Shown in pieces: positions 1 to 64,000 of a stretch of DNA of 64,000 nt; the first letter of the stretch is position 1, and the number at the start of each line of letters is the position of its first letter. The DNA comes from a virus. Location of the stretch: positions 11,148 through 75,147 of IMG/VR virus record IMGVR_UViG_3300028388_006015; one strand, given 5' to 3'. Position numbers and translations under genes: made by a program. The notes beneath the pieces were generated by a model. The model did not search any database, had not been told where the DNA came from, and was given only the letters and a program-made list of their open reading frames with translations.

Positions 1-950
1 TATGACGTTTGACTAAATTTTCCGCTTATACGACTTAGTGTTTGGCGAACACCACTATTATGATGATTGCAATAGTATATGTCGTCACACCATATAAATT
101 CAATACGCTCTTTATGGGCGTGGTAATTCTTTGTTAATGTTGTTAGGCGTAAACGATCATAATCGTTATTCATAAAGCGCGTCAATGTAAATTGACCATA
201 AAACATATCAAAACTACCAACACCCTGCACTATTGTATCAAAACTATGTTCGCGATCACTCATATTGATAATACACGCCAATCCTTTGCTGTATTGAGTG
301 CTAAGATCTTGCCAATTAATGCTACGCACCTCATCATCTGTAATGTTAAGTTTATGGCTAATCTTGAGAAGGTTTTGCCAACCATCTTCGTTAAGAGCAT
401 ATACTTTAACACCATCAACATATTCATCAAAATCAACATCAACACTCATGCCAATTATTGGCTTTATGTTGTGTTTAAGACATTGTAATTGAAAATCAAC
501 AACACCACGCAAAGTATGATGTTCTGCAATGCCAAGTGCACTAATTCCTAAAAATTTTGCTTTGCGACAATAATCAGAATACTCTCCACTACCACTCAAG
601 ATCTCATACTTGCCATGAATAGCGAGTGGACTGTAATCTAAAACAATGCCTTGATCTGAAACACCGATATATAAGAAATCATTAAACTGGGGATGAATAT
701 CGTCGCACGAATTATAGTAAAATCGCCTACCAAAGTGATAAACAAAAAAATGTGGATCGAACTTACGAGCCAAAATGATCTCCGAAGCACTAAGTGAAAG
801 TTGAAAGTCATCGTTGATGAGAAACGACTTATCCTCTAGTAACAGAAAAGTGTGATCGGTTCCTTCAACACCAAACACTCTGCCATCTGCTGCTATTGGA
901 TAAATGCTAATCTTATTGTTATAACACCATTGATCGAACGCCTCACTCAT
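1..950 (-). CDS. dnaE: DNA polymerase III alpha subunit (DnaE), N-terminal/PHP part, truncated at window edge
   Basis: Not in the ORF track. Manual translation from ATG at 950 (MSEAFDQW...) stays open to the edge and contains LAIHGKYEILSGSG...AKFLGISALGIAEHHTLRGVVDFQLQCLKHNIKPIIG and IWCDDIYY, matching the DnaE PHP pattern. Confidence 0.85.
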   Translation of the reverse strand, partial: MSEAFDQWCYNNKISIYPIAADGRVFGVEGTDHTFLLLEDKSFLINDDFQLSLSASEIILARKFDPHFFVYHFGRRFYYNSCDDIHPQFNDFLYIGVSDQGIVLDYSPLAIHGKYEILSGSGEYSDYCRKAKFLGISALGIAEHHTLRGVVDFQLQCLKHNIKPIIGMSVDVDFDEYVDGVKVYALNEDGWQNLLKISHKLNITDDEVRSINWQDLSTQYSKGLACIINMSDREHSFDTIVQGVGSFDMFYGQFTLTRFMNNDYDRLRLTTLTKNYHAHKERIEFIWCDDIYYCNHHNSGVRQTLSRISGKFSQTS

Positions 951-1575
951 AATATGATATATTTTTGTTGTGAAACCAATTAAGTAGCAACTGGGCCTTA
1001 TATAAAGTAATGTGCTTTATGTAAGTTCCATATCTATTATTCTTGCCAAACTTATATTGTGTTTTCTCAAAGTAAGATGGAACATTCTCATATAGGAATT
1101 TTTGAGAACGGAATAGTGGAAAATACATGCCAAACTCAAAATAATCTTGTAATGTTGGTCGAAAATGCTTTAATCTAAGAATTGGCCTCGCATCGTATGT
1201 AATGATAACGCTTTTTGCTCGAAATTGCCATCCTAAATCTTCTACATCGAAAGGTGGGTATAAAAAGAGGTTGTTTTTAAGTTTTTCTCTAATGCCTGGA
1301 AATTCTTTCACGTAAAATCTTCCACTATATTCAGCGTCAGAAGACATACGTTTCTTCTGAGAAACATTTGTCCATTTCGACAACCAATAGTAAAAGTCCA
1401 ATTTCAATCGAATTCCCTCAAGAGGAGCCAATATTTCACAGTATTCAATAAGTTGACAATCTCTAGGATACAATACACCAACTTCATTTTCAACACGATC
1501 ACGCATAAGTCTTCGCGCTTTTGTTGGCGTGTCAACCTCGTCCGTTTGACATAGTGCGTAAATAATTTCTATCAT
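943..1575 (-). CDS. hypothetical protein, overlaps dnaE start
   Basis: 210 aa ORF; stop overlaps the dnaE ATG region; no recognised motif. Confidence 0.6.
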   Translation of the reverse strand: MIEIIYALCQTDEVDTPTKARRLMRDRVENEVGVLYPRDCQLIEYCEILAPLEGIRLKLDFYYWLSKWTNVSQKKRMSSDAEYSGRFYVKEFPGIREKLKNNLFLYPPFDVEDLGWQFRAKSVIITYDARPILRLKHFRPTLQDYFEFGMYFPLFRSQKFLYENVPSYFEKTQYKFGKNNRYGTYIKHITLYKAQLLLNWFHNKNISYYE

Positions 1576-1590
1576 TGTATAGTATAGTTA

Positions 1591-1622
1591 GAAAGGGGCA
1601 ACTTACAATAATAAGTTGCCCC
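1591..1622 (-). terminator. intrinsic terminator after histone-like gene
   Basis: Perfect 11 bp inverted repeat GGGGCAACTTA (1595-1605) / TAAGTTGCCCC (1612-1622), followed by TTTC on the minus strand. Confidence 0.7.
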
Positions 1623-1652
1623 ACAAAAACTGTCTGAAAACAAAAAAGAGAA

Positions 1653-2483
1653 CTACTTATCTGCATCTTCTTTCTCGGCTGTTTGACCAGATGCTTTTTT
1701 CGCCTCTATTACCAGCTGATACTTAGAGATTACAGAATACACGAAGCTGTAGTGAGAACCAACCATACGAGCAATTTGTGCTTTGGGATATCCCAAATCA
1801 AACAAACGCCGCATACGTTCGGACTTCTTGAGCTGAGGATCTTCAATGATGCGCTGAGCGTCTTTGGTCATTGGCTTTTCCACAACCTGACGGCCACGGG
1901 CCTTACTACCTTCACTGTCATCTTTCTTCTTGGAAGTTGTCTTCTTGACAGAAGCTTTTTTAGCTGCTTTGGTCGTAGACTCTTTTTTTGCAGGTGCCTT
2001 CTTTGTCGTTGATTTCTTGGCGGTAGGCGTCTTAGCTGCCGGTTTTTTCTTAGCAGTAGTCTTTTTTGCAGCGCCTTTTTTAGCGGGTGCTTTTTTTGCA
2101 GTGCCAATAATGTCGTCCAAAGCACTTTGTGCATCTGCTGCAGAAACAACACCTTCGTACTTATCAACGAGGTCGTCGTATTCTACTGTTTCGACAGTGC
2201 GCGAAAGATCGGTGCCTTCAGGAAGATTGTCAACGATTGTTTGCAGTTCGCCTTTAAAGCCGTCAAGTGTCAACGACTGTTCACTTTTTTGTTCGGAAGG
2301 TTGGTTGCTTTCAGGCTCTTGCTTAACGGGCTGTTCTTGTTCGGGTTGAGCGTCTTCTGAGAGCGATTCCATCAACAGAGTGCGCAACTCTTCGGCCTTT
2401 TGGCCGTTGAACTTAATTCCCACCTCTTTTGCCATCCTGATCAAGGCAGGGTACTTTGCATTTTGAATTTCTGCTTTAGTCAT
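1653..2483 (-). CDS. histone H1-like nucleoid protein (N-terminal HeH-like motif, Lys/Ala-rich tract, C-terminal HTH)
   Basis: KKAPAKK/KKTT repeats; C-terminal KKSERMRRLFDLGYPKAQIARMVGSHYSFVY; paralogous to 59422-59928. Confidence 0.7.
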   Translation of the reverse strand: MTKAEIQNAKYPALIRMAKEVGIKFNGQKAEELRTLLMESLSEDAQPEQEQPVKQEPESNQPSEQKSEQSLTLDGFKGELQTIVDNLPEGTDLSRTVETVEYDDLVDKYEGVVSAADAQSALDDIIGTAKKAPAKKGAAKKTTAKKKPAAKTPTAKKSTTKKAPAKKESTTKAAKKASVKKTTSKKKDDSEGSKARGRQVVEKPMTKDAQRIIEDPQLKKSERMRRLFDLGYPKAQIARMVGSHYSFVYSVISKYQLVIEAKKASGQTAEKEDADK

Positions 2484-2522
2484 GCTATTTGCATTGTTTT
2501 TTTGTTAAAAAATATGATGAGC

Positions 2523-2553
2523 GAAAAATACAAAGTATTTTTTTGACTATCAA
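2523..2553 (-). promoter_or_regulatory. Bacteroidetes-type promoter TTG-N20-TATTTTTC
   Basis: Resembles the -33 TTG / -7 TAnnTTTG consensus; same spacing as the motifs at 43617 and 60067. Confidence 0.4.
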
Positions 2554-2571
2554 CTAAATACTTACAACTTT

Positions 2572-3414
2572 TTAATCCAGGGACGTGTTCTGGAGAATTT
2601 TTTGTATCCACTTGATATTCTTCTTAACGTTACTTTCAAAATGCAAGTCTGGTTGAGCTGCGTAAAAGTCGACCTCACGAGCAATTTTGCCATTAACTAA
2701 GCCTCTCGCACTGTTGTCAAATGTAATACCATTATATGCATGCCATATCGCAGTACTAGAGTCGTTGCTATATGCAAGGCGCAACTTTTTCATTAATAAT
2801 AATTCTCTAGGGTCACCACATCCTAAAAAGTGATGACGTGCATTAACGACTGTAAGATGGTTTTGTTGAAGATGAATCGTAGCAAATGTGCGATTTAGTG
2901 AAATATCTTTAGTTCCAGTTAATGATTGAAATGCATTAGGAATACCAAGAATACTCATCCCGACCCACCAAAGGCGAAAATCGTTAGTAGAGGCTGCCTG
3001 TTGATACAATATACTTTTGTAACACATAATCCATCCTCTCCAGTCCCCTATTTCAGATTGAGGTACGCCCATTAAAGCAACACTATCAGGAAGATTATGT
3101 TCTTTCCATACCAGCGCGTCAGAAAATGCTTCTGCTGTCTTCTGCCAATTATCTCCCGGATAGTCTGGAGCTACAATAACATTTGGTATGATCGCTGCTT
3201 TTTCAAGCTTAGCCCATATATGTTCAAGGCTCATTGGAGAACCATTTTCAAAAGCACCATTATCAACAATAATGAAATCACCTCTTTCACTCTTATCGCG
3301 ATAAAAGTCGCAATATTTCTTATTGTCAAGAAGATGTGCGAGTAATAAGTGAAAATCACTGTTTTGAGGTACGTAATCTAATAATGGAATTGGAGCAATA
3401 TATGCATGCTTCAT
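2572..3414 (-). CDS. dpdA: DpdA/TGT-like deazaguanine transglycosylase (TIM barrel)
   Basis: IVDNGAFE, VAPDY, MGVPQS, HHFLG and SNDSS parallel TGT/DpdA motifs (DxGAF, HxLG, SxDS); last gene of the folE/queD/queE cluster. Subfamily not determined. Confidence 0.65.
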   Translation of the reverse strand: MKHAYIAPIPLLDYVPQNSDFHLLLAHLLDNKKYCDFYRDKSERGDFIIVDNGAFENGSPMSLEHIWAKLEKAAIIPNVIVAPDYPGDNWQKTAEAFSDALVWKEHNLPDSVALMGVPQSEIGDWRGWIMCYKSILYQQAASTNDFRLWWVGMSILGIPNAFQSLTGTKDISLNRTFATIHLQQNHLTVVNARHHFLGCGDPRELLLMKKLRLAYSNDSSTAIWHAYNGITFDNSARGLVNGKIAREVDFYAAQPDLHFESNVKKNIKWIQKILQNTSLD

Positions 3415-3902
3415 TGTGATTGCATTTTATTGATAATGAATTGTTTTACTTTAGTCAAACCAAGCTCATTGTCTCTTTCGTTCGCCTTATCAAAATTCTC
3501 AATAGACGTCTGTCCGTTCTTATCACTCTGTTGACGAAATCGCTCATATCGCTCTTCATAAGGAGCCTCTATCCATATATATGTGCAATTTGGTAAGTCT
3601 TGAATCAAAGACAGTTGTCTTGGTCCAATAACTAATACAAGAATATTAATGTTAAGCGATATAGACTGATCGTAAAAATCTGCAACGCGATTGTGAATGG
3701 TTTGTTTAATCGCCTGTTCGAGATGAGCACTATCTTGAAGATCTGAACGCTTATCGGAGTTCAGAAGATTTCTTACAATCATTGAAATCTCAATAATGCC
3801 AATGAAATCGTATACTCCGTTAAGGCTCTGTTCTGCTATTGTTGCGGCAAGTGTGCTTTTTCCACTACACAACTTACCGGCTATTACCATTGTTGCTATC
3901 AT
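3411..3902 (-). CDS. nucleoside monophosphate kinase (P-loop)
   Basis: VIAGKLCSGKST Walker A at N-terminus, IGPRQ, IWIEAPYEERYERF lid. Probable start 3902 (TAATG overlap with upstream gene). Confidence 0.7.
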   Translation of the reverse strand: MIATMVIAGKLCSGKSTLAATIAEQSLNGVYDFIGIIEISMIVRNLLNSDKRSDLQDSAHLEQAIKQTIHNRVADFYDQSISLNINILVLVIGPRQLSLIQDLPNCTYIWIEAPYEERYERFRQQSDKNGQTSIENFDKANERDNELGLTKVKQFIINKMQSQ

Positions 3903-4252
3903 TACTGTCTCATTACTTTTGCGCCATTTTCTCCGTCCTCGAGTACAGTGCAAGATTCTAAATTAAAATCCTTGACCAGCAAACGAGCAATCATCTCGCA
4001 ACTCATATTGCCAAAGTCCAACATTGCATATGTTGGCGACATATATGTTATTTCAAGATAGTCACGCACTGCACGTTTAAATAGAATAATCTCGATGTCT
4101 CGATCGTCATGCGTCACGCTCTTTTCGCACGTAATGTGAAATATATGACGATGAGGGTATTCAAGAAACTGAACTGTGACATCAAACTGACCTGCGTCCG
4201 GCCAACAATGAATTCCTTCTACCTGAAGATTGATAATTATGTTAACTCTCAT
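3902..4252 (-). CDS. dpdL: DpdL-like QueD paralog (putative CDG decarboxylase, T-fold)
   Basis: EGIHCWPDA, LEYPHRHIF (LxxxHRHxF), SCEMIA, EDGENG; second T-fold gene in a cluster that already has a canonical QueD. Confidence 0.7.
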   Translation of the reverse strand: MRVNIIINLQVEGIHCWPDAGQFDVTVQFLEYPHRHIFHITCEKSVTHDDRDIEIILFKRAVRDYLEITYMSPTYAMLDFGNMSCEMIARLLVKDFNLESCTVLEDGENGAKVMRQ

Positions 4253-4914
4253 GCTTTGCGTTGTTTGTCGTTTTGATAGGAAGATCCCTTAGATTCGTTA
4301 CCGTATAAGTCTCCATCCTGAACAGGATTAACTGAATGAGCGAGAATTTGACCGAGACGAGCATCTTTTTGAATGATCACACTTCCATTTAACACATGAA
4401 ACACAGTGCCCATTTGTTCAGTCTCGAATCCTGGATCGAATACTGCAGAAACGAGAAGACATGAACCGCGCAACATCGTTGATCTATGACGAATTTCAAG
4501 CCATGTGTCTGCAGGAATCTGACAGCCTTCATTGAATGTAATGTGATAAGAACCAGGTTTCAATCTCCAACAAATACCATACTCGTCATGCATAAAAGTA
4601 GCACATTCGCGAAGAGGACGAAGATACTTTTTCTCAAAGCCAACAACAAGTTCAATATCTTCTCCATCAGCGGCAGTAAAAACTTCCTGTTCTATTTTAG
4701 CAACAGTAAGATCAATACCAACTTGTTGAATTTGTTTGTCGAGACGAGAAACAATATCAACAAAGTCTTTGCGGTCTTGATCGGTCATGTCTTCTTTGAG
4801 AAGAAGTTGAGGAAGGTTGGTAATGATGCCACTTTCGTATAGATCGCGACCATTCATCGTTGTTAATGGATAGTTAACAGCGGAATACGGAAAAATATCT
4901 TGCAAATGAATCAT
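4249..4914 (-). CDS. trimeric dUTPase / dCTP deaminase-fold protein
   Basis: GIDLTV, LKPGSYHI, RSTMLRG, VFDPGF, ARLGQI, C-terminal YQ; no obvious TLE catalytic Glu of deaminases. Confidence 0.75.
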   Translation of the reverse strand: MIHLQDIFPYSAVNYPLTTMNGRDLYESGIITNLPQLLLKEDMTDQDRKDFVDIVSRLDKQIQQVGIDLTVAKIEQEVFTAADGEDIELVVGFEKKYLRPLRECATFMHDEYGICWRLKPGSYHITFNEGCQIPADTWLEIRHRSTMLRGSCLLVSAVFDPGFETEQMGTVFHVLNGSVIIQKDARLGQILAHSVNPVQDGDLYGNESKGSSYQNDKQRKA

Positions 4915-4946
4915 AAGATTGTGGTTTTTGCTAAAATTAATACTTT

Positions 4947-5591
4947 TTATAATGATTTGCTAATCAAACTGAAGAATTCAACTCTCGTACCAACTTCGTT
5001 TGTGTGAAAGTACCCTGAAAGCTGTGACGTGCGCATCAAACTGTCGTGACGAACACCTCTACAACCAACACATTGATGTTTGGCTTCAATAACTACAGCA
5101 ACTCCTCTGTTGCCTGTACACTTTTTATTTACAAAATCGTGCACTTGTTTCGTTAACGATTCTTGAACATTGGGCCTACGAGCAAACCAATCAACGATGC
5201 GATTGAGTTTAGAGAGACCAACCATACGATCGTCCACATTTTTGCCAGGAATATATGCTACATGAGCTACACCAATAAATGGCAAATTGTGATGAGCACA
5301 CATACTGTGAACAGGAATATTGCATTGAATAATCTGACCAGTGTATCGCTCTTCGTTAGGGAATGCTGTAATTTTAGGCTCTTGTGAAAAACATCCCACT
5401 GCAAGATCATTAAACCACGCTTTTGCTACACGTAATGGTGTGTCTCGCATATGTGGATCGTATTGCCAATCAAAACCCAAAGCAGTTAAGAATTTACCAT
5501 AGTGTTTTGCAGCCAAATGTGTGCGAGTTTCTATTTCAGCTTCAGTCAAAGGATTGTTTTGATTGTGATAAATCTTTCTATCTAAGCTCAT
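4947..5591 (-). CDS. folE: GTP cyclohydrolase I
   Basis: DTPLRVAK, SMCAHHNLPFIG, GLSKLNRIV, RPNVQE, AKHQCVGCRGV; probable start MSLDRK at 5591. Confidence 0.95.
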   Translation of the reverse strand: MSLDRKIYHNQNNPLTEAEIETRTHLAAKHYGKFLTALGFDWQYDPHMRDTPLRVAKAWFNDLAVGCFSQEPKITAFPNEERYTGQIIQCNIPVHSMCAHHNLPFIGVAHVAYIPGKNVDDRMVGLSKLNRIVDWFARRPNVQESLTKQVHDFVNKKCTGNRGVAVVIEAKHQCVGCRGVRHDSLMRTSQLSGYFHTNEVGTRVEFFSLISKSL

Positions 5592-5605
5592 AAGACTTTT
5601 TTTTG

Positions 5606-5869
5606 TTAATGATAAGGTTGACAGTAAGTTATTGTAATTTGTTCTCGATAATTCGCGTAATATTCTTTTATTGCACACAATTCGTGAATAATCTCCTGTT
5701 CAGAAGGCATTTGTGGAAAGAATAATTGCTCCTGATGCTCTCTAGGAAGAGGGAGCATATTGATTTGCAACTTGATTAAAAATTTGCAATTGTGATGGGT
5801 GTTACCTTCATCTTCCGGATTAATATCGGAATATCCCAAATGCCTTTTATAGAGTTCTTCTTTACTCAC
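5606..5869 (-). CDS. hypothetical protein inside deazaguanine cluster
   Basis: 87 aa; GTG start overlaps the queE stop (GTGA). Confidence 0.5.
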   Translation of the reverse strand: MSKEELYKRHLGYSDINPEDEGNTHHNCKFLIKLQINMLPLPREHQEQLFFPQMPSEQEIIHELCAIKEYYANYREQITITYCQPYH

Positions 5870-6648
5870 ACCTCTCTTTTATTGCCGTGAATAATAATGT
5901 GCAAACGATCTGTGTAATTGTATCCACGCTCAATGCAGATCTGTTCAAGCCATTGACGTGATTGTTCAAGTTTTTCATTCACATCACCTGCAGGCATAAG
6001 CCAACAATGATTTGCAGGTATATTAAGAACGACACGAATATGTTCAAACTCTTTAAGGGAGTCATCATCCTCAATAACCGGTTTAACTTGATAATCTTTA
6101 CAACCACAACGAATCCATGATTTCATTGCGTCATAATTGCTACGCCATTTATTGTGACGATCTACGTCTTTCTGAGTTACCTTGCGACCAATCTCTGTAA
6201 TAAAACTATCAACGACAGGTACAGAGTTGCTAAGCTTAGGCGAAAGAGAGAGTAAATCAATTCGATGAGATAAACGAGTGCCAAACCATTCGATCCATTC
6301 AGAACCTTCAGTTTCGAGTGTAATGTGACTGTCAGAAACACGCCACCGAATAAACTCAACAACTTGTGGTAAAATTGTCTTTTGAAGTGTAGGACCTCCT
6401 CCAGTAATTATAAAGTGCTTGATATGCTGATTTTCACTAATTAAAGCAGCAATGCGCTCGTACGTCCAAGATCCCTTTTCTGGTTTCCATGAAGAATACC
6501 AAGTATCACAAACACTATTTGCGAATTGACATCTCAATCGACAACCGACAAAACGAATCATAATGCTTGGTGTTCCTATAAGTTTTCCTTCACCCTGCAA
6601 ACAAGTGTACACCTCATTTATTGGCAGTGGTTTACTTTCTGTCATCAT
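5866..6648 (-). CDS. queE: 7-carboxy-7-deazaguanine synthase (radical SAM)
   Basis: EVYTCLQGEG, RFVGCRLRCQFANSVCDT, ITGGGP, LETEG, SLSPKL, RLHI; probable start at 6645/6648. Confidence 0.92.
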   Translation of the reverse strand: MMTESKPLPINEVYTCLQGEGKLIGTPSIMIRFVGCRLRCQFANSVCDTWYSSWKPEKGSWTYERIAALISENQHIKHFIITGGGPTLQKTILPQVVEFIRWRVSDSHITLETEGSEWIEWFGTRLSHRIDLLSLSPKLSNSVPVVDSFITEIGRKVTQKDVDRHNKWRSNYDAMKSWIRCGCKDYQVKPVIEDDDSLKEFEHIRVVLNIPANHCWLMPAGDVNEKLEQSRQWLEQICIERGYNYTDRLHIIIHGNKREV

Positions 6649-7213
6649 ATTCGACAATTCCTTTTTCTTTGGCATATTCTAATATGTGTTTGCTGTTATA
6701 TTCACGAAAATTCAATCGTTCCGCATGATCAATGTCATTGGTTCGCACTATTGTATAGCACTTAGGAGTTTCATACAAAGTTACGGCAGTTGGTATGAGT
6801 CCTTTATATTCAAGAAATAACAATTCCATGGCAAGTAAAATCTCCTTTGCTATGTTCTCTACAGTTGGATTGCAATATTTCAATCCTGTTCGTGTAAAAG
6901 GCTGCTCGTTAGGATCTTGTCTGCCATTTAAACTCATAACCCATGCTTTAGATCCGAGCTTTTTGCACATATCCAAGATCTCCTCGTCGTGCGGATTAGC
7001 AATAAATCCGTGATCTAGTAAATCGTCGATCCATTGCATACCAACGCGCTTAATTTCTTTAAAATCAATCGCATAGCCGATCTCTGCCATTGACGAGAAT
7101 GAGAAGTGGACGTGACAAATGTATGTATGTCCGTGGATGTTGAAACATTTCATCTTTTCATTCATCACTCTATGTCCACTATCAAATGTGGTTATTCTAA
7201 CAATCTCTTGCAT
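6632..7213 (-). CDS. queD: 6-carboxytetrahydropterin synthase
   Basis: FDSGHRV, KCFNIHGHTY, IDFKEIK, LDHGF, NPTVENIA, LYETP. Confidence 0.92.
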   Translation of the reverse strand: MQEIVRITTFDSGHRVMNEKMKCFNIHGHTYICHVHFSFSSMAEIGYAIDFKEIKRVGMQWIDDLLDHGFIANPHDEEILDMCKKLGSKAWVMSLNGRQDPNEQPFTRTGLKYCNPTVENIAKEILLAMELLFLEYKGLIPTAVTLYETPKCYTIVRTNDIDHAERLNFREYNSKHILEYAKEKGIVEYDDRK

Positions 7214-8229
7214 TATGATGTAATTTTGTTTTCTAGGCTAAAATAGAATTGTCCCCAGGATGATCTATTGTTAAAACACTTGAAAAACTCGTTACGAGAA
7301 ATTTCGTCAGGATCTCCCAAAGAAGAGTATGCAATCTCAACTTTTTCAAAACAAAAAGATAAGTCCATTGTAGATTTTTTTATATCTGCAATTGCCCCCG
7401 CATCAAAGAATACAATAAGATGCGCAACTTGCTTCTGCTTTAATAGCTCTATCTGATGTTGAGATATCTTTTTTCCAAACGTACAGCAGCACGACATGCC
7501 TGGTGTTGTGTTTAAACTCAAGTTGTTATCTATCGCCTTTTTGTCAAAAATCCCTTCACACAATATTACAATATCTCCCTGCTCTACATCGTCCAGTCCA
7601 AAAAGCATACTGCTAAAATCGTGACTTGAATTATCGTACCTCAGTATCTTAGGTAAATCTTTTTGTTTACGAGTCTCATTAATTCGATCAAGCTTTTCTT
7701 TACTGTATACGTGACGTGACTGGTATCCTGTTAATACGCCATGTGTATACACTAAAAAATACACATACTTCTTCATGCTTGGAAGAAGGTTGCATACTCC
7801 AACGTTATATGCATCATACTGCCAAGGTTCAAAACCTCTTTGTTCGCAATAAGGATGCTGATTAACGCGACGAAATCCTAATGGAGGCTTAGCTTGTGGG
7901 AGATCTTGTTTTTGCGGATGATCGTTAAAAGACAGTGTATTTTTAGTAAAATTGAATATATCTGCAGAAGGCTTAATAAAGATGAGATCGCTCTGTCCTA
8001 TTCGATTAAGCAACTTTTTAACAAAACCATTTTCAGAGCAACGTTTACAGTCGAAAAAGAACGATGCATTGCGACCTGATCTTTTAAGACGTTTCGTTGT
8101 TTTCTTCTGCAGATATAAATGCGACTTCTTGCCACAGAAAGGACAATCACATATCCAGTGCGAATTCTTGCCGTTTGGATATGGATTTAACTGAGCAATT
8201 GCTTTTTCGATAATATCATTTGAAAGCAT
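7213..8229 (-). CDS. dnaG: DNA primase (Zn finger + TOPRIM)
   Basis: CPFC...CKRC zinc finger, LFGLD, CEGIFD, FFDAG; close to the helicase gene. Confidence 0.85.
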   Translation of the reverse strand: MLSNDIIEKAIAQLNPYPNGKNSHWICDCPFCGKKSHLYLQKKTTKRLKRSGRNASFFFDCKRCSENGFVKKLLNRIGQSDLIFIKPSADIFNFTKNTLSFNDHPQKQDLPQAKPPLGFRRVNQHPYCEQRGFEPWQYDAYNVGVCNLLPSMKKYVYFLVYTHGVLTGYQSRHVYSKEKLDRINETRKQKDLPKILRYDNSSHDFSSMLFGLDDVEQGDIVILCEGIFDKKAIDNNLSLNTTPGMSCCCTFGKKISQHQIELLKQKQVAHLIVFFDAGAIADIKKSTMDLSFCFEKVEIAYSSLGDPDEISRNEFFKCFNNRSSWGQFYFSLENKITS

Positions 8230-8533
8230 CGACCATCTGAGTTAGTTCTTGAAGCGCATCAGCCAAAACTTTGTGAGAGTCGTAGTATAAAGCGATAAAT
8301 GCTGCAAGATCTACACCTCCCTCTTGTTCAAGAGATAGATCAATGGCTTTGAGCTTAGCAATGTTTCGCAAAGCTCCAGGCAGGGTTGAAAAATGACCTT
8401 TCGCTGCTAATTTATGTCCGCTCGGAATACGTTTATGAACACTAAAATTTTCACTATCTACACTAAGATAGTAAGGTTCAAGTATCTCGTGTGTAACTTC
8501 GACTGTTGTACTACTTCCTTTTTTACGTGCCAT
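8216..8533 (-). CDS. hypothetical protein
   Basis: 105 aa ORF tightly packed between helicase and primase. Confidence 0.6.
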   Translation of the reverse strand: MARKKGSSTTVEVTHEILEPYYLSVDSENFSVHKRIPSGHKLAAKGHFSTLPGALRNIAKLKAIDLSLEQEGGVDLAAFIALYYDSHKVLADALQELTQMVDAFK

Positions 8534-8540
8534 GTCTTTA

Positions 8541-9887
8541 TTATTTGTTGTTTTTCTGTAAGATAAACTTCAATGTTTTTTGACGATCATAAAACTGATC
8601 AGTGTCGTAGTTTTGCATTATTCTAAACACCTGACCTGCTTTATAATTACGATATTTGTCAATATATAGACGAGCGGTATTGTTTTCATACTCGTCATTC
8701 GTTTGATTATAAGTGATGTGATACGAAAACGGATTAACTATGGCCTTAAATTCACTAATATTGTATCGCGTCATTACAAAATTAGGATTATTCAATTGTA
8801 CAGGAGCAACAGTACTTGCTTGTGTTGCAGTAGCACCTGCTATATTAAATTCTACACAAATATCTTTAAATTCATCTCCCAACTGTTCACGACGAGCACG
8901 TTCTTCACCAGGTTTCCAATTATAGTTGCCACTAGGAGCGAATTTTTCAAGATAATCAAGTATCACAAGATCCACATCTCCATATTTACGCATAACACGA
9001 TCTATCAAAATACGAACATCAGTCATTGTTGCTTTGCCAAATTCCTCATATGCCTCTACGTAAATCTCTCCACCGTGTATCTTGATATTGTTAAGGCGCT
9101 TTTTCAAATGCTTTTTCGTTTCATCATCAAGAGATTTGTGACGAATCGCGTTCATTGTCATTGCTGTCCATGTAGCATCGTATCCCGATTCACACTCCTC
9201 TTTAGTTCCTTCTGCCTGAACATGTATTACTTTGAATCCTAATGCAGCAGCATTAACACCAAGCCACCTCAAGAATTTAGTTTTACCTTTTCCTGACTGG
9301 GCTGTAAATAATAATGTGTCGCTTTTATCTATACCGCCATACAAACTACGATCCAACTGCTGAATGCCTGTTGGAATCTTTATCTTCGCCTCACCTTTAA
9401 TTGTTCTTAATACTTCGCGCTCTTTGATCCGCTCTTCAAACTGACCAAATATTTGCGTATATGTATTAGACTTTAATGAAAAATCATATATGTCTTTTGC
9501 CTTACGCAACTTATCAATAGCCTTTTCTCGATCACCATCTTGCCAGAACTGACCAATCTCATTGTAAAGCAGCATGAATTTACTTTGCTGAATGAATGAG
9601 GAGAATTGTTCAAGTAATACATCTTTGTGTGATGCGGCTTTTGACTTTATTTCTCCTAATAAAACGAGCACTTTAACTTCATGCTTAAACTGTTCACTAA
9701 GTATTCCAATACTAGGAACGTCGTTATTGAGCTTATAATGCGCTCTCATTGCTTTAAACAAAATCTTCCATTCTACAGAGGGAAGATATTCGAATTTCAT
9801 ATAATCATTAATCAGCTCGAAGAATCTTTTATTGCGAACCATTACGTGAAACAGCTCGTATAAAAAATCAATTGTTAACTTACTCAT
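8541..9887 (-). CDS. dnaB: DnaB-like replicative helicase
   Basis: IPTGIQQLD, AQSGKGKT Walker A, LVILDY Walker B, TATQ, IDKYRN. Confidence 0.9.
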   Translation of the reverse strand: MSKLTIDFLYELFHVMVRNKRFFELINDYMKFEYLPSVEWKILFKAMRAHYKLNNDVPSIGILSEQFKHEVKVLVLLGEIKSKAASHKDVLLEQFSSFIQQSKFMLLYNEIGQFWQDGDREKAIDKLRKAKDIYDFSLKSNTYTQIFGQFEERIKEREVLRTIKGEAKIKIPTGIQQLDRSLYGGIDKSDTLLFTAQSGKGKTKFLRWLGVNAAALGFKVIHVQAEGTKEECESGYDATWTAMTMNAIRHKSLDDETKKHLKKRLNNIKIHGGEIYVEAYEEFGKATMTDVRILIDRVMRKYGDVDLVILDYLEKFAPSGNYNWKPGEERARREQLGDEFKDICVEFNIAGATATQASTVAPVQLNNPNFVMTRYNISEFKAIVNPFSYHITYNQTNDEYENNTARLYIDKYRNYKAGQVFRIMQNYDTDQFYDRQKTLKFILQKNNK

Positions 9888-9900
9888 TGTTTAGGGTTTT

Positions 9901-11586
9901 TTATATCCACGCAACAGAGAATCCTGCCCCTGTGTAATTTAATGCCTGAATAGCCTTCCAAATACTCAACACCGTATCATCGTGTGCACCTACTCCTTCC
10001 AAACCTTTTTCAGTCCATGCTATGCTGGTAAATTCACTAACAACTATATCGGTCATGTTGATACTATAACTGTCGCCTCGTGGAAAACGCATCTTGTCTT
10101 GTTCAAATAGCAAAACCATACCAGGAATTCCTCCTCGAAGATCGTATTTGTTTTTATTGGTCGTTAATCCAACAACAGGAAGGTTACTTTCTTTTCCACC
10201 ATCAAGAAGAAATGTTTGCATTTGATTATCTTCAATCCCTATAATATCAGGACGAAAATCTCGGTGTACTCTCTTTAATAATCCAAGTTGCTGATTGTAT
10301 GTTAATCCCTTTTCTCTACCCATAGCTATTAACCAATATGTTCCTTGAGAATCAATACCCATAACAGTCCATACGAAAAAGTCGGCACCAACATTAGCGC
10401 TTCGAGCAATATCCACACCAACTGCTATTTTTCTAAAATTGACTGGAAAATTACTACGATTTTTGACAAGTTTATACTTTTCCATACCAACAAACGCCCT
10501 CGATACCAACTTATATGGAAATATCGTAGACTCGCTCGTAACTGGTTTTACCAAAATCTCTCGAGAAAAAATTATTGATCCCTGAGTATCGAGCTTCTCT
10601 AATAGTGTATCAACATCATAACGACCTTCCCATAACAATCTACCATCAGGAAATATTGCAGGATACTCGAACACTTTCCATCCAGGCTTTTGTTTGAGAT
10701 CTGCATATAAATCAAGATCAGAAAATGGCGTTCCTACCACAACAACTTGGCCGCCTGGAACAATGGCGTTCATTATAACACTATGGAAGTAATTGATGTA
10801 CTTTTCACGCTGATCTTGAGAGTACAAATTACTATCGTTCAGAAAATCATCAGGCACAACCCAACCTGGGTGAAACCCTCTCATTTTACTGCCGTATGAT
10901 TTAACAGCTAATCGCGCTCCATTCTTACAAATAATCTCTTCTTTACCCCACCCATCTTTACCTGTTGGCTTTAATGCTGCACGTAAAATATCATTATTTT
11001 CGATATTCTCCTTTAGTGTCTTCAAATGCTCTTTAGCAAGTGAATATTCGTTAGTTATAATAATGCCCTTTCCAAACGTCAATTCCTTAGGATATCTCTT
11101 GAATCGCGTGTTTTTGTGATATCTGTATAACTTCCATGCTGGATATGCACCTGCAGAAAAACTGAAGCTTTTCGAGTGGTCACGAGCAGCGATAAAACAT
11201 ACATATTTATGTATTTGCACTAAATTAAACCACTCAATATGATGCCAATTCATTTCAAACTCAGGCATCACAGTTGCAACGAAATAGTTGAGATTGAGAT
11301 ATCTCAATGTTTCGTCAACACTTTCTGTTAGGCGATCTAAATAATCGAACGTATTAGTCTTGATCTTGCTTGTTCTACTACCATAAAGCACCTCATACGT
11401 CTCTTGATATAGCGTTTCCATCATACTGTCGACATCATCACTATTGCCTGAAAATAGCTCATTCAGTGCATACTCGTCAAGATTAGTTATGATGACATCA
11501 ACATAATTGTAAATACTTTCAATTTGACCTAATGTGAGTGCTTCAGAATTATCATTAAATGGTAGCCATATTTTACCGTTGGACAT
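9901..11586 (-). CDS. terL: terminase large subunit
   Basis: AARDHSKS Walker A, MRGFHP, VVPDD Walker B, VVGTP; RNase H nuclease motifs VGVDIA, IEDN, HDDTV. Confidence 0.9.
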   Translation of the reverse strand: MSNGKIWLPFNDNSEALTLGQIESIYNYVDVIITNLDEYALNELFSGNSDDVDSMMETLYQETYEVLYGSRTSKIKTNTFDYLDRLTESVDETLRYLNLNYFVATVMPEFEMNWHHIEWFNLVQIHKYVCFIAARDHSKSFSFSAGAYPAWKLYRYHKNTRFKRYPKELTFGKGIIITNEYSLAKEHLKTLKENIENNDILRAALKPTGKDGWGKEEIICKNGARLAVKSYGSKMRGFHPGWVVPDDFLNDSNLYSQDQREKYINYFHSVIMNAIVPGGQVVVVGTPFSDLDLYADLKQKPGWKVFEYPAIFPDGRLLWEGRYDVDTLLEKLDTQGSIIFSREILVKPVTSESTIFPYKLVSRAFVGMEKYKLVKNRSNFPVNFRKIAVGVDIARSANVGADFFVWTVMGIDSQGTYWLIAMGREKGLTYNQQLGLLKRVHRDFRPDIIGIEDNQMQTFLLDGGKESNLPVVGLTTNKNKYDLRGGIPGMVLLFEQDKMRFPRGDSYSINMTDIVVSEFTSIAWTEKGLEGVGAHDDTVLSIWKAIQALNYTGAGFSVAWI

Positions 11587-12221
11587 TAAAACTCAAATTT
11601 AAAACTCTCTCTAAAGGAAGGCGTATCGGCAGATCCAATCTTAATATCTGTATCGTTGCGAAGTTGGGCTAAAAAATAGATGAACAGATCTTTAGTTGCA
11701 CGAGCATCAGCTAATGCTGTATGAGCGTCATAAACAACAAGACCTGCTTTCTCAAGGCAATTAACCAATTTCACACTTCCAGTATCACCCCATATTTGCA
11801 ATGCCATATATAGCGTATCTTGCATATATGAAGTGAAGTGATCGTACAGATCTTCATCGTGCATTGCAAAAAATGCCTGTAAGAAATTGCGTTCAAAAGC
11901 GCTATTATGTGCAACGATGATTGGATAACTTATGTCGTACTTACCTACTCGATGCTTCTTGGCTAATTGCTTTATGTCTTTAATAACATCAGCAGCATTA
12001 GCACCATCACGCTCAAGTTTTTTCACAGTGTGACCTGTCAACTCAATCGCTTCTGGTAGAATCTCGAGATCTTCGTACGGCTTTATCAAGCTCTCATACT
12101 CTTCAATAACCTGTAGAGTATCGCCATCAACTACACAAATTCCTATCTCAGTAATTGGATTGGCATACTGATCGCGACCGCCTGTCTCTAAATCGAGAAC
12201 AAAAAATGTATTAGCTTTCAT
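11586..12221 (-). CDS. dnaQ: DEDDh 3'-5' exonuclease (Pol III epsilon-like)
   Basis: LDLETGG, VAHNSAFE, HTALADARAT. Confidence 0.85.
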   Translation of the reverse strand: MKANTFFVLDLETGGRDQYANPITEIGICVVDGDTLQVIEEYESLIKPYEDLEILPEAIELTGHTVKKLERDGANAADVIKDIKQLAKKHRVGKYDISYPIIVAHNSAFERNFLQAFFAMHDEDLYDHFTSYMQDTLYMALQIWGDTGSVKLVNCLEKAGLVVYDAHTALADARATKDLFIYFLAQLRNDTDIKIGSADTPSFRESFKFEF

Positions 12222-12228
12222 GTGTGAT

Positions 12229-12450
12229 TTATTTATGCAATCTTAAAATTTTAATTCCTATCGTATCGTTTGAGATTATTGTTATTGAATTACCTCCATA
12301 CGTATCAGGTAATCTACCTCTTAAGCTATATTGGTGGATGTCTCTAATATTAAATTTCGTACCTGACTTCTTTAATGTGTACTTCTTATTCAAATACGCC
12401 ACTAAAGCAGTTGGAGTAAAATCACGATTTTCTTGAAGTGTAATCCTCAT
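12229..12450 (-). CDS. small basic hypothetical protein
   Basis: 73 aa; start overlaps the upstream stop. Confidence 0.55.
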   Translation of the reverse strand: MRITLQENRDFTPTALVAYLNKKYTLKKSGTKFNIRDIHQYSLRGRLPDTYGGNSITIISNDTIGIKILRLHK

Positions 12451-12956
12451 TATTTAATAATTAATGCACTATCAAAGGCCTCAAGGTGTGTATAAATTTT
12501 CTCAAGAGCACCTTGACGTTCTAATTGAGACTCGAACGCAATTATAAGATTACTGTATGCATTCTTGATTACCCCTTCAGATTTATTAATCCACAATGCA
12601 TATATGCGTCTTCCTTGTTGAGTATATTCATACTTCTCTATTGATCTAAAGTGCTTTGTCAATAGAGTGTGGTCTCCAATAACAATCCATGGAATTTTCT
12701 TTTTCTTATTACCTTCCTCGTCTACCTCATCAACTGTATTATTATTCTTATGCCAATCAATCAACGAATCAAGAACGTCAGTGTCGGATGATTGTTTGTA
12801 TTGTGTAAGAATTGTATGTAAGTCTGTTCTGCCTATCTTTCTAACAGCATCAATGATCTCACTAAAAATAGCTGCATCTGTTTCAGAGATAGGATTGATG
12901 CCCCTAATTTCCTCTTGAAAGTATAATCGTGTAGTCTTTTTAAAGTGCTTTTTCAT
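12450..12956 (-). CDS. hypothetical protein
   Basis: 168 aa ORF in operon packing. Confidence 0.6.
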   Translation of the reverse strand: MKKHFKKTTRLYFQEEIRGINPISETDAAIFSEIIDAVRKIGRTDLHTILTQYKQSSDTDVLDSLIDWHKNNNTVDEVDEEGNKKKKIPWIVIGDHTLLTKHFRSIEKYEYTQQGRRIYALWINKSEGVIKNAYSNLIIAFESQLERQGALEKIYTHLEAFDSALIIK

Positions 12957-13464
12957 AATGTTGATTAATTAAATATATCATACGACGATAAAGCTCAGGA
13001 TCGTGCTCTTCAATATACTGCAGCCGATATTCTAAATTGTTAAAATATAGTATATGCTGCCAATTCAAGCTCTCCCACCACATATGACACTTTCTACAAT
13101 CATATACAATATTTTTCTTATCGGTGATAAGGTGTGGTTTTGATATCTCCTTGCATCTACTACGAGCAATAATGTGAGAGTTGTCTAAATGCTGATTGTA
13201 ACCACATGCACTACAAACATGTTCACGCTCATAAGCAATTTGTTGAATTACTTGCTTATATTCGTCATTAATCGCTTTTTGTACGCCCGTTACTCTCTTA
13301 ACTGCACGTCTTTTTAATGGTTTGGTTGATCTACGTAACGGCTTAGGTTGTTTTCTTACCAGCCCTTGACCGTCAAGACGTATGCGATTACACTGATCAC
13401 ATAAGTAATGTGTTTTGTTAACAATAAAGCGAGATTCTCCACATTTTCTGCAATCGTCAATCAT
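12940..13464 (-). CDS. HNH/NinG-like zinc-finger nuclease
   Basis: N-terminal CxxC..CxxC, then CSACG..DNSHIIARS..NIVYDCRKCH. Confidence 0.65.
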   Translation of the reverse strand: MIDDCRKCGESRFIVNKTHYLCDQCNRIRLDGQGLVRKQPKPLRRSTKPLKRRAVKRVTGVQKAINDEYKQVIQQIAYEREHVCSACGYNQHLDNSHIIARSRCKEISKPHLITDKKNIVYDCRKCHMWWESLNWQHILYFNNLEYRLQYIEEHDPELYRRMIYLINQHYEKAL

Positions 13465-14045
13465 TGTGCAATTAATCTTTGTTCGTACACTTCTCTATAA
13501 TTCTCACTCAATACTTTTTTGCACGTCTTTTTACATACACACAAAAGGCATGGAATGCTTTTCCTATTGTATAGTGTTGTTGTCAACATGCATTTAGATA
13601 AACGCTGCTGATCATTGGTATACGATCTCTTTATATTCTCCTCATACGAATCTAATTGCGTTGTATCAAACTGTTCGCACAAATCAAAGTATAATGAGTG
13701 TTGCTGTTGAAATTCCTGCGTATAAAAAAGCCAAGTATCTTTATTTCGATTATTCCATCGACTCAAAGCTTTCTCTCCAAATATCCAGGAAAAAACATTT
13801 TTCTTCACACGTTGTCCGATGAGTGCGTCGTAGAATGAAAATTGATAGCATATGTAATTAAACAACCAATGCTTGTTTATATTAATTAAACCAATATCAT
13901 CATCAATCGCCTCAATGAACTTTACTGCTCTCAATCTGTGATAATCTTTAACATTAAGTGCGTAATCACTGCGCGTAATTTGACGATACGTATGCTCGAA
14001 CATGTCGAAAATTTCCTCAAAAACTGTATTCCAATGATCATCCAC
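13461..14045 (-). CDS. hypothetical protein with C-terminal Cys cluster
   Basis: 194 aa; PCLLCVCKKTC. Confidence 0.6.
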   Translation of the reverse strand: MDDHWNTVFEEIFDMFEHTYRQITRSDYALNVKDYHRLRAVKFIEAIDDDIGLININKHWLFNYICYQFSFYDALIGQRVKKNVFSWIFGEKALSRWNNRNKDTWLFYTQEFQQQHSLYFDLCEQFDTTQLDSYEENIKRSYTNDQQRLSKCMLTTTLYNRKSIPCLLCVCKKTCKKVLSENYREVYEQRLIAQ

Positions 14046-14071
14046 TTTGTTGATGAATTTTATATAGTTCT

Positions 14072-14099
14072 AAAAAAAAGAAAAAGGGAAACTAGTCCC
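14072..14099 (-). terminator. possible terminator ending the tail module
   Basis: Minus strand GGGACTAGTTTCCC short hairpin followed by a long T tract. Confidence 0.35.
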
Positions 14100-14631
14100 A
14101 AGAAAATGATAAGCTCATTGTTTCGTTTTCAGGGAGAGCTTCTTCAGCCTGATACTTAATATACAGAGCATCACAGTTATTAAAATCGTTTGCAGTTTCA
14201 CTATTCAGTGTGCGGCGAATCCACAACCCATAATACGACTCAGCATCCATCGACCCAATCTCTAAAGCATTATCTTCTCCGTCAACACTAGCAAAAACAC
14301 CCAAATAGGGTGTTGCATTTTCATTTTGAATACGCTCCATATAAAAGCCACAATCATCCTCTGCAAGTGCAACAATTGCAACTTCATAGTGTCCAACATT
14401 ATCTTCAGGAAGATCAATCCACAGCTTTAAGCCAGTGAGGGGACTCGTAGATTCATTGTAGAATGCTATCCCCCTCACGACGGTTTTTGGCTCAATTGTA
14501 TCTATAGACGAAAATAAGTTACCACTAACATTATTAGGTATTTGAGAAGAGCTAACATAACCTCCCAAAGATTGAACTGGATTTTGTTGCTCTTCGCCTT
14601 GTTTAAAGGCGCCTGTATAAAATAACTGCAT
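14092..14631 (-). CDS. putative virion/baseplate-associated protein
   Basis: Acidic 179 aa; SLGGYVSS..NLF..GLWIRR pattern; follows the tail fibre. Confidence 0.55.
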   Translation of the reverse strand: MQLFYTGAFKQGEEQQNPVQSLGGYVSSSQIPNNVSGNLFSSIDTIEPKTVVRGIAFYNESTSPLTGLKLWIDLPEDNVGHYEVAIVALAEDDCGFYMERIQNENATPYLGVFASVDGEDNALEIGSMDAESYYGLWIRRTLNSETANDFNNCDALYIKYQAEEALPENETMSLSFSWD

Positions 14632-14637
14632 TGCTAT

Positions 14638-15069
14638 TTATTTATTCGCCAAAAGTAAAACAAATAATCCAGTTTTTTCACTTCCCGGATCTTGAAAATT
14701 GGAAAAAACAATGTCGTCAGTGAACGAATCGCAATTATGCAAACACAATTGAGACATTATTCCTATAGTGTTTCCTCCTACAGAAACCTGAAAAGTGAGC
14801 GGAATCATTTTTTCATAACTGTCAACTAATGGACGCTCAATATAAAATGCTGAAAGAAAAGCAAGTTCATTAGAACCTGCAAATGATATTGTTTTGCTAA
14901 ATGTCGCTATATCAGCGGTCACTAGTTGAATCTCTTCCTGCTGAAGATCATCTATAACAAATGATGCCGTAACATCTCCTTCTGCCAAAAATGTACTGCG
15001 GACAGGAGATTGAGTTAGTGCAGGATGATATGTCTTTTTTGTATGTGATACAACAATTTCAACGTTCAT
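14638..15069 (-). CDS. hypothetical protein in tail module
   Basis: 143 aa ORF directly downstream of the tail fibre. Confidence 0.55.
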   Translation of the reverse strand: MNVEIVVSHTKKTYHPALTQSPVRSTFLAEGDVTASFVIDDLQQEEIQLVTADIATFSKTISFAGSNELAFLSAFYIERPLVDSYEKMIPLTFQVSVGGNTIGIMSQLCLHNCDSFTDDIVFSNFQDPGSEKTGLFVLLLANK

Positions 15070-15071
15070 AA

Positions 15072-17471
15072 TTATGATTTTGGTATGCGCTGTACCATTA
15101 CAACAACATAGTAATTAGGATAATATGTTACTGGATCGCCACTCAAACCGTCATTGCTTCCATCTTCAGTAGTTCCAACGATCAAGTGACTATGTGAATG
15201 TTCGTTGGTGTTTTTACCATCCAATGGATCAGCAAGTTCTCGACCGCCACCTCGATTAAAACCTGCATCACGGTGCGAACCTACTGCAGTACCGCTGTTT
15301 CTCGTATATATACGATGCGTGTGAGTGTCTGTGTTTGTGGTTAACGAGCCTGCTTCATGTGTATGAGGAGGAAGATTTTGCTTGCTAAGTGCAAAAGAAT
15401 TAGATCCACCAACAGCTCCGATGTTTTCTAGACCATTTTCTGATGCATTGCGATTGACGATGAAGCGACCTCTAAGATCAGGTGTATTGTTTTGACCGTT
15501 ACAAAGAGCCCATCCGTAATACTCAGGAATTTGTCCTAGTCCACTTCCATCAAATGCATTAACGGGAATATTGGATAGTGTACGAATCTCATACAACCAA
15601 TGCTTGTCTTTTTCGACAGGAAAAGCGATCCATTGAGTTCCCGTGTAATAACATTCAACTACAACTTTTTGATCTCCCCATTTTTGATAATCAATGTCAA
15701 CAGCACTTAGTGCGTAGATAGGAGAGTCGCCTGGACCACTATAATTGCCGTAAATCTCTATAGCATTACCGTTAGGTATGATATTTGCTTGAAAAATCAA
15801 TACGAATTTATTACCTGCTCTTAAATCAGAGCCAGTGCAATTAAACAATAAAGGATTGCTTAAAGTAATATTTCCGGTAATGTATTGAATTTGAGCTGCA
15901 GTTCCTACAACAAGATCTATTTGAGAAGAGCTAAATGTTATTTCATACTCATCAACTCCAAGATTATCGCCAAGATCAATATTAAACGAAAATGTGCCAT
16001 AATGGCGAGGATGAGCATTTAATGTTATAAATGGCGTGCCGAGAATATTACTAGAATACGATACTTGTGTGCGATCTGCAGGATTGGTTTTAAGATCACC
16101 ATCCTCTTCAAACGACTCTTCATCATAATACCCAACATCATCACTCTGAAATACTCGCCACTCAGTTAATACTCCATTAACTTTATAGCGATACCAGAAT
16201 GCATAAGAGTATGCCGTTCTACTTGCTACTGTTAACGGAACCCAAGCATTATAGCTATTTATTGGATAAATTTGGCGAAAATCGTTTTGAGCGTTCAGAT
16301 CTTCAGGAATACACCAAAGCTCAATATCATCAACATCAGGCGTTATTACGACACGATATGCTGTGAAATAATCGTCCTGATCAAGTGTTGGAACGATAAG
16401 ATTGATTTGACTGCCACTTTTTGTAGATTGCTCGATAATTTTATACGATCCATCGTATGAATACAAGCGCCACCCGTCAAAGTCGCCATCACTAAAATCA
16501 TCTGTTGATTTAAAACGTCCACCCTGACCTCCATTGATTGTAAATGTTCTACTTGCAGTATCTATCGTCCAATTTTGTGTATAAAACGCCCAACTAACAT
16601 AACACACGTTCTTGTATCTCGGAGTGTTTGGCGCATCGTATTTAATAGCTTCTACTCCAATAACAGGATTTTGTTGATCGCGCATTGCTTGTGGAATCGT
16701 CTGACTACGAAACTCACTACGCAACATCCAAAAATCACTACGTTTGTCTTGAATAAACACAGTAGATCCCACATAACGAACCCTTGCAATATAAAACTCT
16801 TTACCACTAGTTAAAGGCGGTGGGGTATTTGAGATAGTTTCGAGAACAAATTCAAGATTGCAACTATCATACTGGTATATGTTTTTTTGATTTGATGTTG
16901 GAATGTGATCGAACGAAAATGTTCCGACAATAGCATACTGAAGATCGGATTCTGCTGCGAATACGCCATTTAATACAGCATTCGTATCATCCACAACATC
17001 GACAACGTCATATTCAAGAGTATTTCCTGCAGATCCAATAAAACGAATGCGAGTGGGGACTTTACTGGTACGTAATACCTCAGTAAATTTTGTATTAACA
17101 CCAATAAGATTTCCTTGAGTGTCGATACTAACTGTTCCTTCTTCGATAGAAGAATATTGATGGCTAATTTTTAACCAATACCAATTATTCTCTGCAGGAA
17201 TAGCGATATTGTCTTGAGCAGGAAAGTCAAGAACAAGACCATCACTATCAATAGCATACGATCGAGTGTCGATTTTTATCGTTGGTGTGTTCGTTCCTTT
17301 CTCTACCTTGAAATTGTTCAAACCCACATCATCTACTGTACGAATGATGCCATAACTGTAGGTTTGATCAATTATGAGTTTACGATAACCGTCTGTATCA
17401 AGAAAATCAATCAGACGCTGCAATTCAGGTTGCCCAATTTTAAGATTAGGTGATATATTTAACTGACTCAT
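15072..17471 (-). CDS. tail fibre / baseplate protein with C-terminal collar domain
   Basis: GWALCNGQNNTPDLRGRFIV collar motif, HxH repeats (PPHTH, THTH, HSHSH), C-terminal PNYYV; probable start 17471 (ATGA overlap). Confidence 0.8.
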   Translation of the reverse strand: MSQLNISPNLKIGQPELQRLIDFLDTDGYRKLIIDQTYSYGIIRTVDDVGLNNFKVEKGTNTPTIKIDTRSYAIDSDGLVLDFPAQDNIAIPAENNWYWLKISHQYSSIEEGTVSIDTQGNLIGVNTKFTEVLRTSKVPTRIRFIGSAGNTLEYDVVDVVDDTNAVLNGVFAAESDLQYAIVGTFSFDHIPTSNQKNIYQYDSCNLEFVLETISNTPPPLTSGKEFYIARVRYVGSTVFIQDKRSDFWMLRSEFRSQTIPQAMRDQQNPVIGVEAIKYDAPNTPRYKNVCYVSWAFYTQNWTIDTASRTFTINGGQGGRFKSTDDFSDGDFDGWRLYSYDGSYKIIEQSTKSGSQINLIVPTLDQDDYFTAYRVVITPDVDDIELWCIPEDLNAQNDFRQIYPINSYNAWVPLTVASRTAYSYAFWYRYKVNGVLTEWRVFQSDDVGYYDEESFEEDGDLKTNPADRTQVSYSSNILGTPFITLNAHPRHYGTFSFNIDLGDNLGVDEYEITFSSSQIDLVVGTAAQIQYITGNITLSNPLLFNCTGSDLRAGNKFVLIFQANIIPNGNAIEIYGNYSGPGDSPIYALSAVDIDYQKWGDQKVVVECYYTGTQWIAFPVEKDKHWLYEIRTLSNIPVNAFDGSGLGQIPEYYGWALCNGQNNTPDLRGRFIVNRNASENGLENIGAVGGSNSFALSKQNLPPHTHEAGSLTTNTDTHTHRIYTRNSGTAVGSHRDAGFNRGGGRELADPLDGKNTNEHSHSHLIVGTTEDGSNDGLSGDPVTYYPNYYVVVMVQRIPKS

Positions 17472-19045
17472 TGCAAAAATTCTACGTTTAGTCCCCAATT
17501 ATATGGGGTAAAATATTGTCTAAATATACTAATAATTTGTCGCTGAGAATACCGACCGTTGTTATTTCTTATAAAGAATTCCAACATGCCGTGACTATCA
17601 AGAAATCCAAAATCATAAGGTGTTGTTGCGAGTGAAAATTTAAAATCGTGCAATGTTACAGTTCCAGTGTCATTATCTGTGCAAATAATAAAAGGAAGCA
17701 CCTTACATACATCTTTTGTCATTCTCTTATGGTATCCAACACCAACACTTAATATAGCATCAACTTCTTCTCTAGGAGTTGCAGTGGAGCTTAATAGCGC
17801 AAAGCGTAATGGATATACCGTATCTGCCTGATTAACACTTATGTTTTGCACATAATACCTACTAAAATCTCCGGTATAAATATTTTGCGGCTCAGTTTCT
17901 GCATCTTCACTCGTTAAACACAAAATCCCTACTGTAATATTTTCTGACGTATTGTCGTCAATCTCAAGATCAATTGTCAACATATAATTAAGCAAGTGAT
18001 TGACGTTAATGAGCTTATCAGCATCAACATCCAATAAAACGTCTGTACCTAATCCACTATCTGGTGGCAGTGTTAACGCTGCATTGCTTATAGTTTCTCC
18101 TGTATTGTATGTTTGATAGTTCGATATGTCAGAAAAGCCGTAAAACTGCTCGTATCCTTTATAGAATGCATTGTAGTAGTATACATCACGAAACTCAGGA
18201 GATGCACGATCTAATACCCATCCGGCATCAAAAAAACCTCTGTACGCGCGAATAAATTCATTGCATCCTTCATAACACAACAATCTTAAAATCTCCCCAT
18301 TTATATTTTGCTGCTCAATTATACTGTTTTGCGTTAAGCGATCACGAAATTGTATGTGAATATTATTTGCTATGTATTGAAGTTGTTCAAGAGTCTCACT
18401 TCCACACAAATATACATTGCGCTGCTCTAAATAACGCCTTAATAGTATTTCGCGATTGTAGAAATCCTCAAATACACGCGCATAATTAACAAACATTGAA
18501 AAGAAACACGCTACTGTCCTCCAAAACTGGAGATAGTGAATATCATCCAAGTAATTGTCAGTATCTCCACGATTAATATAATTAGGAACAATGCCCTGCT
18601 CATATAGCTTTTCAAGTACATTAACGCACCACGGAAAAATTTCAGCACTACAACAGCATGTGAAAAAATTAACAAACGGACTATCATTAAATGCGTCACC
18701 ACACTCAATATCAATGTATGTTGCATTAATTTGAATGCTATTAAACGACAATACACCAGTGTCGTCCGATCCAACTCGGCGATATTGAAACTGAAGAAAC
18801 AAAGGGTCTTGTGGCGTAAATTCGCTATTGATACCAGCAAGGTTGGTATTACTCAATGGAATCCAATCACTCCACAGAAATCCAACAACAGACCAACGAA
18901 AATACTTTTCAAACAAACGCGTTCCCGTAACACCATCTACGTCGTCGGAATAACTAACGAGCTCGTCAACTCCAACAAACGGATTAGTTGGATGTATTAG
19001 TAAAATGTCGCCTATCTGTGTTAAGTGATTATTTACTATTGCCAT
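17468..19045 (-). CDS. putative baseplate wedge protein
   Basis: 525 aa between baseplate J and the fibre; call is positional. Confidence 0.5.
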   Translation of the reverse strand: MAIVNNHLTQIGDILLIHPTNPFVGVDELVSYSDDVDGVTGTRLFEKYFRWSVVGFLWSDWIPLSNTNLAGINSEFTPQDPLFLQFQYRRVGSDDTGVLSFNSIQINATYIDIECGDAFNDSPFVNFFTCCCSAEIFPWCVNVLEKLYEQGIVPNYINRGDTDNYLDDIHYLQFWRTVACFFSMFVNYARVFEDFYNREILLRRYLEQRNVYLCGSETLEQLQYIANNIHIQFRDRLTQNSIIEQQNINGEILRLLCYEGCNEFIRAYRGFFDAGWVLDRASPEFRDVYYYNAFYKGYEQFYGFSDISNYQTYNTGETISNAALTLPPDSGLGTDVLLDVDADKLINVNHLLNYMLTIDLEIDDNTSENITVGILCLTSEDAETEPQNIYTGDFSRYYVQNISVNQADTVYPLRFALLSSTATPREEVDAILSVGVGYHKRMTKDVCKVLPFIICTDNDTGTVTLHDFKFSLATTPYDFGFLDSHGMLEFFIRNNNGRYSQRQIISIFRQYFTPYNWGLNVEFLQ

Positions 19046-19056
19046 ATACTATTGAT

Positions 19057-19428
19057 TTACCAAAACCAACACTCCTCCTCGTCATCTGCATTTTTTGCCA
19101 ACCAGGGGCCGTCTGAACTATTCCATACCCAATATACAGTAACTGTCAAAACTGCATCAGGGTCTGTATAGATGTCTCCAATTGCAATTGCTCGAAATAA
19201 ATAAATGCCGGGATCGTAAAATTCTATTTGAGGATTATATCCTGCATTCAATGGATCGTCGGGAAAATATTGACCAACAACACCATTAACGCGAAATGTG
19301 GCTTCTGTATAACTGAGTGAAGAGGAGTTTAACAAAAACCCCTCAAACACCCAGTAAATATCCGTAGGAATAACATTGCTGCTATTCTCAGGTGCATTTT
19401 GCAGTTGATTATATAATCGAATGCTCAT
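19057..19428 (-). CDS. hypothetical virion protein
   Basis: 123 aa, beta-rich, in the baseplate cluster. Confidence 0.5.
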   Translation of the reverse strand: MSIRLYNQLQNAPENSSNVIPTDIYWVFEGFLLNSSSLSYTEATFRVNGVVGQYFPDDPLNAGYNPQIEFYDPGIYLFRAIAIGDIYTDPDAVLTVTVYWVWNSSDGPWLAKNADDEEECWFW

Positions 19429-20013
19429 TTATGTAATAGATTCTCCTGGAAAAGAAATAACAGGCTCAGTAGCGCACACTTCAATAGCTGCATCGCTACC
19501 AACATTTCCACCAAGATATACTGTAATCGTCAAAACAGAAGTAACTGTACAACACTCACAGTCGCCGTCTGTACCAGGCTTTACAACTTCATATGTAAAC
19601 GCATATACCGTACCACTCTCACTACCATCACCTGCTGCAGGATCATACGTACCTGCATTACCATCAAACGTTCCATTAGGTATTGGCGGATCAACAGTCC
19701 ACGTACCTCCAACATCTGGAGTTCCATCGAGTTGATCTATTAACGTTATCACAGAAGCTCCCTCGGTTGTAGATATGGCTGTATTACTTCCGGCATCAGG
19801 ACGTCCACCTACAGTAACTGTAACAGACGCAGGAGAATCAATCTCGTTAAACCAATATTCAAACACATAATCTCCATGAGCAACAGCACACATATCGAGA
19901 CTACCAAGATAACCTCCAGTAATTGGTACGGTTTGAGGACCTGATACTTGCTCCCATTCACCTCCTGGATCGGGAGTTCCACCTAATTTAGCAAAAAGAT
20001 TAAACGTGCACAT
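19429..20013 (-). CDS. virion protein with two Flavobacterial adhesin-type Ig-like repeats
   Basis: Internal repeats NLFAKLGGTPDPGGEW / TLIDQLDGTPDVGGTW, each followed by Y.F.Y. Confidence 0.6.
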   Translation of the reverse strand: MCTFNLFAKLGGTPDPGGEWEQVSGPQTVPITGGYLGSLDMCAVAHGDYVFEYWFNEIDSPASVTVTVGGRPDAGSNTAISTTEGASVITLIDQLDGTPDVGGTWTVDPPIPNGTFDGNAGTYDPAAGDGSESGTVYAFTYEVVKPGTDGDCECCTVTSVLTITVYLGGNVGSDAAIEVCATEPVISFPGESIT

Positions 20014-20025
20014 GATTGTATATTT

Positions 20026-20160
20026 TTAACTTGGCGTACTACAAACTTCAATTGAGTTATCGGAACCTACGTTACTACCTACATACTCAACAAGAATTGT
20101 TAAATTGGGATCAATTCTCGTAACTGTGGTTTGTGTTGGTGTTAATATTGCTTCGTTCAT
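20026..20160 (-). CDS. 44 aa small protein related to the C-terminus of the downstream gene
   Basis: Manual translation MNEAILTPTQTTVTRIDPNLTILVEYVGSNVGSDNSIEVCSTPS; fills the gap after baseplate J. Confidence 0.5.
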   Translation of the reverse strand: MNEAILTPTQTTVTRIDPNLTILVEYVGSNVGSDNSIEVCSTPS

Positions 20161-20161
20161 A

Positions 20162-21358
20162 TTAATTGGTGGTTAGTGTTTGTTGAAACGAAAAGTCAGG
20201 ATTTAATGGATAATATACAGGAACAAGATTGCCTTGAATATCACTAATGATAGCACCATCTCCATCCAACATCAAGAATCCTCTAATTCTCGGAAGTTTG
20301 TTAATATCGACCGGAACATCAATATTTGGTGTGAAATATGTATCTGAGATATACTTTACACCCTTTTGCGATTTCGCTATTGTTAATAAATCGTCCCATT
20401 CTACTGTTTGACCAGGCAACCACGTTACCGGATCAAGATATTTGCTCATTGCTGTTTGAGTATTGATGCGAACATCGTCTGCATTAGCATCAGCCTCTAA
20501 TACAACTCTAAAGCTAATATCAATTGCCTGATACTCAATATTCTCCATAACAATGCCAATATTAGCATTGCCAGGACTTGCTAATTCACTTAAAGACAAG
20601 TACGAGCTGATGCTTTGTGTTAGTGTTTGAAGTTCACTGCTCGATAACAACACACCATTTTGCGTAATTACTTTAAGTATGCTTTGTCCTTGATCGTTAG
20701 ATCCGTGATATCGAATATCTAAAACATTTTCGTTAATCGAATGACACACTTGAACAAGATATGCTAATGTCCCTCTATTGTTAATGTTCCACGAATTTTT
20801 AATACGTGCCTTGAAATTATCATCACTCTCATTATCTCTACCGCCAATGGCTTGATATTCATTAACAACGTATCGGTGTCCAGATGGAGCACTGTTAATG
20901 ATCGTTATGCTTAGTGGATCTACATTCGTTGCACTACCTAAATCAGTACTGCGAACCCTTGCGTATGTGTATCCACTCGATGGAATAGCAACGTTTTTTG
21001 TCAATTCAAACGTAATACCGTGATTCCCCGTAAATGTATGAACTCCTTGCTGATACACAGTACCTGCAGTACCAACAAGTCTTATAAATGTACTACTTCC
21101 CGCTGCTCCGAATCGTGGAGGAATGCCATAAAACTGAGCAATATTGTCAAGATATTGTCCTGACGCAAAATCAGGAAATAAATGAGTTTCCACAAGGGCA
21201 ACGTCCTTAGCAGCTTTTTGACCTGCTTTACCCATACCCCATGCCATGCCTGACAAAACACTATTAGGAGAAACCTTGGTTACATCAGCAGTGTTATTAA
21301 TGATCATTTCAATAAACAACCGATGATAAAACTCACTATCTTGAACTCGTGTAAACAT
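20162..21358 (-). CDS. baseplate J-like protein
   Basis: ASGQYLDNIA..GIPPR, GGRDNESDDNFKARI, RGTL motifs. Confidence 0.85.
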   Translation of the reverse strand: MFTRVQDSEFYHRLFIEMIINNTADVTKVSPNSVLSGMAWGMGKAGQKAAKDVALVETHLFPDFASGQYLDNIAQFYGIPPRFGAAGSSTFIRLVGTAGTVYQQGVHTFTGNHGITFELTKNVAIPSSGYTYARVRSTDLGSATNVDPLSITIINSAPSGHRYVVNEYQAIGGRDNESDDNFKARIKNSWNINNRGTLAYLVQVCHSINENVLDIRYHGSNDQGQSILKVITQNGVLLSSSELQTLTQSISSYLSLSELASPGNANIGIVMENIEYQAIDISFRVVLEADANADDVRINTQTAMSKYLDPVTWLPGQTVEWDDLLTIAKSQKGVKYISDTYFTPNIDVPVDINKLPRIRGFLMLDGDGAIISDIQGNLVPVYYPLNPDFSFQQTLTTN

Positions 21359-21360
21359 TA

Positions 21361-22287
21361 TTAATATGTTGTACTGTTTGTAATTATTTCTCTGCGACGA
21401 CTCTCAACGACATATTCGTACTCAATACGATCTTGAATGGTCGTTATGTTTTTAATTGAAAAACTGCGTAAACTATCGTCAGTAAGAAACACTCGACTTA
21501 CTTGCCTAAATACAATAGGAAATAAATTGGCATTAACGTTGCGATTTCCACCAACATCAGACTGAACGCCTAAATCTGGAAATCTTGGATTGTCGCCTCT
21601 ACGTAATCCGGCCAATATTGAAACAGATTGAGTTAGTGTTTCTTTATTATCCAACACCACGATATCGTTATCAGCAAAAGCAAAATTACGATCAATGTCT
21701 TTGCCGTAAATACTCTCGTTTTCAATAGCTCCCACCGCACTCGTTATTGTACTAACGTTTTGCTGATTGATTAATGACATTTGCAATATCTGTCCTCCCT
21801 GACCGTCATATTGCTCTTCCGTCAGATCATTACTAACGGCAACGTCAACCCAATCATTGTTTCGATCGTCAGAATTTGCTACGTTAGAAACAGCCCCTTC
21901 AAGATTTTGACCTCTTTTGAGTGTATGTGTTACATTGATCTGTCCAGATAAATCAAAATTACGCCTACTTGTTCTATACCATCTTAAATTTGATAACGAT
22001 CGAAACTTAACAAGCAGATCGTCAACAACATCAAGAAGCTCCCAATAAATAATGTCGTAAAAATTATATGACTGAACAGTAAATGTTTGAGCAACATTTG
22101 CTAATGCGTCGCGAATACGCAACATCTCATCAATTGCCTCACTATTAATGCTCGTAGTTGTTCCCGAAAAGAATTGCACGATATTCTGCGACTGTTCGTC
22201 ATAAAACACAACAGCGTCCTCAAGTAATTGATCGAGATCAAAACCTGTTTTATCGTGAAAATTTTCTATAGCCTGTTCAACTGTCAT
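21361..22287 (-). CDS. baseplate protein (LysM-like segment + gp25-like C-terminus)
   Basis: HTLKRGQNLE..WVDVAVSNDL; YGKDI..RGDNPRFPDLG; immediately upstream of baseplate J. Confidence 0.55.
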   Translation of the reverse strand: MTVEQAIENFHDKTGFDLDQLLEDAVVFYDEQSQNIVQFFSGTTTSINSEAIDEMLRIRDALANVAQTFTVQSYNFYDIIYWELLDVVDDLLVKFRSLSNLRWYRTSRRNFDLSGQINVTHTLKRGQNLEGAVSNVANSDDRNNDWVDVAVSNDLTEEQYDGQGGQILQMSLINQQNVSTITSAVGAIENESIYGKDIDRNFAFADNDIVVLDNKETLTQSVSILAGLRRGDNPRFPDLGVQSDVGGNRNVNANLFPIVFRQVSRVFLTDDSLRSFSIKNITTIQDRIEYEYVVESRRREIITNSTTY

Positions 22288-22288
22288 A

Positions 22289-23026
22289 TTATATAATTGC
22301 TCGAACTCTATCAATTACAGTATTCAGTCCTCTCTGAATGAGATCTACTGAGAGATTTTCAATTCGATCTCGAAAAGTATCCATTTCCAATGGCGCTACT
22401 GCTACAAAATTAATAGCATACTGCCATATCATATTCATATCTTTGTTCTGATAAAACTTAGAATCGCGAATCTTTATCAGATAATTTTCGTTAAAAGTTG
22501 GATTATAAAAGTACAATTTCAATGGCTTACCATTTTCATCTAACGCGCTGCTCTTATCAATCATTGCCTGTAATACCTTTGTGCAGCCATAACCAGACTT
22601 CACTGCAACATTAAACACAGATGTTGACGGACTTGGAGTAGAATCGTCCATTTGATATTTATGGAAAACGCCTCTCTGAGTGCTGAATTTAAGAGCATTA
22701 AAATCCAAGACATTCTTATTAACTATGGTCTTAAGCGTTCTACCAAAATTACCTTGAATGGAAAAATCAATAGGGATAAAATTGTTAGTATCTAACGCCA
22801 CCACTCCACCTGCTGTTTTTTTAATATTAACTACAGTAACACTATTACGCGTAATACTGTCAGGCATAATTGGGAAAACAAGATAATCAATCATTCGGTC
22901 TTGACTATCAACCAATTCCAATCCAACGAGGTAATACTCAAAATCGTTAGGAAATACTGCATTCAGTCCCGCTCTTCCTAAAAGAGAGAGTAGTCTACGA
23001 TATTCCGATTGAACTTGAGTTGCCAT
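22289..23026 (-). CDS. baseplate / tail tube initiator-like protein
   Basis: FPIMPDSI..KTAGG..IQGNFG..WQYAINF pattern; position. Confidence 0.5.
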   Translation of the reverse strand: MATQVQSEYRRLLSLLGRAGLNAVFPNDFEYYLVGLELVDSQDRMIDYLVFPIMPDSITRNSVTVVNIKKTAGGVVALDTNNFIPIDFSIQGNFGRTLKTIVNKNVLDFNALKFSTQRGVFHKYQMDDSTPSPSTSVFNVAVKSGYGCTKVLQAMIDKSSALDENGKPLKLYFYNPTFNENYLIKIRDSKFYQNKDMNMIWQYAINFVAVAPLEMDTFRDRIENLSVDLIQRGLNTVIDRVRAII

Positions 23027-23060
23027 ATATTAATGCTCTTGAAATGTGAAATTCTCCAAA

Positions 23061-24026
23061 TTATTGAGAAGAAACAACGTTCGATAAAATTGTTGAGAAT
23101 GTTTGAGGCGTATTTCCGGAAGCTATTGCTGCTACAAGCTGCGCTTTAAATTGCAAACCACCGTCTCCTGGAAGTGGTACTGCAGCATTAATGGCTGTGT
23201 ATAATAATTGAATACGATTATTTAATGTAACGAGCTCTTGAAGTAAAGCGTTACCTAATACAATAGGCTGTCCTCCTTCACCTCCTAACGAAACAATGTT
23301 TGCTTCAAGAGTTATATCATTTTCAGCACTCACAGTTTGACTTGATGCTGATGACTGTATAGCTCCGTCCTTCATCACAAATGTATTGCCAAATTCATCT
23401 GTGATTGTTAATCCTGTACCTGCTACATACTTGATTGTTGCACTAACATCACTATCAACATCCTCAATAACAAGTTCAATAGCTTCACCTGCATCAATCT
23501 TAACAGTCTTACTTGCTTGAATTTCAATGTTGCCATCAACACTCATTGTTAATAGCCCTTGATCTTCACTGTTAGATAATAAAACTTGAATATGTCCTCC
23601 TTTGCGTCGTAAACTATCAACATTTAACGACAATATGTTGTTACGCGCATCACCAACAATCTCTACAGTGCCGAGATCACTAGTCTTACGCACATGAAAT
23701 TGATCTTCTATTAGCCAATCAGATTCATCATTTTTATTGAGAATTCCAATTATCACAGGCTTATTGTGATTAGCAATGTTGCCCATTATTACTTGACTTC
23801 CTAGATTACCTGCCTGATCAGGAAACTGTATTGCGTTAACCAGATTATTAGAAATACGCACATTCCATACAACCTCTCCATTCTCACCATACACACCTAA
23901 CATATGTGTTCGTAAACAACGTGCAATATACACGTCACGAGCTATATTGTTAGGTAATATTACATATCCAGTTGTAATTGGATATCTTTTATTCGGCACC
24001 CCTGTTGTTGATATACCTTTATTCAT
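23061..24026 (-). CDS. baseplate central spike-like protein
   Basis: Beta-repeat middle, C-terminal QPIVLGNAL; follows the hub. Confidence 0.55.
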   Translation of the reverse strand: MNKGISTTGVPNKRYPITTGYVILPNNIARDVYIARCLRTHMLGVYGENGEVVWNVRISNNLVNAIQFPDQAGNLGSQVIMGNIANHNKPVIIGILNKNDESDWLIEDQFHVRKTSDLGTVEIVGDARNNILSLNVDSLRRKGGHIQVLLSNSEDQGLLTMSVDGNIEIQASKTVKIDAGEAIELVIEDVDSDVSATIKYVAGTGLTITDEFGNTFVMKDGAIQSSASSQTVSAENDITLEANIVSLGGEGGQPIVLGNALLQELVTLNNRIQLLYTAINAAVPLPGDGGLQFKAQLVAAIASGNTPQTFSTILSNVVSSQ

Positions 24027-26562
24027 TCTGCAAACGATTAACAAAAAAGTCAAAAACCTCCTGATTTACAGCAAAATTGCGCTTAATTTCAAGTTGCGCT
24101 TCATTACTGCCTCCGGTTAAGCTACTAACAATATATTGACGAATAAGCTCTGTATCCACAATGTTAAAATACGAATATGTGGGATGGTCAATATATTTTT
24201 CAAACATACCTCTTTCAACCTGTAATGTTGTTGTGCGATCAATTATTTGGTTAGAGATCGAGTACGAATGAGATACAGAAGAGACGTAAAACAATTCACC
24301 AGTAGCAACATGTCTAATCCACGTACCTCTTTTAATTCTGCGATCTCCATTCAATGTAATGCTTCCTCTGCGTGTAAATGGTAAATATGCGTTAATATCT
24401 ATAACAAATTTAAGATCAATCGCTGTTTGCTCAACAACAAAATTTCTATCTTTTTTCTGATTACTACCAGTAAGACCGCTATATGGTAAATAATTAGAAA
24501 CCACACTCAATCTACGACTTCCCCATATATCTGCATATTGAGGAAAATAAATGATGGGGATGTATGCTAAAGATACAGAACTACCGGCTCCTAAAAACAA
24601 CCCTTGAGGTTGAATTTCGTAAAACGAATAGATCTCACTGTCTTGATATTGCACTTCAAAAGAAAGAACATCTGCAGGGTCAATATCGAGAATTAGTGTA
24701 GATCGCTCACCAGGCACCTGAAATGTTTCCTCTTCATTATCTGTATGATATTGAGCATTTATATATCCTTTAATACCTGCTTTATCAAACGGAGGTCGAC
24801 GAGCAATAAAATAAAAAGAGTCGCCATAAGTATCTGTTATGAATTCAACAAAAGGCTTTTGGCAAACCTTCCATACTTGATTAATTAAAGAACCATCAGG
24901 TTGACTTATACTAGAATCTGCAATACGACGATCGGCAACATTTTCATCAACGAGCAACTTGATAATTTGCCAAATTCCTCGTGCAGGTCTTGATTCGATA
25001 TCGCGATTATATGTTGTTTGTTGCAAACGATAATGCTCATATGCATATAAAAATATAGTACTCGGCTCTACGCCAATTGTAGCACTACTATCGTTAGATA
25101 ACGCAGACACCTGCTTAAATAAAAATACATCTTGACCTGCAATGGCTGTAGGTGTTGTATTAGCTGCTACTATTTGTCCTTGAAATGTGAAAGAATCATA
25201 CCCAATAAGAGATACTCCATTAACAACAAGAGCGTCTTGTGCAACTGCTGCTTGTATTAAGTTGACTATATTGTCAAAAATACTGGCTGCATTACCGTCA
25301 GAATATTGCTCAATTTCACGTATCGCATTGTTCTTGATTATGCTTAATTGATATTGGATTTCGTTTGTATTCTGCTGCTCAAGACGAAAAACTTCACTAC
25401 GACGATCTCCATATGCAGAAAACAATGAATCTGTAGTTACTGCAATATTGGATAGATGATTCATAATAAATTGCAGTGCAAAACGAATAGAACGAAATGT
25501 AAATGCACTTTGCAGAATGAATTGACCGTCTACAGCCAATCTCTTTATCAGCTTATCATTTTCATTAGGATTGATAAATACTCCCTGAGCAAATTGTAAT
25601 GGGTAGAAATAACTACCATCATCAATAAGTACCTTTGCTAAATCTTTGCCTGTAATGTTAACTGTTACATCATTGCCCTCAGCACTATATGATAGTAAAT
25701 TAGAATCAACAAGTCCAATCATATCGTATAACTTCAGATCGCCCTCACTCGAAGGAATTCGCGTTTTGTCTATAAAAAACGACCGGTTGCGAGATGATTC
25801 GATCTTCAATGGTTCAAACCTAATAAACACCACATCGTTAGGACTAACAATTGTATTCATTAAAAAATTACTCTGCTTGTATTGACCACCTGCTTTACGA
25901 TTTGTTTGATTGAAGCTAATCAATTCATTTTTTGCAAAGAAGTCACTAACACTAGTATTGTGAATTATCCATTGATTTTGCTCGTTAAGACTGCATGTAA
26001 TTGGAGCAAAGCTTAACTGAAAATTGCCACCATTTTCATCAACATTCGTTGTGCACGAAATAAGAAATGGAGTTACGTCAAGAAGTCTATCTCCACCAAT
26101 TGCTTTACTCCATAGCCATACACTTATTCTCGGATGGCTTATTTTGGTTTTATTTATTGTATCACCTGTGTAATATGATGTTTGAACATAAGAAGAGCTT
26201 TTAAGTAGTTGAGCATGAAATTGCGAAAGAAAAGCTGAAAATTTCTTAACATCTACTACTTGATTCGATCCAGTTATAGATAATGTTTCGCGAAACAACT
26301 TATCCTTAGGAAGGGCAAGTACAGTACCTACTTTAAGATCAACAAGTGTACCATTATCGTACAATAATTGTGCAGCTTTTTTCTCTCGACGATTATACTT
26401 GAGCCATACACGATCGAGATTACTCAATCCATTCTGATCTGTATACTGCAGCAACTCATCAGGTGTTAATTGTTTTGCAATAGATAGTCCGAATTGATCT
26501 AAAAACTCATCAATCGTTGTTATCTCGGGATCGTGATGTGTGTATAAAATATATGGCTGCAT
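24019..26562 (-). CDS. baseplate hub protein
   Basis: IGLVD..ITGKD, KPFVEF..ARRPPF, GSITLNGDRRIKRG..YVSSVSH..TTTLQVERG; follows the tape measure. Confidence 0.65.
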   Translation of the reverse strand: MQPYILYTHHDPEITTIDEFLDQFGLSIAKQLTPDELLQYTDQNGLSNLDRVWLKYNRREKKAAQLLYDNGTLVDLKVGTVLALPKDKLFRETLSITGSNQVVDVKKFSAFLSQFHAQLLKSSSYVQTSYYTGDTINKTKISHPRISVWLWSKAIGGDRLLDVTPFLISCTTNVDENGGNFQLSFAPITCSLNEQNQWIIHNTSVSDFFAKNELISFNQTNRKAGGQYKQSNFLMNTIVSPNDVVFIRFEPLKIESSRNRSFFIDKTRIPSSEGDLKLYDMIGLVDSNLLSYSAEGNDVTVNITGKDLAKVLIDDGSYFYPLQFAQGVFINPNENDKLIKRLAVDGQFILQSAFTFRSIRFALQFIMNHLSNIAVTTDSLFSAYGDRRSEVFRLEQQNTNEIQYQLSIIKNNAIREIEQYSDGNAASIFDNIVNLIQAAVAQDALVVNGVSLIGYDSFTFQGQIVAANTTPTAIAGQDVFLFKQVSALSNDSSATIGVEPSTIFLYAYEHYRLQQTTYNRDIESRPARGIWQIIKLLVDENVADRRIADSSISQPDGSLINQVWKVCQKPFVEFITDTYGDSFYFIARRPPFDKAGIKGYINAQYHTDNEEETFQVPGERSTLILDIDPADVLSFEVQYQDSEIYSFYEIQPQGLFLGAGSSVSLAYIPIIYFPQYADIWGSRRLSVVSNYLPYSGLTGSNQKKDRNFVVEQTAIDLKFVIDINAYLPFTRRGSITLNGDRRIKRGTWIRHVATGELFYVSSVSHSYSISNQIIDRTTTLQVERGMFEKYIDHPTYSYFNIVDTELIRQYIVSSLTGGSNEAQLEIKRNFAVNQEVFDFFVNRLQNE

Positions 26563-28421
26563 TAATCAATTGTTATTGGCTTGTTAGATAAGATACGTGC
26601 TTGTGGCACCTTACCTCCATTAAAGAATCCTATCGCTGTATTGATTGCTTCTGTCAAGTTTATTCCTGCATCCATCAATCCTCCAATTGCGCCCTCTATT
26701 CCTCCCATATTATTAACGAGAGAACCTATTTGACGAGATAATTCGTCACCTTTTTCAGCCAATAAATTATCTATCTGAGTAGTTTCACGCTGCAAGTATC
26801 CTGTTGTAAGACCTGCTCTTCCTAATAATGCCTGTCTTAATTGATCTCCCTGATCTTCAACAACGGGCTGTTGTCGCATCTGTTCTTGAGTAGCAATATC
26901 ACCTGTTACATATTGACGATTAACCTGATCATCAAATTCCTGCTGAGCTGGTAAATCAAGCTCTCCACTCATGTATTCGGTAGACAATCTATTTGCCTGA
27001 GCAAAGCTTAATCCCGGGAACATTGCCTTGACTTGCTCGGTCATAAACTCTACATTATCTCCGGACATTGTGGCAAATTGCGAAAGTAAACCTTCAAGCA
27101 ATCCTGGTTGTGCTATGCCTTGTTCTTGCATTTGCATCAACTCAACTCTTGAAGCACCTGGATTCAGTCGCGATAATGTAGCAAATTGTAATGCTTGTGC
27201 GTATTCACTTTGCGGGTTCTGTAAAGACTGATCTATCGTTGATACAATTTGACGTAGTACTTGTGGATCCGAAAACGAGCCACCTATACTTCCCAAAGCA
27301 GCAATCACAGATGTATTGAATGATGTATTAATCTGATCAAGACGCACATTCTGCTGACTTGCTAATTCATTTGCTATTTGCAAATACTCTTCAACCAAAG
27401 TGAAGTCATTCTCATTAACAAGGCCTTTTTGCATTAACGATTCAAATAGAGTACCTACGGTCGACATTATATCTTGTGATGCTGCATCATTACGACTAGA
27501 ACGCATCAATTGCAATAATGTACTACGATTCAATCCAAACCCTCTCTCAAGAGCAACAATATCCATACCCTGCTGCTCAACACCTTCAATACTTCCTTGA
27601 GCTCGTGCAGTTTCAATGGCGTATTGAGACATGAACGTAGCCATGCTAATGCCAAAATTCTCTGCCTGACGCCCCATATTTCCAACATAATCACCAGACA
27701 ACGCTTGTAATTGACCACGTGATTGTTGTAGTTGTTCAGCACCACCAAAAGACTTTTGTACAAGAGAGCTTAAAGCATTACCAACAAGGGGTAACGCCGT
27801 TAACAATCCTGCTAATGCGTACACTTCGTTGCGCGAAACAATCGCTCGTGAAGCCTGTGCAACTGCAAGTCCTGTCATATCGCCACCCTGACGCTGTTGC
27901 TGCTGCTCTTCAGGATCGTCAGGAACATTTTTAATCTGATCTTGAGCAAACTTAGCACGTAAATAATCAAATTCGTCAATGTCCTCTTTTAATCCTTCAC
28001 TTGTTATTGCACTAAGCACTCTTTGATTCTCGACACTGTCATCTCGTGCTTCTTCTCGCGCTGTATCCTTAACTGTCTCGATCAACTCACGCAATAAGCG
28101 TGTTTGCATCGTATCTTCTTCCGCTCTACCAGCAATTTCAGCCTTACGCTCTTTATAATCCTCATCAGAAATATCTCCACGCTCTTTTTGACGATTGAGC
28201 ACAAATTCATCGGATTGACGATCAAGTTTTGATCTTCTTTCAATAGCAGAAATCTGCTCTTCGATGATACGCACCATTTCTTTGCCGCCCTCTACTTGTT
28301 CGGCAACATCACGTATCATTTCGCGCCCTAATGTTGATGCGCTATTCTTTAAGCGGCCAATAAGAGTTTCAACACCATTATCTTGAGCACTAATTGTTAT
28401 ACGCCTATTAATATCTGCCAT
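26562..28421 (-). CDS. tape measure protein
   Basis: 619 aa, helical and Ala/Gln/Gly-rich; directly after the tube and chaperone genes. Confidence 0.65.
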   Translation of the reverse strand: MADINRRITISAQDNGVETLIGRLKNSASTLGREMIRDVAEQVEGGKEMVRIIEEQISAIERRSKLDRQSDEFVLNRQKERGDISDEDYKERKAEIAGRAEEDTMQTRLLRELIETVKDTAREEARDDSVENQRVLSAITSEGLKEDIDEFDYLRAKFAQDQIKNVPDDPEEQQQQRQGGDMTGLAVAQASRAIVSRNEVYALAGLLTALPLVGNALSSLVQKSFGGAEQLQQSRGQLQALSGDYVGNMGRQAENFGISMATFMSQYAIETARAQGSIEGVEQQGMDIVALERGFGLNRSTLLQLMRSSRNDAASQDIMSTVGTLFESLMQKGLVNENDFTLVEEYLQIANELASQQNVRLDQINTSFNTSVIAALGSIGGSFSDPQVLRQIVSTIDQSLQNPQSEYAQALQFATLSRLNPGASRVELMQMQEQGIAQPGLLEGLLSQFATMSGDNVEFMTEQVKAMFPGLSFAQANRLSTEYMSGELDLPAQQEFDDQVNRQYVTGDIATQEQMRQQPVVEDQGDQLRQALLGRAGLTTGYLQRETTQIDNLLAEKGDELSRQIGSLVNNMGGIEGAIGGLMDAGINLTEAINTAIGFFNGGKVPQARILSNKPITID

Positions 28422-28424
28422 TGT

Positions 28425-28766
28425 CTATATTATTATATTGCCCTCATCATCAAACTTGATATCGTGGAGGCTTGTAATATCGTCTATGTTAACGTCATCT
28501 TGACGCATACGCATGTTTGCTGAAGGATTAAGCCAATGAACGTCAGTGCCATTTGCTTTATACAGTGGTATGTTATTGTCGTCGCTTTGATCTTCAGAGA
28601 TCTGCTTGAACAACTCGTCCTCTATATATTCAAATAAAATGTCGTATTGAGATATCGCGAGATGTTGTTCACTACCAAATGCGATATTGTGTTTCGTACG
28701 CCACCATTTATCAAGAGGAAACTTGTTGTTCCAATCAATAATATGCTGACGTACGTTATTTATCAT
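28425..28766 (-). CDS. tail assembly chaperone (GT-like position)
   Basis: Between chaperone and TMP; WWRTKHNIAFGS; probable start 28766. Confidence 0.5.
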   Translation of the reverse strand: MINNVRQHIIDWNNKFPLDKWWRTKHNIAFGSEQHLAISQYDILFEYIEDELFKQISEDQSDDNNIPLYKANGTDVHWLNPSANMRMRQDDVNIDDITSLHDIKFDDEGNIII

Positions 28767-29142
28767 CTTTCGCCTGAACTTCAGGATTCGCAAAAACAGT
28801 CATCCAGTTCTGGATCCAAGGGAAAATTGTTTTACGATAAAGATTAACCAACTCTCGACTATCTGCTACACTAATATCGAGCAGACTCTTATTTTTCATA
28901 TTGAGATCATTGATCAATTGAGGGCAGCAAACTGTCAGCCATGCAATACAGTCAACAAGATCAAGAGCAATTACAGACGACACTGTTGTTGTAGTCATCA
29001 TATTATTGTATTGATTGCCTGTTAGACGTGCCTTCATTTTTTCAATTTCAATGTATTGACCGTTGGTTGGAATTGTGATGAAGTATTCCTTGTCAATAGT
29101 GCTTACTGTGAACTTAACCATTCTTTGAATCTCCATGGACAA
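28756..29142 (-). CDS. tail assembly chaperone (G-like position)
   Basis: 128 aa directly after the tail tube gene. Confidence 0.55.
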   Translation of the reverse strand: MSMEIQRMVKFTVSTIDKEYFITIPTNGQYIEIEKMKARLTGNQYNNMMTTTTVSSVIALDLVDCIAWLTVCCPQLINDLNMKNKSLLDISVADSRELVNLYRKTIFPWIQNWMTVFANPEVQAKDDK

Positions 29143-29160
29143 ACTATATTTTTTCGATTA

Positions 29161-29186
29161 AAGAAAACCGACGTTAAAACATCGGT
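29161..29186 (-). terminator. terminator after tail tube gene
   Basis: Minus strand ACCGATGTT-TT-AACGTCGGT followed by TTTCTT. Confidence 0.5.
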
Positions 29187-29220
29187 CCTCTTCCAAAAAG
29201 ATGATAAATAAACCACAATC

Positions 29221-29697
29221 TTACGTAAACTGCACGATAGGATTGAGATAAGCGAATGACTGATTTCTCCCAGCAATCTGGCCTTCGTTAATATCAAATG
29301 CATCTTGTTCGATAAAGGCACCTCGTACAGTGATGTACTCTTCTAAACGAGAGCTTATAAGTTGAGTTGTGGGATCGAATACATCTGCCACTTTTTTGTA
29401 GCAAACAATATCAACACCATCTTCTTGAAGAAGAACAGTATCAATCCAAGCCCTTACTGTAGGAACGGAGCGAATAAGTGCATTTGGAATGCCTGTTTTT
29501 GACAGGTCAATGCTATAAAACGAACAAGTCAATCTGCCTGTCCATTCTAAAGCAGGAAGTTCTCTCGCAATCAAGGCGCCCAATCCTGAAACTTTGCCAC
29601 GACGAAGATCTTCTGTCGCACGAATGTCTTTCATAAATCCTACAGATTCTCCCTGTACTTTAATGATTGCTAATGGGGCGGTCATTACTTCTGCCAT
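29221..29697 (-). CDS. tail tube protein
   Basis: 158 aa after the sheath; VSGLG..E, FAYL ending similar to SPO1-like tubes. Confidence 0.8.
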   Translation of the reverse strand: MAEVMTAPLAIIKVQGESVGFMKDIRATEDLRRGKVSGLGALIARELPALEWTGRLTCSFYSIDLSKTGIPNALIRSVPTVRAWIDTVLLQEDGVDIVCYKKVADVFDPTTQLISSRLEEYITVRGAFIEQDAFDINEGQIAGRNQSFAYLNPIVQFT

Positions 29698-29727
29698 CGG
29701 TCCTATATTTTAATAGATCTTTTTTGA

Positions 29728-31341
29728 TTAAATAGATGTATCAAGAATGAATGCTGTAAAGAACAGCTTATTCACCTCAAAGTTTGGCTCATATCCAAAT
29801 GTGATAAAGTATGCATCGCCATCAATGGAGATGTTAATATCTTGGAATGACAAAATCAAATTATCATCCTGATCTGTTGCTGTTCTGCGATTCAGATATC
29901 CTGCCAACCAAACTTCAACATCCTCTGGTGAAGGAATATTGCGATTTGGACCTGATTGTTGGTTGCCGAGAAGATCGAGTTTTGCATTTGCAATGATTTC
30001 TCTAGTAAGCTGTGCATTGATGCGCTCAACCTGAATCAAGTGACTCGTTCCATCGCTATTAACAACAAATTCGTTAAGTTGTAGTGTGTTGATGCCTTGA
30101 ATAACAATATGTGTGCCCAGATCAATATCGAACTTTGTCATCAGAACACCTGCTTCAAGACCTTGAGTACGCTCTTTCTTTTTCAGCGTATGTCTTTCGC
30201 CGTCGTAGTTTAGTGCTTTAAATGTAATTGGTGTTTGAGGTTCGAGACCCGCAATTCGGCCGACAACATAAGCTGCTTTATATAAAGCGGAAAATTCACG
30301 AAAAGCGCCGTTAAGTGCACTTGATGCATTGAGAATGCCTCCATGTACTACAATTGCTCGTGAACTATCGTATGTTTGTGCTGCTGCTATGGATTGACTA
30401 ACAAATTCGTCTGATGTGGCGCCGCCACCAACAACAAGAAACTTAACATACTTGGCCTCTTCAACCAAATGAGCGAGCACTTTAAGATTAGCTGCACTTG
30501 ATGCGTCACTACCTTCATCATCTGTTAAAACAAACGTATAGTCAAGTTCTGCAACCTCTTCAAGAAGATCGTCGACATCTGTTGCATTATACGTCTCAGA
30601 ACCACCTGTTGCCAATTGATTGCCAGAAATTGATACTAGATCTCCCGCAATAATCGTTCCTGTTGGAGTGCCAACGATAGAAAAATATTGCTTAAATAAC
30701 GCAGAAGAATTAGCCCATGCGACCAATTCATCTATTGTTGCAACTTCGTCAGACTGAACGATTAATCTCGGTGAAGTACTTGCTTCAGGAAGATCGAAGT
30801 CACTACCATCACTATGTGCTCCACGATATGTGCCTTCCCAAAACTTAACAATAAATTTGTTTGTATCGAGAACTCCCGCATGGAGTGTAGCGGCAAAACC
30901 TTTTGTCAATACACTACTAGACTCAACACCATCTGCACCTACTCCTTCACGCTTTGTTTTTACAACAAAATCGTCTGCAGCAAAAGCTAAGGTGATCGTT
31001 GCAGCGGTCGTTTCACGAGCATGTGCGAAGTATAACGTTGAAACACCAATACTACCAATACCGTTAGGACGGAATAGTGCCTCAGCAAGTGACCACATTA
31101 CACCACCTCGTGTAAATTGCTGAAACTCTTGAGCGGTATTAAATTCGTAAATCGCATTGCCTCCATTCGACAATTCGCCATTCACACCTGCTCCTCCATA
31201 CCCTGCTCCTTGCCCAAGGTCAATAAGCAAAACTTTACCGTAATCGAGGTCTCTCGGCGGATTTTGAATACCGGATTTTGTTTGTACGTAAACACCCGGT
31301 TCTGTAATTTTGCGACCTCCAAAAATATGTGACGTTGCCAT
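29728..31341 (-). CDS. contractile tail sheath protein
   Basis: ITEPGVY N-terminus, GRIAGLEPQTPITFK, IQGINTL. Confidence 0.9.
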   Translation of the reverse strand: MATSHIFGGRKITEPGVYVQTKSGIQNPPRDLDYGKVLLIDLGQGAGYGGAGVNGELSNGGNAIYEFNTAQEFQQFTRGGVMWSLAEALFRPNGIGSIGVSTLYFAHARETTAATITLAFAADDFVVKTKREGVGADGVESSSVLTKGFAATLHAGVLDTNKFIVKFWEGTYRGAHSDGSDFDLPEASTSPRLIVQSDEVATIDELVAWANSSALFKQYFSIVGTPTGTIIAGDLVSISGNQLATGGSETYNATDVDDLLEEVAELDYTFVLTDDEGSDASSAANLKVLAHLVEEAKYVKFLVVGGGATSDEFVSQSIAAAQTYDSSRAIVVHGGILNASSALNGAFREFSALYKAAYVVGRIAGLEPQTPITFKALNYDGERHTLKKKERTQGLEAGVLMTKFDIDLGTHIVIQGINTLQLNEFVVNSDGTSHLIQVERINAQLTREIIANAKLDLLGNQQSGPNRNIPSPEDVEVWLAGYLNRRTATDQDDNLILSFQDINISIDGDAYFITFGYEPNFEVNKLFFTAFILDTSI

Positions 31342-31397
31342 TGTTTATCAGATTTTCAGATAAAAATACATTTTTTAAAACAATAATGCTATGGGCA

Positions 31398-31646
31398 CTA
31401 CAAAGTTATTCTTTGTTTTATTGAATCACTTTCGTCGTGAACCTTATCATCTACCATAATAGAATACCACTCTTGTAGCGTGAATTCTTCTTGCTTATCA
31501 TACTTTCTCTCTACCACAAAAACCCATGATGATGGAAAAGCAGCAATTCTTGCATATTCCAAAGCACTATACATTTTCGGTGCCACTTTCTTCTTAGGTA
31601 TGGATTTTTTTGGGAGATTGTCTTTAATATCTTTCTCGTCACTCAT
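31398..31646 (-). CDS. hypothetical protein
   Basis: 82 aa; ATGA overlap with upstream gene. Confidence 0.55.
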   Translation of the reverse strand: MSDEKDIKDNLPKKSIPKKKVAPKMYSALEYARIAAFPSSWVFVVERKYDKQEEFTLQEWYSIMVDDKVHDESDSIKQRITL

Positions 31647-32296
31647 ATTGATGGAGTTATTTGTTGAATAAAAAGATTTCCAATAACAGGCATTACGTCA
31701 GTACTTTTAATTGACAAACAATAAATGCCGCGAAACGTCATGGACTTCATAAAGATACCAGGTGGAATCAATTCGCTATTTAACATAAGATCCCGTGCTG
31801 ATAAAGATACGTTTTGAAATCCTTGATGTGAAAGATGGGGTAGTAATGGCAACATCATTGCCTTTATCGCCTCATGTATGATAGTAACTTCGGTAGTATT
31901 ATTTGATGTTATCACTACGTCAATTGAGGAATCGAATATTCGCGCATACTCATTACTATATTCGCCATTTTGAACTGTTGCTCCTTGATAGTTTTCGTTA
32001 ACTCCCAAATTCATAGAATGTTCACTTTCATTAGATGACATAACATGAATTGTTGGAAGGTTTGCTCGATCTTCATCAAACGACAATGATACTTCAAGCT
32101 CTCTAGGATCTCCCTGTTCACGACTAAAAATACCAATAGCCTGTTCTGCAAAATTAATATGATCAATATTAATACCACTAAATAATCGCCACATCACAGT
32201 ATCTTGTTGTGATGGAGCTAATGATATGTCTCTCTTAATCTGACGAGCAATCTGATTAATTATATTGAATACTAATATTTGAGGTGATATAACCAT
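31643..32296 (-). CDS. tail terminator / neck protein
   Basis: LPTIHV motif; last neck gene before the sheath. Confidence 0.55.
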   Translation of the reverse strand: MVISPQILVFNIINQIARQIKRDISLAPSQQDTVMWRLFSGINIDHINFAEQAIGIFSREQGDPRELEVSLSFDEDRANLPTIHVMSSNESEHSMNLGVNENYQGATVQNGEYSNEYARIFDSSIDVVITSNNTTEVTIIHEAIKAMMLPLLPHLSHQGFQNVSLSARDLMLNSELIPPGIFMKSMTFRGIYCLSIKSTDVMPVIGNLFIQQITPSI

Positions 32297-32297
32297 T

Positions 32298-33110
32298 TTA
32301 AAACCCTTGAGCTGCTAAGTAATCATCAACACTCTTATCGACAATGTATTCAATATTAGTGTCATTCAATCCTTGCTGAGCAAAATTTTTAGCCATGAGT
32401 CCTCTATGAATCCACGAAAGAGGGCTACTATTCTTACTTACGCGACGAAAACTTGTATACTGTCCTTGCGTTGCTTTTTCGTACGTTTTCTGTGATCGCA
32501 CGATGCCTTGATATAGCGAAGTCTTGTGCCTATATTTTGCAAATGTTGTTTTTGTCTTGAGATCACTAAATGCTGCACGAGACTTTGGAGCTCGATGTTG
32601 TGCAGGTATTTCGTTAAATTGCAATCCTGTTCCTCTTGAAGAGATTCCCTGAATAGATGTTCGCGCGGCTGTTGATGTTTTACGTATTGCTTTGTATACA
32701 CTTACAGGCAATACGCCACTAAAAGCACTATTTTCTCCTAACGCACTTGGAGTAGCCCATCTAAAGGGAATCGTTAAATACCATTCGCCCTTTTTATTAT
32801 ACTTGACTTTATTACTTTGACTAAAGCCAATTTTCATATCCCACGCACTTGCTCCTCCTTCAATCATATTTGGCAACTGTCCTGTCAACATGACATAACC
32901 CACGAAAGGACCTTCGTCACCTACCACTAATGAGCGGCGGTAAAGATCGCGAGTGCTGTTAAGACCTTGACGAGCTACATTGTCCCAATTACGTGCAACT
33001 TCGGCAGTAACTTCATGAACAACATATTCATTTAGATCGCGAAACTGCTGAGAAGTTAGTTGAAACTCCTCTGCAAGTGCGCCAAGGTTAATTTCAACAG
33101 GAGGAAGCAT
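32298..33110 (-). CDS. neck / tail completion protein
   Basis: NMIEGGASAWDMK, YLTIPFR, FRRVS..SWIH as in SPO1-like neck genes. Confidence 0.6.
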   Translation of the reverse strand: MLPPVEINLGALAEEFQLTSQQFRDLNEYVVHEVTAEVARNWDNVARQGLNSTRDLYRRSLVVGDEGPFVGYVMLTGQLPNMIEGGASAWDMKIGFSQSNKVKYNKKGEWYLTIPFRWATPSALGENSAFSGVLPVSVYKAIRKTSTAARTSIQGISSRGTGLQFNEIPAQHRAPKSRAAFSDLKTKTTFAKYRHKTSLYQGIVRSQKTYEKATQGQYTSFRRVSKNSSPLSWIHRGLMAKNFAQQGLNDTNIEYIVDKSVDDYLAAQGF

Positions 33111-33897
33111 CTGTGTATGAGTTATCTATTAATTGTGTTTGATTATCATTGTTGCGATAAACATGAAAAGAGTCGAAAATATAATGTGCACGACGAGCAA
33201 CACTTGACACAGGCATATTTTGTGTTTCGGTAATACCTGTTCTCTTATCTTGCCTATCAGTAATCATCACTTCACGCGTCACATCAATAACGTGAAAAGC
33301 AGGATTATGAACGTATCTTAAAGACATTCCTTTCGGTCCATACTGATCGTAAATGTCACGACTCAGCTCAATAATATTAGAGCTTATAGTAATGTCAGTG
33401 CCTAATTCAAGCTTAACGAGAGGAAGAGCTTCGTCGAGAAATAAAAATGCCTCTTCAAGAGACACAATCTCATATACGGTCTTGGCAATAAATTTGCCTT
33501 TAGACTGTATAGGATACACAACTTCACTAAATCGAGATAATGCTTTTTGCACCGTAATGCGATCCATATACGCAATACCGTCCTTAGCTAAGGACGTTAC
33601 AGTAACATTACCAACTGTCTCTTCACTCCAATCCTTATATTGAGTGCGCAAATTCATAGACTGAACAACCATTTTGGTTTCAGTCTTTTGAATAAACAAC
33701 CATCCACTTCCAAGGCAATTCAAGCAATTCGTACTATTTTCGCCACCACGAGCTTTACATGGACACCTTAGTGCCTTTTCGTGATAAACATCAACGCCCT
33801 TAAACCACACCTGCGCATCGAAGTCTTCTTTTTGAAGATCAACACGAGCCTGTCCTTGCAAGTTTGGAGACGTTTGTGTAATGATTGCTTCTGCCAT
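33094..33897 (-). CDS. head-tail connector (neck) protein
   Basis: ALRCPC..CLNCLGSGW, MDRIT. Confidence 0.65.
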   Translation of the reverse strand: MAEAIITQTSPNLQGQARVDLQKEDFDAQVWFKGVDVYHEKALRCPCKARGGENSTNCLNCLGSGWLFIQKTETKMVVQSMNLRTQYKDWSEETVGNVTVTSLAKDGIAYMDRITVQKALSRFSEVVYPIQSKGKFIAKTVYEIVSLEEAFLFLDEALPLVKLELGTDITISSNIIELSRDIYDQYGPKGMSLRYVHNPAFHVIDVTREVMITDRQDKRTGITETQNMPVSSVARRAHYIFDSFHVYRNNDNQTQLIDNSYTDASSC

Positions 33898-34682
33898 TAT
33901 AAATTAACGATTGAATATCCTTTATACTTTGCTTTAAGACGAGGTAAAGCTTGTTTAAGATCTGCTAAATACCCCTGAATTCTCGATCCATAACCAGCAT
34001 TAGTTGCTGATGATGTTGTGGATATACTTTGAGAAAGGCCGTCAATACCAATTGATTGTGATGCGATACCTGCACCAAGAATAAGGTCTCCTAATAAATG
34101 GAAAATGTTGATACTGGCCAATTTACCAATAATATTGACAATGTCGTTAGGTGTTTTGTCGAATCCTGTACAATATACAATATGCCAATAATTGGGAATG
34201 TTATCGTAATACGCAAAACCTAAATGTGGAGTGAGCCCTGTATGAACTACAGCATTATTTTGAAATGCAACATCTGACCCATTAGGTACAACATGAAGTT
34301 GACGGTAATACAAGCCATCACTACCTTGCTTAGCTGACAACCATTCACTAGGATACGTTATTTGAAGAACGCTGTTGTAGAATCCTTTTAATTCTAGTGC
34401 TTTATTGACAGGGTATTTTGTTTGAACAAAGCCCCATTGCTGCCAAAGGTTGCGATTAAAGTCTTGAGTTTCAAAAACAACCTGTTTACGAAGCTTGATC
34501 GACAAGAACTCTTCAATCTCCTCCTGGGCAGACTTAATATAAAAGCTCAACACTTCATCACTAAGGCGTTGTCCTTTTGTAACTATTTGCTCAATACCAA
34601 AGAAGTATACGTTCAACAGCTTAGCGGGGCTAATTGCTAAGCTGTTGATCTCATAAGGTGCCTGAAGTGTAATAGTTGGCAT
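33897..34682 (-). CDS. head-tail adaptor protein
   Basis: YCTGF..P.DI, LGAGIASQSIGIDGLSQSISTT. Confidence 0.7.
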   Translation of the reverse strand: MPTITLQAPYEINSLAISPAKLLNVYFFGIEQIVTKGQRLSDEVLSFYIKSAQEEIEEFLSIKLRKQVVFETQDFNRNLWQQWGFVQTKYPVNKALELKGFYNSVLQITYPSEWLSAKQGSDGLYYRQLHVVPNGSDVAFQNNAVVHTGLTPHLGFAYYDNIPNYWHIVYCTGFDKTPNDIVNIIGKLASINIFHLLGDLILGAGIASQSIGIDGLSQSISTTSSATNAGYGSRIQGYLADLKQALPRLKAKYKGYSIVNL

Positions 34683-34691
34683 TATGTTGCT

Positions 34692-35039
34692 TTAGTCTTC
34701 AAGATTCTCAATAATCAGCTCAATAAGTTCGCTTTTCTTGAGATTAGCATATCCCTCAAGATCGGCCTCTTCTGCCATTGCGCGCAATTCTGCAAGTTTG
34801 AGTGCTTTAAGATCATTTCTAAACTGTTCAACGTTATTATCTTTAGACTGATCTTCATTAGACTCTTGACCTTCATCATCAATAAGCTCAAGACCATACT
34901 GATCACTAACCTCAATTACACGTGCAGGTACTTTTGCTCTTGGAATATCACAAACCCCATCTTCGTCAAAATCGAATGGCACGTTGCAGATTCGCACTGT
35001 AGAGCCTTTGCGATTGATTTTATCTGTTTTAAAGCGCAT
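34692..35039 (-). CDS. protein with C-terminal Rho-N/HeH motif
   Basis: LKLAELRAMAEEADLEGYANLKKSELIELI; directly after the MCP. Confidence 0.65.
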   Translation of the reverse strand: MRFKTDKINRKGSTVRICNVPFDFDEDGVCDIPRAKVPARVIEVSDQYGLELIDDEGQESNEDQSKDNNVEQFRNDLKALKLAELRAMAEEADLEGYANLKKSELIELIIENLED

Positions 35040-35062
35040 ATAAAGTATAGTTTTGAAAGTTG

Positions 35063-35094
35063 ATCAAAGGCCACACTTTCATGCAGCCTTTGAT
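35063..35094 (-). terminator. hairpin (terminator/stabiliser) after major capsid gene
   Basis: Minus strand ATCAAAGGCTGCAT-GAAA-GTGTGGCCTTTGAT with a GNRA loop; weak U tract. Confidence 0.55.
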
Positions 35095-35121
35095 TGTTAA
35101 CTTGAGTTTAAGCTATGTCGA

Positions 35122-36677
35122 TTAAGCCGGTGCTGTACGACCAATATTTATGAACCGTACCATCTTGCCAGGTGCATACAATTGGAGAGTGCCATAAAGC
35201 AGCACCATAAAGCGCGTTGCAGGGCTCAACACTGCGAGATTCATTTTCATCAAGGGTGCAAGTTGCTTGAACTCGTACACATCGGTAGAATCTTCGAACA
35301 ACATCGCTTCTTGAGTATCAGGCAACCAACGATTACGATCACCAACTTTCGTAGCAGCAGCTCCATCGTATCCTGCAGCAACCTGTGCTGTACTGACGGT
35401 AAACAGTGGATAAAACTTAACATCAGCAATGCTATTTGCATCATCCACTGCAGAACGATAAATCTGGTAAGCTGTGGCCGGGTAAGCACCACCACCGTCA
35501 ACAAACTGAAGATCTACACGATCACTTGCGGCAACTGTATCAGCACCACCACCGTTAAGAATCAACAGAGAAGATTCACCATAACGGTTGATTGCACTAA
35601 CAGCGTAATAGTAGTCTCCTGCATCACCAGCAGCAAAAAGAGATGCGCCGTCAGCATTGACAACAGCTGTTGGAGCTCCACCGGCCGTTGGTGCATTGGG
35701 CGCCTTTTGAGAAGTGGCTGCGGTAGCTTGTTTTTTGAATCCAGGCTTTTTCAGGAACTTGTCGTAACGGAAATTAACCTGACCAAACTGAGTTTGAACA
35801 GCATTAACCCGTTGCCCCATAATGCCTTGAGTGATCTGCTGACTGTTGGGGAAAATTTGCTTGTAGCTCAAGAAGTTTTTAGCAAAATCGCTAAGAACGA
35901 CCGGAGGAGCAAGTAGGGTATCGGGATAGGCATGATTATTGATGAGGATTTCGGAAGCCTCTTCAATCACGGTTTCTGTCAAACGTTCGCCGCGAAGGTC
36001 AACAACAACATCGGATCCCATATAGTCAGTCAGGCTGGAATAGGCGTTGCGATGCTGAGCATACATGCCGTTAGGCTGGAATAGGCGTTGCGATGCTGAG
36101 CATACATGCCGTTGAATTCTTGAGGAACGAGACTGGCATCTCCATAGGCAAGTGCGCGGTCAACTTTGCGGAGAATCCACATCGTACCACTTTTTACCTC
36201 ACTGTTGATCGCTCCACCAACACTGGGCTGAATACGAACCAACTGCATCGGGTGACTAACAGAACGAGTTGTTCCGAGGAACTTTACATGTTCTGCCATC
36301 CGACGGTAAACGGTATCTTCTTCTTCCGGAAGTTCACCTTCATTATTAAAGCCTCCGCGATCTTGACCGTAGCTCACGAGCTGATTGAACTCTTCTACAG
36401 TATTATAGGCGGGAGATTTGTTAACCATTCGCCAAAAGACAATATCGCTTTCACGAAACGTCAAGTGTTTGAGTGTGGACTCGAGAGACTCAACTTTCAA
36501 GGGGGCACCACTGGCTGTTGTAGAGCCTGTGACATCACGGCCGGTAACCTGACCTGCCTCCAATGCTTTGCTCAGGGCAGCGAGGTCTTGCGGGGTGGTC
36601 AACGCCTCCCCGAAAGCCCCATCTCCATTTTGCAACGAAGCGTAGTCCTCAAGGTTTACTCCTAAATTATGTACCAT
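35122..36677 (-). CDS. major capsid protein, frameshifted by a 41 bp duplication (~504 aa when repaired)
   Basis: LSKALEAG..GAPLKVESLESTL, EGELP, EFNG in the 36030-36677 ORF continue into DLRG..LAPLMKMNLA..LLYG in 35122-36066; SPO1/K-type MCP with inserted Ig-like segment. Confidence 0.9.
36032..36113. repeat. exact 41 bp tandem duplication
   Basis: AGGCTGGAATAGGCGTTGCGATGCTGAGCATACATGCCGTT at 36032-36072 and 36073-36113. Confidence 0.95.
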
Positions 36678-36722
36678 TTTGCGTTGATTTAGTTATGGTG
36701 TTAAAAAGATTAATTACGTATT

Positions 36723-38315
36723 TTACTGAATGATATGGACGTCGTGCTTTGTCTTGAGATCTTCAACGAGCTGTTGTACCGACAAAACCTTATCTCCATA
36801 AGCTTTTTCCAGATCAGGGTTGTTATCAAACGCCTTTTTCAGTGCTGTCATGTTGTGTGCACTACGACGACCAACTGGAGTGCTTTCTACCGTTTCTAGA
36901 CGATCTGTGAGTTCTTGGATTTGATTCTGAAAGCCCTTTACAATAGTGCCAAAGTTTTCTTTCAATTCATCCTGTGAAGCAGAAAAGTCGTCAAATTTTG
37001 ACGAGAGAACATCTTCAATACCTTTGATGATATTATCAGACGGATTGGTTTGATGTGAAAAATCTTCCAGAGGTGCATTATTTTCACCTTTCGACATTGT
37101 CTGCGAACTAGATTGTCCACCGTTATCTTCTTCATTAACGCCCTCCATTGTCTTATTGGGAGCGCTCATTCCTTGAATGGCCTTAACGAGAGTAGCAATG
37201 GCCTTTTCCATCCTGTCAACCTTTTCCATGGCCTTGTTGAAGTTTTCCATTTCAACAAATTTAGCACCATGGGTGACGTTATTGTCGGTTTTGTTGCTCA
37301 TCTCGACACTTTTTGCGTCAGGACCAGATGATACATCTGAGGGCATAGCTTTTACAATGTTGCCTTCAACGGAAAAACCGAGATCTGTCAATGCTTTCGT
37401 TAGATCTTCGTGAGTAAGTGTATTGTTGGTCGATTGTTGCATCGCTGAACGAATTTTTGCAAAATTATAAATCTTAGAAAATTCAGTGAACGGAATATTA
37501 TGCCTTAGCAATAAATTATAAACGTCACCTTTTGTTAAAACTGATTGCCTAAAATTACTATCTGTAGATTTATTAGACAACGGGGCGTATTTCTTTTCTT
37601 TATCGACACTTTCAAGAATTATTGGCTGATGGCTTTCAATTGTAGCTGCTTTTGCTACTTTGATATTAAAGCTGCGATCTATAGTGATTCGATACCCTTG
37701 ATCATTGGTTACGTCAACAATATACTCTTGACCTCCATCAGCAGGATTCTCTCGAGTGTCAAAAGCCATTTCAGTATCGTCATATTCGCCTTTTATTAGC
37801 GATAGTAACGTATTGCTATTTTTTGGAGTTGGTGTTATTGCACAACCAGTAATCTTGGCTTTCTTTACTTTTCGTGGGTCAAACACGTCGCGTTCTACCA
37901 CTTTTCCTTCTATACTAAAGCCCAGTCGACGATTGGATGAAGATTTTTCTAATGTTTGTGCAAGTGCGTAAACTTTACGTGCTTTTTCGGAATGAGGATA
38001 TAAAAAGCCCTCAACGTGCAATTTTTTACCTTTTACAAATGCCTTTGTTGGTTCGCCCACAATAGATGACGGATCGACACTACCTCTATGGTTGTAGTTG
38101 AAATATCCATGATTGAGAAAAAATGACAGGTCAAAACCAGTAGGGTCGAGCATTTCATCATCCGCATCAAGATCGGGAGTAGACGCTATACCTGCAATCA
38201 TCATTTTACCCTGCTCACTACCATCATCTGCTTTTTGTATCTCAATAGGTACAAAAAACTTAAACTTGTCAGGTACTCCGTTTGTTTTAGAGCGATAATG
38301 TGTATTGTGTAGCAT
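36723..38315 (-). CDS. prohead protease-scaffold fusion
   Basis: GIASTPDLDADDE, GYFNYNH, LGFSIEG, AITPTPKN protease domain, followed by a coiled-coil scaffold rich in Phi-x-K-[AG] sites. Confidence 0.85.
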   Translation of the reverse strand: MLHNTHYRSKTNGVPDKFKFFVPIEIQKADDGSEQGKMMIAGIASTPDLDADDEMLDPTGFDLSFFLNHGYFNYNHRGSVDPSSIVGEPTKAFVKGKKLHVEGFLYPHSEKARKVYALAQTLEKSSSNRRLGFSIEGKVVERDVFDPRKVKKAKITGCAITPTPKNSNTLLSLIKGEYDDTEMAFDTRENPADGGQEYIVDVTNDQGYRITIDRSFNIKVAKAATIESHQPIILESVDKEKKYAPLSNKSTDSNFRQSVLTKGDVYNLLLRHNIPFTEFSKIYNFAKIRSAMQQSTNNTLTHEDLTKALTDLGFSVEGNIVKAMPSDVSSGPDAKSVEMSNKTDNNVTHGAKFVEMENFNKAMEKVDRMEKAIATLVKAIQGMSAPNKTMEGVNEEDNGGQSSSQTMSKGENNAPLEDFSHQTNPSDNIIKGIEDVLSSKFDDFSASQDELKENFGTIVKGFQNQIQELTDRLETVESTPVGRRSAHNMTALKKAFDNNPDLEKAYGDKVLSVQQLVEDLKTKHDVHIIQ

Positions 38316-39610
38316 TACTGACTGTTTTTTCGCGTAATAAGATTTACACGTAATTGCTGAAAGTGTAAACTGTCTAACCCAAGCATTCCTGATTGATAAG
38401 CATTTTGTACGACCTCCATGGATTTACTAATTTCTTCCACACTAGGCCATTCACTCATCGTTCCAATAAAATTGTATAAGCGCTCAAGATAATCAAAATG
38501 CTCAAGAATTTCAACGGGATGATCTAATTGTTTTATTTCTTCAGGCTCCAACCAAGCAAATTCTTCATGCTCGTAATTTAACTTGACCTGAGGATCGTCC
38601 ATCTGTGCAAAAAAACAAAAAACATTCCAATCTGCCTCTTCGCGAACACCAATTAATTGAATTTCACTTGGCAGTGTAATGTTTGTCTCTTCCAGTATCT
38701 CTCTGCGTACAAGATCGTACGGAGATTCGTTTTTATCATCACTAGTGCCACCTGGCAAAAACCATTTATTAGGCTCCCAGGGCGCTTCTGGACCTCTCAG
38801 CAATGTTAATATTTTACCACGACTATTACGTATAATGCATACAGCACCATAATTATCGGCCTCAATTGCCTTCTTTAACTTATCATCAACATCTTTATTG
38901 TGCGTTTCCTTTTTAAGATTTAGTCGCTTTAATAGGTCGCTAATATTAAGATCGACAACATAGCACTTTACTCTAAAATTATCATCAACCTCTAACAAAG
39001 ATGCCCAATAATGATTGTTATCTGTAAGAAATTTATCATTACTTATAACAAACTCTCGTGGAGAAATCTGCTCAAGATCAGCTATGCAGCCAAGAATCTT
39101 TTCGTTATTAAATTCGCTTTGAATGGGCTTTAATTCTTTAACTGGAATAAACTGTACCTTAACCTTAATATCTTGATTGATAAAATGCTGCACAATATCT
39201 TCAACATCGTCTTGATTAATCTGAGGCATTCGATCACGAGTACGCTTAGGATCGGTATATTTAAGGTATTTGTGGTATTTAAGATTAGAGAACTCTAAAT
39301 CTCCCAATATGCCCTGAATTCCTTTTTGTAGCTCATTCTGCTGCAATGTTAATTCATCACACAACAAAGTTAATCGAGAAAGTGCACCGTCTCTTTTATT
39401 ATCATAATACTGCTGCACTTGATGTTTTCCAGAACCTGTTTGTACTTGATTGAATGCATTACTTCGACTCTTCTCTAAATCAACCATCTCATTTTTAAGA
39501 GCTTCAATTTGCCTCTTATATGATATGATATTGGTTAGTGAACGAGCACACGCACTATTTTTTGGCTCAGAAGAGAATAAATTGTCGATTAATTGTGAAA
39601 AATAGCTCAT
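38315..39610 (-). CDS. ParB/Srx-like + Nudix hydrolase fusion
   Basis: RDRMPQI..LKPIQSE..VISNDKFLTDNNHYW (ParB-like, degenerate DGHHR); WFLPGG..ESPYDLVRREILEETNI Nudix box. Confidence 0.75.
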   Translation of the reverse strand: MSYFSQLIDNLFSSEPKNSACARSLTNIISYKRQIEALKNEMVDLEKSRSNAFNQVQTGSGKHQVQQYYDNKRDGALSRLTLLCDELTLQQNELQKGIQGILGDLEFSNLKYHKYLKYTDPKRTRDRMPQINQDDVEDIVQHFINQDIKVKVQFIPVKELKPIQSEFNNEKILGCIADLEQISPREFVISNDKFLTDNNHYWASLLEVDDNFRVKCYVVDLNISDLLKRLNLKKETHNKDVDDKLKKAIEADNYGAVCIIRNSRGKILTLLRGPEAPWEPNKWFLPGGTSDDKNESPYDLVRREILEETNITLPSEIQLIGVREEADWNVFCFFAQMDDPQVKLNYEHEEFAWLEPEEIKQLDHPVEILEHFDYLERLYNFIGTMSEWPSVEEISKSMEVVQNAYQSGMLGLDSLHFQQLRVNLITRKNSQ

Positions 39611-40524
39611 ACTTTTGTGGTTTTGTCACCCACCTTGATTTCAATCTTTGAACGACGCTTAACTTTACGTTGAAATGTCTTTGGTGGCTGAAAAGTTTGT
39701 GTTTTATCATCCCAAATATAATCGTTAGGAACCTGTTCTAGAGTACAGCGACACCAAGGGTGTGTTGGTCCTATTACAGCTTTCCATTGATCGCTTTTTC
39801 TGCCAATATTAGTTCCATTCTGTAGTAGTGTATTGAGTTTAAATACAATCGGACGCGATCCAAGACCTTTTGTTAAGTATAAACGAATGCAATGACGACA
39901 TGCTCCTGGATAAACACTCTTCCATACTCGAACATCATCGCCATATTTTCTCTTAAAGCCATATGCTCTTCCGTGATCGAACCCATAATGCATAATGTAA
40001 TCACTTATGCGTCCAAAATCTCTCGACCAATCTCCTGTACGATGTCCAAGCTTTGATACTAATTGTTTAACATCTTCACGCTTAATGAATGATTTTTCAG
40101 CCTCCTCTTTAATTGCTTGTTCGTACTTTACTCTTTGAACTTGATCTTGCTCGATTAAAATTGTGTGAAATTGGCTTTTAATCTTATTTCCAAGACCTTT
40201 AATGTCATTATATGCAAAATTCTTAATCGCTTTTAAAGCGAATTTTTCTTGACTGTTAAGAGGAACCCATTCACCTGTCTTAATCTTGGTCTTTAATTGA
40301 GCAAATGTTAATTTATTAGCCTCCTTGTCGCTCATTAGTGTTGACATAATGCCAAACATAAAGTTGAGGTCGATGATATTAACGTCATCAGCCTCAACTA
40401 ATTGTTTTACTCTATCTTGCTCCTGAGCTGTAAGAACTTCCATGCCAACACTTGAAGCAATAAAAATCAAATGCTGCAGTTCGATAAGTTCAAGAAGCTC
40501 ATGTATTTGATCGTTGGATAGCAT
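39607..40524 (-). CDS. MuF / SPP1 gp7-like head morphogenesis protein
   Basis: DWSRDFGRI, ACRHC, GPTHPWCRC. Confidence 0.75.
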   Translation of the reverse strand: MLSNDQIHELLELIELQHLIFIASSVGMEVLTAQEQDRVKQLVEADDVNIIDLNFMFGIMSTLMSDKEANKLTFAQLKTKIKTGEWVPLNSQEKFALKAIKNFAYNDIKGLGNKIKSQFHTILIEQDQVQRVKYEQAIKEEAEKSFIKREDVKQLVSKLGHRTGDWSRDFGRISDYIMHYGFDHGRAYGFKRKYGDDVRVWKSVYPGACRHCIRLYLTKGLGSRPIVFKLNTLLQNGTNIGRKSDQWKAVIGPTHPWCRCTLEQVPNDYIWDDKTQTFQPPKTFQRKVKRRSKIEIKVGDKTTKV

Positions 40525-40651
40525 TTAATTTTTTTACAATTTTTGCACTCATCTTCCCTAATACTGCTTGATATTTTTTCAGAAACTCTTTCTCGTATTG
40601 AGTAGTAACGGAATACTTAGGAAGATCTCTGTACTTGCTCTTTTTAGCCAT
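40499..40651 (-). CDS. 50 aa basic small protein
   Basis: Manual translation MAKKSKYRDLPKYSVTTQYEKEFLKKYQAVLGKMSAKIVKKLNAIQRSNT; starts right after the upstream stop. Confidence 0.4.
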   Translation of the reverse strand: MAKKSKYRDLPKYSVTTQYEKEFLKKYQAVLGKMSAKIVKKLNAIQRSNT

Positions 40652-41386
40652 TTAAAAACGAATTGGTGTCCAATTTAATCCAATCCCGACATAAGGTGCG
40701 GGACTTACCGCATTATTATTTAATGTGAATCCGTATCCAACCGAAACCCCAATGCCAAACTTATTGGTAAGTCTGTCGATGATAATAGCTTCACCATCTA
40801 CAATATCAATATATGGATTGTCGGTTGTAATATCAACAACTGAAGAACGCTTCTTAAAAAAGCCGCCCTTACGCTCAGTAATTTGAGAGGTGAGAGTTGC
40901 ATATGTTTTGAATGCAAGGTCGATCGAATCTTGAGTAGCAACAACGCTCCAATCTGCATACGCGTCTTGATTTTCACCATAATATGCATACTCAGGACAG
41001 TCGTTAGTGATTGTATTGTTTACGGGCACAGGAATTTCAACATATTCAGTATCTATTACCTCACGCGTTAATGTTGGAACGCTACCTTTATATTTGAGCT
41101 CAGCAACTAAGCGCGTATAATTGCGAATCAGACGATCTTGCTTCCGCACCTCTTTAAGAGCTTGATTGAGAAGAGAGTCTTTTTCTGAATACGCCCCTTC
41201 AATCTCATTACGATCAAGAACTAATGCTTCAATGCGAGTATGCGTTTGGTTGAGACTGTCTTTGTACGTATTAATAACGTCGGTGTGATAACTTTCAAGT
41301 TCGCGATGAATTCTTTGTTCCCTCGCACAAAATGATACCGATAACACGATACCGATTGCAAGTATGATGAATAGCCACTTTGTCAT
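40652..41386 (-). CDS. spanin-like membrane protein
   Basis: N-terminal TM helix, coiled coil, C-terminal amphipathic beta strands FGIGVSVGYG..PYVGIGLNW ending in Phe. Confidence 0.55.
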   Translation of the reverse strand: MTKWLFIILAIGIVLSVSFCAREQRIHRELESYHTDVINTYKDSLNQTHTRIEALVLDRNEIEGAYSEKDSLLNQALKEVRKQDRLIRNYTRLVAELKYKGSVPTLTREVIDTEYVEIPVPVNNTITNDCPEYAYYGENQDAYADWSVVATQDSIDLAFKTYATLTSQITERKGGFFKKRSSVVDITTDNPYIDIVDGEAIIIDRLTNKFGIGVSVGYGFTLNNNAVSPAPYVGIGLNWTPIRF

Positions 41387-41390
41387 AATA

Positions 41391-41993
41391 TTAATATTGT
41401 TTGATTACGTTTTTGATTACGTCCAAGTCAAGACACATTCCCGCCACTCCAATAACTTCATTATTGCGAAATCGCGGATATTTTTGAACAACTAAAAGTG
41501 TAGTTTCGCCTTCAGGGTTTACAAACTTTTCTACACCAATCCAACTCATTTTATTTTCGACAACCCACTTATTGTTCTCCATATAACGCTCAGCAAATTT
41601 TTGATCATTATATAGATCACTTATCTTTTTGCCAATGCAATCCTTTGCACTCAAATTATAATCATTGAGAAATGTTCGCTCATACTCTTTATTGACATAT
41701 AGCATTACACCATCTATGGATGTAAGCCAATGAGCGTTAACGTGATCATAAGTTGCCGATTCAAAGAACACTATTTGAGATTGTAAGATATATACCTGTT
41801 TTTGCAATTCTCCAATCAACAAGTCATTTCTCTCAACCTCTTGTTTTAATGCCAATCTCTCAGCCTTGTATTCACTAATGATTAATACAAGCTCGTCCAT
41901 ATTTGTTTTTCGTCGCGTTGCCAAGTATGTTAAAAAACCACTAATGACAGTGGACGAGAATATAGCTATAACTAGCTGTAATACATTGTCCAT
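41391..41993 (-). CDS. holin-like TM + coiled coil + PAS domain protein
   Basis: One N-terminal TM then RRK, a heptad coil, then WLTSIDGVMLYVNKEYE..DCIGKKISDLY..KYPRF..VIGVAGMCLD (PAS_4-type). Confidence 0.75.
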   Translation of the reverse strand: MDNVLQLVIAIFSSTVISGFLTYLATRRKTNMDELVLIISEYKAERLALKQEVERNDLLIGELQKQVYILQSQIVFFESATYDHVNAHWLTSIDGVMLYVNKEYERTFLNDYNLSAKDCIGKKISDLYNDQKFAERYMENNKWVVENKMSWIGVEKFVNPEGETTLLVVQKYPRFRNNEVIGVAGMCLDLDVIKNVIKQY

Positions 41994-41999
41994 GGGAAT

Positions 42000-43595
42000 T
42001 TAATTAAAAGCACCACTCTTTAGCTCGTCCTCAAAGGCTTTATAAACGGGGTTTGCATTAAAATCATAAAACTCGCCCTGATCTCCTTCTTCGTTATACT
42101 CATCAATGGCCTCGTTACTTTCTTGTCCACCCATAGCTTGTTGTGAGAGCCATTGAATATATTGAGGATTAAGAACAATATCATCGTCTTCAAGATCACG
42201 AGGAAGACCTGCTTTTTCACGAGCTTCTTTGAGTCCCATAATAGAGCCGACTCTTTTAGCATCAAGTTCTACTTCATCTTTTTCGTTTTCAGAATCAAGA
42301 CCAACAAACTCCAAAACAAATTCGTCAGTTAATGGCTCAATAAGCCACCTATTAAGCTTTCTTTGAATAAAACGCATTAATGGTCTCAATCCTTTATCAC
42401 GACTATATTTCAATCGCGCTTCATTATTTCCTTCAAAAAGAGACTGGCTTCCTGAACTTCCACTAAGATGAAAACCAATCTCACTAGGGTCAATACGATA
42501 TACACTACATGCAATCTTCAACAAGTATTCTTGCCACTTAGAGAATTCCATGTCTCGATTAGACTTTTGCATATCTATCCATTCAAAATCATCAGCCTGG
42601 ATCAATGGAGTCTTCCAGCTATTTTGAACACCCGAAACCATTGACCACCATTCTTGACGAAATTCGCTAAGTCGCGTTTCGTTTACAACACCTGCAGCCT
42701 TCCAAACTCCCTTTGGAGCACTTCCTTGAGAAAAGAAGTTACCATTATGCTGATCACCCCACAACATCCATGTTACAATCTTAATAAGTACCTCCAATTC
42801 ACTCATTCCATACCCATTGCTCGTTAAAGTGTTTTGAGGATTTCTGATACCTAAACACATTTCCCAAGGATAGAAATAAGAGATGATCGTATCCTCATAA
42901 AGCTGAACATATTCAGGAGCATATCCATTAACCTTTTGAATATCAGCACTATCATACGTATGATCGACCTTACGAATAGTTGAGCTGTCGCATGTTACAA
43001 ATTCAGTCGGTCTAAAACGACGATCTTGTACGACCTCGAATGCAGCATGATCAAGAACAAGACTGTCAGAAAGCCACTTTCGAATAAAATCCTCAATATT
43101 ATCACCAACCCACTTCTTATCTTCCACGCTACAATTGAGAATGAATTTTTCCAACTCCCTTACCTTCTTGTTGTTGTACAACTTTTCATTGCCATCTCTC
43201 TTATTGCGTTCTCTACGTACAAAGCGAAATCCAACCTCATATTTTTCCCATGCAGGTTGAAGAAATTCGCACACTTGATCTATTCTCGTTCCAATAACTG
43301 CAGCAATTACAGGCGTTTTGGCAATTTTGCGCAACATTTTTTCAGAAACACCAGCAAAACGTTGTTGGTATCCACGAGTATTGTTGTTGCTATAGGGATC
43401 TGAAATTATTGTTGATCGCTTACTTGTATTGGCTTGTTGTTTCGCACTTTGTTGTAATTGTGCAGATACAGAATATGCCTTCATTATTGAATGAGGGTCG
43501 TTGGATAGCATGGCCTTGTGCAGCACTTCTTGTTGACGTGCTTGTAGGTCTTGTATCTGCTTAGATATCTGTTGTAATTCTGTTAATTCTGACAT
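42000..43595 (-). CDS. portal protein
   Basis: IRNP..GYGMSELE, NFFSQGSAPKG, DMEFSKW..IACSVYRIDPSEIG, GLRPLM, EAREKAGL. Confidence 0.92.
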   Translation of the reverse strand: MSELTELQQISKQIQDLQARQQEVLHKAMLSNDPHSIMKAYSVSAQLQQSAKQQANTSKRSTIISDPYSNNNTRGYQQRFAGVSEKMLRKIAKTPVIAAVIGTRIDQVCEFLQPAWEKYEVGFRFVRRERNKRDGNEKLYNNKKVRELEKFILNCSVEDKKWVGDNIEDFIRKWLSDSLVLDHAAFEVVQDRRFRPTEFVTCDSSTIRKVDHTYDSADIQKVNGYAPEYVQLYEDTIISYFYPWEMCLGIRNPQNTLTSNGYGMSELEVLIKIVTWMLWGDQHNGNFFSQGSAPKGVWKAAGVVNETRLSEFRQEWWSMVSGVQNSWKTPLIQADDFEWIDMQKSNRDMEFSKWQEYLLKIACSVYRIDPSEIGFHLSGSSGSQSLFEGNNEARLKYSRDKGLRPLMRFIQRKLNRWLIEPLTDEFVLEFVGLDSENEKDEVELDAKRVGSIMGLKEAREKAGLPRDLEDDDIVLNPQYIQWLSQQAMGGQESNEAIDEYNEEGDQGEFYDFNANPVYKAFEDELKSGAFN

Positions 43596-43616
43596 TCGCG
43601 CAACTTTAAAACGTTG

Positions 43617-43647
43617 GAAATATACGTTAAAAAAGTATGCATTCCAA
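43617..43647 (-). promoter_or_regulatory. Bacteroidetes-type promoter TTG-N20-TATATTTC upstream of portal
   Basis: Same architecture and spacing as the motifs at 2523 and 60067. Confidence 0.4.
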
Positions 43648-43667
43648 CGACCCTCATTTAATAAAAA

Positions 43668-44165
43668 TTAAACGCCCTCGGCAGATGTATTATTAATCAA
43701 CTCCTGTTCTTCACCACCATTATCATTATCAAAGAAGAAGTGGTATAGCGGATTGATTATATTTATTACCAATGCAATCGCAAAAGCCTCAAATTGACCG
43801 TTTCCTGATATCCAAGCAAACAGTGTCTCTATTAATTGAGCTGCTGCTCCATCAGGAAACGCAATACCTAAACCTACAGGAATCATAAGAAGAACAGTCA
43901 AGGATTGAATCCTAAAATTCATAGATTTTAGAAAATCCCACGACCATTGTTGAGTTTTTGTTAGCAACTTTAATACCGGGTTAAGAAAGTTTGTAATAAG
44001 CAACGCCACAATGGCTCCGATGTTGCCTCCATTAAAAACTTCAAACACCTCTCCTCCTGATACTCCAATATCAAAACCGTTAAGGTTAAATACGAGCAAA
44101 ACGAGCGATATCAAAGATACAAAAAAGTTGCGACTATCAAAAGTTGCATTAATCTTGGTTTGCAT
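43668..44165 (-). CDS. 4-TM membrane protein with internal duplication (holin candidate)
   Basis: Two halves SRNF..NFLNP / SMNF..NIINP, each with two hydrophobic segments; acidic tail. Confidence 0.55.
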   Translation of the reverse strand: MQTKINATFDSRNFFVSLISLVLLVFNLNGFDIGVSGGEVFEVFNGGNIGAIVALLITNFLNPVLKLLTKTQQWSWDFLKSMNFRIQSLTVLLMIPVGLGIAFPDGAAAQLIETLFAWISGNGQFEAFAIALVINIINPLYHFFFDNDNGGEEQELINNTSAEGV

Positions 44166-44170
44166 GACTA

Positions 44171-44746
44171 CTAAAGTTTTTTGCAATGAAAAGTAAGTTG
44201 AATTTTAATGTCTGTTGGAGCGACTCCTCCAGTTCCATCTTTGTTGTTATCAGCACCTCCATGCCATGGAAGAATATAGGCGGCTTTGCGAAAATCTTTA
44301 TCCCATAAATATTGCGCCTCTATTGCTTTTTCGTCAGTGAAAATCTTGATCTTTACAAGACTGTCGTGAATAAATCTAATTTCACCACTAACATCTTGTC
44401 CTCGTTTAACACTTATTTCATTAGGTCTGACGAACTTGCCTTTATCATAGTTAAAATACGGAGCAATATCCCAAGTACCTTTTTCAGGGTTTGATTGGAA
44501 CGTTACAATAGCAGCATCATAATTTGAAGGATTATTCTTGTTAAGATTAACGCCAAATAATTTGCTACTATCTAGTTGATCAGGATCTGGACGTATATCG
44601 TATGGATCGCTTAATATGCGAAATGAAAACTGAATACTATGCGTTTTTCGAACATTAATGCTCTTGAGAAAACGATAGTAAAAACGAGCAACTAAAGCTT
44701 TTACGCTTCTATCTATGTGGTGGCCTTTTTTAATTGTATAGATCAT
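44171..44746 (-). CDS. hypothetical beta-sandwich protein
   Basis: 191 aa; KLFG..PWHGG..AP pattern; start overlaps the upstream stop. Confidence 0.55.
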   Translation of the reverse strand: MIYTIKKGHHIDRSVKALVARFYYRFLKSINVRKTHSIQFSFRILSDPYDIRPDPDQLDSSKLFGVNLNKNNPSNYDAAIVTFQSNPEKGTWDIAPYFNYDKGKFVRPNEISVKRGQDVSGEIRFIHDSLVKIKIFTDEKAIEAQYLWDKDFRKAAYILPWHGGADNNKDGTGGVAPTDIKIQLTFHCKKL

Positions 44747-45339
44747 TGCTTATATAGAATTAATGATTGGTCTAAACTTCTATACTCTACTCTACCAGCA
44801 TTGTAGAGTCGATATAGCTCGTTATCTCCATTATAACCTAAGATCTTTAACCAACTACTTCCTAAAAATCTCAGACTAAACGATTGTGGCCCAACTGTCA
44901 TTGTTGGAGTGGGTTCAAAAGATATCAATGCATTAAAATAATTCTCCCCTCCATCTTCTGAAATTTGCCAATTGCCAGTATAAGATTCAGCTACTGCATC
45001 TGCAGATATATCAAATATACTCACTCCAAACAAATTAAACAAAGAAGTATTTGCATCAACAACGACAGTAATAACCTCAGAGCGATCCCATATATCATTA
45101 ACTTTCAAAGCTAAATCTTCAACTTGATTGTTTACTCTTCGAGATAGCAAATCCATAACTACAGAAGTGTCTTGAGTTTCGTATTGTGTAGTCGTAATTA
45201 TTACACCTTTCTTAAAAGATTGTCCTACATAATAATATCCATTAAGCTCATAAGCAAAGATGCTGTCAGGTGTAGTTTGAGCTTGACCTACTGTGAAAGC
45301 GGACAGAAATAGAAACAAAAAAACGATAATGATTTTCAT
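44743..45339 (-). CDS. secreted protein with Sec signal peptide
   Basis: Probable start 45339 MKIIIVFLFLFLSAFTVGQA-Q. Confidence 0.65.
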   Translation of the reverse strand: MKIIIVFLFLFLSAFTVGQAQTTPDSIFAYELNGYYYVGQSFKKGVIITTTQYETQDTSVVMDLLSRRVNNQVEDLALKVNDIWDRSEVITVVVDANTSLFNLFGVSIFDISADAVAESYTGNWQISEDGGENYFNALISFEPTPTMTVGPQSFSLRFLGSSWLKILGYNGDNELYRLYNAGRVEYRSLDQSLILYKQ

Positions 45340-45352
45340 AATTATTTGTTTT

Positions 45353-46159
45353 TTAAAAGTTGTATCTTGCATAAATCCAATCTCGCACTGACGCAATTTC
45401 TGTATTATTATGCTCATCGTCATAAATTAACAACTCAGCTATATATCCATCCCAAAAGCCTGAAGCCCCATCTCTACTAGAACCTATACAGCTACCATTA
45501 ACCAAAAACTCACCCCAAGATTCAGACAATGAGTTAAAAGCTATACTTGTTCCTGGAGATACTACTGTCTTAAATTGACTACCAGAGTCGTCAATCATTA
45601 CAACATACAATCTAGCAGTATTAATACTAGAACTGGATACTTTTGAAAATGCTTGAGTTTGACCCCTTACTAAAAACTCCTGAAACGATGCTGTTGATGC
45701 GTCAGATCTAATTATAAGACCTCCACTATTAGCTCCATTAAAACTAAATATTCGTTTATCGACAACATTAGCATCTGCTTTTCCTACAACATAGACAGTA
45801 ATATGAGCGTTATTTGGCAAGAAGTCTCCGGTAGTTAACTCAAATCTATCATTAGCTCCATCAAAAACATAAGATGCTTGATTATTCATCACACCTACTA
45901 TTGGAGCAAAAGTAGGTCTAAATGATGATATTGTTTGCTCATAAACAACGGTAGGATCTGCCCAATTAATTGGAGAGCTTACTGATTGACCGTTAGTATA
46001 AGTATCTATTTCAGCAGAGGCCTGAATGTGCACTTTTAAATTTGCAGTAACAGGAGGAGCTTCATATAAACCACCCCCATGCTGTCCCAACCACATTCCT
46101 TGCTGAGAAATCCCAACAAGAGGTAATAGCCATAATATGATTAATACTAGTCTATTCAT
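45353..46159 (-). CDS. secreted LamG/concanavalin-like lectin protein
   Basis: MNRLVLIILWLLPLVGIS-Q signal; YVFDGAND, WDGYIAELLIYD, WIYARY LamG motifs; TAATG coupling to the giant gene. Confidence 0.75.
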   Translation of the reverse strand: MNRLVLIILWLLPLVGISQQGMWLGQHGGGLYEAPPVTANLKVHIQASAEIDTYTNGQSVSSPINWADPTVVYEQTISSFRPTFAPIVGVMNNQASYVFDGANDRFELTTGDFLPNNAHITVYVVGKADANVVDKRIFSFNGANSGGLIIRSDASTASFQEFLVRGQTQAFSKVSSSSINTARLYVVMIDDSGSQFKTVVSPGTSIAFNSLSESWGEFLVNGSCIGSSRDGASGFWDGYIAELLIYDDEHNNTEIASVRDWIYARYNF

Positions 46160-49100
46160 TATTCTATTGTTGTTAAGCATTTATATACGCCTGAGTTTCC
46201 GTAACAAGTCACCATCGCTTCTGTAGCTATTGTTATAGTACCTAAATCGGTACCGTCTAATGAATTGAATTCTGATGGAAAAGTAATATCCGTATCGGCA
46301 CTCATACCGGAAAAGTGGAAGTTATATACAGGAGCTGTACCTGCCAATGTAACTTCATTGTTAATAGTTAGAGTACAGTCGTTATTACCTGTATTAGTTA
46401 TATAGTAACTAGCGTTATAATAGCCCTCCATATCTAATGTAATAGTCGATCCTGTAATATTCCCAGTCAACAATTTATTTGTTAATTTCTCAAGGTAGTC
46501 GTATACCGCATTTTGGCTAGGCGCATTTGCCGTATCGCCATCCCATCCAGATCCGTAAGCATCATCCTCAACTCCTCCTACATCACCTTTAGACGCCATT
46601 AAATCCCAATCACTGGCCAAAGGACCAGGTTCTTCAGTTGTTGATGCTGCCGTGCATACCCAAGCACTTCCATCATTTTCAACTGCTTGATTTATCAAAT
46701 ACGTTCCTGCAGACCAAGCACCTTCCCAAGTAATATCACCATCGGCACCTGGAGATCCTGCAGGTCCGGCAGGTCCTTGCTCTCCCTGAAGTGCTTCAAT
46801 TTTCATAATATTTATATACGTTGCTGTATCGGAAACATTAAATACTCCACTATCTTCTATGGAAATAGCGTATAATTTAAGTTTATCCCCGCCATTAAAT
46901 GTTTGAGTGTAAGTCAACGTAACAGCGCCATCATCTTGATTGCCATCTCTAGTAACATAGTCATTTGTACTAATGATAGAGCTATATCCTGACCCTTCAT
47001 CTAAATGAAGACTTGCTGTAAGTTCGTTTCTACTAATAGCTCCGTTACCTGCTACTTGAAAAGATATTTGATATAAAGCAGTGTCTAATAATGTAATCTC
47101 TTCACCACTTACCGTATACACTGAATCATCAGTTTCGTAGGGAGTATCCCACGATAAAAATGTACCACTACTTGCAATATTACTAGTAGTTGTAGTAAAT
47201 GCTCCCATAAACGAGAATGAACTAGGAATTGTTGTTTCAGGCGTTATCCATTTAAGACTATCTAAACCATCATTGATTCCTAAATAAGCACCTGCAACAG
47301 CAGATCCGGCAATTGGGTGTCTTTCCATATCATCGTCACTCGATCTAAAGCCTAACAATGACTCAGGAACACCATCATTAAACGTTTCGTACTTATCTAA
47401 TTCCACTCGCCCGTCTGATTGTAGTGTCATAACATTCTGAGTGGTCAATCCATTAGTAGTCCAAAAATTAAGATCTGATGAGCGACTCGATCCATTCCAA
47501 TTACCAACTGCACTAGATTCAATAAACGACATTGGATAAAATGTACTAGACTCGTAACCTCCAAACAAAATTGCTCCTAATTTTTCACGATCAAAAATAC
47601 TTGCATCTGAAGATCCAATAGTTAAGTGATTACTTCCTGATATAAAAGATGATCCGCCGGTACTACTAGGTGCTTCTAAGAATAAAGAGCTGTATGATAA
47701 AGTACTATCTCCATCCTCCCACTTAAATCTTGTAAGGTTCGATCCGGCATCTGGATGTATTGCAAAATCACCATCTACAAAAAACTGATAACTACTATCC
47801 GCAGTACCAATTGATGCTCTTCCTAATCTATAAACTGCACTCAAATACGTACTATCTCCCTCAAATCTCCAATCATCATCTCCTCCCCCTGAATCGCTTT
47901 GTAGATCTTCAATTGGAACGGCTAAATTAGATTCTCCATCCACCAATCTTAAAGAATCTCCATCTACCTCAAAACTAATATTATATCCTGATGTATCAGG
48001 AGATCCTCCTCCTGTTGGAGTGTCGTAGAAAATAAACGTCACGTCACTATCAGTGCTATCTGGTACCCATGCACCACGAACATAAACGGTCTTTGCTGTT
48101 GTTGCTGATACTTCAGGAACACTACCATCATTAAATAAGTGTGCATCTAAAAGCGTATATGTTCCACCTGCTGGATCTAATATTTGCAATACTGGTTTGG
48201 ATCCAACTGTTGTAAATTCGCCAATTAACGTAACGTCGTTTAGACGAGATGAAATTAACGTTGCTTCATCAACACTACGAAAAACACCTCTCAGCTCAAA
48301 AGTAGCGCCTGTAGGTGGCGTAAAGCTTCGAGGAGCAAATAATGGATCGTCAATTGCACCAGTATAATCAAGATTGTATGTGAATTCGCCCTCATAACGA
48401 ATAAATAGATTCTCACAATATGCATTAGGAAAATATCCTGTTTGCATAAGAGGACTGTTGCCAAAATATTGATCTATATTTACTTCAATTGCACTATTGC
48501 GCAATGTATCTGCTCCTGTTCCCCAGTCAAAAGCAAACAATCCATATTCATTAACATGACTGTCAAATCCGCCATTAGTTGTCAGGTTACTGACACGATC
48601 ACTAATCATATTACCGACATTCCATCTAAGAGATGTGTTTTCCCATCTATGCGATCCGGTAACCTGAAAAATACTGAAATCTTGATCAATTATATTCCAA
48701 TATCCAATATTGATTTCGTGAGATTGATTGATGCATGTGTCAGTAAGAAAATAAAAGCCTCCCTGACGATATTGATTAAGTCTTTGAATGTTAAATTGCG
48801 TGTTTTCAAAACCTGTAGTACCGTCCCACTGACAAACAAAATTGTCTGTTGATATTTTATCAATCGTAATATTTGCAATCACTCCCTGTTCAAGCTCAAA
48901 TAATGGAACTGATGTAGTGTTTGTCAAAAACGTATCAACAATCTCCTTAGCTTCAAATATTAAACTTTTGCCTGTTGTTGAATTCATATAGGCAATTTCT
49001 CCATCATTTCTTATTGTAATTTTTCCCCGACCAAGTACCGTAATGCCATATCCATTATTATCATACCATAATGGAGAAGTTGATGCGTTAATGATCTCAG

Positions 49101-52100
49101 CGCCCTCAAATAAATAATATTGAAGATCGGGAGCTGTAATTAAATTATTAGAAGTTGCTGAATTCTTGATAATATCGTAATCAGGATACTCTCCCGTATA
49201 CGTCAATGTTGTAGCGATATATCTTCCCGGTAATACTTGAATTTGATCTGAACTATCTGCAGCCGCAGCAGCAGCCCAAGGATCTTTCCATGGACGAAGA
49301 TAGTTTCCCTTTTCTGCAGTTGCGTTATTACCGTTTTCCGCAACAAATAGAATATCTCCATAATTTTCTTCTCCCACAAACGTACTTAACGTATCATTGC
49401 CATCTACAAGATATAACGTATCATTATCTACATACATATCAATGTTATATCCTGATGTGTCCGTATTGTCAAGATACGATGCAAGATCGGCTTCAAGAGT
49501 TCCGTCCTGATCAGTAATTTTTAAAGTATCGTTTTCGATTATAAGATTGTAGTTCGATCCAGAAGTATCTAAACCTATTCCATCTTGAAGTGATGCGAGA
49601 TCTTCAGTTAATGTGCCATCTTGATCAGTCAGTTCGAGTACTGTTCCGTTAAGTACTAAGCTATAATTACTTCCAGACGTATCGAGTCCAATTCCATCTT
49701 GCAGATCTGGAATGTAAATGGCAAGATTAGTGCTTCCATCAATAATTCTCAAAGAATCTCCATCAATTTCAAAAGATATGTTATATCCGGAAGTGTCTGT
49801 ATTTTCTATAGGAAATACTTGCCATGCCGTTCCGTCCCAATAATTAAACAAGTCAAGATCTGTATTCCAAAAAAAAGCACCATCATATACAACAGACGGA
49901 AGTGTAGGCCATAAATCTCGAGCTACTGTACTTGCATTAGTAGGTACGATAACACCTTCCGATGTGACTTTAACAGTCTCTAATTGAATTTCATGTCCAC
50001 TATCTACATCTAATCTTAAATCACCACTGATTTCATCTATTACTACTCCACCATCAAAATTATATATCGCAAAACTATCTAGAGGTGAATGACCTTCGAG
50101 ATAATAGTTAACAGCATCATCTGAGCTATATGGTGTAACTACCCTTATAGCTCTTTCGGACAATCCTGCGTCCGTATTCAGATCAAACTGAAGCCAATAA
50201 TCTTCAGGAACATTAACGTTCATTACAGCAGGTAAACTATTACCATCATTGCGAATGTCAAAAATACCGTTACTGTCTGCTACAATTACAAATAACTCAC
50301 CTAACTGATCTGTTAATTTAAGAGTATCGTTTTCAAGAACGAAACTATAATTTGAACCACTTGTATCTGTGCCTACTAATGATAATAAATCAACTATTAT
50401 AGTTCCATCTTGATCTGTAACTTCTAGGTCTGTACCGTTCAATACAATTGAATAATTAGATCCTGATGTATCAACACCTACCCCATCCTGTAGGGATGCG
50501 AGATCTTGTATTAGTGTACCATTTTGATCGGTTAATTCTAATTGAGTTCCATTAAGCGTTAATGTATAATTACTACCTGACGTATCTACTCCTATACCGT
50601 CTTGAAGATCAGGAATGTATACAGCTAAATTCGTACTACCATCAACAACTCTCAAACTATCGCCGTCAATCTCAAACGATATATTATAGCCCGAAGTGTC
50701 TGTATTGTCAAGAAGATCTGACAGGTCTACATCAGTGCCATTTTCTATATCTAAATCACCCAATCCATTATACGTTAAACCTTGATCGTCTGTATTGTCT
50801 AAATACGCAGATAGATCAACAACCAATAGTCCACTTTGATCAACAATCTTTAACGAATCATTCTCTATAACTAATGAGTAATTTGAACCTGAAGTGTCAG
50901 TACCAACTAAGGATGCTAAATCTTGTATTAACGTTCCTCCTCCATCCACTAACTCAAGATCTGTCCCGTTAAGAGTTAAAGATGTGTTATATTCGTTTGT
51001 TGGGTCTGCATCAGCATCATCAACAGAATCTTCAAATTGAACTTGACCACCATCTACTAACGATATGATAATTGTAGTTCCAGTAGAGTCAATAGACAAA
51101 TCTTGAGTGTCAGTGTTATCGAGATATGGCGACAAAATCACAGCAAAGCTTCCATTCTGATCTTGAATATATAAGCTGTCATTCGATATATAAAAATTAT
51201 AATTTGAGCCTGATGTATCAGTACCTATTCCATCTTGAAGTGACGCCAAATCAGCAGTAAGAGTACCGTTCTGATCAAGCAATTCTAGATCTGTACCGTT
51301 AAGTATTAATGAATAATTTGAACCTGACGTATCCGTTCCAATCCCATCCTGAAGATCAGGGATATAAACGGCGAAGTTAGTATTTCCGTCTGTCAATCTC
51401 AAACTGTCTCCATCTATTACAAATGAAGTATTATATCCAGAAGTATCGGTATTGTCGAGATACGCAGACAAGTCAACTATTAGCGTACCGTTTTGATCTG
51501 CTAATTTCAAAGAATCATTTTGTATGATTAAAGAGTAATTACTGCCCGAACTATCTGTACCGACCAAAGAAGACATGTCTGTAATTATAGTACCATTTTG
51601 ATCTGTAGTTTCAAGATCAGTGCCATTTAATAGTATTGAATAGTTCGAGCCTGAAGTATCCGTTCCAACACCATCTTGAAGGTCTGGAATATAAACAGCC
51701 AAACTCGTTTGACCATCAGTTATTCGTAGACTGTCACCATCAATAACGAATGAGACATTATATCCTGAGGTGTCGGTATTATCAATATAAATATCGTTCA
51801 GTGTTGCTGTGTCTGCTACTAAAGGATCGCCTAATGTTCCATCACCAGAAATACCGTATCCTGTTTCAGCAACTTGGTTTCCCCAATCATCTCCATCCAC
51901 TGTAGCTGCAGATAACGGCTTAAACATACCATCGCCAAACAACACCATAGTATCTTGTCCTATCTGTGGTTGAGGAACAAGTCCTCTTTGACCTGCAGTA
52001 GATGAAGTCGCGCCCACCATTACATTGACAGTATCACCTACTCCATTAGTTATTGACATTAATCCTGTAGCTGCATCGTATGATAAATCTTGCTCATCTA

Positions 52101-53382
52101 CTCCTAAATCTGGAATATAAACAGCAAAATTTGTTTGACCGTCGATTATACGTAAACTATCTCCGTCAATTTCAAAACTGTAATTATAACCACTACTATC
52201 AATTCCTCCACCACCTGCAAATACTCTCCATGCTTGATCAATAAACATACCAATAGTATCTTGTGCGGCTGTTATAAAGAAATCTTGCTCTCTTGGTGCA
52301 AGTGTATTGGTATCAACAACCTCATCAAGAATAAAAAAGTCATTATCGCACACATTGTAGTATCTGCCACTGCTAATTATATACAATCGCAATTCTGCAG
52401 TTGATGAACGAATTGTGTCAGGACCGGCTAATGTAAAAAAACTACATCCTTGACGTAAAATGTCTGTACTGTCTGGTGATGTGATTCTAAATGGCGTTCC
52501 TAATTCTGTACTTGAACCTCGCACGTAAATAATTTTGCCATCATAACTTGTATCGGGAAGTGTTGGAAAGATAATATCAACAGGAGAGCCTGTAAATGCA
52601 CCGCCATATATAGATATGATGTCGCTCGTGTCAAGAACCTCAATTGGCAATGTGTAAGAGTCGCCAAACGTTAGTCTTTTATGGAACACACGATTATCTC
52701 TAATGTATGGAATCAAAGAAGCAAAAAGGATACCGCCTTGATCTTCAAGATACAAAGTGTCATTTTGCACATACATATCGTAGTTCGTTCCAGATGTATC
52801 CGTTCCAATGCCATCTTGAATATCAGGTATGTAAATAGCTAAATTCGTCTGACCGTCTGTTATGCGTAAACTGTCTCCATCCACTTCAAACGAAACGTTA
52901 TAACCTGAAGTGTCTGCACCACTAAATTCAAAACGATCAATCAACCACGCACGATGAGTTTCTAAACATGCCGACATTGAAACAGGCAAACCTGGAATAT
53001 CAGGAGGAAGTGTGAAATTATCAGTTGCACGATATAACGCAGCATGACCTCTTCTTGGTGCGCGATTAGCAACATAACCACCAACAGTATCACTAACAAC
53101 ATTTACAGTAGTTGCTGCACCTGAAGATGTGATTGTCTTTATTCGATATAAATCGCACTTGATATCCATTATGCGATCGTCCACTTCAATATCTCTCCAC
53201 GTAAATCCTGTAACTGAAACAGTGGGATCGCGAAATGTGAACTTAATAGTAAATGTGCTATCATCTACTACTGTTGGAGTTTCGAGAATGTATGCTAAAC
53301 CACTCACATCGCGCAATGATGTTTGTGCAAAGCTCGATGTGAGTAGTGATATGAATAATAAAATACTTGCTACTCGCTTCAT
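46159..53382 (-). CDS. giant (~2407 aa) signal-peptide-bearing fibre/adhesin
   Basis: MKRVASILLFISLLTSSFA-Q; ~19 DTSG[YS]N repeats; tail-fibre motif GATSSTAGQRGLVP; beta-helix-type start ILFVAENGNN..PWK; C1q-like segment; collagen GEQGPAGPAGSPGADG; WEGAW CBM-like; fibre-type C-terminus. Confidence 0.8.
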   Translation of the reverse strand: MKRVASILLFISLLTSSFAQTSLRDVSGLAYILETPTVVDDSTFTIKFTFRDPTVSVTGFTWRDIEVDDRIMDIKCDLYRIKTITSSGAATTVNVVSDTVGGYVANRAPRRGHAALYRATDNFTLPPDIPGLPVSMSACLETHRAWLIDRFEFSGADTSGYNVSFEVDGDSLRITDGQTNLAIYIPDIQDGIGTDTSGTNYDMYVQNDTLYLEDQGGILFASLIPYIRDNRVFHKRLTFGDSYTLPIEVLDTSDIISIYGGAFTGSPVDIIFPTLPDTSYDGKIIYVRGSSTELGTPFRITSPDSTDILRQGCSFFTLAGPDTIRSSTAELRLYIISSGRYYNVCDNDFFILDEVVDTNTLAPREQDFFITAAQDTIGMFIDQAWRVFAGGGGIDSSGYNYSFEIDGDSLRIIDGQTNFAVYIPDLGVDEQDLSYDAATGLMSITNGVGDTVNVMVGATSSTAGQRGLVPQPQIGQDTMVLFGDGMFKPLSAATVDGDDWGNQVAETGYGISGDGTLGDPLVADTATLNDIYIDNTDTSGYNVSFVIDGDSLRITDGQTSLAVYIPDLQDGVGTDTSGSNYSILLNGTDLETTDQNGTIITDMSSLVGTDSSGSNYSLIIQNDSLKLADQNGTLIVDLSAYLDNTDTSGYNTSFVIDGDSLRLTDGNTNFAVYIPDLQDGIGTDTSGSNYSLILNGTDLELLDQNGTLTADLASLQDGIGTDTSGSNYNFYISNDSLYIQDQNGSFAVILSPYLDNTDTQDLSIDSTGTTIIISLVDGGQVQFEDSVDDADADPTNEYNTSLTLNGTDLELVDGGGTLIQDLASLVGTDTSGSNYSLVIENDSLKIVDQSGLLVVDLSAYLDNTDDQGLTYNGLGDLDIENGTDVDLSDLLDNTDTSGYNISFEIDGDSLRVVDGSTNLAVYIPDLQDGIGVDTSGSNYTLTLNGTQLELTDQNGTLIQDLASLQDGVGVDTSGSNYSIVLNGTDLEVTDQDGTIIVDLLSLVGTDTSGSNYSFVLENDTLKLTDQLGELFVIVADSNGIFDIRNDGNSLPAVMNVNVPEDYWLQFDLNTDAGLSERAIRVVTPYSSDDAVNYYLEGHSPLDSFAIYNFDGGVVIDEISGDLRLDVDSGHEIQLETVKVTSEGVIVPTNASTVARDLWPTLPSVVYDGAFFWNTDLDLFNYWDGTAWQVFPIENTDTSGYNISFEIDGDSLRIIDGSTNLAIYIPDLQDGIGLDTSGSNYSLVLNGTVLELTDQDGTLTEDLASLQDGIGLDTSGSNYNLIIENDTLKITDQDGTLEADLASYLDNTDTSGYNIDMYVDNDTLYLVDGNDTLSTFVGEENYGDILFVAENGNNATAEKGNYLRPWKDPWAAAAAADSSDQIQVLPGRYIATTLTYTGEYPDYDIIKNSATSNNLITAPDLQYYLFEGAEIINASTSPLWYDNNGYGITVLGRGKITIRNDGEIAYMNSTTGKSLIFEAKEIVDTFLTNTTSVPLFELEQGVIANITIDKISTDNFVCQWDGTTGFENTQFNIQRLNQYRQGGFYFLTDTCINQSHEINIGYWNIIDQDFSIFQVTGSHRWENTSLRWNVGNMISDRVSNLTTNGGFDSHVNEYGLFAFDWGTGADTLRNSAIEVNIDQYFGNSPLMQTGYFPNAYCENLFIRYEGEFTYNLDYTGAIDDPLFAPRSFTPPTGATFELRGVFRSVDEATLISSRLNDVTLIGEFTTVGSKPVLQILDPAGGTYTLLDAHLFNDGSVPEVSATTAKTVYVRGAWVPDSTDSDVTFIFYDTPTGGGSPDTSGYNISFEVDGDSLRLVDGESNLAVPIEDLQSDSGGGDDDWRFEGDSTYLSAVYRLGRASIGTADSSYQFFVDGDFAIHPDAGSNLTRFKWEDGDSTLSYSSLFLEAPSSTGGSSFISGSNHLTIGSSDASIFDREKLGAILFGGYESSTFYPMSFIESSAVGNWNGSSRSSDLNFWTTNGLTTQNVMTLQSDGRVELDKYETFNDGVPESLLGFRSSDDDMERHPIAGSAVAGAYLGINDGLDSLKWITPETTIPSSFSFMGAFTTTTSNIASSGTFLSWDTPYETDDSVYTVSGEEITLLDTALYQISFQVAGNGAISRNELTASLHLDEGSGYSSIISTNDYVTRDGNQDDGAVTLTYTQTFNGGDKLKLYAISIEDSGVFNVSDTATYINIMKIEALQGEQGPAGPAGSPGADGDITWEGAWSAGTYLINQAVENDGSAWVCTAASTTEEPGPLASDWDLMASKGDVGGVEDDAYGSGWDGDTANAPSQNAVYDYLEKLTNKLLTGNITGSTITLDMEGYYNASYYITNTGNNDCTLTINNEVTLAGTAPVYNFHFSGMSADTDITFPSEFNSLDGTDLGTITIATEAMVTCYGNSGVYKCLTTIE
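47900..52920 (-). repeat. coding repeats (~35-38 aa units, ~19 copies)
   Basis: Two alternating unit types: DTSGYNxSFxIDGDSLRxxDGxTNxAxYIPDLQDG and DTSGSNYSLxLNGTxLELxDQxGTLxxDL. Confidence 0.85.
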
Positions 53383-53384
53383 TA

Positions 53385-54173
53385 TTAAATATTGCCGACA
53401 ACTATGCTCCAATTGTCATAGTCATCTACGTTTCTGAATTTGATGTCAATGCGATATACATCAACACCACCATCATCATAATTCTCATAATGAATGACGT
53501 CGCGTCTCGGAGTTGGTGGTGCAGTGTCGCCGTCAGTATATGGCAAAGCATCAGTGGGAGGATTGGTATCGTTGTTGTCTCGTTGCCAAAAATCGGCCTG
53601 TGGAAACACTGGACGTTCAACATTACCTTGAGCGGCTATTGGTTTTCCCCAATCGCAATCACGAACAAGAATGCGCAGTACAAAATCAGTTGCAGCGATT
53701 TCTGTTGTTGTGTGATGTATTGTTGCGCCATGTAATGCAACGTCAGAAGGAATCGTTAACGTACCGACATTACCAGACAGATTATATGTGATTCCTATTC
53801 CGTGAGAAGAGATATCTGCCTGATTAGAAATGTATCTACTAACACCTCCTCCAGAAGCAGGCGTTATAAATACAACTGGACTAGTCCATGCACTTCCATC
53901 ATAAAACGACAAACCATCATTTCCTAGGCCGTCTGCATCTGCAAGTACTGAAATGCTACCTTGAGGTGGATCGACTTCTGCATCACGAGCAGCAATATCT
54001 GCATGTTCGTACACTTCGTTGGTTGCATCGGAACTTACAGATGCTCCAAAATATGTACTTAGCGTACTCAGCTCAATCCCACGAATTACGTACGAATCAA
54101 GCTGAGTATACAATTTCATCGACCCCAATAGCTGACCAATCGAAAGTGTTGGTTGATCTTTTGGATATGGCAT
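53385..54173 (-). CDS. hypothetical protein, probably virion-associated
   Basis: 262 aa, acidic and beta-rich; no signal peptide; immediately upstream of the giant gene. Confidence 0.55.
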   Translation of the reverse strand: MPYPKDQPTLSIGQLLGSMKLYTQLDSYVIRGIELSTLSTYFGASVSSDATNEVYEHADIAARDAEVDPPQGSISVLADADGLGNDGLSFYDGSAWTSPVVFITPASGGGVSRYISNQADISSHGIGITYNLSGNVGTLTIPSDVALHGATIHHTTTEIAATDFVLRILVRDCDWGKPIAAQGNVERPVFPQADFWQRDNNDTNPPTDALPYTDGDTAPPTPRRDVIHYENYDDGGVDVYRIDIKFRNVDDYDNWSIVVGNI

Positions 54174-54183
54174 GTTTAGTTAT

Positions 54184-54765
54184 TTACAATGCGTAAGTAA
54201 TAGAAAACTGGGGCGCTGCAACATTATTTTTACCTGTAGCTGCGCTTGTAGCCACTCCTTCATCGACATCAACAGTAACCTCACCATCTCCAGCAGGTGT
54301 GATGTCTGCAGTGAATTCAATATTGTCTGAAGTAGCAAGGTTACCAGCACTACCATTTCCAACAGTGATATCTCCTACAACAAAGCCACTGACCTCTTCA
54401 GAGAATGTGATTGTGACTTCAAATGGAGAAGTGCTGGTTGGATCGTCTTCTGCAGTTGTAATCGCAACTGTAACACCAGTGGTTTGCTCATCAACAAGAT
54501 CGGACGTTGTTTCTCCATCAATGACGTAACCAACATCATACGACTCATCGACCATAAAATAATTGGCGATCTCACTAAGAGTCACCTCGAATCCTTCTTG
54601 AAATGGCATTGTTTCGAGATCATCGGCAAATTTATCGTTGACAGTAATTTGATGAATGGAGATCTCTTTTCCATTTCCACCTGTTTTAAAGCCCTCGATT
54701 TCAACACGAAGTTGAGATGCACCAGAACCTTTACTTGTTACGATTGATACTCTATTGGAATTCAT
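54184..54765 (-). CDS. Ig-like (Big-type) domain protein, possible capsid decoration
   Basis: C-terminal PFEVTITFSEEVSGF..DITVGNG..FTADITPAGDGEVTVDV..N.A. Confidence 0.75.
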   Translation of the reverse strand: MNSNRVSIVTSKGSGASQLRVEIEGFKTGGNGKEISIHQITVNDKFADDLETMPFQEGFEVTLSEIANYFMVDESYDVGYVIDGETTSDLVDEQTTGVTVAITTAEDDPTSTSPFEVTITFSEEVSGFVVGDITVGNGSAGNLATSDNIEFTADITPAGDGEVTVDVDEGVATSAATGKNNVAAPQFSITYAL

Positions 54766-54796
54766 GTGTGAAAAGTTTTTATCTTTTGATTAAAAA

Positions 54797-55900
54797 TTAC
54801 ATGTCTTTAACAAGCTTACCTCCCATTAATTGCCATGTTTCGTTAGGAATCTGTTCACGCAAATGCGTGTCGAGACTGCTACTTGCATAATTCATCGCAC
54901 CTTCTAGATCTTTTTCTAAAATGTATTCTCTCAATGTGCGCAATTTCATTGCATCATTTTTGCTAATAACGTTATCTCTTAGCCCTTGAGCAATCGCTAC
55001 ACTCATATTATTGTAATGTTCGCGCCATTGCTTTTTTGAAGGACCTTTTTTATCTGCGCTCTTTGCTTTTGTATCTTCTTGCTGCTTATCTTTTGATTGA
55101 GCTTGATCTTCCTTCGACTGTTCTTTTTGTTTTTTACCAACTGCATGATCACCTAACCAATCTTCATAATCATCGTGGACCTGTTTAACACGATCAGGAG
55201 GTAATTTGTCTAAAAGATCACTAATTCCTTTATGATGTCTATCCATTGCCTCTTGTGAAGACTTGGAATATCCTTCGTGAGCAGTATATTTTTGCCCTTT
55301 TCCTGTTATTTCTACAAGATCGTTGTATTCTTCTGCCAATGCTCCATGTAAATCGGCCATTTCTCCAGTTCCTGCCCAACTTTTTCCGTCGTGACCTTGC
55401 TTTTCTTGATTAATATAAGATCGTATCGACTCGTGATAATCAGACAACTTTTTATTACCCTGCTTATTATCCTTTGAGCCTTTACTGCTCTTCTGATCTT
55501 TGTTCGCCTTAGACTTTTTACTCGCATCGTCTTTACTAGATACACTTCCTCCTTTTGCGTACGGCTTCCATCCTTGAGCAGTTTTAATTACTTTTTTGCC
55601 GCCATGAGTCGAAATGGTTCCTATTGGCTTACCTCTTTCGGCTTTTTCCAACACGTCACTACCGCTCAAAAAAAAATTAAGTGCTTTTTCAATATCCTGC
55701 TCGTCGTTCTCATTTTCCTGCTCATCCTCGTCTTCATCTTCGCCTTTAAGTAGGCCCTGATCAACACGCCTCTCGATCTCAGCAGCAAAAATCTCTTTCC
55801 ATGGACTATTTATGGGAAGAGCTGCATATGCATTATCGAGTTGGCTTAATGAGTATTCAGATAAATCTTGACGTTGTTCTTGTGATTTTGCAGTATCCAT
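54797..55900 (-). CDS. putative internal head protein with shared tag
   Basis: IEKA..LEKA followed by GKPIGTISTHGGKKVIKTAQGWKPY. Confidence 0.6.
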   Translation of the reverse strand: MDTAKSQEQRQDLSEYSLSQLDNAYAALPINSPWKEIFAAEIERRVDQGLLKGEDEDEDEQENENDEQDIEKALNFFLSGSDVLEKAERGKPIGTISTHGGKKVIKTAQGWKPYAKGGSVSSKDDASKKSKANKDQKSSKGSKDNKQGNKKLSDYHESIRSYINQEKQGHDGKSWAGTGEMADLHGALAEEYNDLVEITGKGQKYTAHEGYSKSSQEAMDRHHKGISDLLDKLPPDRVKQVHDDYEDWLGDHAVGKKQKEQSKEDQAQSKDKQQEDTKAKSADKKGPSKKQWREHYNNMSVAIAQGLRDNVISKNDAMKLRTLREYILEKDLEGAMNYASSSLDTHLREQIPNETWQLMGGKLVKDM

Positions 55901-55901
55901 G

Positions 55902-56093
55902 TTACTTGTTTTTAACTTCAATCAAACGACCTCCATGATATTCTCGAAGTTTAACAAAAGTATCGTCCTCGAGAGCTTGTTTGGCAGCTAATTCAAGACG
56001 CTGTTCTCCATACATGCCAACATATTGAAGTAGATTGACCTTATGTTTTTTATTGTAAAGCTCAATATATGAAATTTGCGGTTGATTATTCAT
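55902..56093 (-). CDS. small hypothetical protein
   Basis: Probable start MNNQPQ at 56093, overlapping the upstream stop. Confidence 0.5.
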   Translation of the reverse strand: MNNQPQISYIELYNKKHKVNLLQYVGMYGEQRLELAAKQALEDDTFVKLREYHGGRLIEVKNK

Positions 56094-56892
56094 CGTCAAA
56101 GTATTTGGTAATGTCATTATACATATTAGGAAATACACTCTTAAACACTTCCCATTTCAAAATACGCGCAGTAAAGCAATGAGTAAAGATTTCTGCATAT
56201 TTTGCACCAGGCCTACTCCAATATTCTTTTGCATGACCTACACCATAATTCCCTTTAGTTAATGCTGCAAAAGTATCACATATAGCACCAAATTCTGACG
56301 AGATCTTGTTTGACGCATTTGGTCCCATAATAGCAACCTTTGCATCGCGCCAATGACGATAAACCTCTTCAGGTGGGGAACTTGCTAAGCCTTTAAGTGC
56401 ACTTTTACTTTTACTGTTAACGCGATACTGAAAATCCGCATAACCCTTACGAACAGCCTCTTTTACTTCTGGGTCGAAATCTTTATATCGACCGTGAATA
56501 ACATTGCTTGTATGATGAAGTGCATGTCCAAGTTCGTGAACAAATACTCGAAAGTCATCAAACTTATCTTCAAGAACTATCTGTTGATCAATTGGACTGT
56601 AATGAGCTTGAATAACATTAGCTTCTTGATTAAGAGTTTTTCTTACAGTAACTCCCTTTTCCGCACAATAATGAATGGCATGCATTAACTTATCTGCACT
56701 TTCCTTATCCAGACGACCAATCTCTCTATTCCATCGCTGCTCTACATATTCGGTAAGATCCATAACGACCGATGGAACTTGATTGTTGTCCTCGTCAAGT
56801 ATTTTCTCAACGACATATTTCCATCCATCAACGGTCTTTTTGACCTTTTTGCCGCCATGTGTGCGAATCGTACCTATTGGGAAGCGTTTCAT
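56086..56892 (-). CDS. zincin metallopeptidase-domain protein with shared N-terminal tag
   Basis: PIGTIRTHGGKKVKKTVDGW at N-terminus; FVHELGHALH; GHAKEYW..AEIF. Confidence 0.7.
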   Translation of the reverse strand: MKRFPIGTIRTHGGKKVKKTVDGWKYVVEKILDEDNNQVPSVVMDLTEYVEQRWNREIGRLDKESADKLMHAIHYCAEKGVTVRKTLNQEANVIQAHYSPIDQQIVLEDKFDDFRVFVHELGHALHHTSNVIHGRYKDFDPEVKEAVRKGYADFQYRVNSKSKSALKGLASSPPEEVYRHWRDAKVAIMGPNASNKISSEFGAICDTFAALTKGNYGVGHAKEYWSRPGAKYAEIFTHCFTARILKWEVFKSVFPNMYNDITKYFDDE

Positions 56893-56895
56893 TGA

Positions 56896-59301
56896 TTAAC
56901 TTTGCAGTGTTACCATTGCAATCTTCTTCCAGTCACGTCCTGTACCTTTCATTTGCTGCTGAATCTTGATCATATTACCAAGTGTACGTGCATTCAGCTT
57001 ACCTTCACGAATCTTATGGGCATTTTCTTCAATGAATGATACTGCTTCGTTACGTTCTTGTTCTGTTGTCATCAATTCCTTGCCATCTGCATCCTCAATT
57101 GGCATCTTATGAACAATCTGCTTCAGACGCTCAACTGTTTCGTCAACTGTCATTGACAAGTCACATGCGAGAGCACGACTATCAACGAGTGGCTGTGGCA
57201 TATCTTGAGGTGCAAGGTTGGAGATGAAAATAACACGACCTGTAAATGCAAAACGCTTAGGCACTATTGCAACACCTTTTGCATTTTCATGACCTTCTTT
57301 GGATGTTTTAATATCTCGACCACTGTCGTATACTACTGTTCCATCACCACTTGTATCAAGTGCTCCTTTAAAAATGTTAACACTAGTCTCGTCTTGTAGT
57401 ACACTGTCACAATCATCAAATACGATTGTTTTGCCATTGTGCTCGTACAGTGCTTTAAACATCGCGGTAGGAGTAGATTTGCCTGTGATCTTGACAAAAT
57501 CGTATTCTTCAGGTTGATTAACATCGTGCCCTTGATCGTACGGATTGAATTCTACGCGATTGTGACGCTTCATCACCTGCTTTAACGTGTAAGTGTTGTG
57601 CGTTACTGTATACCCTTCTGTTAAATATAGTGACTCAACATCTGAGACAGTAATACAAGTACATTCACCATCTTGTACTTGAGTAATATCGACAATGGCT
57701 TGTCCTCTAACATTCTTACGACGTTTTTTTGACTGCCATATATCTGCCTTTCTTGATAATCGAAATGGACAGTATTCAGGTGGCATTTGAAAGTTAATAG
57801 CCCAAGCATCGCCACTTGTACGCTTTTGCTTAGTAAGAGTAGCTTTGCGACCAAATGACTTAACTATCTCGTGAAAATCTTTAGCAAGAGTATCGCTAAC
57901 AGTGTAATATATGCACACACCATTCTTGCCGATAGTACCATCTGTATCCATCATTCCTTGAATTAACGCATGACGTTGCTGAATACTACCGTAACGATAT
58001 TGTTCAGGAATAAACTTTGTGTGACTGTCTTTGTTCGCCAGACCAAATGATTGTAATGCTTTTGATAGATGAACTCGATCTTCACCAAGAATACGATAGC
58101 TGTTGCTATTTTTAGATGAAAGATTGAGATGACCAAACGCCTTATGAAATTCACTATCATCCTCGTCGCCAACACTAATCAATAATGCATGATTGTCGAT
58201 TCGAGTTAGACATCCATCTCCCAAGAAATAGCCTAATAGATAAGGGTCTATTTCTTGATCTTTTTCAGTGTGCTGAGCAGGTTGTGCGTATGGAATGAGA
58301 TATCGCCACTCTGGCCAAATCTTATTGCCATTTTTAGTTGTCCCCTCTTCTCGCAGTCGTAATTTACGCTCCATTAATTGTTCTGTGGTCAGAACTCTCC
58401 AGCGACCTCCGTGCTTACGCTTTTTTGTATCTTTGCAAAACCACGATGTTTTGTCCCACACCTTCCATAAGTGATCTCGACCAGCAGGTAATATAGTACC
58501 ATCCATCAATTTGATTTCAAACACCTCTTTTGTGCCTTGAGGGTGAACTTGAAGTACGACAGTCTCCTCGCCGTTTGCATTTAAAACCTTATCTCCAGCT
58601 TTAACTTCTCCGTGAGTAGTAAATCCATTTGGAGTATAGATTTTTGATGAGTTCAACATCTCTTTACCAACTCCACCCGTACCAAATGCAATAACTGACT
58701 TAGAAAGTCCAGTGGCACACATATCAAGAAATACATCATATGCATCCCAACGCTGTTCTACGTCAATTTGAGGAGCAGCCTGATCAATAATTTTTGGATC
58801 AACACTACGTTTTGGGGTAGGTGCTACTTTCGTTCCAATACCAAATTCCTTGGAGATCTGATGAACGCGAGAATAATTTGCTCCCGTTAAAGAAGCGATC
58901 TGCTTTTTGTCTGTCATTCCTAACTTAAACAACCCGCGAATCTTGGCACTTTGATTTGTGTTTGCATTGATAATGCTGTCAATTTTATCTTCAACGGAAA
59001 CACTCTTTTTGTGCTTAACTGGTTTTTGCTCGTCAGTTTTGACATACACTGTTCTGCGATGACCTCTCTTATCAACAATTTGCTTACGTTGTAGCTTAGC
59101 AATGTCTTTCTTGGCTTTTTCAAGTACATCTTCATCAATTGCTCCCTCATTAAAAGATTTCTGTATCGCATTAATATACGTAGCAATATCCTTTTCAAGC
59201 CAAATGTGAGAGTAGCTTTTTTTAAGTTGTTCTAGAGTCGGCAGATCATTCTCTACGAACATTGATTTGTTTATATTGATGTTGAGCGTCGTAAATTCCA
59301 T
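56896..59301 (-). CDS. HTH + AAA-type P-loop ATPase containing an intein
   Basis: Walker A GTGGVGK|T split by the intein; GKSTP..LY, IVFDDCD Walker B, KGALD, FTGRVIFISN, SRA. Confidence 0.85.
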   Translation of the reverse strand: MEFTTLNININKSMFVENDLPTLEQLKKSYSHIWLEKDIATYINAIQKSFNEGAIDEDVLEKAKKDIAKLQRKQIVDKRGHRRTVYVKTDEQKPVKHKKSVSVEDKIDSIINANTNQSAKIRGLFKLGMTDKKQIASLTGANYSRVHQISKEFGIGTKVAPTPKRSVDPKIIDQAAPQIDVEQRWDAYDVFLDMCATGLSKSVIAFGTGGVGKEMLNSSKIYTPNGFTTHGEVKAGDKVLNANGEETVVLQVHPQGTKEVFEIKLMDGTILPAGRDHLWKVWDKTSWFCKDTKKRKHGGRWRVLTTEQLMERKLRLREEGTTKNGNKIWPEWRYLIPYAQPAQHTEKDQEIDPYLLGYFLGDGCLTRIDNHALLISVGDEDDSEFHKAFGHLNLSSKNSNSYRILGEDRVHLSKALQSFGLANKDSHTKFIPEQYRYGSIQQRHALIQGMMDTDGTIGKNGVCIYYTVSDTLAKDFHEIVKSFGRKATLTKQKRTSGDAWAINFQMPPEYCPFRLSRKADIWQSKKRRKNVRGQAIVDITQVQDGECTCITVSDVESLYLTEGYTVTHNTYTLKQVMKRHNRVEFNPYDQGHDVNQPEEYDFVKITGKSTPTAMFKALYEHNGKTIVFDDCDSVLQDETSVNIFKGALDTSGDGTVVYDSGRDIKTSKEGHENAKGVAIVPKRFAFTGRVIFISNLAPQDMPQPLVDSRALACDLSMTVDETVERLKQIVHKMPIEDADGKELMTTEQERNEAVSFIEENAHKIREGKLNARTLGNMIKIQQQMKGTGRDWKKIAMVTLQS
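57595..58662 (-). mobile_element. class 3 intein (356 aa) with LAGLIDADG homing endonuclease
   Basis: Starts EMLNSSKIYTPNG; block B DHLW; LLGYFLGDG and QGMMDTDG; block F CTCITV; ends VTHN before Thr+1. Confidence 0.88.
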
Positions 59302-59360
59302 ATGTGTAAGTTTTCGGTAAAAATAACAAACTTTTCAACGCAATAAAACAGGGATACAAT

Positions 59361-59392
59361 AAAAAAAGAGTAGCCCCTGTAAGGAACTACTC
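59361..59392 (-). terminator. intrinsic terminator
   Basis: Minus strand GAGTAGTTCCT..AGGGGCTACTC followed by T7. Confidence 0.7.
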
Positions 59393-59421
59393 ACTCATCT
59401 GTGTCTAAGAAAAGTTCGCGA

Positions 59422-59928
59422 TTACTTGGCGGTCATCTTCTTCTTGGAAGAAGCGCTCTTACGCGTGGTCTTTTTCTTAGGTGATGCGGCCTTGACGGCC
59501 TCAGCCACTGCATCGTTGTCGACAGGCGTAACCTCATCGGCCGCGCGTACCTTCATGCGGAGTTTGTACGTGGTGATTGTACTGTGGACAAAACTGTAGT
59601 GTGCTCCGATTGCACGGGCAATGTCTGCAATTTTCACTCCACAATCGTACAGGGCGCGCATTTTGGCGGACTTGGAGAGGGACGTATCTTCGATGATCGC
59701 AGTTTGCTCTTTAGTTGGCACAAACTCTTTTTCGACAGACGTTTCGCGCAGTTTCGCGATCACATCATCCAGGAGGTGGCTTTTCTTTTTGTTCACCATC
59801 TCAGTAACGTCAACACCGTCTTCTTGAGTGCTGTACTCTGTTTGTGTGGGAATACCCATTTCGGTTGCGAGGGTGCGGAGATCGGCTACTTTGAGTTTGC
59901 GTACTTCAGTGATTGTGATGTTTTTCAT
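59422..59928 (-). CDS. HeH + HTH + basic-tail DNA-binding protein (paralog of 1653-2483)
   Basis: LKVADLRTLATEMGI..KKKSHLL; SKSAKMRALYDCGVKIADIARAIGAHYSFVH; K-rich end. Confidence 0.7.
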   Translation of the reverse strand: MKNITITEVRKLKVADLRTLATEMGIPTQTEYSTQEDGVDVTEMVNKKKSHLLDDVIAKLRETSVEKEFVPTKEQTAIIEDTSLSKSAKMRALYDCGVKIADIARAIGAHYSFVHSTITTYKLRMKVRAADEVTPVDNDAVAEAVKAASPKKKTTRKSASSKKKMTAK

Positions 59929-59971
59929 CTTCTTGTTGTTTAGTTGTTAAAAATGTTGTTGTTTAATTCCT

Positions 59972-60120
59972 GATATAAAGATCTGACTTATTTACCGTAT
60001 AGGCAACAATTAAGTCAAATTTTTTCAATTTTTTTTCGACCATCTTTTTGGCCGCTTTTGTTGATATAAAGATACGCTAAGATCTCGTCGTAGGCAACAG
60101 TTGATTAAAATTTTTTTAAA
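59972..60120 (-). promoter_or_regulatory. two tandem promoters TGTTGCCTA-N17-ATCTTTATATC with upstream A-tracts
   Basis: Identical boxes and spacing at 59972-60008 and 60063-60099 (91 bp period). Confidence 0.7.
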
Positions 60121-60132
60121 TTATGTGCAGAA

Positions 60133-61917
60133 TTAACTTGGCACGACACGATAGTATAATGAGTCACTAACTTCATACTCCGAATACTCGTTGTCTTGAG
60201 GTGCTATTTGTTTAGTGTCTTTTTTATCTTTCATCCAAGGACTAACTGGATGGTCGTCTGCATATTTTAATCCTGCAGGAAGCTTAGGTCTCATTCCCCA
60301 TATTTGATTTCTAATTTGCTGAGGTGTTGTTCTGCGCTTTGTTGATGCTACCTCGATATAATAATTATCGTTGATCTTTCTCACATCCTCAGTAACATCT
60401 CTTAATACATATCCATCACTATCAACATTAAGCTTGTCTAGTTCTTTGCCGAATCGTTCAATTTTATCCTCAAACGTTCCACCTCCTTTTTCTGAAGGAA
60501 TATCTATTCCAAGATTGCCATACGCTAAGTGCACAGCATTCTCAACAGGACTTCCTGCGCGACCTGTTAATTTTTTAGCAGCTTCTTTATATGCTGGTGG
60601 TAATTGCTTTTCTCCTCCCTCAAACGACATAACATACATCCCTCTACGACGTACAACTAAACTTCCCGGCACTCCTGCATACAGATATGGAGCAACAAAC
60701 ACTTTTCCTTTATCCACTAAAGATTGCACGGTTTTGGGCCAGGTTGATTTGTCATCTATGTATGAATCAGGCTCAGCCTGTGCACCTCCATATATTCCAC
60801 CAGAATGAATGGTATCAAGAAATTGCTGTTCACGCTTAGTTAGGCCTGTCTCAGTCTTCTGCTGTTTCTTCTTTTCAGGCTTTGGTGACGATGTTGTTTG
60901 TTTTGCTTTAACTCCTTTCGTCGCAGTATACACGTGACTGTAATGCATTCCAAGATCTTTGGCAATATCTGCCTTCTTATGTCCCAGTTCGTGCAGAATT
61001 CTCGCACCTTCACTTTTATTAACATATCCCTCGTCGATCATTCCATTGATCATTCCGCGCACATCTTCATCTGTCATCTGTACAACAAAACTCGGATCTT
61101 GTAATTCCTCGGCACCGGCCTGTGCCTCGTGACCTGCATGTTTAGCAATTGCGTCAAGAATAGGTACTGCTTTTGCACCTGCTTGTTGATTAACGTTTTT
61201 TGGACCTTCTTGTTGTGCAATCGTTTGAAGCTCTTGATTAATTACTTGAATTCGAGTGCCTATTAACGCTTTGCCTGCAGGAGTTAGGTTTTTAAGTTGT
61301 TTCGAAACATTGTTGAGGTCAGCTCTCATCTCTTCCAGTTTACCTTTAGATGCTGCTGTCACAAGTTTTGCAAAAGCACTGCTCGACATAGCGAATGGAT
61401 GATCTTTATCATATACGCTTTTTAGTGTGCGCTTAGTAGACATGCCACTATCTGGATGAACAGGTACATACTGACCGGTTCTTTTTTGAGGCTTAGGACG
61501 CGATTTTTTGCGATGTGCTTGATTTCCAGGAACGTCAGGATCATTTCCAGGTGTATGTGTAATGTCTGACTCCAACATTGCAATCTTTTGCTTCAGGCCA
61601 TCAACAACAGCCGGATCTTGCTGATATAGCGGCTTCTTTTGATAACTTGCAAGTTCTTTGTGAGCGCGATGTAGTTCATCATTCAGTGATGCGTTTTTCC
61701 CAGAAGTACTTCCTTTATAAGGACGCCACCCTTGAGCGGTCTTGATTACTTTTTTGCCACCATGAGTTGAAATGGTGCCAATAGGTTTTCCTTTGCCGCC
61801 CTTAATAATGTCGTCAGGATACAACACGTCATCTTCGTCTGAAGTATTGGAAAATGATTTGTAGATATTAGCGATGCGCTGTTTATTGATGTTGAGGATA
61901 TCATCAAAATGATCCAT
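60133..61917 (-). CDS. putative internal head protein with shared tag and HTH
   Basis: RIANIYKSF leader, IIKG-GKGKPIGTISTHGGKKVIKTAQGW, internal NKSEGARILHELGHKKADIAKDLGMHYSHVY. Confidence 0.65.
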   Translation of the reverse strand: MDHFDDILNINKQRIANIYKSFSNTSDEDDVLYPDDIIKGGKGKPIGTISTHGGKKVIKTAQGWRPYKGSTSGKNASLNDELHRAHKELASYQKKPLYQQDPAVVDGLKQKIAMLESDITHTPGNDPDVPGNQAHRKKSRPKPQKRTGQYVPVHPDSGMSTKRTLKSVYDKDHPFAMSSSAFAKLVTAASKGKLEEMRADLNNVSKQLKNLTPAGKALIGTRIQVINQELQTIAQQEGPKNVNQQAGAKAVPILDAIAKHAGHEAQAGAEELQDPSFVVQMTDEDVRGMINGMIDEGYVNKSEGARILHELGHKKADIAKDLGMHYSHVYTATKGVKAKQTTSSPKPEKKKQQKTETGLTKREQQFLDTIHSGGIYGGAQAEPDSYIDDKSTWPKTVQSLVDKGKVFVAPYLYAGVPGSLVVRRRGMYVMSFEGGEKQLPPAYKEAAKKLTGRAGSPVENAVHLAYGNLGIDIPSEKGGGTFEDKIERFGKELDKLNVDSDGYVLRDVTEDVRKINDNYYIEVASTKRRTTPQQIRNQIWGMRPKLPAGLKYADDHPVSPWMKDKKDTKQIAPQDNEYSEYEVSDSLYYRVVPS

Positions 61918-61941
61918 GAGAATGGTATTTATATTAAACAA

Positions 61942-62448
61942 TTATAATTTTGAAAGAGCTTTGGCATGACCATTTAACGACTGTCTCCAGTAATCGTCTG
62001 TTTTTTGTTCAATCCACGAATATTCGTCCGTATCTCTTAAATTACCAACTTTATTAGAATGCTGCTTGAATCGATTCTTCCAAGCATCAGAATCACGCTT
62101 AGGCTTTGTTTTTTTTATCGTAGAGCTTGTGTCTTTACCACTTTTATGAGCAGCAACGAGTTGATTTATAACATCAATACTAACGCCATGATGTTTAGCT
62201 GTTAATTCGACTTTTTGCCCATAAGTACGCTCAGATTTATCTTTGCTCTCAGTATGTGGTTTCCATCCTTGCGCAGTCTTTATCACTTTTTTACCACCGT
62301 GCGTACGAATCGTACCAACTGGAAGAGCTCTTGCTTTTTCAATGGAATCACCACCATCATCTTCGTTTGGTGAAGTGTTGATGAATGACTTGTAAATATT
62401 GTTGATTCGATTGCGATTGGTATTGAAGATTTCGTCAAAAGAACTCAT
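61942..62448 (-). CDS. putative internal head protein with shared tag
   Basis: RINNIYKSF leader, IEKA-RALPVGTIRTHGGKKVIKTAQGW; probable start 62448. Confidence 0.6.
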   Translation of the reverse strand: MSSFDEIFNTNRNRINNIYKSFINTSPNEDDGGDSIEKARALPVGTIRTHGGKKVIKTAQGWKPHTESKDKSERTYGQKVELTAKHHGVSIDVINQLVAAHKSGKDTSSTIKKTKPKRDSDAWKNRFKQHSNKVGNLRDTDEYSWIEQKTDDYWRQSLNGHAKALSKL

Positions 62449-62520
62449 TGTTAATGTATTTTGTGAAGTTAAAATGCGAACAGTAAAGCTCATAAAAAAA
62501 TACACAAAAATCAATTAGGG

Positions 62521-63678
62521 CTAATTAATTAAATTTGAGATTAACTCATCGCTATATAAAAATCTACTCACTATGTCTCGAGCACTACTATCTTCTCTTA
62601 TGTATTTATTTTCTTGAAGAGCTTCTACTATAATGTCGAAAAGAACTTCCTTCTCCCACTCAAAGAAAAACACATTGACTATTGAGCGAGTGTCGAGTGA
62701 TGTTCTTCGATCAGTTGGAAGGCGAGTATCAGATTGTAATGCGAAAAATGAATGTCGATTTTCATTATTGGTCGTATTGTGTTCTATGAAGTCTTTATAC
62801 GACTTAAACCAATTAGGCTGCTGAAGAATGAATTGTGTGACATTATGTTCTACCTCATCTAGATCAAAATGATTCCTCATGCCGTACAGCGCAATTGTGT
62901 GTTTGACAAATGCATGTATGACGCCTTGATGATACTTGGCACAACTTTCATATATCAACTCTGAACGACCTGCAGGATTCTCTAGTATACGAAACTCATT
63001 ATCGCCTGTAATATCACCACCATCATTGTCAGAAGGAATGCTGTAATGAAAAGATTCATCATCACCTAACACAAAGCCATGCTCCCTTTCACTAGAGAAC
63101 ACTCGAGTCATTGCTTTAAATGGCGGTCTTTGATTTAATCCGTCACGTTCGCTCATTGATGCGTCAATGAATCTGCAACGATTATTGGGCTGCATTGTAA
63201 ATTGGCCGTTATCGAGTTTAATGAAGTTAAACGACTTATGTTCGGGATGATCTTCACTAAGGCCTGTATTGAGAATGTCATTTGTATTTCCGGCACAACT
63301 GTCAACAGTAAATAAGTATTCGCCACTCAATCTCTTATCGTCATTGAATTGCACAAAAGTACTGCTTCCTTTAATGAAGTCAATAACATGGACGTTTATG
63401 TAATAGCTGAAACAGTCCCATAATTGTAATTCGTGCTGAGGCAGATGTGCTATTTGTTGTATGGTGTCTTTCCATCGAAACGCAGCTATTGGCAACTTAT
63501 CGTACAGTGCGCTATATTTGGGAATCCATGCACTAAACTGAAACGAACGGCCTGGAATACTTTTGATATTGACAATGAGACAATCTAATGCCTCGTGCTT
63601 TTCGTCAAAAGTGCCATCAAGATATGATTTGAGAACCTTTGCTCTTATAATTGGAATATTGCTATTTAAAAAAGCCAT
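62521..63678 (-). CDS. conserved-type phage hypothetical protein with C-terminal extension
   Basis: LPIAAF, LQLWDCFS, GEYLFTVD, LDNGQF..QPNNR resemble a widespread aquatic-phage family of unknown function (recognised from memory). Confidence 0.6.
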   Translation of the reverse strand: MAFLNSNIPIIRAKVLKSYLDGTFDEKHEALDCLIVNIKSIPGRSFQFSAWIPKYSALYDKLPIAAFRWKDTIQQIAHLPQHELQLWDCFSYYINVHVIDFIKGSSTFVQFNDDKRLSGEYLFTVDSCAGNTNDILNTGLSEDHPEHKSFNFIKLDNGQFTMQPNNRCRFIDASMSERDGLNQRPPFKAMTRVFSSEREHGFVLGDDESFHYSIPSDNDGGDITGDNEFRILENPAGRSELIYESCAKYHQGVIHAFVKHTIALYGMRNHFDLDEVEHNVTQFILQQPNWFKSYKDFIEHNTTNNENRHSFFALQSDTRLPTDRRTSLDTRSIVNVFFFEWEKEVLFDIIVEALQENKYIREDSSARDIVSRFLYSDELISNLIN

Positions 63679-63695
63679 ATTATTTGTTTTAAACG

Positions 63696-63734
63696 ACGAA
63701 GGGAGAAATTAACATTTGCTAATCCTCCCTTCGT
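63696..63734 (-). terminator. inverted repeat after HU gene
   Basis: ACGAAGGGAG (63696-63705) / CTCCCTTCGT (63725-63734). Confidence 0.5.
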
Positions 63735-63781
63735 TAAACCTAAACAGACGTATGAAAAAACTTACCTATGACGTATACGCT

Positions 63782-64000
63782 TTACAGGTGTTTGTTGTTC
63801 TCCTTCACACTGTCTTTGAGACGGCGAGAAGACTTGAACTTAACCATGTGAGTGGCACCTACTTCAATTTCTTCTCCTGTATGAAGGTTGCGTCCTTTAC
63901 GGGCCTTACGAATGAGAATGTTGAATTGACCGAGACCGTCAATGGCAAGGTTATTGCCTTCTGCCAGGTTTTCGTTGATCGAGTCGACAAATGCATTGAT
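63782..64000 (-). CDS. hup: HU/IHF-family DNA-binding protein, 5'-truncated
   Basis: Manual translation ..LAEGNNLAIDGLGQFNILIRKARKGRNLHTGEEIEVGATHMVKFKSSRRLKDSV..; not in the ORF track. Confidence 0.9.
   Translation of the reverse strand: MNAFVDSINENLAEGNNLAIDGLGQFNILIRKARKGRNLHTGEEIEVGATHMVKFKSSRRLKDSVKENNKHL

Follow-up and report, generated by a model that had tools for sequence, protein, structure and literature searches.

A PAS domain protein with a predicted membrane anchor is linked to lysis genes in phages of Bacteroidota

What is the role of a phage protein that combines a single transmembrane (TM) helix, a coiled coil, and a PAS domain and is encoded immediately upstream of a spanin-like gene? 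This question is raised by a gene located in a 64-kb window, the whole stretch of virus DNA analyzed here, which belongs to a 75-kb, linear IMG/VR record with an estimated completeness of 72% (CheckV). Both burst size and phage fitness depend on the timing of lysis, and in the textbook view, this timing is set by a holin 'clock', apart from a few exceptions like lysis inhibition in T4. If a sensor domain were built into the membrane machinery of lysis, phages would have a general means of reading the internal state of the cell before bursting it. The lysis systems of the phages of Bacteroidota, including those of marine Flavobacteriia, gut and environmental lineages, and crAss-like phages, are almost unstudied, and their holins and spanins are largely unidentified. 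The original prediction for this locus, made from the DNA sequence alone, was that of a holin-like protein in which the PAS domain might tie lysis to the metabolic state of the host. We examined the structure of this protein, the family to which it belongs, and the gene neighborhoods of the homologs, and compared the possible roles in the light of these findings.

Domain architecture and predicted topology of the TM-PAS protein

The gene in question (hereinafter TM-PAS; Table 1) is tightly packed within a late operon that is encoded on one strand, with the stop codon of the portal gene located 6 nt before it and the start of the next gene 4 nt after it. Given that full-length homologs are present in hundreds of sequence clusters, this is a real gene rather than a chance ORF. 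The encoded protein starts with an acidic tail (MDN) that precedes the TM helix; the basic cluster, the coiled-coil stalk, and the PAS domain follow. The AF2 model, built on 60 relatives, has a mean pLDDT of 93.4 and consists of one unbroken helix, encompassing the TM segment and the stalk, and a PAS fold. The order of the elements in the latter, namely, strands 87-92 and 96-100, four helices, and strands 151-158, 164-176, and 179-189, corresponds to the PAS layout, that is, a five-stranded antiparallel sheet with flanking helices arranged as two strands, helices, and three strands. Because in the model the PAS fold runs to the C-terminus of the protein, there is no output domain.

Database searches point in the same direction. 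The Pfam PAS_4 profile matches residues 92-190 (E=7.1e-6; 26.7 bits versus the curated cut-off of 23.1). A Foldseek comparison with the PDB yielded at least 500 matches at E<=0.001, and all among the matches listed are PAS, LOV, or sensory-box domains; the best of these, with E-values of about 1e-7 to 1e-8, include NifL, the PAS domain of BvgS, VqmA, FixL, and LOV domains. NifL, BvgS, VqmA, and FixL are cytoplasmic sensors. When PDB sequences were searched with a profile, a sensory-box protein and VqmA were matched weakly (E about 6e-4). The best-matching PHROG, phrog_10199, is of unknown function, and no cofactor or ligand motif was identified in the protein. The architecture proposed in the original prediction, that is, a single TM helix, the RRK cluster, a coiled coil, and a complete PAS domain without an output domain, is thus confirmed by the ORF, the PAS_4 match, the AF2 model, and the Foldseek matches, the last two providing the structural evidence for PAS.

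The TM-PAS protein can be predicted to be a single-pass inner-membrane protein, with the short N-terminus in the periplasm and the stalk and the PAS domain in the cytoplasm. Positive charge is higher after the TM helix than before it in 115 of 133 family members, which, under the positive-inside rule, predicts an N-out, C-in orientation. The cytoplasmic location of the C-terminus, which had been considered likely from the start, is supported as a prediction by this charge bias, by the RRK cluster after the TM helix of the protein itself, and by the cytoplasmic type of the PAS fold.

Table 1. Genes and protein features around the TM-PAS gene (coordinates in the 64-kb window)
Feature	Coordinates	Strand	Size or residues	Description
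TM-PAS (TM-coiled-coil-PAS) gene	41391..41993	-	200 aa	ATG start; evidence from ORF, Pfam, AF2, and full-length family
N-terminal transmembrane helix	41916..41984	-	residues 4-26	Kyte-Doolittle 1.96 over 19 aa
R27-R28-K29 basic cluster	41907-41915	-	residues 27-29	directly after the TM helix of the TM-PAS protein
Coiled-coil stalk	41748..41906	-	residues 30-82	continuous with the TM helix (AF2, single helix 2-82)
PAS domain	41427..41735	-	residues 87-189	protein ends 11 residues further
Spanin-like gene	40652..41386	-	244 aa	TM helix at the N-terminus, then a coiled coil; C-terminal part rich in beta structure, last residues ...GIGLNWTPIRF
Portal gene	42000..43595	-		Phage_portal E=5e-24, phrog_12; between the holin candidate and the TM-PAS gene
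Best holin candidate in the window	43668..44165	-	165 aa	from ATG; four TM helices, acidic disordered tail

A large protein family with a conserved membrane helix

Searching 1.84 billion cluster representatives with a profile retrieved the TM-PAS family, with 99 clusters at E<=1e-30 and about 625 clusters at E<=1e-10. The family members come mostly from phage contigs, and nearly all of them are about 185-220 aa long and align end to end. The N-tail is short and usually acidic. The TM helix is rich in Gly, Ala, Ser, and Thr and carries a conserved GG...Y...RK pattern in which small residues (GG or SG) are retained; such conservation, extending beyond hydrophobicity, suggests that the helix makes a specific contact with a helix of a partner protein. 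The lengths of the stalk or linker peak at 61-62, 68-69, 72, and 75-76 residues, roughly in heptad steps. The PAS domain is characterized by the motifs LPxPxWLKD, NxAYExxFL, KYPR, and IGxxGxA. Some members (P0051, P0079, P0100, P0101, and P0130) have an additional, helical C-terminal extension of 85-100 aa after the PAS domain; in two of these, P0079 and P0130, the N-terminal TM helix is absent as called. A dual-start motif resembling that of lambda S107 was considered as a possible family trait and was ruled out, being present in only 4 of 142 members; g078 of Cellulophaga phage phi14:2 begins with MKM.

The protein encoded in the window is a divergent member of the family, with at most 34% identity to the others and with HVNAHW in place of LPxPxW. 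It retains W89, N101, E105, F108, G121, the K171-Y-P-R174 motif, G182, and G185. Literature searches combining PAS with holin, antiholin, or endolysin, and searches on crAss lysis genes, returned no description of the TM-PAS family, and neither did the literature on DUF6808/DUF6549, the domains discussed below in connection with the adjacent gene. A review of the Crassvirales mentions only lysins and spanins in relation to lysis. The members from cultured phages are annotated by domain only, and no functional study of these proteins was found in the literature. The family is large and undescribed in the literature searched, and the window protein adds to it a divergent sequence encoded at an unusual location.

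Gene neighborhoods of the homologs

About 20 distinct loci had usable context, a small sample gathered via one conserved motif, and within this sample a cell-wall hydrolase is encoded within three genes of the PAS gene at 7 loci and directly next to it at 5. For a random gene in a phage with about 100 genes, direct adjacency to a hydrolase would be expected in about 2% of the cases. The hydrolases encoded nearby span six unrelated families (GH19, GH108, M15, T4-type lysozyme, Amidase_2, and DUF5675), five of which are represented among the directly adjacent ones, often with overlapping stop and start codons. The exchange of unrelated enzymes in one slot is typical of lysis cassettes.

Among the cultured phages, only g078 of phi14:2 and the homologs in Chryseobacterium phages MA9V-1 and MA9V-2 were found to belong to the family. 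These proteins are of the same size and the same TM, coiled-coil, and PAS layout as the window protein, with 28-30% identity over the full length. In phi14:2, g078, annotated as 'PAS fold protein' (YP_008242302.1), overlaps the start of the GH19 endolysin gene g077 located directly downstream, which is followed by g076, encoding a protein with an N-terminal TM helix and a terminal Phe. In MA9V-1/2 (MA9V1_193; MA9V2_249, annotated as 'regulatory protein'), the GH108 endolysin gene is two genes upstream, the order being endolysin, lipoprotein, PAS protein, one-TM protein, and a protein with a lipobox and a C-terminal TM helix, which is the u-spanin layout. The genes of the cultured phages thus lie inside clear lysis cassettes, whereas that in the window lies between the portal gene and the spanin-like gene, and no endolysin was found.

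The metagenomic loci present further variants of this arrangement. Peptidase_M15_3 is encoded directly upstream of the PAS gene in L007/L015, and Amidase_2 directly downstream in L023, a Cyclobacteriaceae MAG. In L014, a gene for a T4-type lysozyme (Phage_lysozyme, E=1e-29) overlaps the PAS gene directly downstream and is followed by a u-spanin-like gene. DUF5675 genes adjoin the PAS gene or are located near it in L036 and L020; in a 2026 preprint, structural grouping places this domain together with C82-type peptidases as a candidate lysin (10.64898/2026.04.11.717860).

None of the hydrolases neighboring the PAS genes has an N-terminal hydrophobic segment; these endolysins are soluble and would therefore need a true holin. 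A small multi-TM, holin-like gene is found beside the PAS gene in about half of the loci (L004, L005/6, L009, L011, L019, L024, L025, L035, and MA9V), and a PHROG scan of the neighboring membrane proteins returned no holin or spanin names. No lysis neighbor was recognizable at four loci (L008, L012, L030/37/38, and L033), and in L030/37/38, the PAS gene is located among head genes, with no endolysin nearby.

Taken together with the context in the window, the synteny in the relatives makes the linkage of the TM-PAS family to lysis genes well supported. The original prediction would have been weakened had the homologs been found apart from lysis genes; they proved to adjoin endolysins of six unrelated families.

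Lysis genes in the window

Along the direction of transcription, the late genes of the window phage encode a giant fiber, a LamG protein, a 226-aa ORF, a 191-aa protein, the 165-aa protein with four TM helices, and the portal, followed by TM-PAS, the 244-aa spanin-like protein, a 50-aa ORF, a 305-aa protein, a NUDIX fusion, the prohead protease/scaffold, and the capsid. The 305-aa protein has only weak family matches, and its position after the portal gene is the same in Bacteroides phage DAC19.

We searched for an endolysin in several ways. No Pfam hydrolase domain was detected in any ORF of at least 90 aa in the window, the Pfam scans having covered 88 of the larger ORFs of the contig, including those in the 11 kb outside the window; six six-frame family searches of the contig found nothing, and neither did tblastn with the endolysins of phi14:2, MA9V-1/2, and MA9V-3. 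The 191-aa gene (44171-44746) was considered as a candidate and rejected, given that its product has no Pfam or PHROG match; the nearest protein-atlas clusters are uncharacterized viral proteins with no common family. The endolysin of this phage may be encoded in the missing 28% of the genome or may be unrecognizable.

No close relatives of the window phage were found in IMG/VR via the portal protein, and the nearest cultured relative by this marker is Chryseobacterium phage MA9V-3 (38% identity). In MA9V-3 (L044, 1725-5708), the portal gene is followed by genes for two 3-TM proteins, a protein with a lipobox and a C-terminal TM helix, a 545-aa protein, and a GH19-type endolysin (E=1e-24 against an endolysin of solved structure), all annotated as hypothetical. 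The position immediately downstream of the portal gene is therefore a lysis slot in this phage lineage.

The product of the gene that follows TM-PAS is spanin-like by synteny. The TM helix (residues 3-21, Kyte-Doolittle 2.25) is followed by a charged helical region, so that the protein has the inner-membrane anchor and the coiled coil expected of a spanin, and there are weak matches to DUF6808/DUF6549 and phrog_14997. Homologs are encoded in Elizabethkingia phage TCUEAP3, after an amidase and a 107-aa one-TM protein, and in Flavobacterium phage 1/32, after a 3-TM protein and a peptidase; all three proteins share the C-terminal motif FGxG..GYG...GxG.NY.L.F. The earlier description of this neighbor as spanin-like is borne out insofar as its relatives in cultured phages hold the post-endolysin spanin slot. 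A word-index homolog search with the 244-aa protein returned the query itself only. The protein lacks a lipobox, as Cys occurs close to the N-terminus only in VSFC, with Phe at -1, and no embedded or adjacent lipoprotein gene was found; the C-terminus has, instead, a conserved beta hairpin with Phe as the last residue.

The same features recur among phage proteins with DUF6549/DUF6808 (the 244-aa protein; L039, 3153-3857; L040, 3009-3701), which have an N-terminal TM helix and a C-terminal Phe hairpin and lack a lipobox. Such proteins could be single-gene, envelope-spanning devices that reach the outer membrane by a beta signal rather than a lipid anchor.

The holin of this phage is probably the 165-aa protein encoded two genes upstream of TM-PAS. 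In the AF2 model (pLDDT 78.6), a unit consisting of a TM helix, a short helix, and another TM helix appears twice, in an apparent internal duplication. The protein belongs to a family of at least 40 clusters without a Pfam match that is characterized by repeated N..NP..K/H motifs (NxxNP-repeat), and a homolog (E=3e-12) is encoded directly downstream of the PAS gene in L005/L006. This family is a candidate new holin family of phages of Bacteroidota. A complex prediction for TM-PAS and the 165-aa protein scored 0.00 and was weighed neither way. A search of the cultured-phage collection with a 172-aa protein returned no match.

Possible roles of the TM-PAS protein

The TM-PAS protein probably helps set the time of lysis, as suggested, at the level of gene order, by its relatives in Bacteroidota phages that adjoin cell-bursting genes. 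The best explanation of the observations on the family as a whole is that it recurs in the lysis cassettes of Bacteroidota phages as an accessory component. More specifically, we favor, with a probability of roughly one half, an inside-facing sensor that acts as an accessory or regulator of holin triggering. An antiholin or regulator would be expected in a lysis cassette with a separate holin, and separate multi-TM genes are present in about half of the loci; given that such holin-like genes are frequent and that one is found in the window, an accessory protein fits better than a holin. A regulatory role is favored also by the lack of a short charged tail and of a holin-family match. Furthermore, a rigid, heptad-stepped stalk is the arrangement by which PAS domains transmit signals, in this case, towards the membrane. 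Two groups of loci fit this reading less well. In phi14:2 and L014, no other holin-like gene is apparent, so that there the PAS protein could itself be the holin, and in the window and in L030/37/38, the gene is found among head genes, with no endolysin nearby.

Under the regulator reading, the TM-PAS protein would be made late in infection and would probably dimerize via the stalk and the PAS domain, as is usual for such architectures. The conserved Gly/Ser-rich TM helix would contact the holin in the membrane, which here is probably the 165-aa protein. Hole formation would then be delayed or promoted depending on what the PAS domain senses inside the cell, be it a metabolite or the redox or energy state, after which the downstream 244-aa protein would perform the spanin-like step at the outer envelope. 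The architecture, the fold, the size of the family, and its linkage to endolysin, holin-like, and spanin-like genes are observed; the orientation in the membrane, the dimerization, the contact with the holin, a possible ligand, and whether lysis is advanced or delayed are inferred.

In a broader and more tentative formulation, phages of Bacteroidota would possess a widespread class of 'inside-out' lysis sensors, in which the metabolic or redox state of the host, read by a cytoplasmic PAS domain, would be relayed by the rigid coiled coil to the conserved TM helix, and this helix would gate the holin or form the pore itself. If so, the condition of the infected cell, and not the holin concentration clock alone, would determine when lysis occurs.

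A less likely reading, which is also the one originally proposed, is that the TM-PAS protein is itself the holin, such that oligomers of the Gly-rich TM helix would form the holes, under gating or timing by the PAS domain in the cytoplasm. In a number of relatives, the gene does lie directly beside genes for soluble endolysins without an N-terminal SAR or signal segment, and the conserved GG or SG in the TM helix recalls the glycine-zipper helices of pores. The two cassettes without another holin-like gene are relevant here as well: membrane proteins other than g076, g078, and a 51-aa protein were not found on the late strand of phi14:2, and the annotation of the whole genome includes no holin; in L014, no membrane protein other than the u-spanin-like one is encoded beside the soluble lysozyme. 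However, the TM-PAS protein matches no holin family in Pfam or PHROGs, and although it has an inner-membrane TM helix, this helix is followed by 170 aa of coiled coil and PAS, with a folded C-terminal domain of 115 aa where holins carry a short charged tail. No studied precedent is known for a holin that crosses the membrane once in the N-out, C-in orientation and bears a large domain in the cytoplasm. With a separate small multi-TM gene next to or near the PAS gene in about half of the loci, and a better candidate with four TM helices in the window itself, the proposal that this protein is the holin is not well supported.

More doubtful still is the possibility that the protein has no role in lysis and is a late membrane sensor involved in interference with host signaling, superinfection exclusion, or membrane-linked virion assembly, in which case the position near lysis genes would simply result from late genes for membrane proteins being grouped together. 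The gene is indeed part of the head module in the window and in L030/37/38, between the portal or a 460-aa protein and the scaffold/capsid, L008, L012, and L033 show no recognizable lysis neighbor, and PAS domains commonly mediate contacts with other PAS proteins. Yet the direct, often overlapping, adjacency to five unrelated families of hydrolases is hard to explain in this manner, the head-module position in the window coincides with the lysis slot of this phage lineage, and g078 of phi14:2, unlike most of the flanking genes, carries no note of a virion protein detected by MS/MS. As for the specific suggestion that the protein jams host histidine kinases, we found nothing in its support.

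Finally, an i-spanin-like protein with N-in, C-out topology, a periplasmic coiled coil, and a Cache/PAS-like domain, pairing with the 244-aa protein, is very improbable. In its favor are the succession of a TM helix, a coiled coil, and a globular domain at the C-terminus, which is reminiscent of i-spanins, the spacing of 4 nt to the spanin-like gene downstream, and a weak match to dCache_1 (E=1.8e-4) that falls well short of the cut-off. However, the charge distribution in 115 of 133 members predicts the opposite topology, the fold matches cytoplasmic PAS sensors and not extracytoplasmic Cache/PDC domains, and the family of the 244-aa partner is absent from all other PAS loci.

Comparison with known systems

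In terms of function, the proposed regulator comes closest to the T4 system of lysis inhibition and to the S107/S105 pair of lambda, each of which differs from it in topology, domain, and signal. The T4 holin T has a single TM helix, an N-in, C-out orientation, and a periplasmic globular domain, and is controlled by the antiholins RI, which is periplasmic, and RIII, which is cytoplasmic; the signal for lysis inhibition is superinfection sensed in the periplasm. The likeness consists in a single-TM lysis membrane protein, the soluble domain as the site of timing control, and accessory tuning of holin triggering. However, the globular domain of the TM-PAS protein is a PAS domain predicted to be cytoplasmic, and no sequence relation was seen in Pfam or PHROGs; the predicted N-out, C-in orientation is the reverse of that of T. 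In lambda, S107 and S105 are produced by a dual-start motif on one 3-TM protein. Here, the common elements are the N-out insertion of the first TM helix, as the step at which hole formation is controlled, and intramembrane regulation exerted by a close partner, but lambda S has no sensor domain, and a dual start is rare in the TM-PAS family.

Two other systems share individual elements with the TM-PAS protein. The quorum-sensing receptors VqmA (PDB 6ugl, 6ide, 6kju, and 7dwm) include VqmA(Phage) of vibriophage VP882, a PAS sensor that ties the killing of the host to a small molecule and is, among phage PAS sensors with such a link, the closest to the TM-PAS protein; the PAS domain of VqmA is similar in fold to that of the window protein and shows the weak sequence likeness noted above. 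Unlike the membrane-anchored TM-PAS protein, which lacks a DNA-binding domain and is encoded among late genes, VqmA is a soluble transcription factor that has such a domain. The releasin gp25 of phage Mu (DUF2730) is likewise an accessory protein of lysis that is tethered to the membrane and encoded next to the endolysin, in this case, a SAR endolysin served by releasin. Releasin contains no PAS domain, whereas TM-PAS has no DUF2730 match and the endolysins next to it have no N-terminal hydrophobic segment.

The presence of the gene in the cultured phages phi14:2, whose host is Cellulophaga baltica, and MA9V-1/2, with Chryseobacterium indologenes MA9 as the host of MA9V-1, makes the idea of a PAS-regulated lysis directly testable. 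In addition, the loci analyzed here provide candidate families for phages of Bacteroidota, namely, the 4-TM, NxxNP-repeat proteins as holins and the DUF6549/DUF6808 proteins with a C-terminal Phe hairpin as spanin-type proteins.

Other features of the window phage

The major capsid gene of the window phage contains a perfect 41-nt tandem duplication (36025-36110, minus strand) that shifts the frame, so that the gene is split into overlapping ORFs, 36030-36677 and 35122-36066; MYAQHRNAYSSLT is encoded at the junction in either ORF, and the product of the second matches SU10_MCP. This duplication is either an assembly artifact or a real defective variant. Also in the head module, a 431-aa protein (38315-39610, minus strand) combines an N-terminal match to phrog_2859, of unknown function, with a C-terminal NUDIX hydrolase. 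Two head-module proteins of MA9V-3 (L044, 3379-5016 and 6371-7933) carry a short N-terminal 'GGREYIKTADGWKY'-type motif, for which tblastn gave several matches in the window, at about 54.8-62.4 kb. An 801-aa ORF (56896-59301, minus strand) contains a LAGLIDADG_3 domain at residues 444-497, which may stem from the insertion of an intein or a homing endonuclease into a larger gene.

The region 4249-7213 (minus strand) encompasses a cluster of genes for 7-deazaguanine precursors, that is, GTP cyclohydrolase I (4947-5678), a QueE-like radical SAM protein (5866-6675), and QueD/PTPS (6632-7213), which is adjoined by a dCTP-deaminase-like gene (4249-4914). The cluster suggests a pathway for modified DNA.

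Follow-up and report, generated by a model that had tools for sequence, protein, structure and literature searches.

The locus lies in an uncultured 75-kb contractile-tailed myovirus of Bacteroidota, from which a 64,000-nucleotide window was analysed (coordinates are positions of this window). It comprises three consecutive genes on the minus strand: a predicted giant fibre gene (46159..53382; ATG start; 2407 aa, rich in D, T, G and S), a gene for a protein with a LamG/ConA-like lectin fold (45353..46159; 268 aa), and a third leader-bearing gene (44743..45339; 198 aa). The giant starts 2 nt past the stop of the upstream gene and ends in a TAATG overlap with the start of the LamG-like gene (read directly from the sequence); a stop/start overlap also links the 198-aa gene to the one after it. 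An alternative TTG start for the giant, at 53412, would merely extend the n-region of its leader. The module is set among packed late genes, between the gene for an Ig-like Big_12 protein and the portal gene, and shares its G+C content and strand with the rest of the phage. A scan for promoters and terminators returned counts equal to those of shuffled sequences.

Leaders were called across the 75 non-nested ORFs of the 75,147-bp genome with an in-house n/h/c-region heuristic (not SignalP), using as criteria a basic n-region, an uncharged hydrophobic core of 10–15 residues and small residues at positions -3/-1. The leader of the giant (53326..53382, minus strand; aa 1–19; MKRVASILLFISLLTSSFA, followed by QTS) is composed of MKR, a 14-residue hydrophobic core and SFA before Gln; that of the LamG-like protein (46106-46159, minus strand; aa 1–18; MNRLVLIILWLLPLVGIS, followed by QQG) ends in GIS before QQ, and that of the 198-aa protein (45280-45339, minus strand; about aa 1–20; MKIIIVFLFLFLSAFTVG(QA), followed by Q) in GQA before Q. 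All three have a K/R n-region, an uncharged core of 12–15 residues, small residues at -3/-1 and Gln at +1. A Gln at +1 is specific to Bacteroidota substrates of signal peptidase I (SPase I), the Q-rule (PMC5837995, PMC10653852), which the three sites follow (SFA-Q, GIS-Q and GQA-Q). The genes, their coordinates, the Gln residues and the TAATG coupling described in a sequence-only reading of this DNA were all confirmed.

The heuristic strongly flagged the three module genes and only two of the 72 other ORFs. With this background (2/72), three adjacent leaders would arise by chance with a genome-wide expectation of ~1.6e-3, a figure that leaves out the three +1 Gln. One of the two further leader-like ORFs encodes a multi-TM membrane protein two genes downstream of the module (about 43668..44186, minus strand), which had no family match and is possibly lysis-related; the other (40652-41386) has a heuristic leader ending in Cys. 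Within the module, lipoprotein identity was rejected, as a lipobox Cys is absent from the cleavage site of all three proteins. Type IX secretion system (T9SS) cargo was also rejected: no C-terminal sorting domain of type A or B was found with NCBIfam and Pfam models (E ≤ 0.1) in the giant (full length and final 246 aa), the LamG-like protein or the 198-aa protein. The earlier suggestion that the complex is displayed on the cell surface found no support in either the lipobox or the T9SS result.

Architecture of the giant protein and its partners

By sequence comparison and structural modelling, the giant is a predicted mosaic trimeric fibre built from phage-fibre modules, and trimerization is indicated by its TNF-like and collagen parts. 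Directly after the leader is an N-terminal domain (aa 20–156, 137 aa; 52915..53325, minus strand) for which no relatives were found in a word-indexed search or by Pfam searches of segments. Further along are a GATS..AG..GLVP motif (aa 457–470; 51973..52014, minus strand) and then LFGDGMF; the motif also occurs in the giant of another viral contig, L004. The main repeat array (aa 537–1040; 50263..51774, minus strand) is formed of 36–38-aa 'DTSG(Y/S)N...' units, and with additional units at aa 157–230, 395–431, 1196–1340 and 1796–1830 the repeat is present in ~19 copies. Homology to other leader-bearing giants falls mostly in these repeats, while the sole match for aa 1340–1800 was a weak tblastn match to the fibre of the prophage-like L010.

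For the C-terminal part, there were many matches among Caudovirales proteins of the collagen, C1q and minor-tail types. A region termed module X (aa 1830–2160; 46903..47895, minus strand; confident core about aa 1925–2055) resembles, in its core, the tips of mosaic adhesive trimer (MAT) fibres of Bdellovibrio and the C-terminal end of the L-shaped fibre of phage T5 (Foldseek; best matches, the Bd2439 and Bd1334 tips, E = 7e-5 to 4e-4; TM ~0.3 and mean pLDDT 59, the model being partly confident). Module X leads into a TNF/C1q-like trimeric jelly roll (aa 2055–2195; 46798..47220, minus strand; AF2 pLDDT 76, Foldseek E = 2e-8, TM by target 0.7–0.8), a collagen-like G-x-y stretch (aa 2200–2216; 46735..46785, minus strand), a Trp-rich, CBM5/12-like module (aa 2217–2270; 46573..46734, minus strand) that is common to hundreds of leaderless phage collagen-fibre proteins, and a C-terminal beta-sandwich tip (aa 2310–2407; 46162..46455, minus strand). 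Pfam searches of eight segments of the giant gave a weak collagen match only, and sequence searches of the PDB gave no match. Overall, the fibre parts that had been named for this protein (GATS..GLVP, collagen, C1q-like and CBM-like segments) were recovered, together with matches to phage fibres.

Two known kinds of fibre are useful for comparison. Classical tail fibres (collagen-like fibres, T5 pb1, C1q minor tail proteins) share with the giant the collagen and Trp-rich unit and the TNF/C1q-like and T5-like domains, but lack a signal peptide and are assembled in the cytoplasm, whereas the giant combines the same modules with a leader. The MAT fibres of Bdellovibrio bacteriovorus are Sec-exported and contain phage-like parts; they possess a signal peptide, a beta-rich N-domain (~130 aa), a long trimeric fibre and chimeric phage-like tips, a layout that the giant may share, but they are cell-encoded and displayed on the surface of their own cell (PMC10769870). 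Many MAT fibres also terminate with a peptidase S74 chaperone domain that the giant lacks. By position, the N-domain of the giant corresponds to the MAT anchor domain, and no sequence homology was found between the two.

The gene following the giant had been read as a LamG lectin, and a LamG/ConA-like fold is predicted both by profile and by structure. The protein covers the full Laminin_G_3 model (PF13385, 1–151/151) at 26.7 bits, near the cut-off of 27.6, and has an Atlas feature score of 0.98, with TM of 0.75–0.79 to Laminin_G_3 clusters, several of them viral; neither the word-indexed search nor the phage records gave a close relative. For the 198-aa protein, the Atlas model has a pLDDT of 0.51 and fold matches under 0.85.

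Leaders among homologues

Leaders proved to be conserved among the homologues of the giant, in line with the signal peptides described by the sequence-only reading. They are present in 27 of the 31 module X relatives (leader and Gln, 19/31), and almost all of the repeat-sharing giants have a leader followed by Gln; among relatives that share only the collagen, TNF or tip modules, leaders occur in 14 of 112. The leader is kept across divergent homologues although the leader sequences themselves have diverged, and module X relatives carry a Cys-rich domain (EPxCW...GWCGCC) straight after it, which suits an oxidising compartment. These patterns bear on the possibility that the hydrophobic N-termini do not serve export, being false positives, assembly tags or segments cut by a phage protease, and that the fibre is assembled in the cytoplasm in the ordinary way. 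The leaders were called by heuristic only, and signal-peptide prediction is known to go wrong on phage structural proteins, with capsid proteins among the false positives (PMC10367356). However, the complete n-region, core, small -3/-1 residues and +1 Gln in all three proteins, the conservation despite divergence and the Cys-rich domain argue against a non-export role, which is given little credence.

Comparable arrangements occur in viral contigs unrelated to the present phage. In the 54-kb sipho-like L004, a 1482-aa giant stands between proteins of 395 aa and 287 aa; all three carry leaders and their genes are coupled stop to start. L007 encodes a 2733-aa giant and then a fibre protein (at least 847 aa), each with a leader; the accessory genes show no sequence conservation among the present phage, L004 and L007. 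In four prophage-like elements (L009–L011 and L013), a leader-bearing fibre is located immediately before a holin and endolysin. In addition, L012 has a leaderless 909-aa fibre, the tip of which is shared with a leader-bearing giant (P0005). Against 50,697 phage records, tblastn returned one collagen match for the giant and none for the LamG-like protein. Scans of viral contigs with the portal and with P0006/P0013, and alignment of the repeat against metagenome contigs, gave no match.

Repeat-sharing relatives were also found in Flavobacteriia, namely a 'beta strand repeat-containing protein' of Zobellia galactanivorans and a protein of a Flavobacteriales MAG, as might be expected if the module were a host operon for a surface adhesin, recently captured and without any phage role. 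That origin is given hardly any credence: the G+C content and strand of the module agree with those of the phage, its starts and stops are tightly coupled to neighbouring phage genes, it contains phage-typical modules (collagen and Trp-rich), and among about 185,000 species genomes module X was detected at only two loci, both in prophage-like elements.

Export and fate of the module

In the textbook view, the particles of tailed phages, including their fibres, are built in the cytoplasm. Phages also encode Sec-dependent envelope proteins, often beside fibre or lysis genes (lambda Lom/Bor, T5 Llp and Cor), but these are small outer-membrane proteins or lipoproteins, unlike a predicted trimeric fibre of 2400 aa and its putative lectin partner. 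The leaders of the present module look like genuine Bacteroidota Sec/SPase I signals, and it is very probable, judging from the sequences, that the three genes encode a Sec-exported module that is cut by SPase I before Gln and most likely capped with pyroglutamate. The host Sec system would translocate each of the three precursors, SPase I would cut each before Gln, and a periplasmic glutaminyl cyclase of the host would most likely cap the mature N-termini. The 2407-aa product would form a long trimeric fibre, alongside which the LamG-like and 198-aa proteins would be exported as partners (adhesin, chaperone or adaptor); the fibre would fold in the periplasm with access to disulfides, pyroglutamate and perhaps the O-glycans of Bacteroidota. 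In relation to the latter, the giant holds 34 O-glycosylation sequons, D-(S/T)-(A/I/L/V/M/T), at 14 per 1000 aa the top density in the genome (median, 2.2), although its D/S/T-rich composition alone predicts ~20, making the enrichment weak evidence.

The exported fibre would meet the cytoplasmically built myovirus particles only at lysis, once the envelope is breached, and might then dock as an accessory fibre beside the leaderless baseplate fibres. Close analogues are in public records of Cellulophaga baltica phages, where phi18:3 (NC_021794; gp085-087) and phi10:1 (NC_021802; gp091-095) have consecutive leader-bearing structural proteins. The GenBank notes for phi18:3 gp085-087 and phi10:1 gp091-094, from which virion status is taken here, read 'annotation based on experimental MS/MS proteomics analysis', and their products are named virion structural, tail or tail fiber protein; all have a leader followed by Gln, and the remaining MS/MS virion proteins of both phages are without leaders. 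MS/MS of purified virions can also detect co-purifying envelope proteins. As in the present module, consecutive fibre-like or pectate-lyase genes of a Bacteroidota phage carry Sec-type leaders and then Gln. However, the Cellulophaga proteins are much smaller (317–785 aa), belong to a podovirus and a siphovirus, and have MS/MS virion support in the records, whereas the present module is known from sequence. None of them matched the three module proteins by blastp at E ≤ 0.01, and a virion fate for the module is therefore drawn by analogy only. In this indirect manner the Cellulophaga proteins support the option, raised in the sequence-only reading, of a fibre attached to the virions during lysis. 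For an accessory fibre that matures in the periplasm and is joined to the particles at lysis, the odds are considered even.

The main alternative is that the module is exported and never joins the virion, acting on or from the infected cell as a large moron, either as a periplasmic or envelope-bound, MAT-like fibre or as a factor that binds or cuts glycans and is set free at lysis; the latter would alter adhesion, aggregation, superinfection or the diffusion of progeny through host polysaccharide. The leaders are equally expected under this alternative, and the order from leader through N-domain and long fibre to chimeric tip resembles that of the cell-surface MAT fibres. The myovirus encodes a separate, full and leaderless baseplate and fibre set in its tail module, so it does not need the giant fibre, and the module is missing from the isolates closest by portal (Chryseobacterium phage MA9V-3 and the Bacteroides DAC phages), which fits an accessory or a moron role. 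In phages of P. gingivalis, Q-rule proteins of unknown function, predicted SPase I substrates with Gln at +1, were read by the authors as host-modifying and not as fibre modules (PMC10367356). Nevertheless, no T9SS C-terminal domain, lipobox or beta-barrel was found for passage beyond the periplasm, a 7.2-kb gene would be costly for a moron, several other phages or elements have a leader-bearing protein at the position expected of a receptor-binding protein, and MS/MS-based annotation places the Cellulophaga analogues in the virion. An exported module that stays out of the virion appears rather unlikely. A literature search on Sec-routed structural proteins of tailed phages returned nothing relevant; even so, the earlier statement that no system like this had been described was too strong in view of the Cellulophaga records, the P. 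gingivalis Q-rule proteins (PMC10367356) and the MAT fibres (PMC10769870).

Beyond this phage, it is tentatively proposed that tailed phages of Bacteroidota route some virion fibres via Sec for periplasmic maturation, with pyroglutamate and perhaps O-glycans, and dock them at lysis in a two-compartment assembly. A conserved Sec leader on the fibre modules of many unrelated Bacteroidota phages would imply such a second assembly compartment, in which host chemistry (pyroglutamate, disulfides, O-glycans) would become available and could harden fibres for the outside. This bears on how Bacteroidota phage receptor-binding proteins are to be expressed for host-range work, on the recognition of fibres in viromes, where leader-bearing genes may be discarded as host genes, and on the coupling of lysis timing to infectivity. 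The proposal is already open to testing in the cultured Cellulophaga phages, which offer MS/MS-annotated examples with leaders and in which the leader-bearing genes adjoin small membrane and endolysin genes.

Three adjacent leader-bearing genes in a contractile-tailed phage

Three genes follow one another on the minus strand at 44743-53382. The gene for a 2407-aa fibre-like protein (the giant; 46159-53382) starts 2 nt past the stop of its upstream neighbor, and its own stop overlaps the start of the gene for a 268-aa LamG-like protein (45353-46159) as TAATG. A gap of 13 nt separates the latter from the gene for a 198-aa protein (44743-45339), the stop of which overlaps the next start. All three proteins open with a leader of the Sec/signal peptidase I (SPase I) type, in which a short, basic n-region leads into a hydrophobic core of 12-15 uncharged residues and small residues occupy positions -3 and -1. 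Gln stands at +1, with predicted cleavage sites at SFA↓Q in the giant, GIS↓QQ in the 268-aa protein, and GQA↓Q in the 198-aa protein. The sequence-only reading had described three packed genes that each encode a Sec-type leader followed by Gln, and this description was borne out both by reading the sequence and by our own n/h/c-region heuristic, applied to all 75 non-nested ORFs of the genome. Strong flags fell on the three genes, on 43668-44165 (multiple transmembrane [TM] segments), and on 40652-41386 (a leader ending in Cys), with no others among the 75. At that background, the chance of three adjacent leaders is ~1.6e-3 per genome, before the three Gln residues are counted. Most SPase I substrates of the Bacteroidota expose Gln at +1 (the Q-rule), which a periplasmic glutaminyl cyclase turns into pyroglutamate, stabilising extracytoplasmic proteins (PMC5837995, PMC10653852). 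Judged from these sequence features, it is highly probable that all three proteins are exported and cut by SPase I.

Of a single virus record of 75,147 bp, the window takes in bases 11148-75147. The minus strand carries nearly all genes, and PHROG profiles identified a contractile-tailed phage, with a tail sheath (29728-31341), baseplate wedge (20162-21358), major head protein (35122-36066), prohead protease (36723-38315), portal (42000-43595), large terminase (9901-11586), and a tail-fibre gene without a leader (15072-17498). The nearest isolates by portal sequence were Chryseobacterium phage MA9V-3 and the Bacteroides DAC phages (37-38% identity); this kinship, together with the Q-rule leaders, points to a predicted host among the Bacteroidota. 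A separate 801-aa protein (56896-59301) also matched ‘terminase large subunit’ PHROGs (E 8e-33), as well as primase and helicase-loader PHROGs, though the large terminase at 9901-11586 is the clearer of the two. Just downstream of the portal are two membrane-associated genes, the first combining a TM segment at the N-terminus with a PAS fold (41391-41993; Pfam PAS_4, E 7e-6), and the second encoding the 244-aa protein with a hydrophobic leader ending in Cys (40652-41386), which may therefore be a lipoprotein or spanin-like protein.

Architecture of the giant

Behind the leader (aa 1-19), the giant has an N-domain with no detectable relatives (aa 20-156) and approximately 19 copies of a 36-38-aa ‘DTSG(Y/S)N...’ repeat, arranged as several blocks with unassigned inserts between them (aa 157-1340 and 1796-1830), with a GATS..GLVP motif at aa 457-470. 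A stretch without an assigned module (about aa 1340-1800) precedes module X (aa 1830-2160), a TNF/C1q-like domain (aa 2055-2195), a collagen stretch (aa 2200-2216), a Trp-rich, CBM5/12-like module (aa 2217-2270), and a C-terminal beta-sandwich (aa 2310-2407). In an AF2 model of aa 2055-2407 (mean pLDDT 76), the first 141 residues resembled TNF-family and C1q-type jelly rolls (E 2e-8; TM by target, 0.7-0.8), and a viral structure library returned many collagen-repeat, C1q-domain, minor-tail, and tail-fibre proteins of the Caudovirales. A model of aa 1830-2165, of modest and partial confidence (mean pLDDT 59; core, 74-90), had its best PDB matches in Bd2439 and Bd1334, tips of the mosaic adhesive trimer (MAT) fibres of Bdellovibrio, with the C-terminus of the L-shaped fibre of phage T5 ranking next. 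A trimer is to be expected from the TNF-like and collagen parts, so the protein is best described as a long mosaic trimeric fibre, in line with the earlier proposal that the giant is assembled from fibre parts. No type IX secretion (T9SS) sorting domain was detectable in the giant. It does contain 34 O-glycosylation sequons of the Bacteroidota type, D-(S/T)-(A/I/L/V/M/T), mostly within the repeats (GDSLR, NDSLK, NDTLY), compared to ~20 predicted from its composition alone; the density of 14 per 1000 aa is the highest in the genome (median, 2.2).

Leaders and gene neighborhoods among relatives

A word-indexed search recovered ten giants (1349-3302 aa) sharing mainly the repeats, almost all of which carry a leader followed by Gln. 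Using the last 578 residues of the giant, a full HMMER search identified 1219 relatives, which split cleanly by the presence of a leader. Full-length proteins sharing module X possessed a leader in 27 of 31 cases (leader and Gln, 19 of 31), with a Cys-rich domain directly after it, while proteins related through nothing but the TNF-like, collagen, Trp-rich, or tip modules had one in 14 of 112, many of the 112 being typical leaderless phage collagen fibres. Thus, the giant unites leader-associated modules with modules common in ordinary phage fibres. That the leaders go unused is, in our assessment, quite unlikely. Locus L012 encodes a leaderless 909-aa sipho-type tail fibre (8456-11185) with a C-terminal tip 56% identical to that of P0005, a leader-bearing giant of 3302 aa, indicating that tips have been exchanged between leaderless and leader-bearing fibres.

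Leader-bearing giants also occurred in company at other viral loci. A 54-kb IMG/VR contig (L004), which carries tape-measure and tail genes of its own, has leaders on a 395-aa protein, a 1482-aa giant, and a 287-aa protein, the last two coupled stop to start; the L004 giant shares the repeats and a GxS..GLVP motif with the giant. At a further locus (L007), a 2733-aa giant and then a fibre protein 847 aa or more in length, both with leaders, lie downstream of the major head gene. Among about 185,000 species genomes, module X was present at only two loci, both integrase-bearing, prophage-like elements in Saprospiraceae MAGs, and three contigs, two from metagenomes and one from IMG/VR, represent the same kind of element, in which the leader-bearing fibre directly precedes holin and endolysin. 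Passive capture of a host gene appears improbable as an origin of the module.

Synteny groups five of the loci (L008-L011 and L013) into one family of elements, each about 20-28 kb long and several with an integrase, which come from MAGs of Saprospiraceae, from metagenomes, and from IMG/VR. In the parts examined, the proteins are small and strongly basic, no terminase, portal, or tape measure could be recognised, and the largest gene is a leader-and-Gln fibre with module X. Ahead of this fibre, L010 and L011 encode a short paralogue that also has a leader and shares the Cys-rich N-domain; behind it, L009 encodes a holin and an endolysin. These elements may represent an undescribed virus group.

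Comparable systems and the fate of the fibre

No description of Sec routing of tailed-phage fibres was found in the literature searched, but leader-bearing, fibre-like proteins of Bacteroidota phages do occur in virion preparations, as the records of two cultured Cellulophaga phages show. In phi18:3 (NC_021794), gp085 (...GYS↓Q; virion structural), gp086 (...VSA↓Q; structural), and gp087 (...LNA↓Q; tail protein) are annotated ‘based on experimental MS/MS proteomics analysis’ and are followed by a small membrane protein and an endolysin. In phi10:1 (NC_021802), gp091-gp095, all with a leader and Gln, come immediately behind the tail genes and ahead of a small membrane protein; the MS/MS note is attached to gp091-094, whose annotated products include ‘pectate lyase’ and ‘tail fiber protein’. 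Leaders are absent from the remaining MS/MS virion proteins in both phages. None of these leader-bearing proteins is homologous to the three described here, so the comparison is one of analogy.

An accessory virion fibre is favored by these analogues, by the modules typical of fibres, and by where such genes sit in other phages. It would mature in the periplasm and dock on particles after lysis has let the compartments mix, a reading that we give about an even chance. The main alternative, a factor that is exported but does not become part of the virion, is possible, if somewhat doubtful. It draws on the ordinary fibres that this myovirus has, on the nearest relatives, in that the three-gene module was not found near the portal of MA9V-3 or the Bacteroides DAC phages, and on the MAT fibres, cellular trimers that bear signal peptides, a conserved N-domain, and phage-like tips (PMC10769870) and show that such fibres can serve the cell surface. 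Five Q-rule proteins of unknown function in P. gingivalis phages have been read as host-modifying (PMC10367356).

For the smaller leader-bearing proteins, no fold could be assigned to the 198-aa protein. In the 268-aa protein, the fold is that of a LamG/ConA-like lectin, with a Pfam Laminin_G_3 match that is just below the cut-off yet spans the full model, and with an Atlas feature score of 0.98 and TM of 0.75-0.79 to similar-sized Laminin_G_3 clusters, several of them viral. Any complex between it and the fibre is a guess. Directly upstream of the giant are two leaderless proteins, one of 262 aa (53385-54173), fibre-like by eye, for which no family was found, and one of 193 aa with a bacterial Ig-like Big_12 domain (54184-54765; E 1.7e-14), and these may constitute a particle-side adaptor or decoration protein.

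What the first reader, a model, noticed from the sequence alone, without database searches (positions are those of the whole stretch)
46159..53382. Giant fibre is loaded with Bacteroidetes O-glycosylation sequons
Seen: more than 30 D-[ST]-[ALVIMT] tripeptides by manual count (DSL/DTL at a fixed position in many repeats, plus DST, DTI, DTA, DTV), and DTS/DSS opening nearly every repeat. The other exported proteins also carry some (PDSI in 44743; KDSL and QDSI in the spanin-like protein). Known: D(S/T)(A/L/V/I/M/T) is the sequon of the Bacteroidetes general O-glycosylation system, which acts on extracytoplasmic proteins. Inference: export lets the phage use host glycosylation to make a mucin-like glyco-fibre for camouflage, protease resistance or adhesion.
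Basis: partly seen in the sequence, partly recalled or inferred. Interest (0 to 1): 0.8.

Follow-up and report, generated by a model that had tools for sequence, protein, structure and literature searches.

The report
Exported phage fibre rich in glycosylation motifs
A 2407-residue fibre-like protein of an uncultured Bacteroidota phage carries its host's secretion signal and about 1.7 times the chance number of the host's sugar-attachment motif, so it is probably exported and sugar-coated by the host's own machinery, a route I found in no paper on tailed phages.

Summary
The ORF at 46159-53382 (- strand) has 34 D-[ST]-[ALVIMT] tripeptides against 19.9±4.3 in composition shuffles, and 57 against 25 if Ser is allowed at +1. 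Fourteen of them sit in one column of a 36-aa repeat that has 20 copies. The non-repeat part is still enriched (19 vs 11.6, p=0.02), and five control motifs are not. The phage's non-exported proteins are at 0.84× expectation, and its cytoplasmic tail fibre has 1 against 3.3.

The premises of the interpretation are supported:
- Three consecutive genes (giant, lectin-like, small) have signal peptides with Gln at +1, the Bacteroidetes "Q-rule".
- Gene leaders lack Shine-Dalgarno motifs.
- The nearest portals are from Chryseobacterium and Bacteroides phages.
- No phage glycosyltransferase and no T9SS C-terminal domain were found.

In the repeat family (155 representatives), the sequon form of the hairpin turn occurs only in Q-rule proteins (88/305 repeats) and never in proteins with other signal peptides (0/49). 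Proteins that have it are also 1.7× enriched outside the repeats.

Glycosylation itself, "mucin-like" density and virion attachment remain unproven. This scan has noted similar exported, sequon-rich phage fibres on other DNA (67 notes in at least 54 genomes).

The parts
46159..53382 (-). Giant ORF, 2407 aa, fibre-like, with 34 strict O-glycosylation sequons (57 with Ser at +1)
   Evidence: Its ATG lies 2 nt after the stop of the upstream gene.
53323..53382 (-). Signal peptide MKRVASILLFISLLTSSFA|Q, with Gln at +1 (Bacteroidetes Q-rule)
   Evidence: The Q-rule is described in PMC5837995.
50260..51774 (-). Main block of 36-38-aa repeats (residues 537-1041). They come in A/B/C subtypes. A and C carry D[ST]L at the hairpin turn; B carries NGT[DQV]L.
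   Evidence: The low-confidence model shows three strands per repeat.
52693..52914 (-). Two N-terminal repeats (residues 157-230), both with the turn sequon
52093..52200 (-). Single repeat (residues 395-430) with DSL
49354..49797 (-). Second repeat block (residues 1196-1343): 4 repeats, 3 with the turn sequon plus one extra DTL
47998..49353 (-). Central non-repeat domain (residues 1344-1795), sequon-poor (2 sites). A beta-helix or depolymerase-like fold is suspected but not shown.
   Evidence: No PDB or family match. A weak Atlas lead to DUF1565. The AF2 model was unusable.
47890..47997 (-). Isolated repeat (residues 1796-1831) with DSL
46573..46812 (-). Collagen-like G-X-Y run followed by the segment that matches tail-fibre family phrog_5073 (residues about 2191-2270)
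45353..46159 (-). ConA-like lectin protein. Its ATG overlaps the giant gene's stop (TAATG). Signal peptide MNRLVLIILWLLPLVGIS|QQ. No sequons.
44743..45339 (-). Small exported protein. Signal peptide ...AFTVGQA|QTTPDSI, with a DSI sequon five residues after the predicted cleavage site.
40652..41386 (-). Spanin-like envelope protein with an N-terminal anchor and 3 sequons against 0.9 expected

Best explanation
The giant protein is a phage-encoded, fibre-like protein made with a host-type Sec/signal-peptidase-I leader.

Proposed course late in infection of a Bacteroidota (probably Flavobacteriia-like) cell:
1. The protein is translocated into the periplasm and cut at SFA|Q.
2. Its new N-terminal Gln is cyclised, as the Q-rule predicts.
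3. The host's general O-glycosylation system adds its glycan to Ser/Thr in D-[ST]-[LIVTAM(S)] motifs. These include the hairpin-turn site of 14 repeats, about 20 scattered sites, and possibly the 23 DTS/DSS repeat openers.
4. With no T9SS domain and no lipobox, it should stay in the periplasm with the co-exported lectin-like and small proteins.
5. The neighbouring holin-like and spanin-like genes then lyse the cell and release it.

Shown by sequence: the motifs, their excess, the signal peptides, the host phylum, and the absence of phage glycosyltransferases.
Inferred: export, glycan transfer, and the periplasmic location.
Unknown: whether the fibre then joins virions or acts on its own.
For: Export signal and host:
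- Q at +1 after SPI-like leaders in three consecutive genes, and in every family member on viral contigs whose N-terminus is available.
- Only 2 of 46 gene leaders have a Shine-Dalgarno-like motif, against a 12% background.
- The nearest portals are from Chryseobacterium phage MA9V-3 and B. thetaiotaomicron DAC phages.
- Named repeat homologues are from Zobellia and a Flavobacteriales MAG.

Sequon excess limited to exported proteins:
- Window: giant 34 vs 20.0; non-exported proteins 46 vs 54.6.
- L006: 44 vs 19.6 and 6 vs 2.7 for the exported proteins; 8 vs 8.2 for the others.
- G002, a true phage with TerL and a tape measure protein: 22 vs 12.4 for exported, 25 vs 28.4 for the rest.
- Non-repeat mature parts of nine Q-rule proteins from four viral contigs, pooled: 92 vs 46.2.

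Family-wide pattern:
- The same repeat exists with a non-sequon turn (GT[DTNA]L).
- The sequon turn is found in 88/305 repeats of Q-rule proteins and 0/49 repeats of proteins with non-Q signal peptides.
- Proteins with the sequon turn are 1.71× enriched outside the repeats; the others are at 1.03×.

Other:
- No GT1/GT2 gene or other glycosyltransferase family was found in the 75-kb record.
- Literature: sites in exported proteins are nearly fully occupied, engineered motifs are used, and cross-species glycosylation works (PMC12871550).
Against: - No glycan, proteome or expression data exist.
- The signal peptide is judged by eye and by a simple hydrophobicity rule; no trained predictor was available.
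- 14 of the 34 sites are copies of one repeat column, so they are not independent. The excess outside the repeats of this one protein is modest (p=0.02).
- Composition shuffles are a poor null for repeat proteins. Family members range from 0 of 21 expected to 65 of 16 expected.
- The link between Q-rule and sequon turn could reflect shared descent of one clade rather than selection.
- The lectin-like neighbour is exported yet has no sequon.
- Both structure models were of low confidence (pLDDT 43 and 34), so the exposure of the sites is not established.
- The host is inferred; no host genome or CRISPR match is in hand.
Confidence: 0.6

Rival explanations
1. The sequons are by-products of structure. 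D-[ST]-L is a favourable beta-hairpin turn followed by the first buried Leu of the next strand, multiplied by repeat duplication in an Asp/Ser/Thr-rich protein. Any glycosylation would be incidental and not selected.
For: - Leu at the third position is invariant in all 20 repeats, while D-[ST] is replaced by T-[DQV] in six.
- After D[ST], only L and S are in excess.
- The model, though weak, places D-S at the turn before strand 2.
- The excess outside the repeats of this protein is only p=0.02.
Against: - The same fold is built with a non-sequon turn in 87 family members, including all 14 with non-Q signal peptides. The structure therefore does not need D-[ST].
- Proteins with the sequon turn are also 1.7× enriched outside the repeats.
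- Reversed and E/N/G-substituted control motifs are not enriched.
- Non-exported fibre proteins of the same phage are at or below expectation.
Confidence: 0.2
2. The protein is an accessory, host-derived surface or periplasmic protein carried by the phage in the manner of a moron: an adhesin, depolymerase or exclusion factor. It is not a virion fibre. It would be glycosylated like any host envelope protein, with no virion glyco-coat.
For: - The repeats are shared with signal-peptide-bearing bacterial giants (Zobellia, a Flavobacteriales MAG).
- The nearest cultured relative checked, Bacteroides phage DAC19, has no giant gene upstream of its portal.
- This myovirus has a separate baseplate and fibre module without signal peptides at 15072-22314.
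- Export removes the protein from the site of virion assembly.
- P. gingivalis phages carry Q-rule proteins that were proposed to modify the host envelope (PMC10367356).
Against: - The gene is translationally coupled inside the late TerL-to-portal gene string.
- It has phage-fibre features: a collagen-like run and a phrog_5073 match. The L006 homologue ends in a tail I read as an endosialidase-chaperone (S74-like) domain, by eye and without a family test.
- In G002, L022 and L023 the homologous exported protein sits where receptor-binding proteins usually lie, after the tape measure or tape-measure-like and distal-tail-like genes.
- The sequon-turn subfamily members whose sources were looked up (10 clusters) come only from metagenome contigs of 17-108 kb, not from complete bacterial genomes.
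Confidence: 0.35
3. The N-terminal hydrophobic segment does not act as an export signal during infection. The fibre folds in the cytoplasm and joins virions in the ordinary way, and the sequons are never seen by the periplasmic glycosylation machinery.
For: - All known tailed-phage fibres assemble in the cytoplasm (general knowledge).
- Signal-peptide calls on phage structural proteins can be false (noted for capsid proteins in PMC10367356).
Against: - The leader has a basic n-region, a hydrophobic stretch of about 15 residues, S-x-A at -3/-1 and Gln at +1.
- The same design is conserved in unrelated-sequence N-termini of homologues and in two adjacent genes.
- The sequon excess tracks the presence of that leader.
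Confidence: 0.1

Closest known systems
Substrates of the general protein O-glycosylation system of Bacteroidota (review PMC12871550)
   Same: The D-[ST]-[LIVTAM(S)] motif, a Sec signal, a predicted non-cytoplasmic location, and motif excess confined to exported proteins.
   Different: The gene is encoded by a phage, inside its late gene string. No phage protein is mentioned as a substrate in the review (0 occurrences of 'phage') or in the papers my searches returned.
Virion glycosylation in mycobacteriophages (Freeman et al. 2023, cited in PMC11652166)
   Same: A phage structural-type protein carrying O-glycans that could shield it.
   Different: There the phage brings its own glycosyltransferase genes and modifies capsid and/or tail. 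Here no glycosyltransferase was found, and the route would be host machinery in the periplasm after Sec export.
Q-rule signal-peptide proteins of Porphyromonas gingivalis phages (PMC10367356)
   Same: Phage genes whose products follow the Bacteroidetes-specific Gln+1 rule, read as adaptation to the host's secretion pathway.
   Different: Those are proteins of unknown function in prophages. Neither glycosylation nor fibre architecture was discussed for them (0 occurrences of 'glycosylat' and 'tail fiber').
Bdellovibrio bacteriovorus mosaic adhesive trimer (MAT) fibres (PMC10769870)
   Same: Chimeric fibre proteins with a mosaic build that a cell uses to recognise other bacteria. One family member matches the MAT N-terminal model NF053851.
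   Different: They are encoded by a predatory bacterium, not a phage. I only saw the title and abstract, so their export route and any glycosylation were not checked. The window protein itself does not match NF053851.
Glycosylated S-layer proteins TfsA/TfsB of Tannerella forsythia (PMC6120980, PMC4030854)
   Same: Large exported surface proteins of a Bacteroidota species that carry the phylum's O-glycan.
   Different: These are cellular S-layer proteins, a different fold, and not phage-encoded. No sequence similarity was found.

Membership tests
Substrate of the Bacteroidota general O-glycosylation system | D-[ST]-[A/L/V/I/M/T] motif in a soluble region | tested here: met
   34 strict motifs, 57 with Ser at +1. 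The weak model places the repeat site at a hairpin turn.
Substrate of the Bacteroidota general O-glycosylation system | Non-cytoplasmic location, through a signal peptide or membrane topology | tested here: met
   An SPI-type leader with Gln at +1, conserved in homologues and neighbours. This is a sequence-level prediction only; no trained predictor was available.
Substrate of the Bacteroidota general O-glycosylation system | Produced in a Bacteroidota cell that has the glycosylation locus | tested here: inconclusive
   The host phylum is inferred from the Q-rule, the lack of Shine-Dalgarno motifs, the nearest phages and the repeat homologues. The host genome is unknown.
Substrate of the Bacteroidota general O-glycosylation system | Glycan detected on the Ser/Thr | not testable with these tools
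   Needs glycoproteomics.
Tailed-phage tail or virion fibre | Homology to known fibre families | tested here: inconclusive
   Only residues 2199-2269 match phrog_5073 (E 3e-10). There is no Pfam, NCBIfam or PDB match otherwise.
Tailed-phage tail or virion fibre | Made and assembled in the cytoplasm, with no export signal | tested here: not met
   A signal peptide is present.
Tailed-phage tail or virion fibre | Present in purified virions | not testable with these tools
   The phage is uncultured, known only as an IMG/VR record.
Phage-encoded virion glycosylation (mycobacteriophage type) | Glycosyltransferase genes in the phage genome | tested here: not met
   No PF00535 or PF00534 in the 75-kb record, and the controls rang. 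No glycosyltransferase family among the window ORFs. The record is about 72% complete.
Type IX secretion cargo | C-terminal T9SS sorting domain | tested here: not met
   No NCBIfam or Pfam match of any kind at the C-terminus.
Mucin-like glycoprotein | Dense Pro/Thr/Ser-rich disordered region with clustered O-glycan sites | tested here: not met
   Pro 3%, S+T 19.7%. Sites number 1.4-2.4 per 100 aa and lie in beta-strand repeats.

The most novel reading that the evidence does not exclude
Some Bacteroidota phages build part of their host-recognition gear outside the cytoplasm. Giant fibres would be Sec-exported, capped with pyroglutamate, O-glycosylated by the host's general system in the periplasm, and attached to particles only at or after lysis. 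The virion would then wear the host's own species-specific glycan.
Probability: 0.2. Interest if true: 0.9.

Novelty: new variant of a known kind. Interest (0 to 1): 0.62.

Why it matters
If this is right, a phage protein would be matured by two phylum-specific host pathways: Q-rule processing and general O-glycosylation.

- It would be the first phage substrate of the Bacteroidota O-glycosylation system that I could find in the literature.
- It would be a second, mechanistically different route to glycosylated phage proteins, besides the phage-encoded transferases of mycobacteriophages.
- It raises the question of how, or whether, an exported fibre reaches the virion.
- It offers a sequence signature (Q-rule leader plus sequon excess) for assigning uncultured phages to Bacteroidota hosts.
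- The split of the family into sequon-rich and sequon-poor members suggests the motif is under selection in both directions. That bears on the still unknown function of these glycans.

Tried and rejected
- Pfam, NCBIfam and PDB sequence searches gave no usable match for the repeats, the central domain or the C-terminal part.
- A homologue search with the central domain alone found nothing. The Atlas gave only a weak DUF1565 lead.
- AlphaFold2 without an alignment failed. The repeats gave pLDDT 43, of which only the strand pattern was used. The central domain gave pLDDT 34 and was discarded, so no fold search was run.
- Close relatives of this phage were not found in IMG/VR by portal, nor in GenBank phages by DNA.
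- tblastn of the giant protein against cultured phages hit only the collagen-like/C-terminal segment of two uncultured Caudoviricetes records. P0030 hit none.
- Two scans of species-representative bacterial genomes found nothing real. The Treponema and Lachnospiraceae hits were chance.
- L009 and L010 from the DNA-pattern scan are not family members.
- The other fibre-bearing viral contigs share no sheath, TerL or portal with this phage, so the module crosses phage lineages.
- I rejected 'mucin-like' on composition and site density.
- I rejected a T9SS route because no C-terminal sorting domain was found.
- I rejected phage-encoded glycosylation because no glycosyltransferase was found.
- The lead from earlier notes to Cellulophaga phage phi18:3 gp085-087 could not be checked here. 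I had no accession and no paper with its virion proteome.
Full report
**Setting.** The window is part of a 75,147-base IMG/VR virus record that is linear and about 72% complete. All genes lie on the minus strand. PHROG matches identify a tail sheath (29728-31341), a prohead protease (36723-38315), a portal (42000-43595) and a terminase-like ATPase (56896-59301). Pfam adds Baseplate_J and an SU10-type capsid protein. It is therefore a myovirus-type phage. The finding's ORF lies between the terminase and the portal. Its ATG at 53382 follows the stop of the upstream gene by 2 nt. Its own stop overlaps the ATG of the next gene (TAATG), so it is part of the late gene string.

**Check of the observation.**
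- From that ATG the protein has 2407 residues and 34 D-[ST]-[ALVIMT] tripeptides: DSL 11, DST 6, DTL 6, DTA 4, DTV 2, DTI 2, DSV 2, DTM 1.
- A 36-38-residue repeat occurs 20 times. Nineteen copies open with D[ST]SG.N.
- The repeats fall into three subtypes in A-B-C order. A (…DGDSLR…) and C (…ND[ST]L[KY]…) carry D[ST]L at columns 14-16. B carries NGT[DQV]L there.

**Is it more than chance?**
- Residue shuffles give 19.9±4.3, and only 7 of 2000 reach 34. The protein is 11% Asp and 20% Ser+Thr, so composition alone explains about 20 sites.
- After D[ST], only Ser (23, 3.4×) and Leu (17, 2.6×) are in excess. Thr, Val and Ala are at expectation and Ile is below it. Two repeat-fixed tripeptides therefore account for most of the whole-protein excess, and those copies are not independent.
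- Outside the repeats 19 sites remain against 11.6±3.2 (p=0.02). Five control motifs range from 0.57× to 1.01×: the reversed motif, E/N/G in place of D, and D[ST] followed by a disallowed residue.
- The 55 non-exported ORFs of the window hold 46 against 54.6 expected.
- A recent review lists Ser among the six residues that make up about 90% of +1 positions (PMC12871550). With it, the count is 57 against 25.0±4.5.

**Host and export.** The interpretation needs a Bacteroidota host and an exported protein.
- The giant protein starts MKRVASILLFISLLTSSFA|QTS.
- The next gene, a ConA-like lectin (Pfam Laminin_G_3), starts MNRLVLIILWLLPLVGIS|QQG.
- The gene after that starts MKIIIVFLFLFLSAFTVGQA|QTTPDSI.
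- All three have Gln at +1, which is the "Q-rule". That rule is reported as specific to signal-peptidase-I substrates of Bacteroidetes (PMC5837995) and has already been noted in P. gingivalis phage proteins (PMC10367356).
- Only 2 of 46 gene leaders contain a Shine-Dalgarno-like tetramer, against a 12% background, and the leaders are A-rich. From general knowledge this fits Bacteroidota.
- The nearest portals among cultured phages are from Chryseobacterium phage MA9V-3 (38%) and B. thetaiotaomicron DAC phages (37%).
- The only named homologues of the repeats are from Zobellia galactanivorans and a Flavobacteriales MAG. Atlas look-alikes are mostly Bacteroidota.
- No T9SS sorting domain, and no other family match, was found at the C-terminus. 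I saw no lipobox in the leader, so the predicted location is the periplasm.
- No GT1, GT2 or other glycosyltransferase family was found in the record. Any glycan would therefore have to come from the host.

**Relatives.** The protein has no close relative. The first search returned ten other proteins, matched through the repeat region (residues about 390-1390 for nearly all hits).
- Scans of IMG/VR found the same repeat in giant ORFs of other viral contigs: L006/L014, L013, L011 (=G002) and L012/L015.
- Relatives of family member P0030 were found on five more contigs.
- G002 is a true phage, with a large terminase and a tape measure protein.
- Every N-terminus I could read has a Q-rule leader.
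- In G002, L022 and L023 the exported fibre-like gene follows the tape measure or tape-measure-like and distal-tail-like genes. In G002 and L023 it is followed by a small Q-rule protein and membrane proteins I read as a lysis cassette; the L022 locus ends inside the gene.
- These phages share no sheath, terminase or portal with the window's phage. The module therefore recurs across lineages.

**Sequon statistics in the relatives.**
- L006: the giant has 44 against 19.6 (18 against 10.8 in its repeat-free C-terminal 1933 residues). The next exported protein has 6 against 2.7. Five non-exported neighbours have 8 against 8.2.
- G002: three exported proteins have 22 against 12.4, and 28 other ORFs have 25 against 28.4.
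- Pooled non-repeat mature parts of nine Q-rule proteins from four viral contigs: 92 against 46.2±6.4. Degenerate repeats that the HMM missed may inflate this figure somewhat.
- Not every exported relative is enriched. L022 has 3 against 5.1, L023 has 4 against 3.0, and L020 has 16 against 27.4.

**Family-wide test of structure against glycosylation.** A profile of the A-B-C unit found 155 representatives at E≤0.001 among 1.84 billion proteins.
- I classed N-termini with a simple rule. Of the proteins in hand, 82 had a signal peptide with Gln at +1, 21 had a signal peptide without it, 41 had none and 12 were truncated. The rule misses some true cases, such as P0005 and P0122.
- At the hairpin column the family uses either [GN]D[ST][LI] or GT[DTNAS]L.
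- The sequon form occurs in 88 of 305 repeats of Q-rule proteins and in 0 of 49 repeats of proteins with a non-Q signal peptide (Fisher 4e-7). At the level of proteins the split is 24/71 against 0/14 (p=0.008).
- The 31 proteins in which at least half the repeats have the sequon turn are enriched 1.84× overall and 1.71× outside the repeats. The 87 proteins without it are at 0.81× and 1.03×.
- The fold therefore does not require D-[ST]. The sequon turn travels with a protein-wide sequon excess, and with the Bacteroidota-type leader.
- Caveats: repeats and proteins are related by descent, so these tests overstate independence. No taxonomy is attached to the representatives. Some family members are extreme in either direction (0 against 21 expected in P0018, 65 against 16 in P0037), so the composition null is crude.
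- The ten sequon-turn clusters whose members I looked up come only from metagenome contigs of 17-108 kb. That size fits phage genomes but does not prove it.

**Structure.** A single-sequence AlphaFold2 model of residues 537-864 had pLDDT 43. Only its strand pattern is usable: three short strands per repeat, with G-D at the turn and the Ser/Thr as the first residue of strand 2. This agrees with the alternating hydrophobic pattern of the sequence. It suggests an exposed turn position but does not establish it. The central domain model (pLDDT 34) was discarded. My impression that residues 1344-1795 form a beta-helix or depolymerase-like domain rests on sequence appearance and a weak Atlas lead to DUF1565. 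It is not shown.

**Most likely mechanism.** The protein is made late, exported by Sec, and cut at A20|Q21. It is glycosylated in the periplasm at accessible D-[ST]-Phi motifs by the host's general system. It stays there with the co-exported lectin-like and small proteins until the nearby holin-like (41391-41993) and spanin-like (40652-41386) proteins lyse the cell.
- The review states that motifs in non-cytoplasmic proteins are nearly fully occupied, that an engineered motif becomes glycosylated, and that proteins are cross-glycosylated between species (PMC12871550).
- Export in a Bacteroidota host would therefore be close to sufficient.
- I put 0.6 on export plus glycosylation.
- The function of the glycan is unknown even for host proteins; stability is one suggestion.
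- "Mucin-like" does not fit. The sites number 1.4-2.4 per 100 residues in beta-rich repeats with 3% Pro.

**What the protein is for.** Two readings remain.
- *A virion fibre that joins particles at or after lysis.* In favour:
  - its place in the late gene string;
  - a collagen-like run followed by a phrog_5073 tail-fibre match;
  - a C-terminal tail in the L006 homologue that I read by eye as S74-chaperone-like;
  - the receptor-binding-protein position of the homologues in siphovirus-like contigs.
- *An accessory exported protein that never joins the virion.* In favour:
  - export itself;
  - the separate leaderless baseplate and fibre module of this myovirus;
  - the absence of a giant gene upstream of the portal in Bacteroides phage DAC19;
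  - the bacterial homologues.
- I cannot decide between them with these tools.

**Comparison with what is known.** The motif and its system are well known (PMC12871550). Phage virion glycosylation is known in mycobacteriophages, but through phage-encoded glycosyltransferase genes (Freeman et al. 2023, as cited in PMC11652166). Q-rule proteins in phages have been noted without any link to glycosylation (PMC10367356). My literature searches returned no paper describing a phage protein as a substrate of the Bacteroidota O-glycosylation system, or a Sec-exported fibre in a tailed phage. The scan's own notes list 67 similar observations in at least 54 genomes. I did not use them as evidence.

**Verdict.** I class it as a new variant of a known kind, with interest 0.62.

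Noticed in passing
window 4249-7213 (-): Pfam finds GTP cyclohydrolase I, 6-pyruvoyl-tetrahydropterin synthase (QueD-like) and radical-SAM/4Fe-4S (QueE-like) proteins among the window ORFs. The ORFs at 5866-6675 and 6632-7213 look like QueE and QueD by eye. This would be a 7-deazaguanine (preQ0-type) DNA-modification pathway in the phage.
   Followed up: no
proteins P0018, P0016, P0003, P0024 against P0037, P0019, P0014: The repeat family splits sharply in sequon content. Some giant exported proteins have 0-7 sequons where 11-36 are expected. Others have 44-65 where 16-20 are expected. This suggests either avoidance or accumulation, or a strong neighbour bias of the repeat subtypes.
   Followed up: partly
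L016/L017 (G002) 3296-10305; L022 5104-12469; L023 4247-14431: A recurrent gene order in otherwise unrelated viral contigs. A tape measure or tape-measure-like gene and a distal-tail-like gene of about 840-1006 aa come first (in L022 and L023 directly upstream). Then comes a fibre-like protein with a Q-rule signal peptide. In G002 and L023 a small Q-rule protein and membrane or lipobox proteins that look like a lysis cassette follow.
   Followed up: partly
P0030, P0035, P0058, P0088, P0096; L019 9992-17137; L020 9317-19855: Many family members share a short motif directly after the predicted cleavage site: Q-[IV]-x-K-G-[TA]-[GA]-[IV]-x-Y. This points to a conserved N-terminal module of the mature exported protein. 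The window protein lacks it.
   Followed up: no
window 54184-54765 (-) and 53385-54173 (-): Just upstream of the giant gene lie two genes without signal peptides. One has a Big_12 Ig-like domain (E 2e-14). The other contains an FYDGSAW motif resembling the YWDGTAW motif inside the giant protein. They may be partners or adaptors of the fibre.
   Followed up: no
window, 46 gene starts: Leaders are A-rich and almost devoid of Shine-Dalgarno-like motifs (2 of 46 against a 12% background). G002 shows the same (2 of 31).
   Followed up: yes
window 46157-46161: The giant gene's stop and the lectin gene's start overlap as TAATG. The longer ORF call 45353-46180 (start MLNNNRIM) is probably not the real start of the lectin gene.
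   Followed up: partly

Follow-up and report, generated by a model that had tools for sequence, protein, structure and literature searches.

Four otherwise unrelated proteins of an uncultured Bacteroidota phage share a short basic tag, and it is somewhat probable, judging from sequence and gene context, that they are cargo of the phage head, packed into the capsid, shortened by cleavage and injected together with the DNA. They are encoded in the window, the whole 64,000-nucleotide stretch analyzed from phage genome IMGVR_UViG_3300028388_006015, by four minus-strand ORFs of 374, 268, 602 and 190 amino acids (p374, p268, p602 and p190). The original prediction had placed a common motif on four otherwise different proteins of this region, and all four copies are present where it put them, with the 20-residue core P[IV]GTI[SR]THGGKKV[IK]KT..GW invariant at 16 of 20 positions. 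A profile search of the 75-kb record returned exactly these four copies, and outside the tag the proteins do not align with one another except in a leader. No model in Pfam, PHROGs or NCBIfam matched the tag or its sister tag, and BLAST searches at DNA and protein level with the region, p190 and p268 retrieved none of 50,697 phage records.

The tag is not a recent DNA copy, because identical residues use different codons. Between any two tags, 16-20 residues are identical, and 7-11 of these have codons that differ; those of p374 and p602 are identical at 20/20 residues and differ in 9 codons. Selection acts on the tag peptide, not on the DNA. Recent duplication and a recombination joint were both rejected on these synonymous differences. 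It is accordingly very improbable that the shared segment is a functionless by-product of module shuffling, a linker kept as the joint between gene cassettes. The tag does fall precisely where exchangeable modules meet, and its carriers are strongly mosaic, but such a joint should be conserved as DNA, and the peptide is conserved across phages of different bacterial phyla.

In three of the four proteins a hydrophobic-x-K-[A/G] word precedes the tag by 4-5 residues (LEKA in p374, IIKG in p602 and IEKA in p190), as had been predicted. The predicted leader common to two proteins is also real, being found at the N-termini of p602 (from M9) and p190 (from M23, whose coordinate, 62448, is the end point that the original prediction gave), with a looser version in relatives. 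The cargo differs from protein to protein, as anticipated. On the minus strand, p190 (61942..62514, likely start M23) consists of the leader helix (62335-62448), IEKA (62332-62343) and the tag core at residues 65-84 (62263-62322), followed by ~100 amino acids of cargo, a charged region with no matches. The p602 protein (60133..61941, minus strand, likely start M9 at 61917) has the leader, IIKG (61798-61809), the tag core at residues 53-72 (61726-61785) and a weakly matching HTH module (60919-60999), and an Atlas search with its cargo gave nothing above chance. In p374 (54797..55921, minus strand), a 98-amino-acid acidic leader containing three words, LLKG (55742-55753), IEKA (55682-55693) and LEKA (55640-55651), runs up to the tag core at residues 99-118 (55568-55627), beyond which lies a charged C-terminal region without matches.

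The remaining tagged protein, p268 (56086..56892, minus strand), is a zincin-like metallopeptidase with HELGH at residues 119-123 (56524-56538). Its tag core is at the extreme N-terminus (residues 5-24, 56821-56880); it has no leader, and it lacks the word because its tag begins at residue 5. The C-terminus matches phrog_4728 at 3e-5 and does not reach the level of Pfam MPTase-PolyVal. By structural likeness (Atlas), this cargo is similar to modules that occur fused to the minor capsid and portal proteins of phages (Phage_min_cap2- and portal-fused modules, TM 0.53-0.65); longer, fused relatives of p268 were sought and none were found. The block also encodes an AAA-type ATPase, p801 (56896..59301, minus strand), whose orthologues in related phages are tagged. 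Its N-terminus is leader-like, with four hydrophobic-x-K-[S/A] words in residues 10-63 (LEKA at 59113-59124), and the protein contains an HTH (58852-58941) and an intein-like LAGLIDADG insert (57595-58662) that splits the P-loop. As a fifth tag copy p801 was rejected, since the profile has no match in it and BLAST to a tagged orthologue aligns the ATPase part only.

The AlphaFold2 model gives the basic beta element as a meander of three strands (residues 47-50, 53-58 and 61-64, pLDDT ~90), preceded by a helix at residues 2-23 and a low-confidence linker at 24-46 that contains IEKA. As modelled, the tag would be a basic three-stranded beta-meander and the leader a helix, with the site in a flexible linker. 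The net charge of the tag core averages +4.2 per 27 amino acids and is +6 to +7 in the window copies; the core has a conserved aromatic residue, and the segment before the tag is neutral to acidic. As read from sequence, the unit is a portable cassette of ~55 residues, made up of a leader or helix (often acidic), a linker with 1-2 words, and the basic meander. A PDB sequence search with the tag profile returned chance rows only (E above 0.2), and fold searches with the tag model, which is too small for a firm search, likewise had no significant hit (best VIA Z 2.1, best Foldseek E 1.5). Among the Foldseek hits was a 34-residue phiKZ capsid chain (8y6v_I), which we did not count.

The tagged genes of the window are separated from the portal gene by 11-20 kb, on the far side of the fibre genes, a distance that weighs against cargo loading; they share strand and block with the fibre, portal, MuF, protease and capsid genes. 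The prohead protease (residues 8-169; phrog_1028, head maturation protease, 6e-54) is fused to a scaffold-like region (36723..38315, minus strand) and has the word LIK/GE at the protease-scaffold junction (37785-37799; the slash marks the predicted cut), which is kept between this protein and L012. The SPO1-type major capsid protein, which is related to SPO1 gp6.1, is divided into two ORFs through a 41-bp duplication (35122..36677, minus strand) and contains a conserved LSK/ALEAG word at residues 35-38 (36564-36575). The rest of the head module (38315..43595, minus strand) includes the portal (42000-43595), a MuF-like protein (39607-40524) and a Nudix protein with four hydrophobic-x-K-[G/A/S] words (38315-39610).

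This word is over-represented 6- to 20-fold in the window's protease-scaffold protein relative to composition-preserving shuffles, which ignore coiled-coil periodicity; the broad form, hydrophobic-x-K-[G/A/S], occurs 17 times against 2.7 expected, and the strict form 9 times against 0.45, with 0/20,000 shuffles reaching 9. Enrichment is confined to K at P1 (z 9.2), A and G at P1' (z 10.5 and 6.1) and L/I/M at P3. It is also seen in relatives (13 vs 2.4 and 8 vs 2.1), including phage MA9V-3 (9 vs 1.8), and in the SPO1 scaffold (11 words vs 1.3 expected). Furthermore, hydrophobic-x-K/A[LM][ES]AG is found at one place, the capsid N-terminus, in the window, three relatives, a Firmicutes prophage and SPO1. 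Because the word marks both the protease-scaffold protein and this conserved capsid spot, it is best read as a predicted prohead-protease site, which is its most likely role. HK97 gp4 cuts after Lys; for SPO1-type capsid proteins, a search of the literature for a mapped cut site found nothing usable.

A profile of the motif and a survey of the domains fused to it, both proposed with the original prediction, extended the family well beyond this phage. The profile matched 1,625 protein clusters at E<=1e-3 (217 at E<=1e-10), and the domains of the tag bearers are those of the polyvalent repertoire, including LPD1, NUDIX, Topoisom_I (topoisomerase IB), InPase, ART-PolyVal, Zeta toxin, SAM lyase, ddrB-ParB, Kinase-PolyVal, RelA_SpoT, RadC and SNF2. 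Giant multi-enzyme phage proteins are among them, and the tag punctuates large polyproteins internally. Two to four copies, with a median spacing of 305 amino acids, were found in 100 of 126 tag-bearing representatives, and 96 of the 126 have their first copy no more than 60 residues from the N-terminus. Nearly all tags (244/260) are directly behind hydrophobic-x-K-[G/A/S], with a site logo of L/I/F at P3, E at P2 (56%), K at P1 and G (67%), A (25%) or S (8%) at P1'; twin sites 4-16 residues apart, mostly 8-9, accompany 102 of 260 tags. Portal, MuF, protease or capsid genes are located within 10 kb of the tag in 16/19 contigs, and in the Firmicutes prophage a tag-Zeta toxin gene lies between those for an InPase-MuF protein and a PBECR-methylase-SNF2 polyvalent protein. 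Among carriers of the tag, Chryseobacterium phage MA9V-3 (host Chryseobacterium indologenes) was the only cultured one found, and it was also the sole match to tag-bearing P0019 and P0017 among 50,697 phage records. Species-representative bacterial genomes scanned for the tag yielded one locus only.

Packaging, cutting, DNA binding and ejection of the tagged proteins are all steps that we infer. The precursors would be expressed along with the head genes and pass into the procapsid as it assembles, where the leader, the tag or both may bind the protease-scaffold core. The SPO1-type prohead protease would cut after the lysine, as predicted for its own scaffold region and the capsid N-terminus, thus removing the leader and, in the large polyvalent relatives, also separating enzyme modules. 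The basic meander would stay at the new N-terminus of each fragment and most likely anchor it to the packaged DNA or to the inner wall of the capsid until it exits with the DNA, and the zincin, ATPase, HTH and other modules may act early in the new host. The location of the tagged proteins near head genes and the polyvalent enzyme repertoire partly support such loading. The scheme first proposed, in which a leader, a protease site and a basic beta module load the head, agrees with the cassette grammar, the word, the repertoire and the head-gene context, but the tag is not only N-terminal. It is possible, with the chances leaning slightly against, that this cut-and-keep cassette of leader helix, Lys-specific prohead-protease site and basic beta-meander is a general route in phages with SPO1-type heads, infecting Bacteroidota, Firmicutes and spirochaete hosts, by which polyvalent and solo effectors are loaded, cut into modules and held on DNA for injection, the acidic leader masking the basic tag until the protease removes it.

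The cassette grammar is not uniform, because p268 has neither leader nor site and Nudix proteins of relatives carry the tag after the enzyme; in the latter, a cut at the site would part the tag from its cargo. The head does not need the tag: in SPO1, whose capsid is of this type, a tblastn search with one tag-bearing protein turned up no copy. ATPases and HTH regulators are, moreover, unusual capsid cargo, which counts against cargo loading. Since hydrophobic-x-K-G always accompanies the tag, the word could also be part of a folded module and not a cut site. The tag might instead be a nucleic-acid- or partner-binding module working inside the infected cell, capped by the word, which attaches proteins to DNA or to a single factor of host or phage and has no part in capsid loading. 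Several copies per protein would fit avidity for a polymer such as DNA, and the strongly basic core with its conserved aromatic residue, the tags on DNA enzymes (topoisomerase IB, ParB, SNF2) and HTH proteins, and the fact that word and tag are almost never apart all agree with this role. We nevertheless consider it unlikely, as it leaves unexplained both the position of the tag among head genes and the enrichment of the word in the protease-scaffold proteins together with its conservation at the capsid N-terminus, places where no tag follows, and the model puts the word in the flexible low-confidence linker, outside the fold.

Another enzyme could do the cutting. If the cassette directed processing by the co-encoded zincin (p268; MPTase-type peptidases of polyvalent proteins) and not by the prohead serine protease, the zincin would recognize its substrates by the tag and would itself join them through it. 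The window's zincin is itself tagged, tags are located at module boundaries, and Iyer et al. 2017 proposed that zincin metallopeptidases process polyvalent proteins (PMC5512222). However, no homologue of this zincin was found in 20 tag-bearing loci examined, and the scaffold enrichment and the conserved capsid place, including that of SPO1, in which no tag was found, point to the head protease, making a zincin signal quite unlikely.

If cargo loading is correct, the cut-and-keep cassette would explain the packaging and processing of polyvalent proteins and would provide a short tag for loading foreign proteins into SPO1-type capsids. Injection of proteins along with phage DNA is known in some cases and predicted in others. 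To our knowledge, the way such proteins are directed to the capsid has been worked out for T4 and few other phages only, and for the huge class of polyvalent proteins it has been an open guess. The cassette offers a concrete, testable grammar for one large phage lineage, with a peptide that can be fused to reporters and a cultured pair in MA9V-3 and C. indologenes. It would also make candidate injected proteins recognizable from sequence alone, including anti-defence SAM lyase, ADP-ribosyltransferases and Nudix hydrolases.

The tag itself is new to Pfam, NCBIfam and PHROG, while the concept is known from the T4 capsid targeting sequence (CTS) and from polyvalent proteins. The CTS of T4 (IPI-III, Alt) is a short N-terminal element shared by diverse proteins beside a prohead-protease site, and the proteins that bear it are taken into the scaffolding core and injected (PMC3012670). 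The window's tag is similarly found on otherwise unrelated proteins next to a putative protease site, but it has no sequence likeness to the CTS, and p268 has no leader. The T4 prohead-protease site is L/I-x-E, whereas the site here is hydrophobic-x-K-[G/A], with Lys at P1. In T4 the CTS is removed; here a conserved beta-meander follows the site and would stay on the mature protein, and copies of the cassette are also found within polyproteins. The T4 system is proven, and the tag system is known here from sequence and predicted structure.

In Iyer, Burroughs, Anand, de Souza and Aravind 2017, the enzyme repertoire of polyvalent proteins is predicted to be capsid-packaged (PMC5512222), and relatives of the tag carry this same domain repertoire among virion genes. 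The four window proteins, each with at most one recognizable cargo, resemble the "solo forms" mentioned there and fall outside the 2 to 15 disparate domains given for polyvalent proteins, a range that many tagged relatives do reach; the window proteins and their relatives lie near virion (late) genes, as described for phage versions. A term search of that paper's main text turned up no description of this tag or of cleavage at a lysine. In the giant phages SPN3US, phiKZ and 201phi2-1, a prohead protease removes N-terminal propeptides of head and ejection proteins at a short motif, often present several times per propeptide (PMC10052503). The 3-4 words in the p374 and p801 leaders are reminiscent of this arrangement, but the protease lineage and motif are different and the giant-phage propeptides have no conserved tag after the site.

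Effectors and toxins fused to MuF or SPP1 gp7 have a head-internal carrier joined to variable enzymes and delivered with the DNA (PMC5512222). Zeta toxin is found behind the tag and also in a cyanophage PSS2 protein annotated "head morphogenesis" or "minor head protein". The MuF/SPP1 gp7 carrier is a ~110-amino-acid folded portal-binding domain, whereas the tag is a 20-residue basic meander with a predicted cut site. The WW domain is similar to the tag in size and in predicted three-stranded topology, but none was returned for the tag by Pfam, PDB sequence or fold searches; W-rich tag variants loosely resemble the WW pattern (PxG ... G..Y ... W.P), which we take as a lead only. Finally, the window phage encodes a protease of the SPO1/HK97 type, and the word before the tag is the motif enriched in the scaffold region and conserved in the capsid protein, a putative substrate motif of this protease.

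The peptide tag was re-located on p374, p268, p602 and p190 (named for their lengths in amino acids), and all four copies lay exactly where the original prediction had placed them. The core comprises 20 residues from P to W (P[IV]GTI[SR]THGGKKV[IK]KT..GW), of which 16 are invariant across the four proteins. The p374 and p602 copies are identical, and a profile search of the whole record returned these four copies only. The lysine-containing word noted ahead of three copies was confirmed (LEKA, IIKG and IEKA), and in p268 the tag sits right at the protein start. The N-terminal leader that p602 and p190 were proposed to have in common is also present, provided that the proteins start at M9 and M23, respectively.

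The window covers the 64 kb at the right-hand end of an IMG/VR record of 75,147 bp, whose completeness is estimated at 72%. All genes in the window are on the minus strand. The phage is contractile-tailed with an SPO1-type head module, and its minus-strand genes encode a tail sheath (29728-31341), a prohead protease fused to a scaffold-like region (36723-38315), a Nudix protein of the head module (38315-39610), a MuF-like protein (39607-40524) and a portal (42000-43595). Its capsid protein has relatives in SPO1 (gp6.1) and in Bacteroides DAC phages. A perfect 41-bp tandem duplication (36032-36113) shifts the frame of the major capsid gene and splits it into ORFs 36030-36677 and 35122-36066, whose products share the 13 residues encoded at the joint; the duplication is an artefact of the assembly or else marks a defective variant. 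The tagged cluster lies upstream of the head module in transcription order and runs 385-aa protein, p190, p602, 168-aa HTH protein, p801 (ATPase), p268 (zincin), p374, Ig-like protein and giant fibre. The first 219 residues of the 385-aa protein (62521-63678), immediately upstream of the tagged genes, match phrog_3704 (8e-60), labelled "ferredoxin" in the moron/host-takeover category, and the protein had no match in Pfam. A second common module, a helix-turn-helix segment of about 28 residues, occurs in the 168-aa protein (59575-59658), p602 (60919-60999), p801 (58852-58941) and the relative P0076. The p801 ORF (56896-59301) also contains an intein-like insert of 356 aa (57595-58662) that includes a LAGLIDADG domain and interrupts the ATPase P-loop between GGVGK213 and T570. 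The insert has the classical His-Asn|Thr end, with an apparent start of Glu instead of Cys or Ser, and the intein-free orthologue P0063 aligns to both of its flanks.

The tag is a widespread module. Its carriers among IMG/VR relatives are small proteins, Nudix proteins and an orthologue of the p801 ATPase that lacks the intein, and one protein of 1,079 aa has three copies. A profile built from 14 sequences (A4) matched 350 of the scored candidate proteins from a 5.8-billion-sequence collection, and 1,625 clusters at E<=1e-3 (217 at E<=1e-10) among 1.84 billion representatives. In a set of 126 representatives, drawn from ranking and match lists biased towards multi-copy proteins, 100 contained two to four tags, spaced 305 residues apart at the median, and 96 had their first tag within 60 residues of the N-terminus. 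Pfam domains between copies included LPD1, NUDIX, topoisomerase IB, DUF5661, InPase, ART-PolyVal, Zeta toxin, SAM lyase, ddrB-ParB, Kinase-PolyVal, RelA_SpoT, RadC, SNF2 and sigma-70 region 4. No model of the tag itself was found in Pfam, PHROG or NCBIfam. A sister tag, EGSRGGKVIGHTKSGKPIY followed by H..F..DH.DA, stands directly behind hydrophobic-EK-GG in two compared loci (L007, 11586-12077; L009, 3052-3606) and in proteins P0002, P0154, P0190 and P0215. It co-occurs with the first tag in the same polyproteins, is absent from the window and matched no Pfam model.

An AlphaFold2 model of p190 residues 23-110, based on 35 aligned relatives, has a helix at 2-23 (pLDDT 85-92). Residues 24-46, which include IEKA, form a linker modelled with low confidence; three short strands follow at 47-64 (pLDDT about 90), with disorder beyond. 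Fold searches with the tag model were uninformative, as the unit is too small.

A word of the form hydrophobic-x-K-[G/A/S] precedes 244 of 260 tags, with L/I/F at P3, mostly E at P2, K at P1 and G, A or rarely S at P1'; 102 of the 260 have another such word 4-16 residues further upstream. As a candidate protease site, the word was checked in proteins lacking the tag against composition-preserving shuffles. In the protease-scaffold protein of the window, the strict word occurs 9 times versus 0.45 in shuffles (none of 20,000 reached 9) and the broad word 17 times versus 2.7, with coiled-coil periodicity ignored. Position by position, enrichment was confined to K (P1), A or G (P1') and L, I or M (P3). 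Over-representation of the word was seen again in three related phages and the cultured phage MA9V-3. Elsewhere in the window, 20,390 encoded residues yield 15 strict words, and the tagged cluster accounts for 6 of these. With shuffles that again ignore coiled-coil periodicity, hydrophobic-x-K-S occurs 11 times in the SPO1 scaffold gp3.3 (1.3 expected) and 8 times in the SPO1 protease (1.6 expected; L019, NC_011421.1 41157-44097), and the words in SPO1 suggest that a Lys-specific maturation motif, with another preference at P1', extends across the lineage. In the capsid proteins of the window phage, three relatives, a Firmicutes prophage and SPO1, a single spot 21-38 residues in carries hydrophobic-x-K and then A-[LM]-[ES]-A-G, and the N-termini ahead of it are otherwise diverged; in SPO1 it reads DALNK|ALEAG at residue 21 (L019, NC_011421.1). 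The junction word between protease and scaffold is also conserved. Because the word is enriched in untagged scaffold proteins and conserved at this capsid spot, we infer that the SPO1-type prohead protease cuts at this word. The HK97 protease likewise cuts after lysine. A literature search found no mapped cut site for an SPO1-type prohead protease. The Nudix head protein and the portal have four and five broad words, respectively (p about 0.04 and 0.03), and may also be processed.

Of 19 distinct contigs with the tag, 16 have homologues of the window portal, MuF, protease or capsid genes within 10 kb of it; most of these phages are kin of one another, so the 16 are not independent observations. 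The lytic myovirus MA9V-3, which infects Chryseobacterium indologenes, carries five tags on four proteins, namely an ATPase, a Nudix protein and two others, whose genes directly adjoin that of the protease. The Firmicutes (Acutalibacteraceae) prophage has the setting classic for polyvalent proteins, with terminase, portal, methylases, an InPase-MuF protein, a tag-Zeta toxin protein and a PBECR-methylase-SNF2 giant.

The original prediction held that leader, protease site and basic module load diverse proteins into the head for ejection with the DNA. The order of these elements and the head-gene context partly support this, and we lean towards the cassette being a loading-and-processing device for head cargo. 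The placement of the tag calls for a correction: it is not confined to N-termini but is a module-boundary element found also inside polyproteins and after cargo. The looser leader, also carried by proteins with a different post-site tag, would be as good a candidate as the tag for the part that does the targeting. The tag core is strongly basic (mean +4.2 per 27 residues; +6 to +7 in the window) and the segment ahead of it neutral to acidic. Among other readings, a DNA- or partner-binding tether with no tie to packaging is an unlikely explanation. That the cassette is a processing signal directed to the zincin appears more doubtful still. A recombination joint is highly improbable, and is contradicted by the codons: between any two copies in the window, 7 to 11 of the 16 to 20 identical residues are encoded by non-identical codons. 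The peptide is under selection and did not arise by recent copying of DNA.

A cargo-loading role for the cassette would also depart from the T4 capsid-targeting sequence in its fate, as the conserved tag would stay on the mature fragment, whereas the T4 sequence is removed. The domain repertoire between tag copies is that of the polyvalent proteins, for which Iyer et al. (2017, PMC5512222) predicted packaging and injection; in the sections consulted and by term search of the main text, that work does not describe the tag. The tag is a variant of themes already known, namely polyvalent proteins and tags for capsid targeting and processing.
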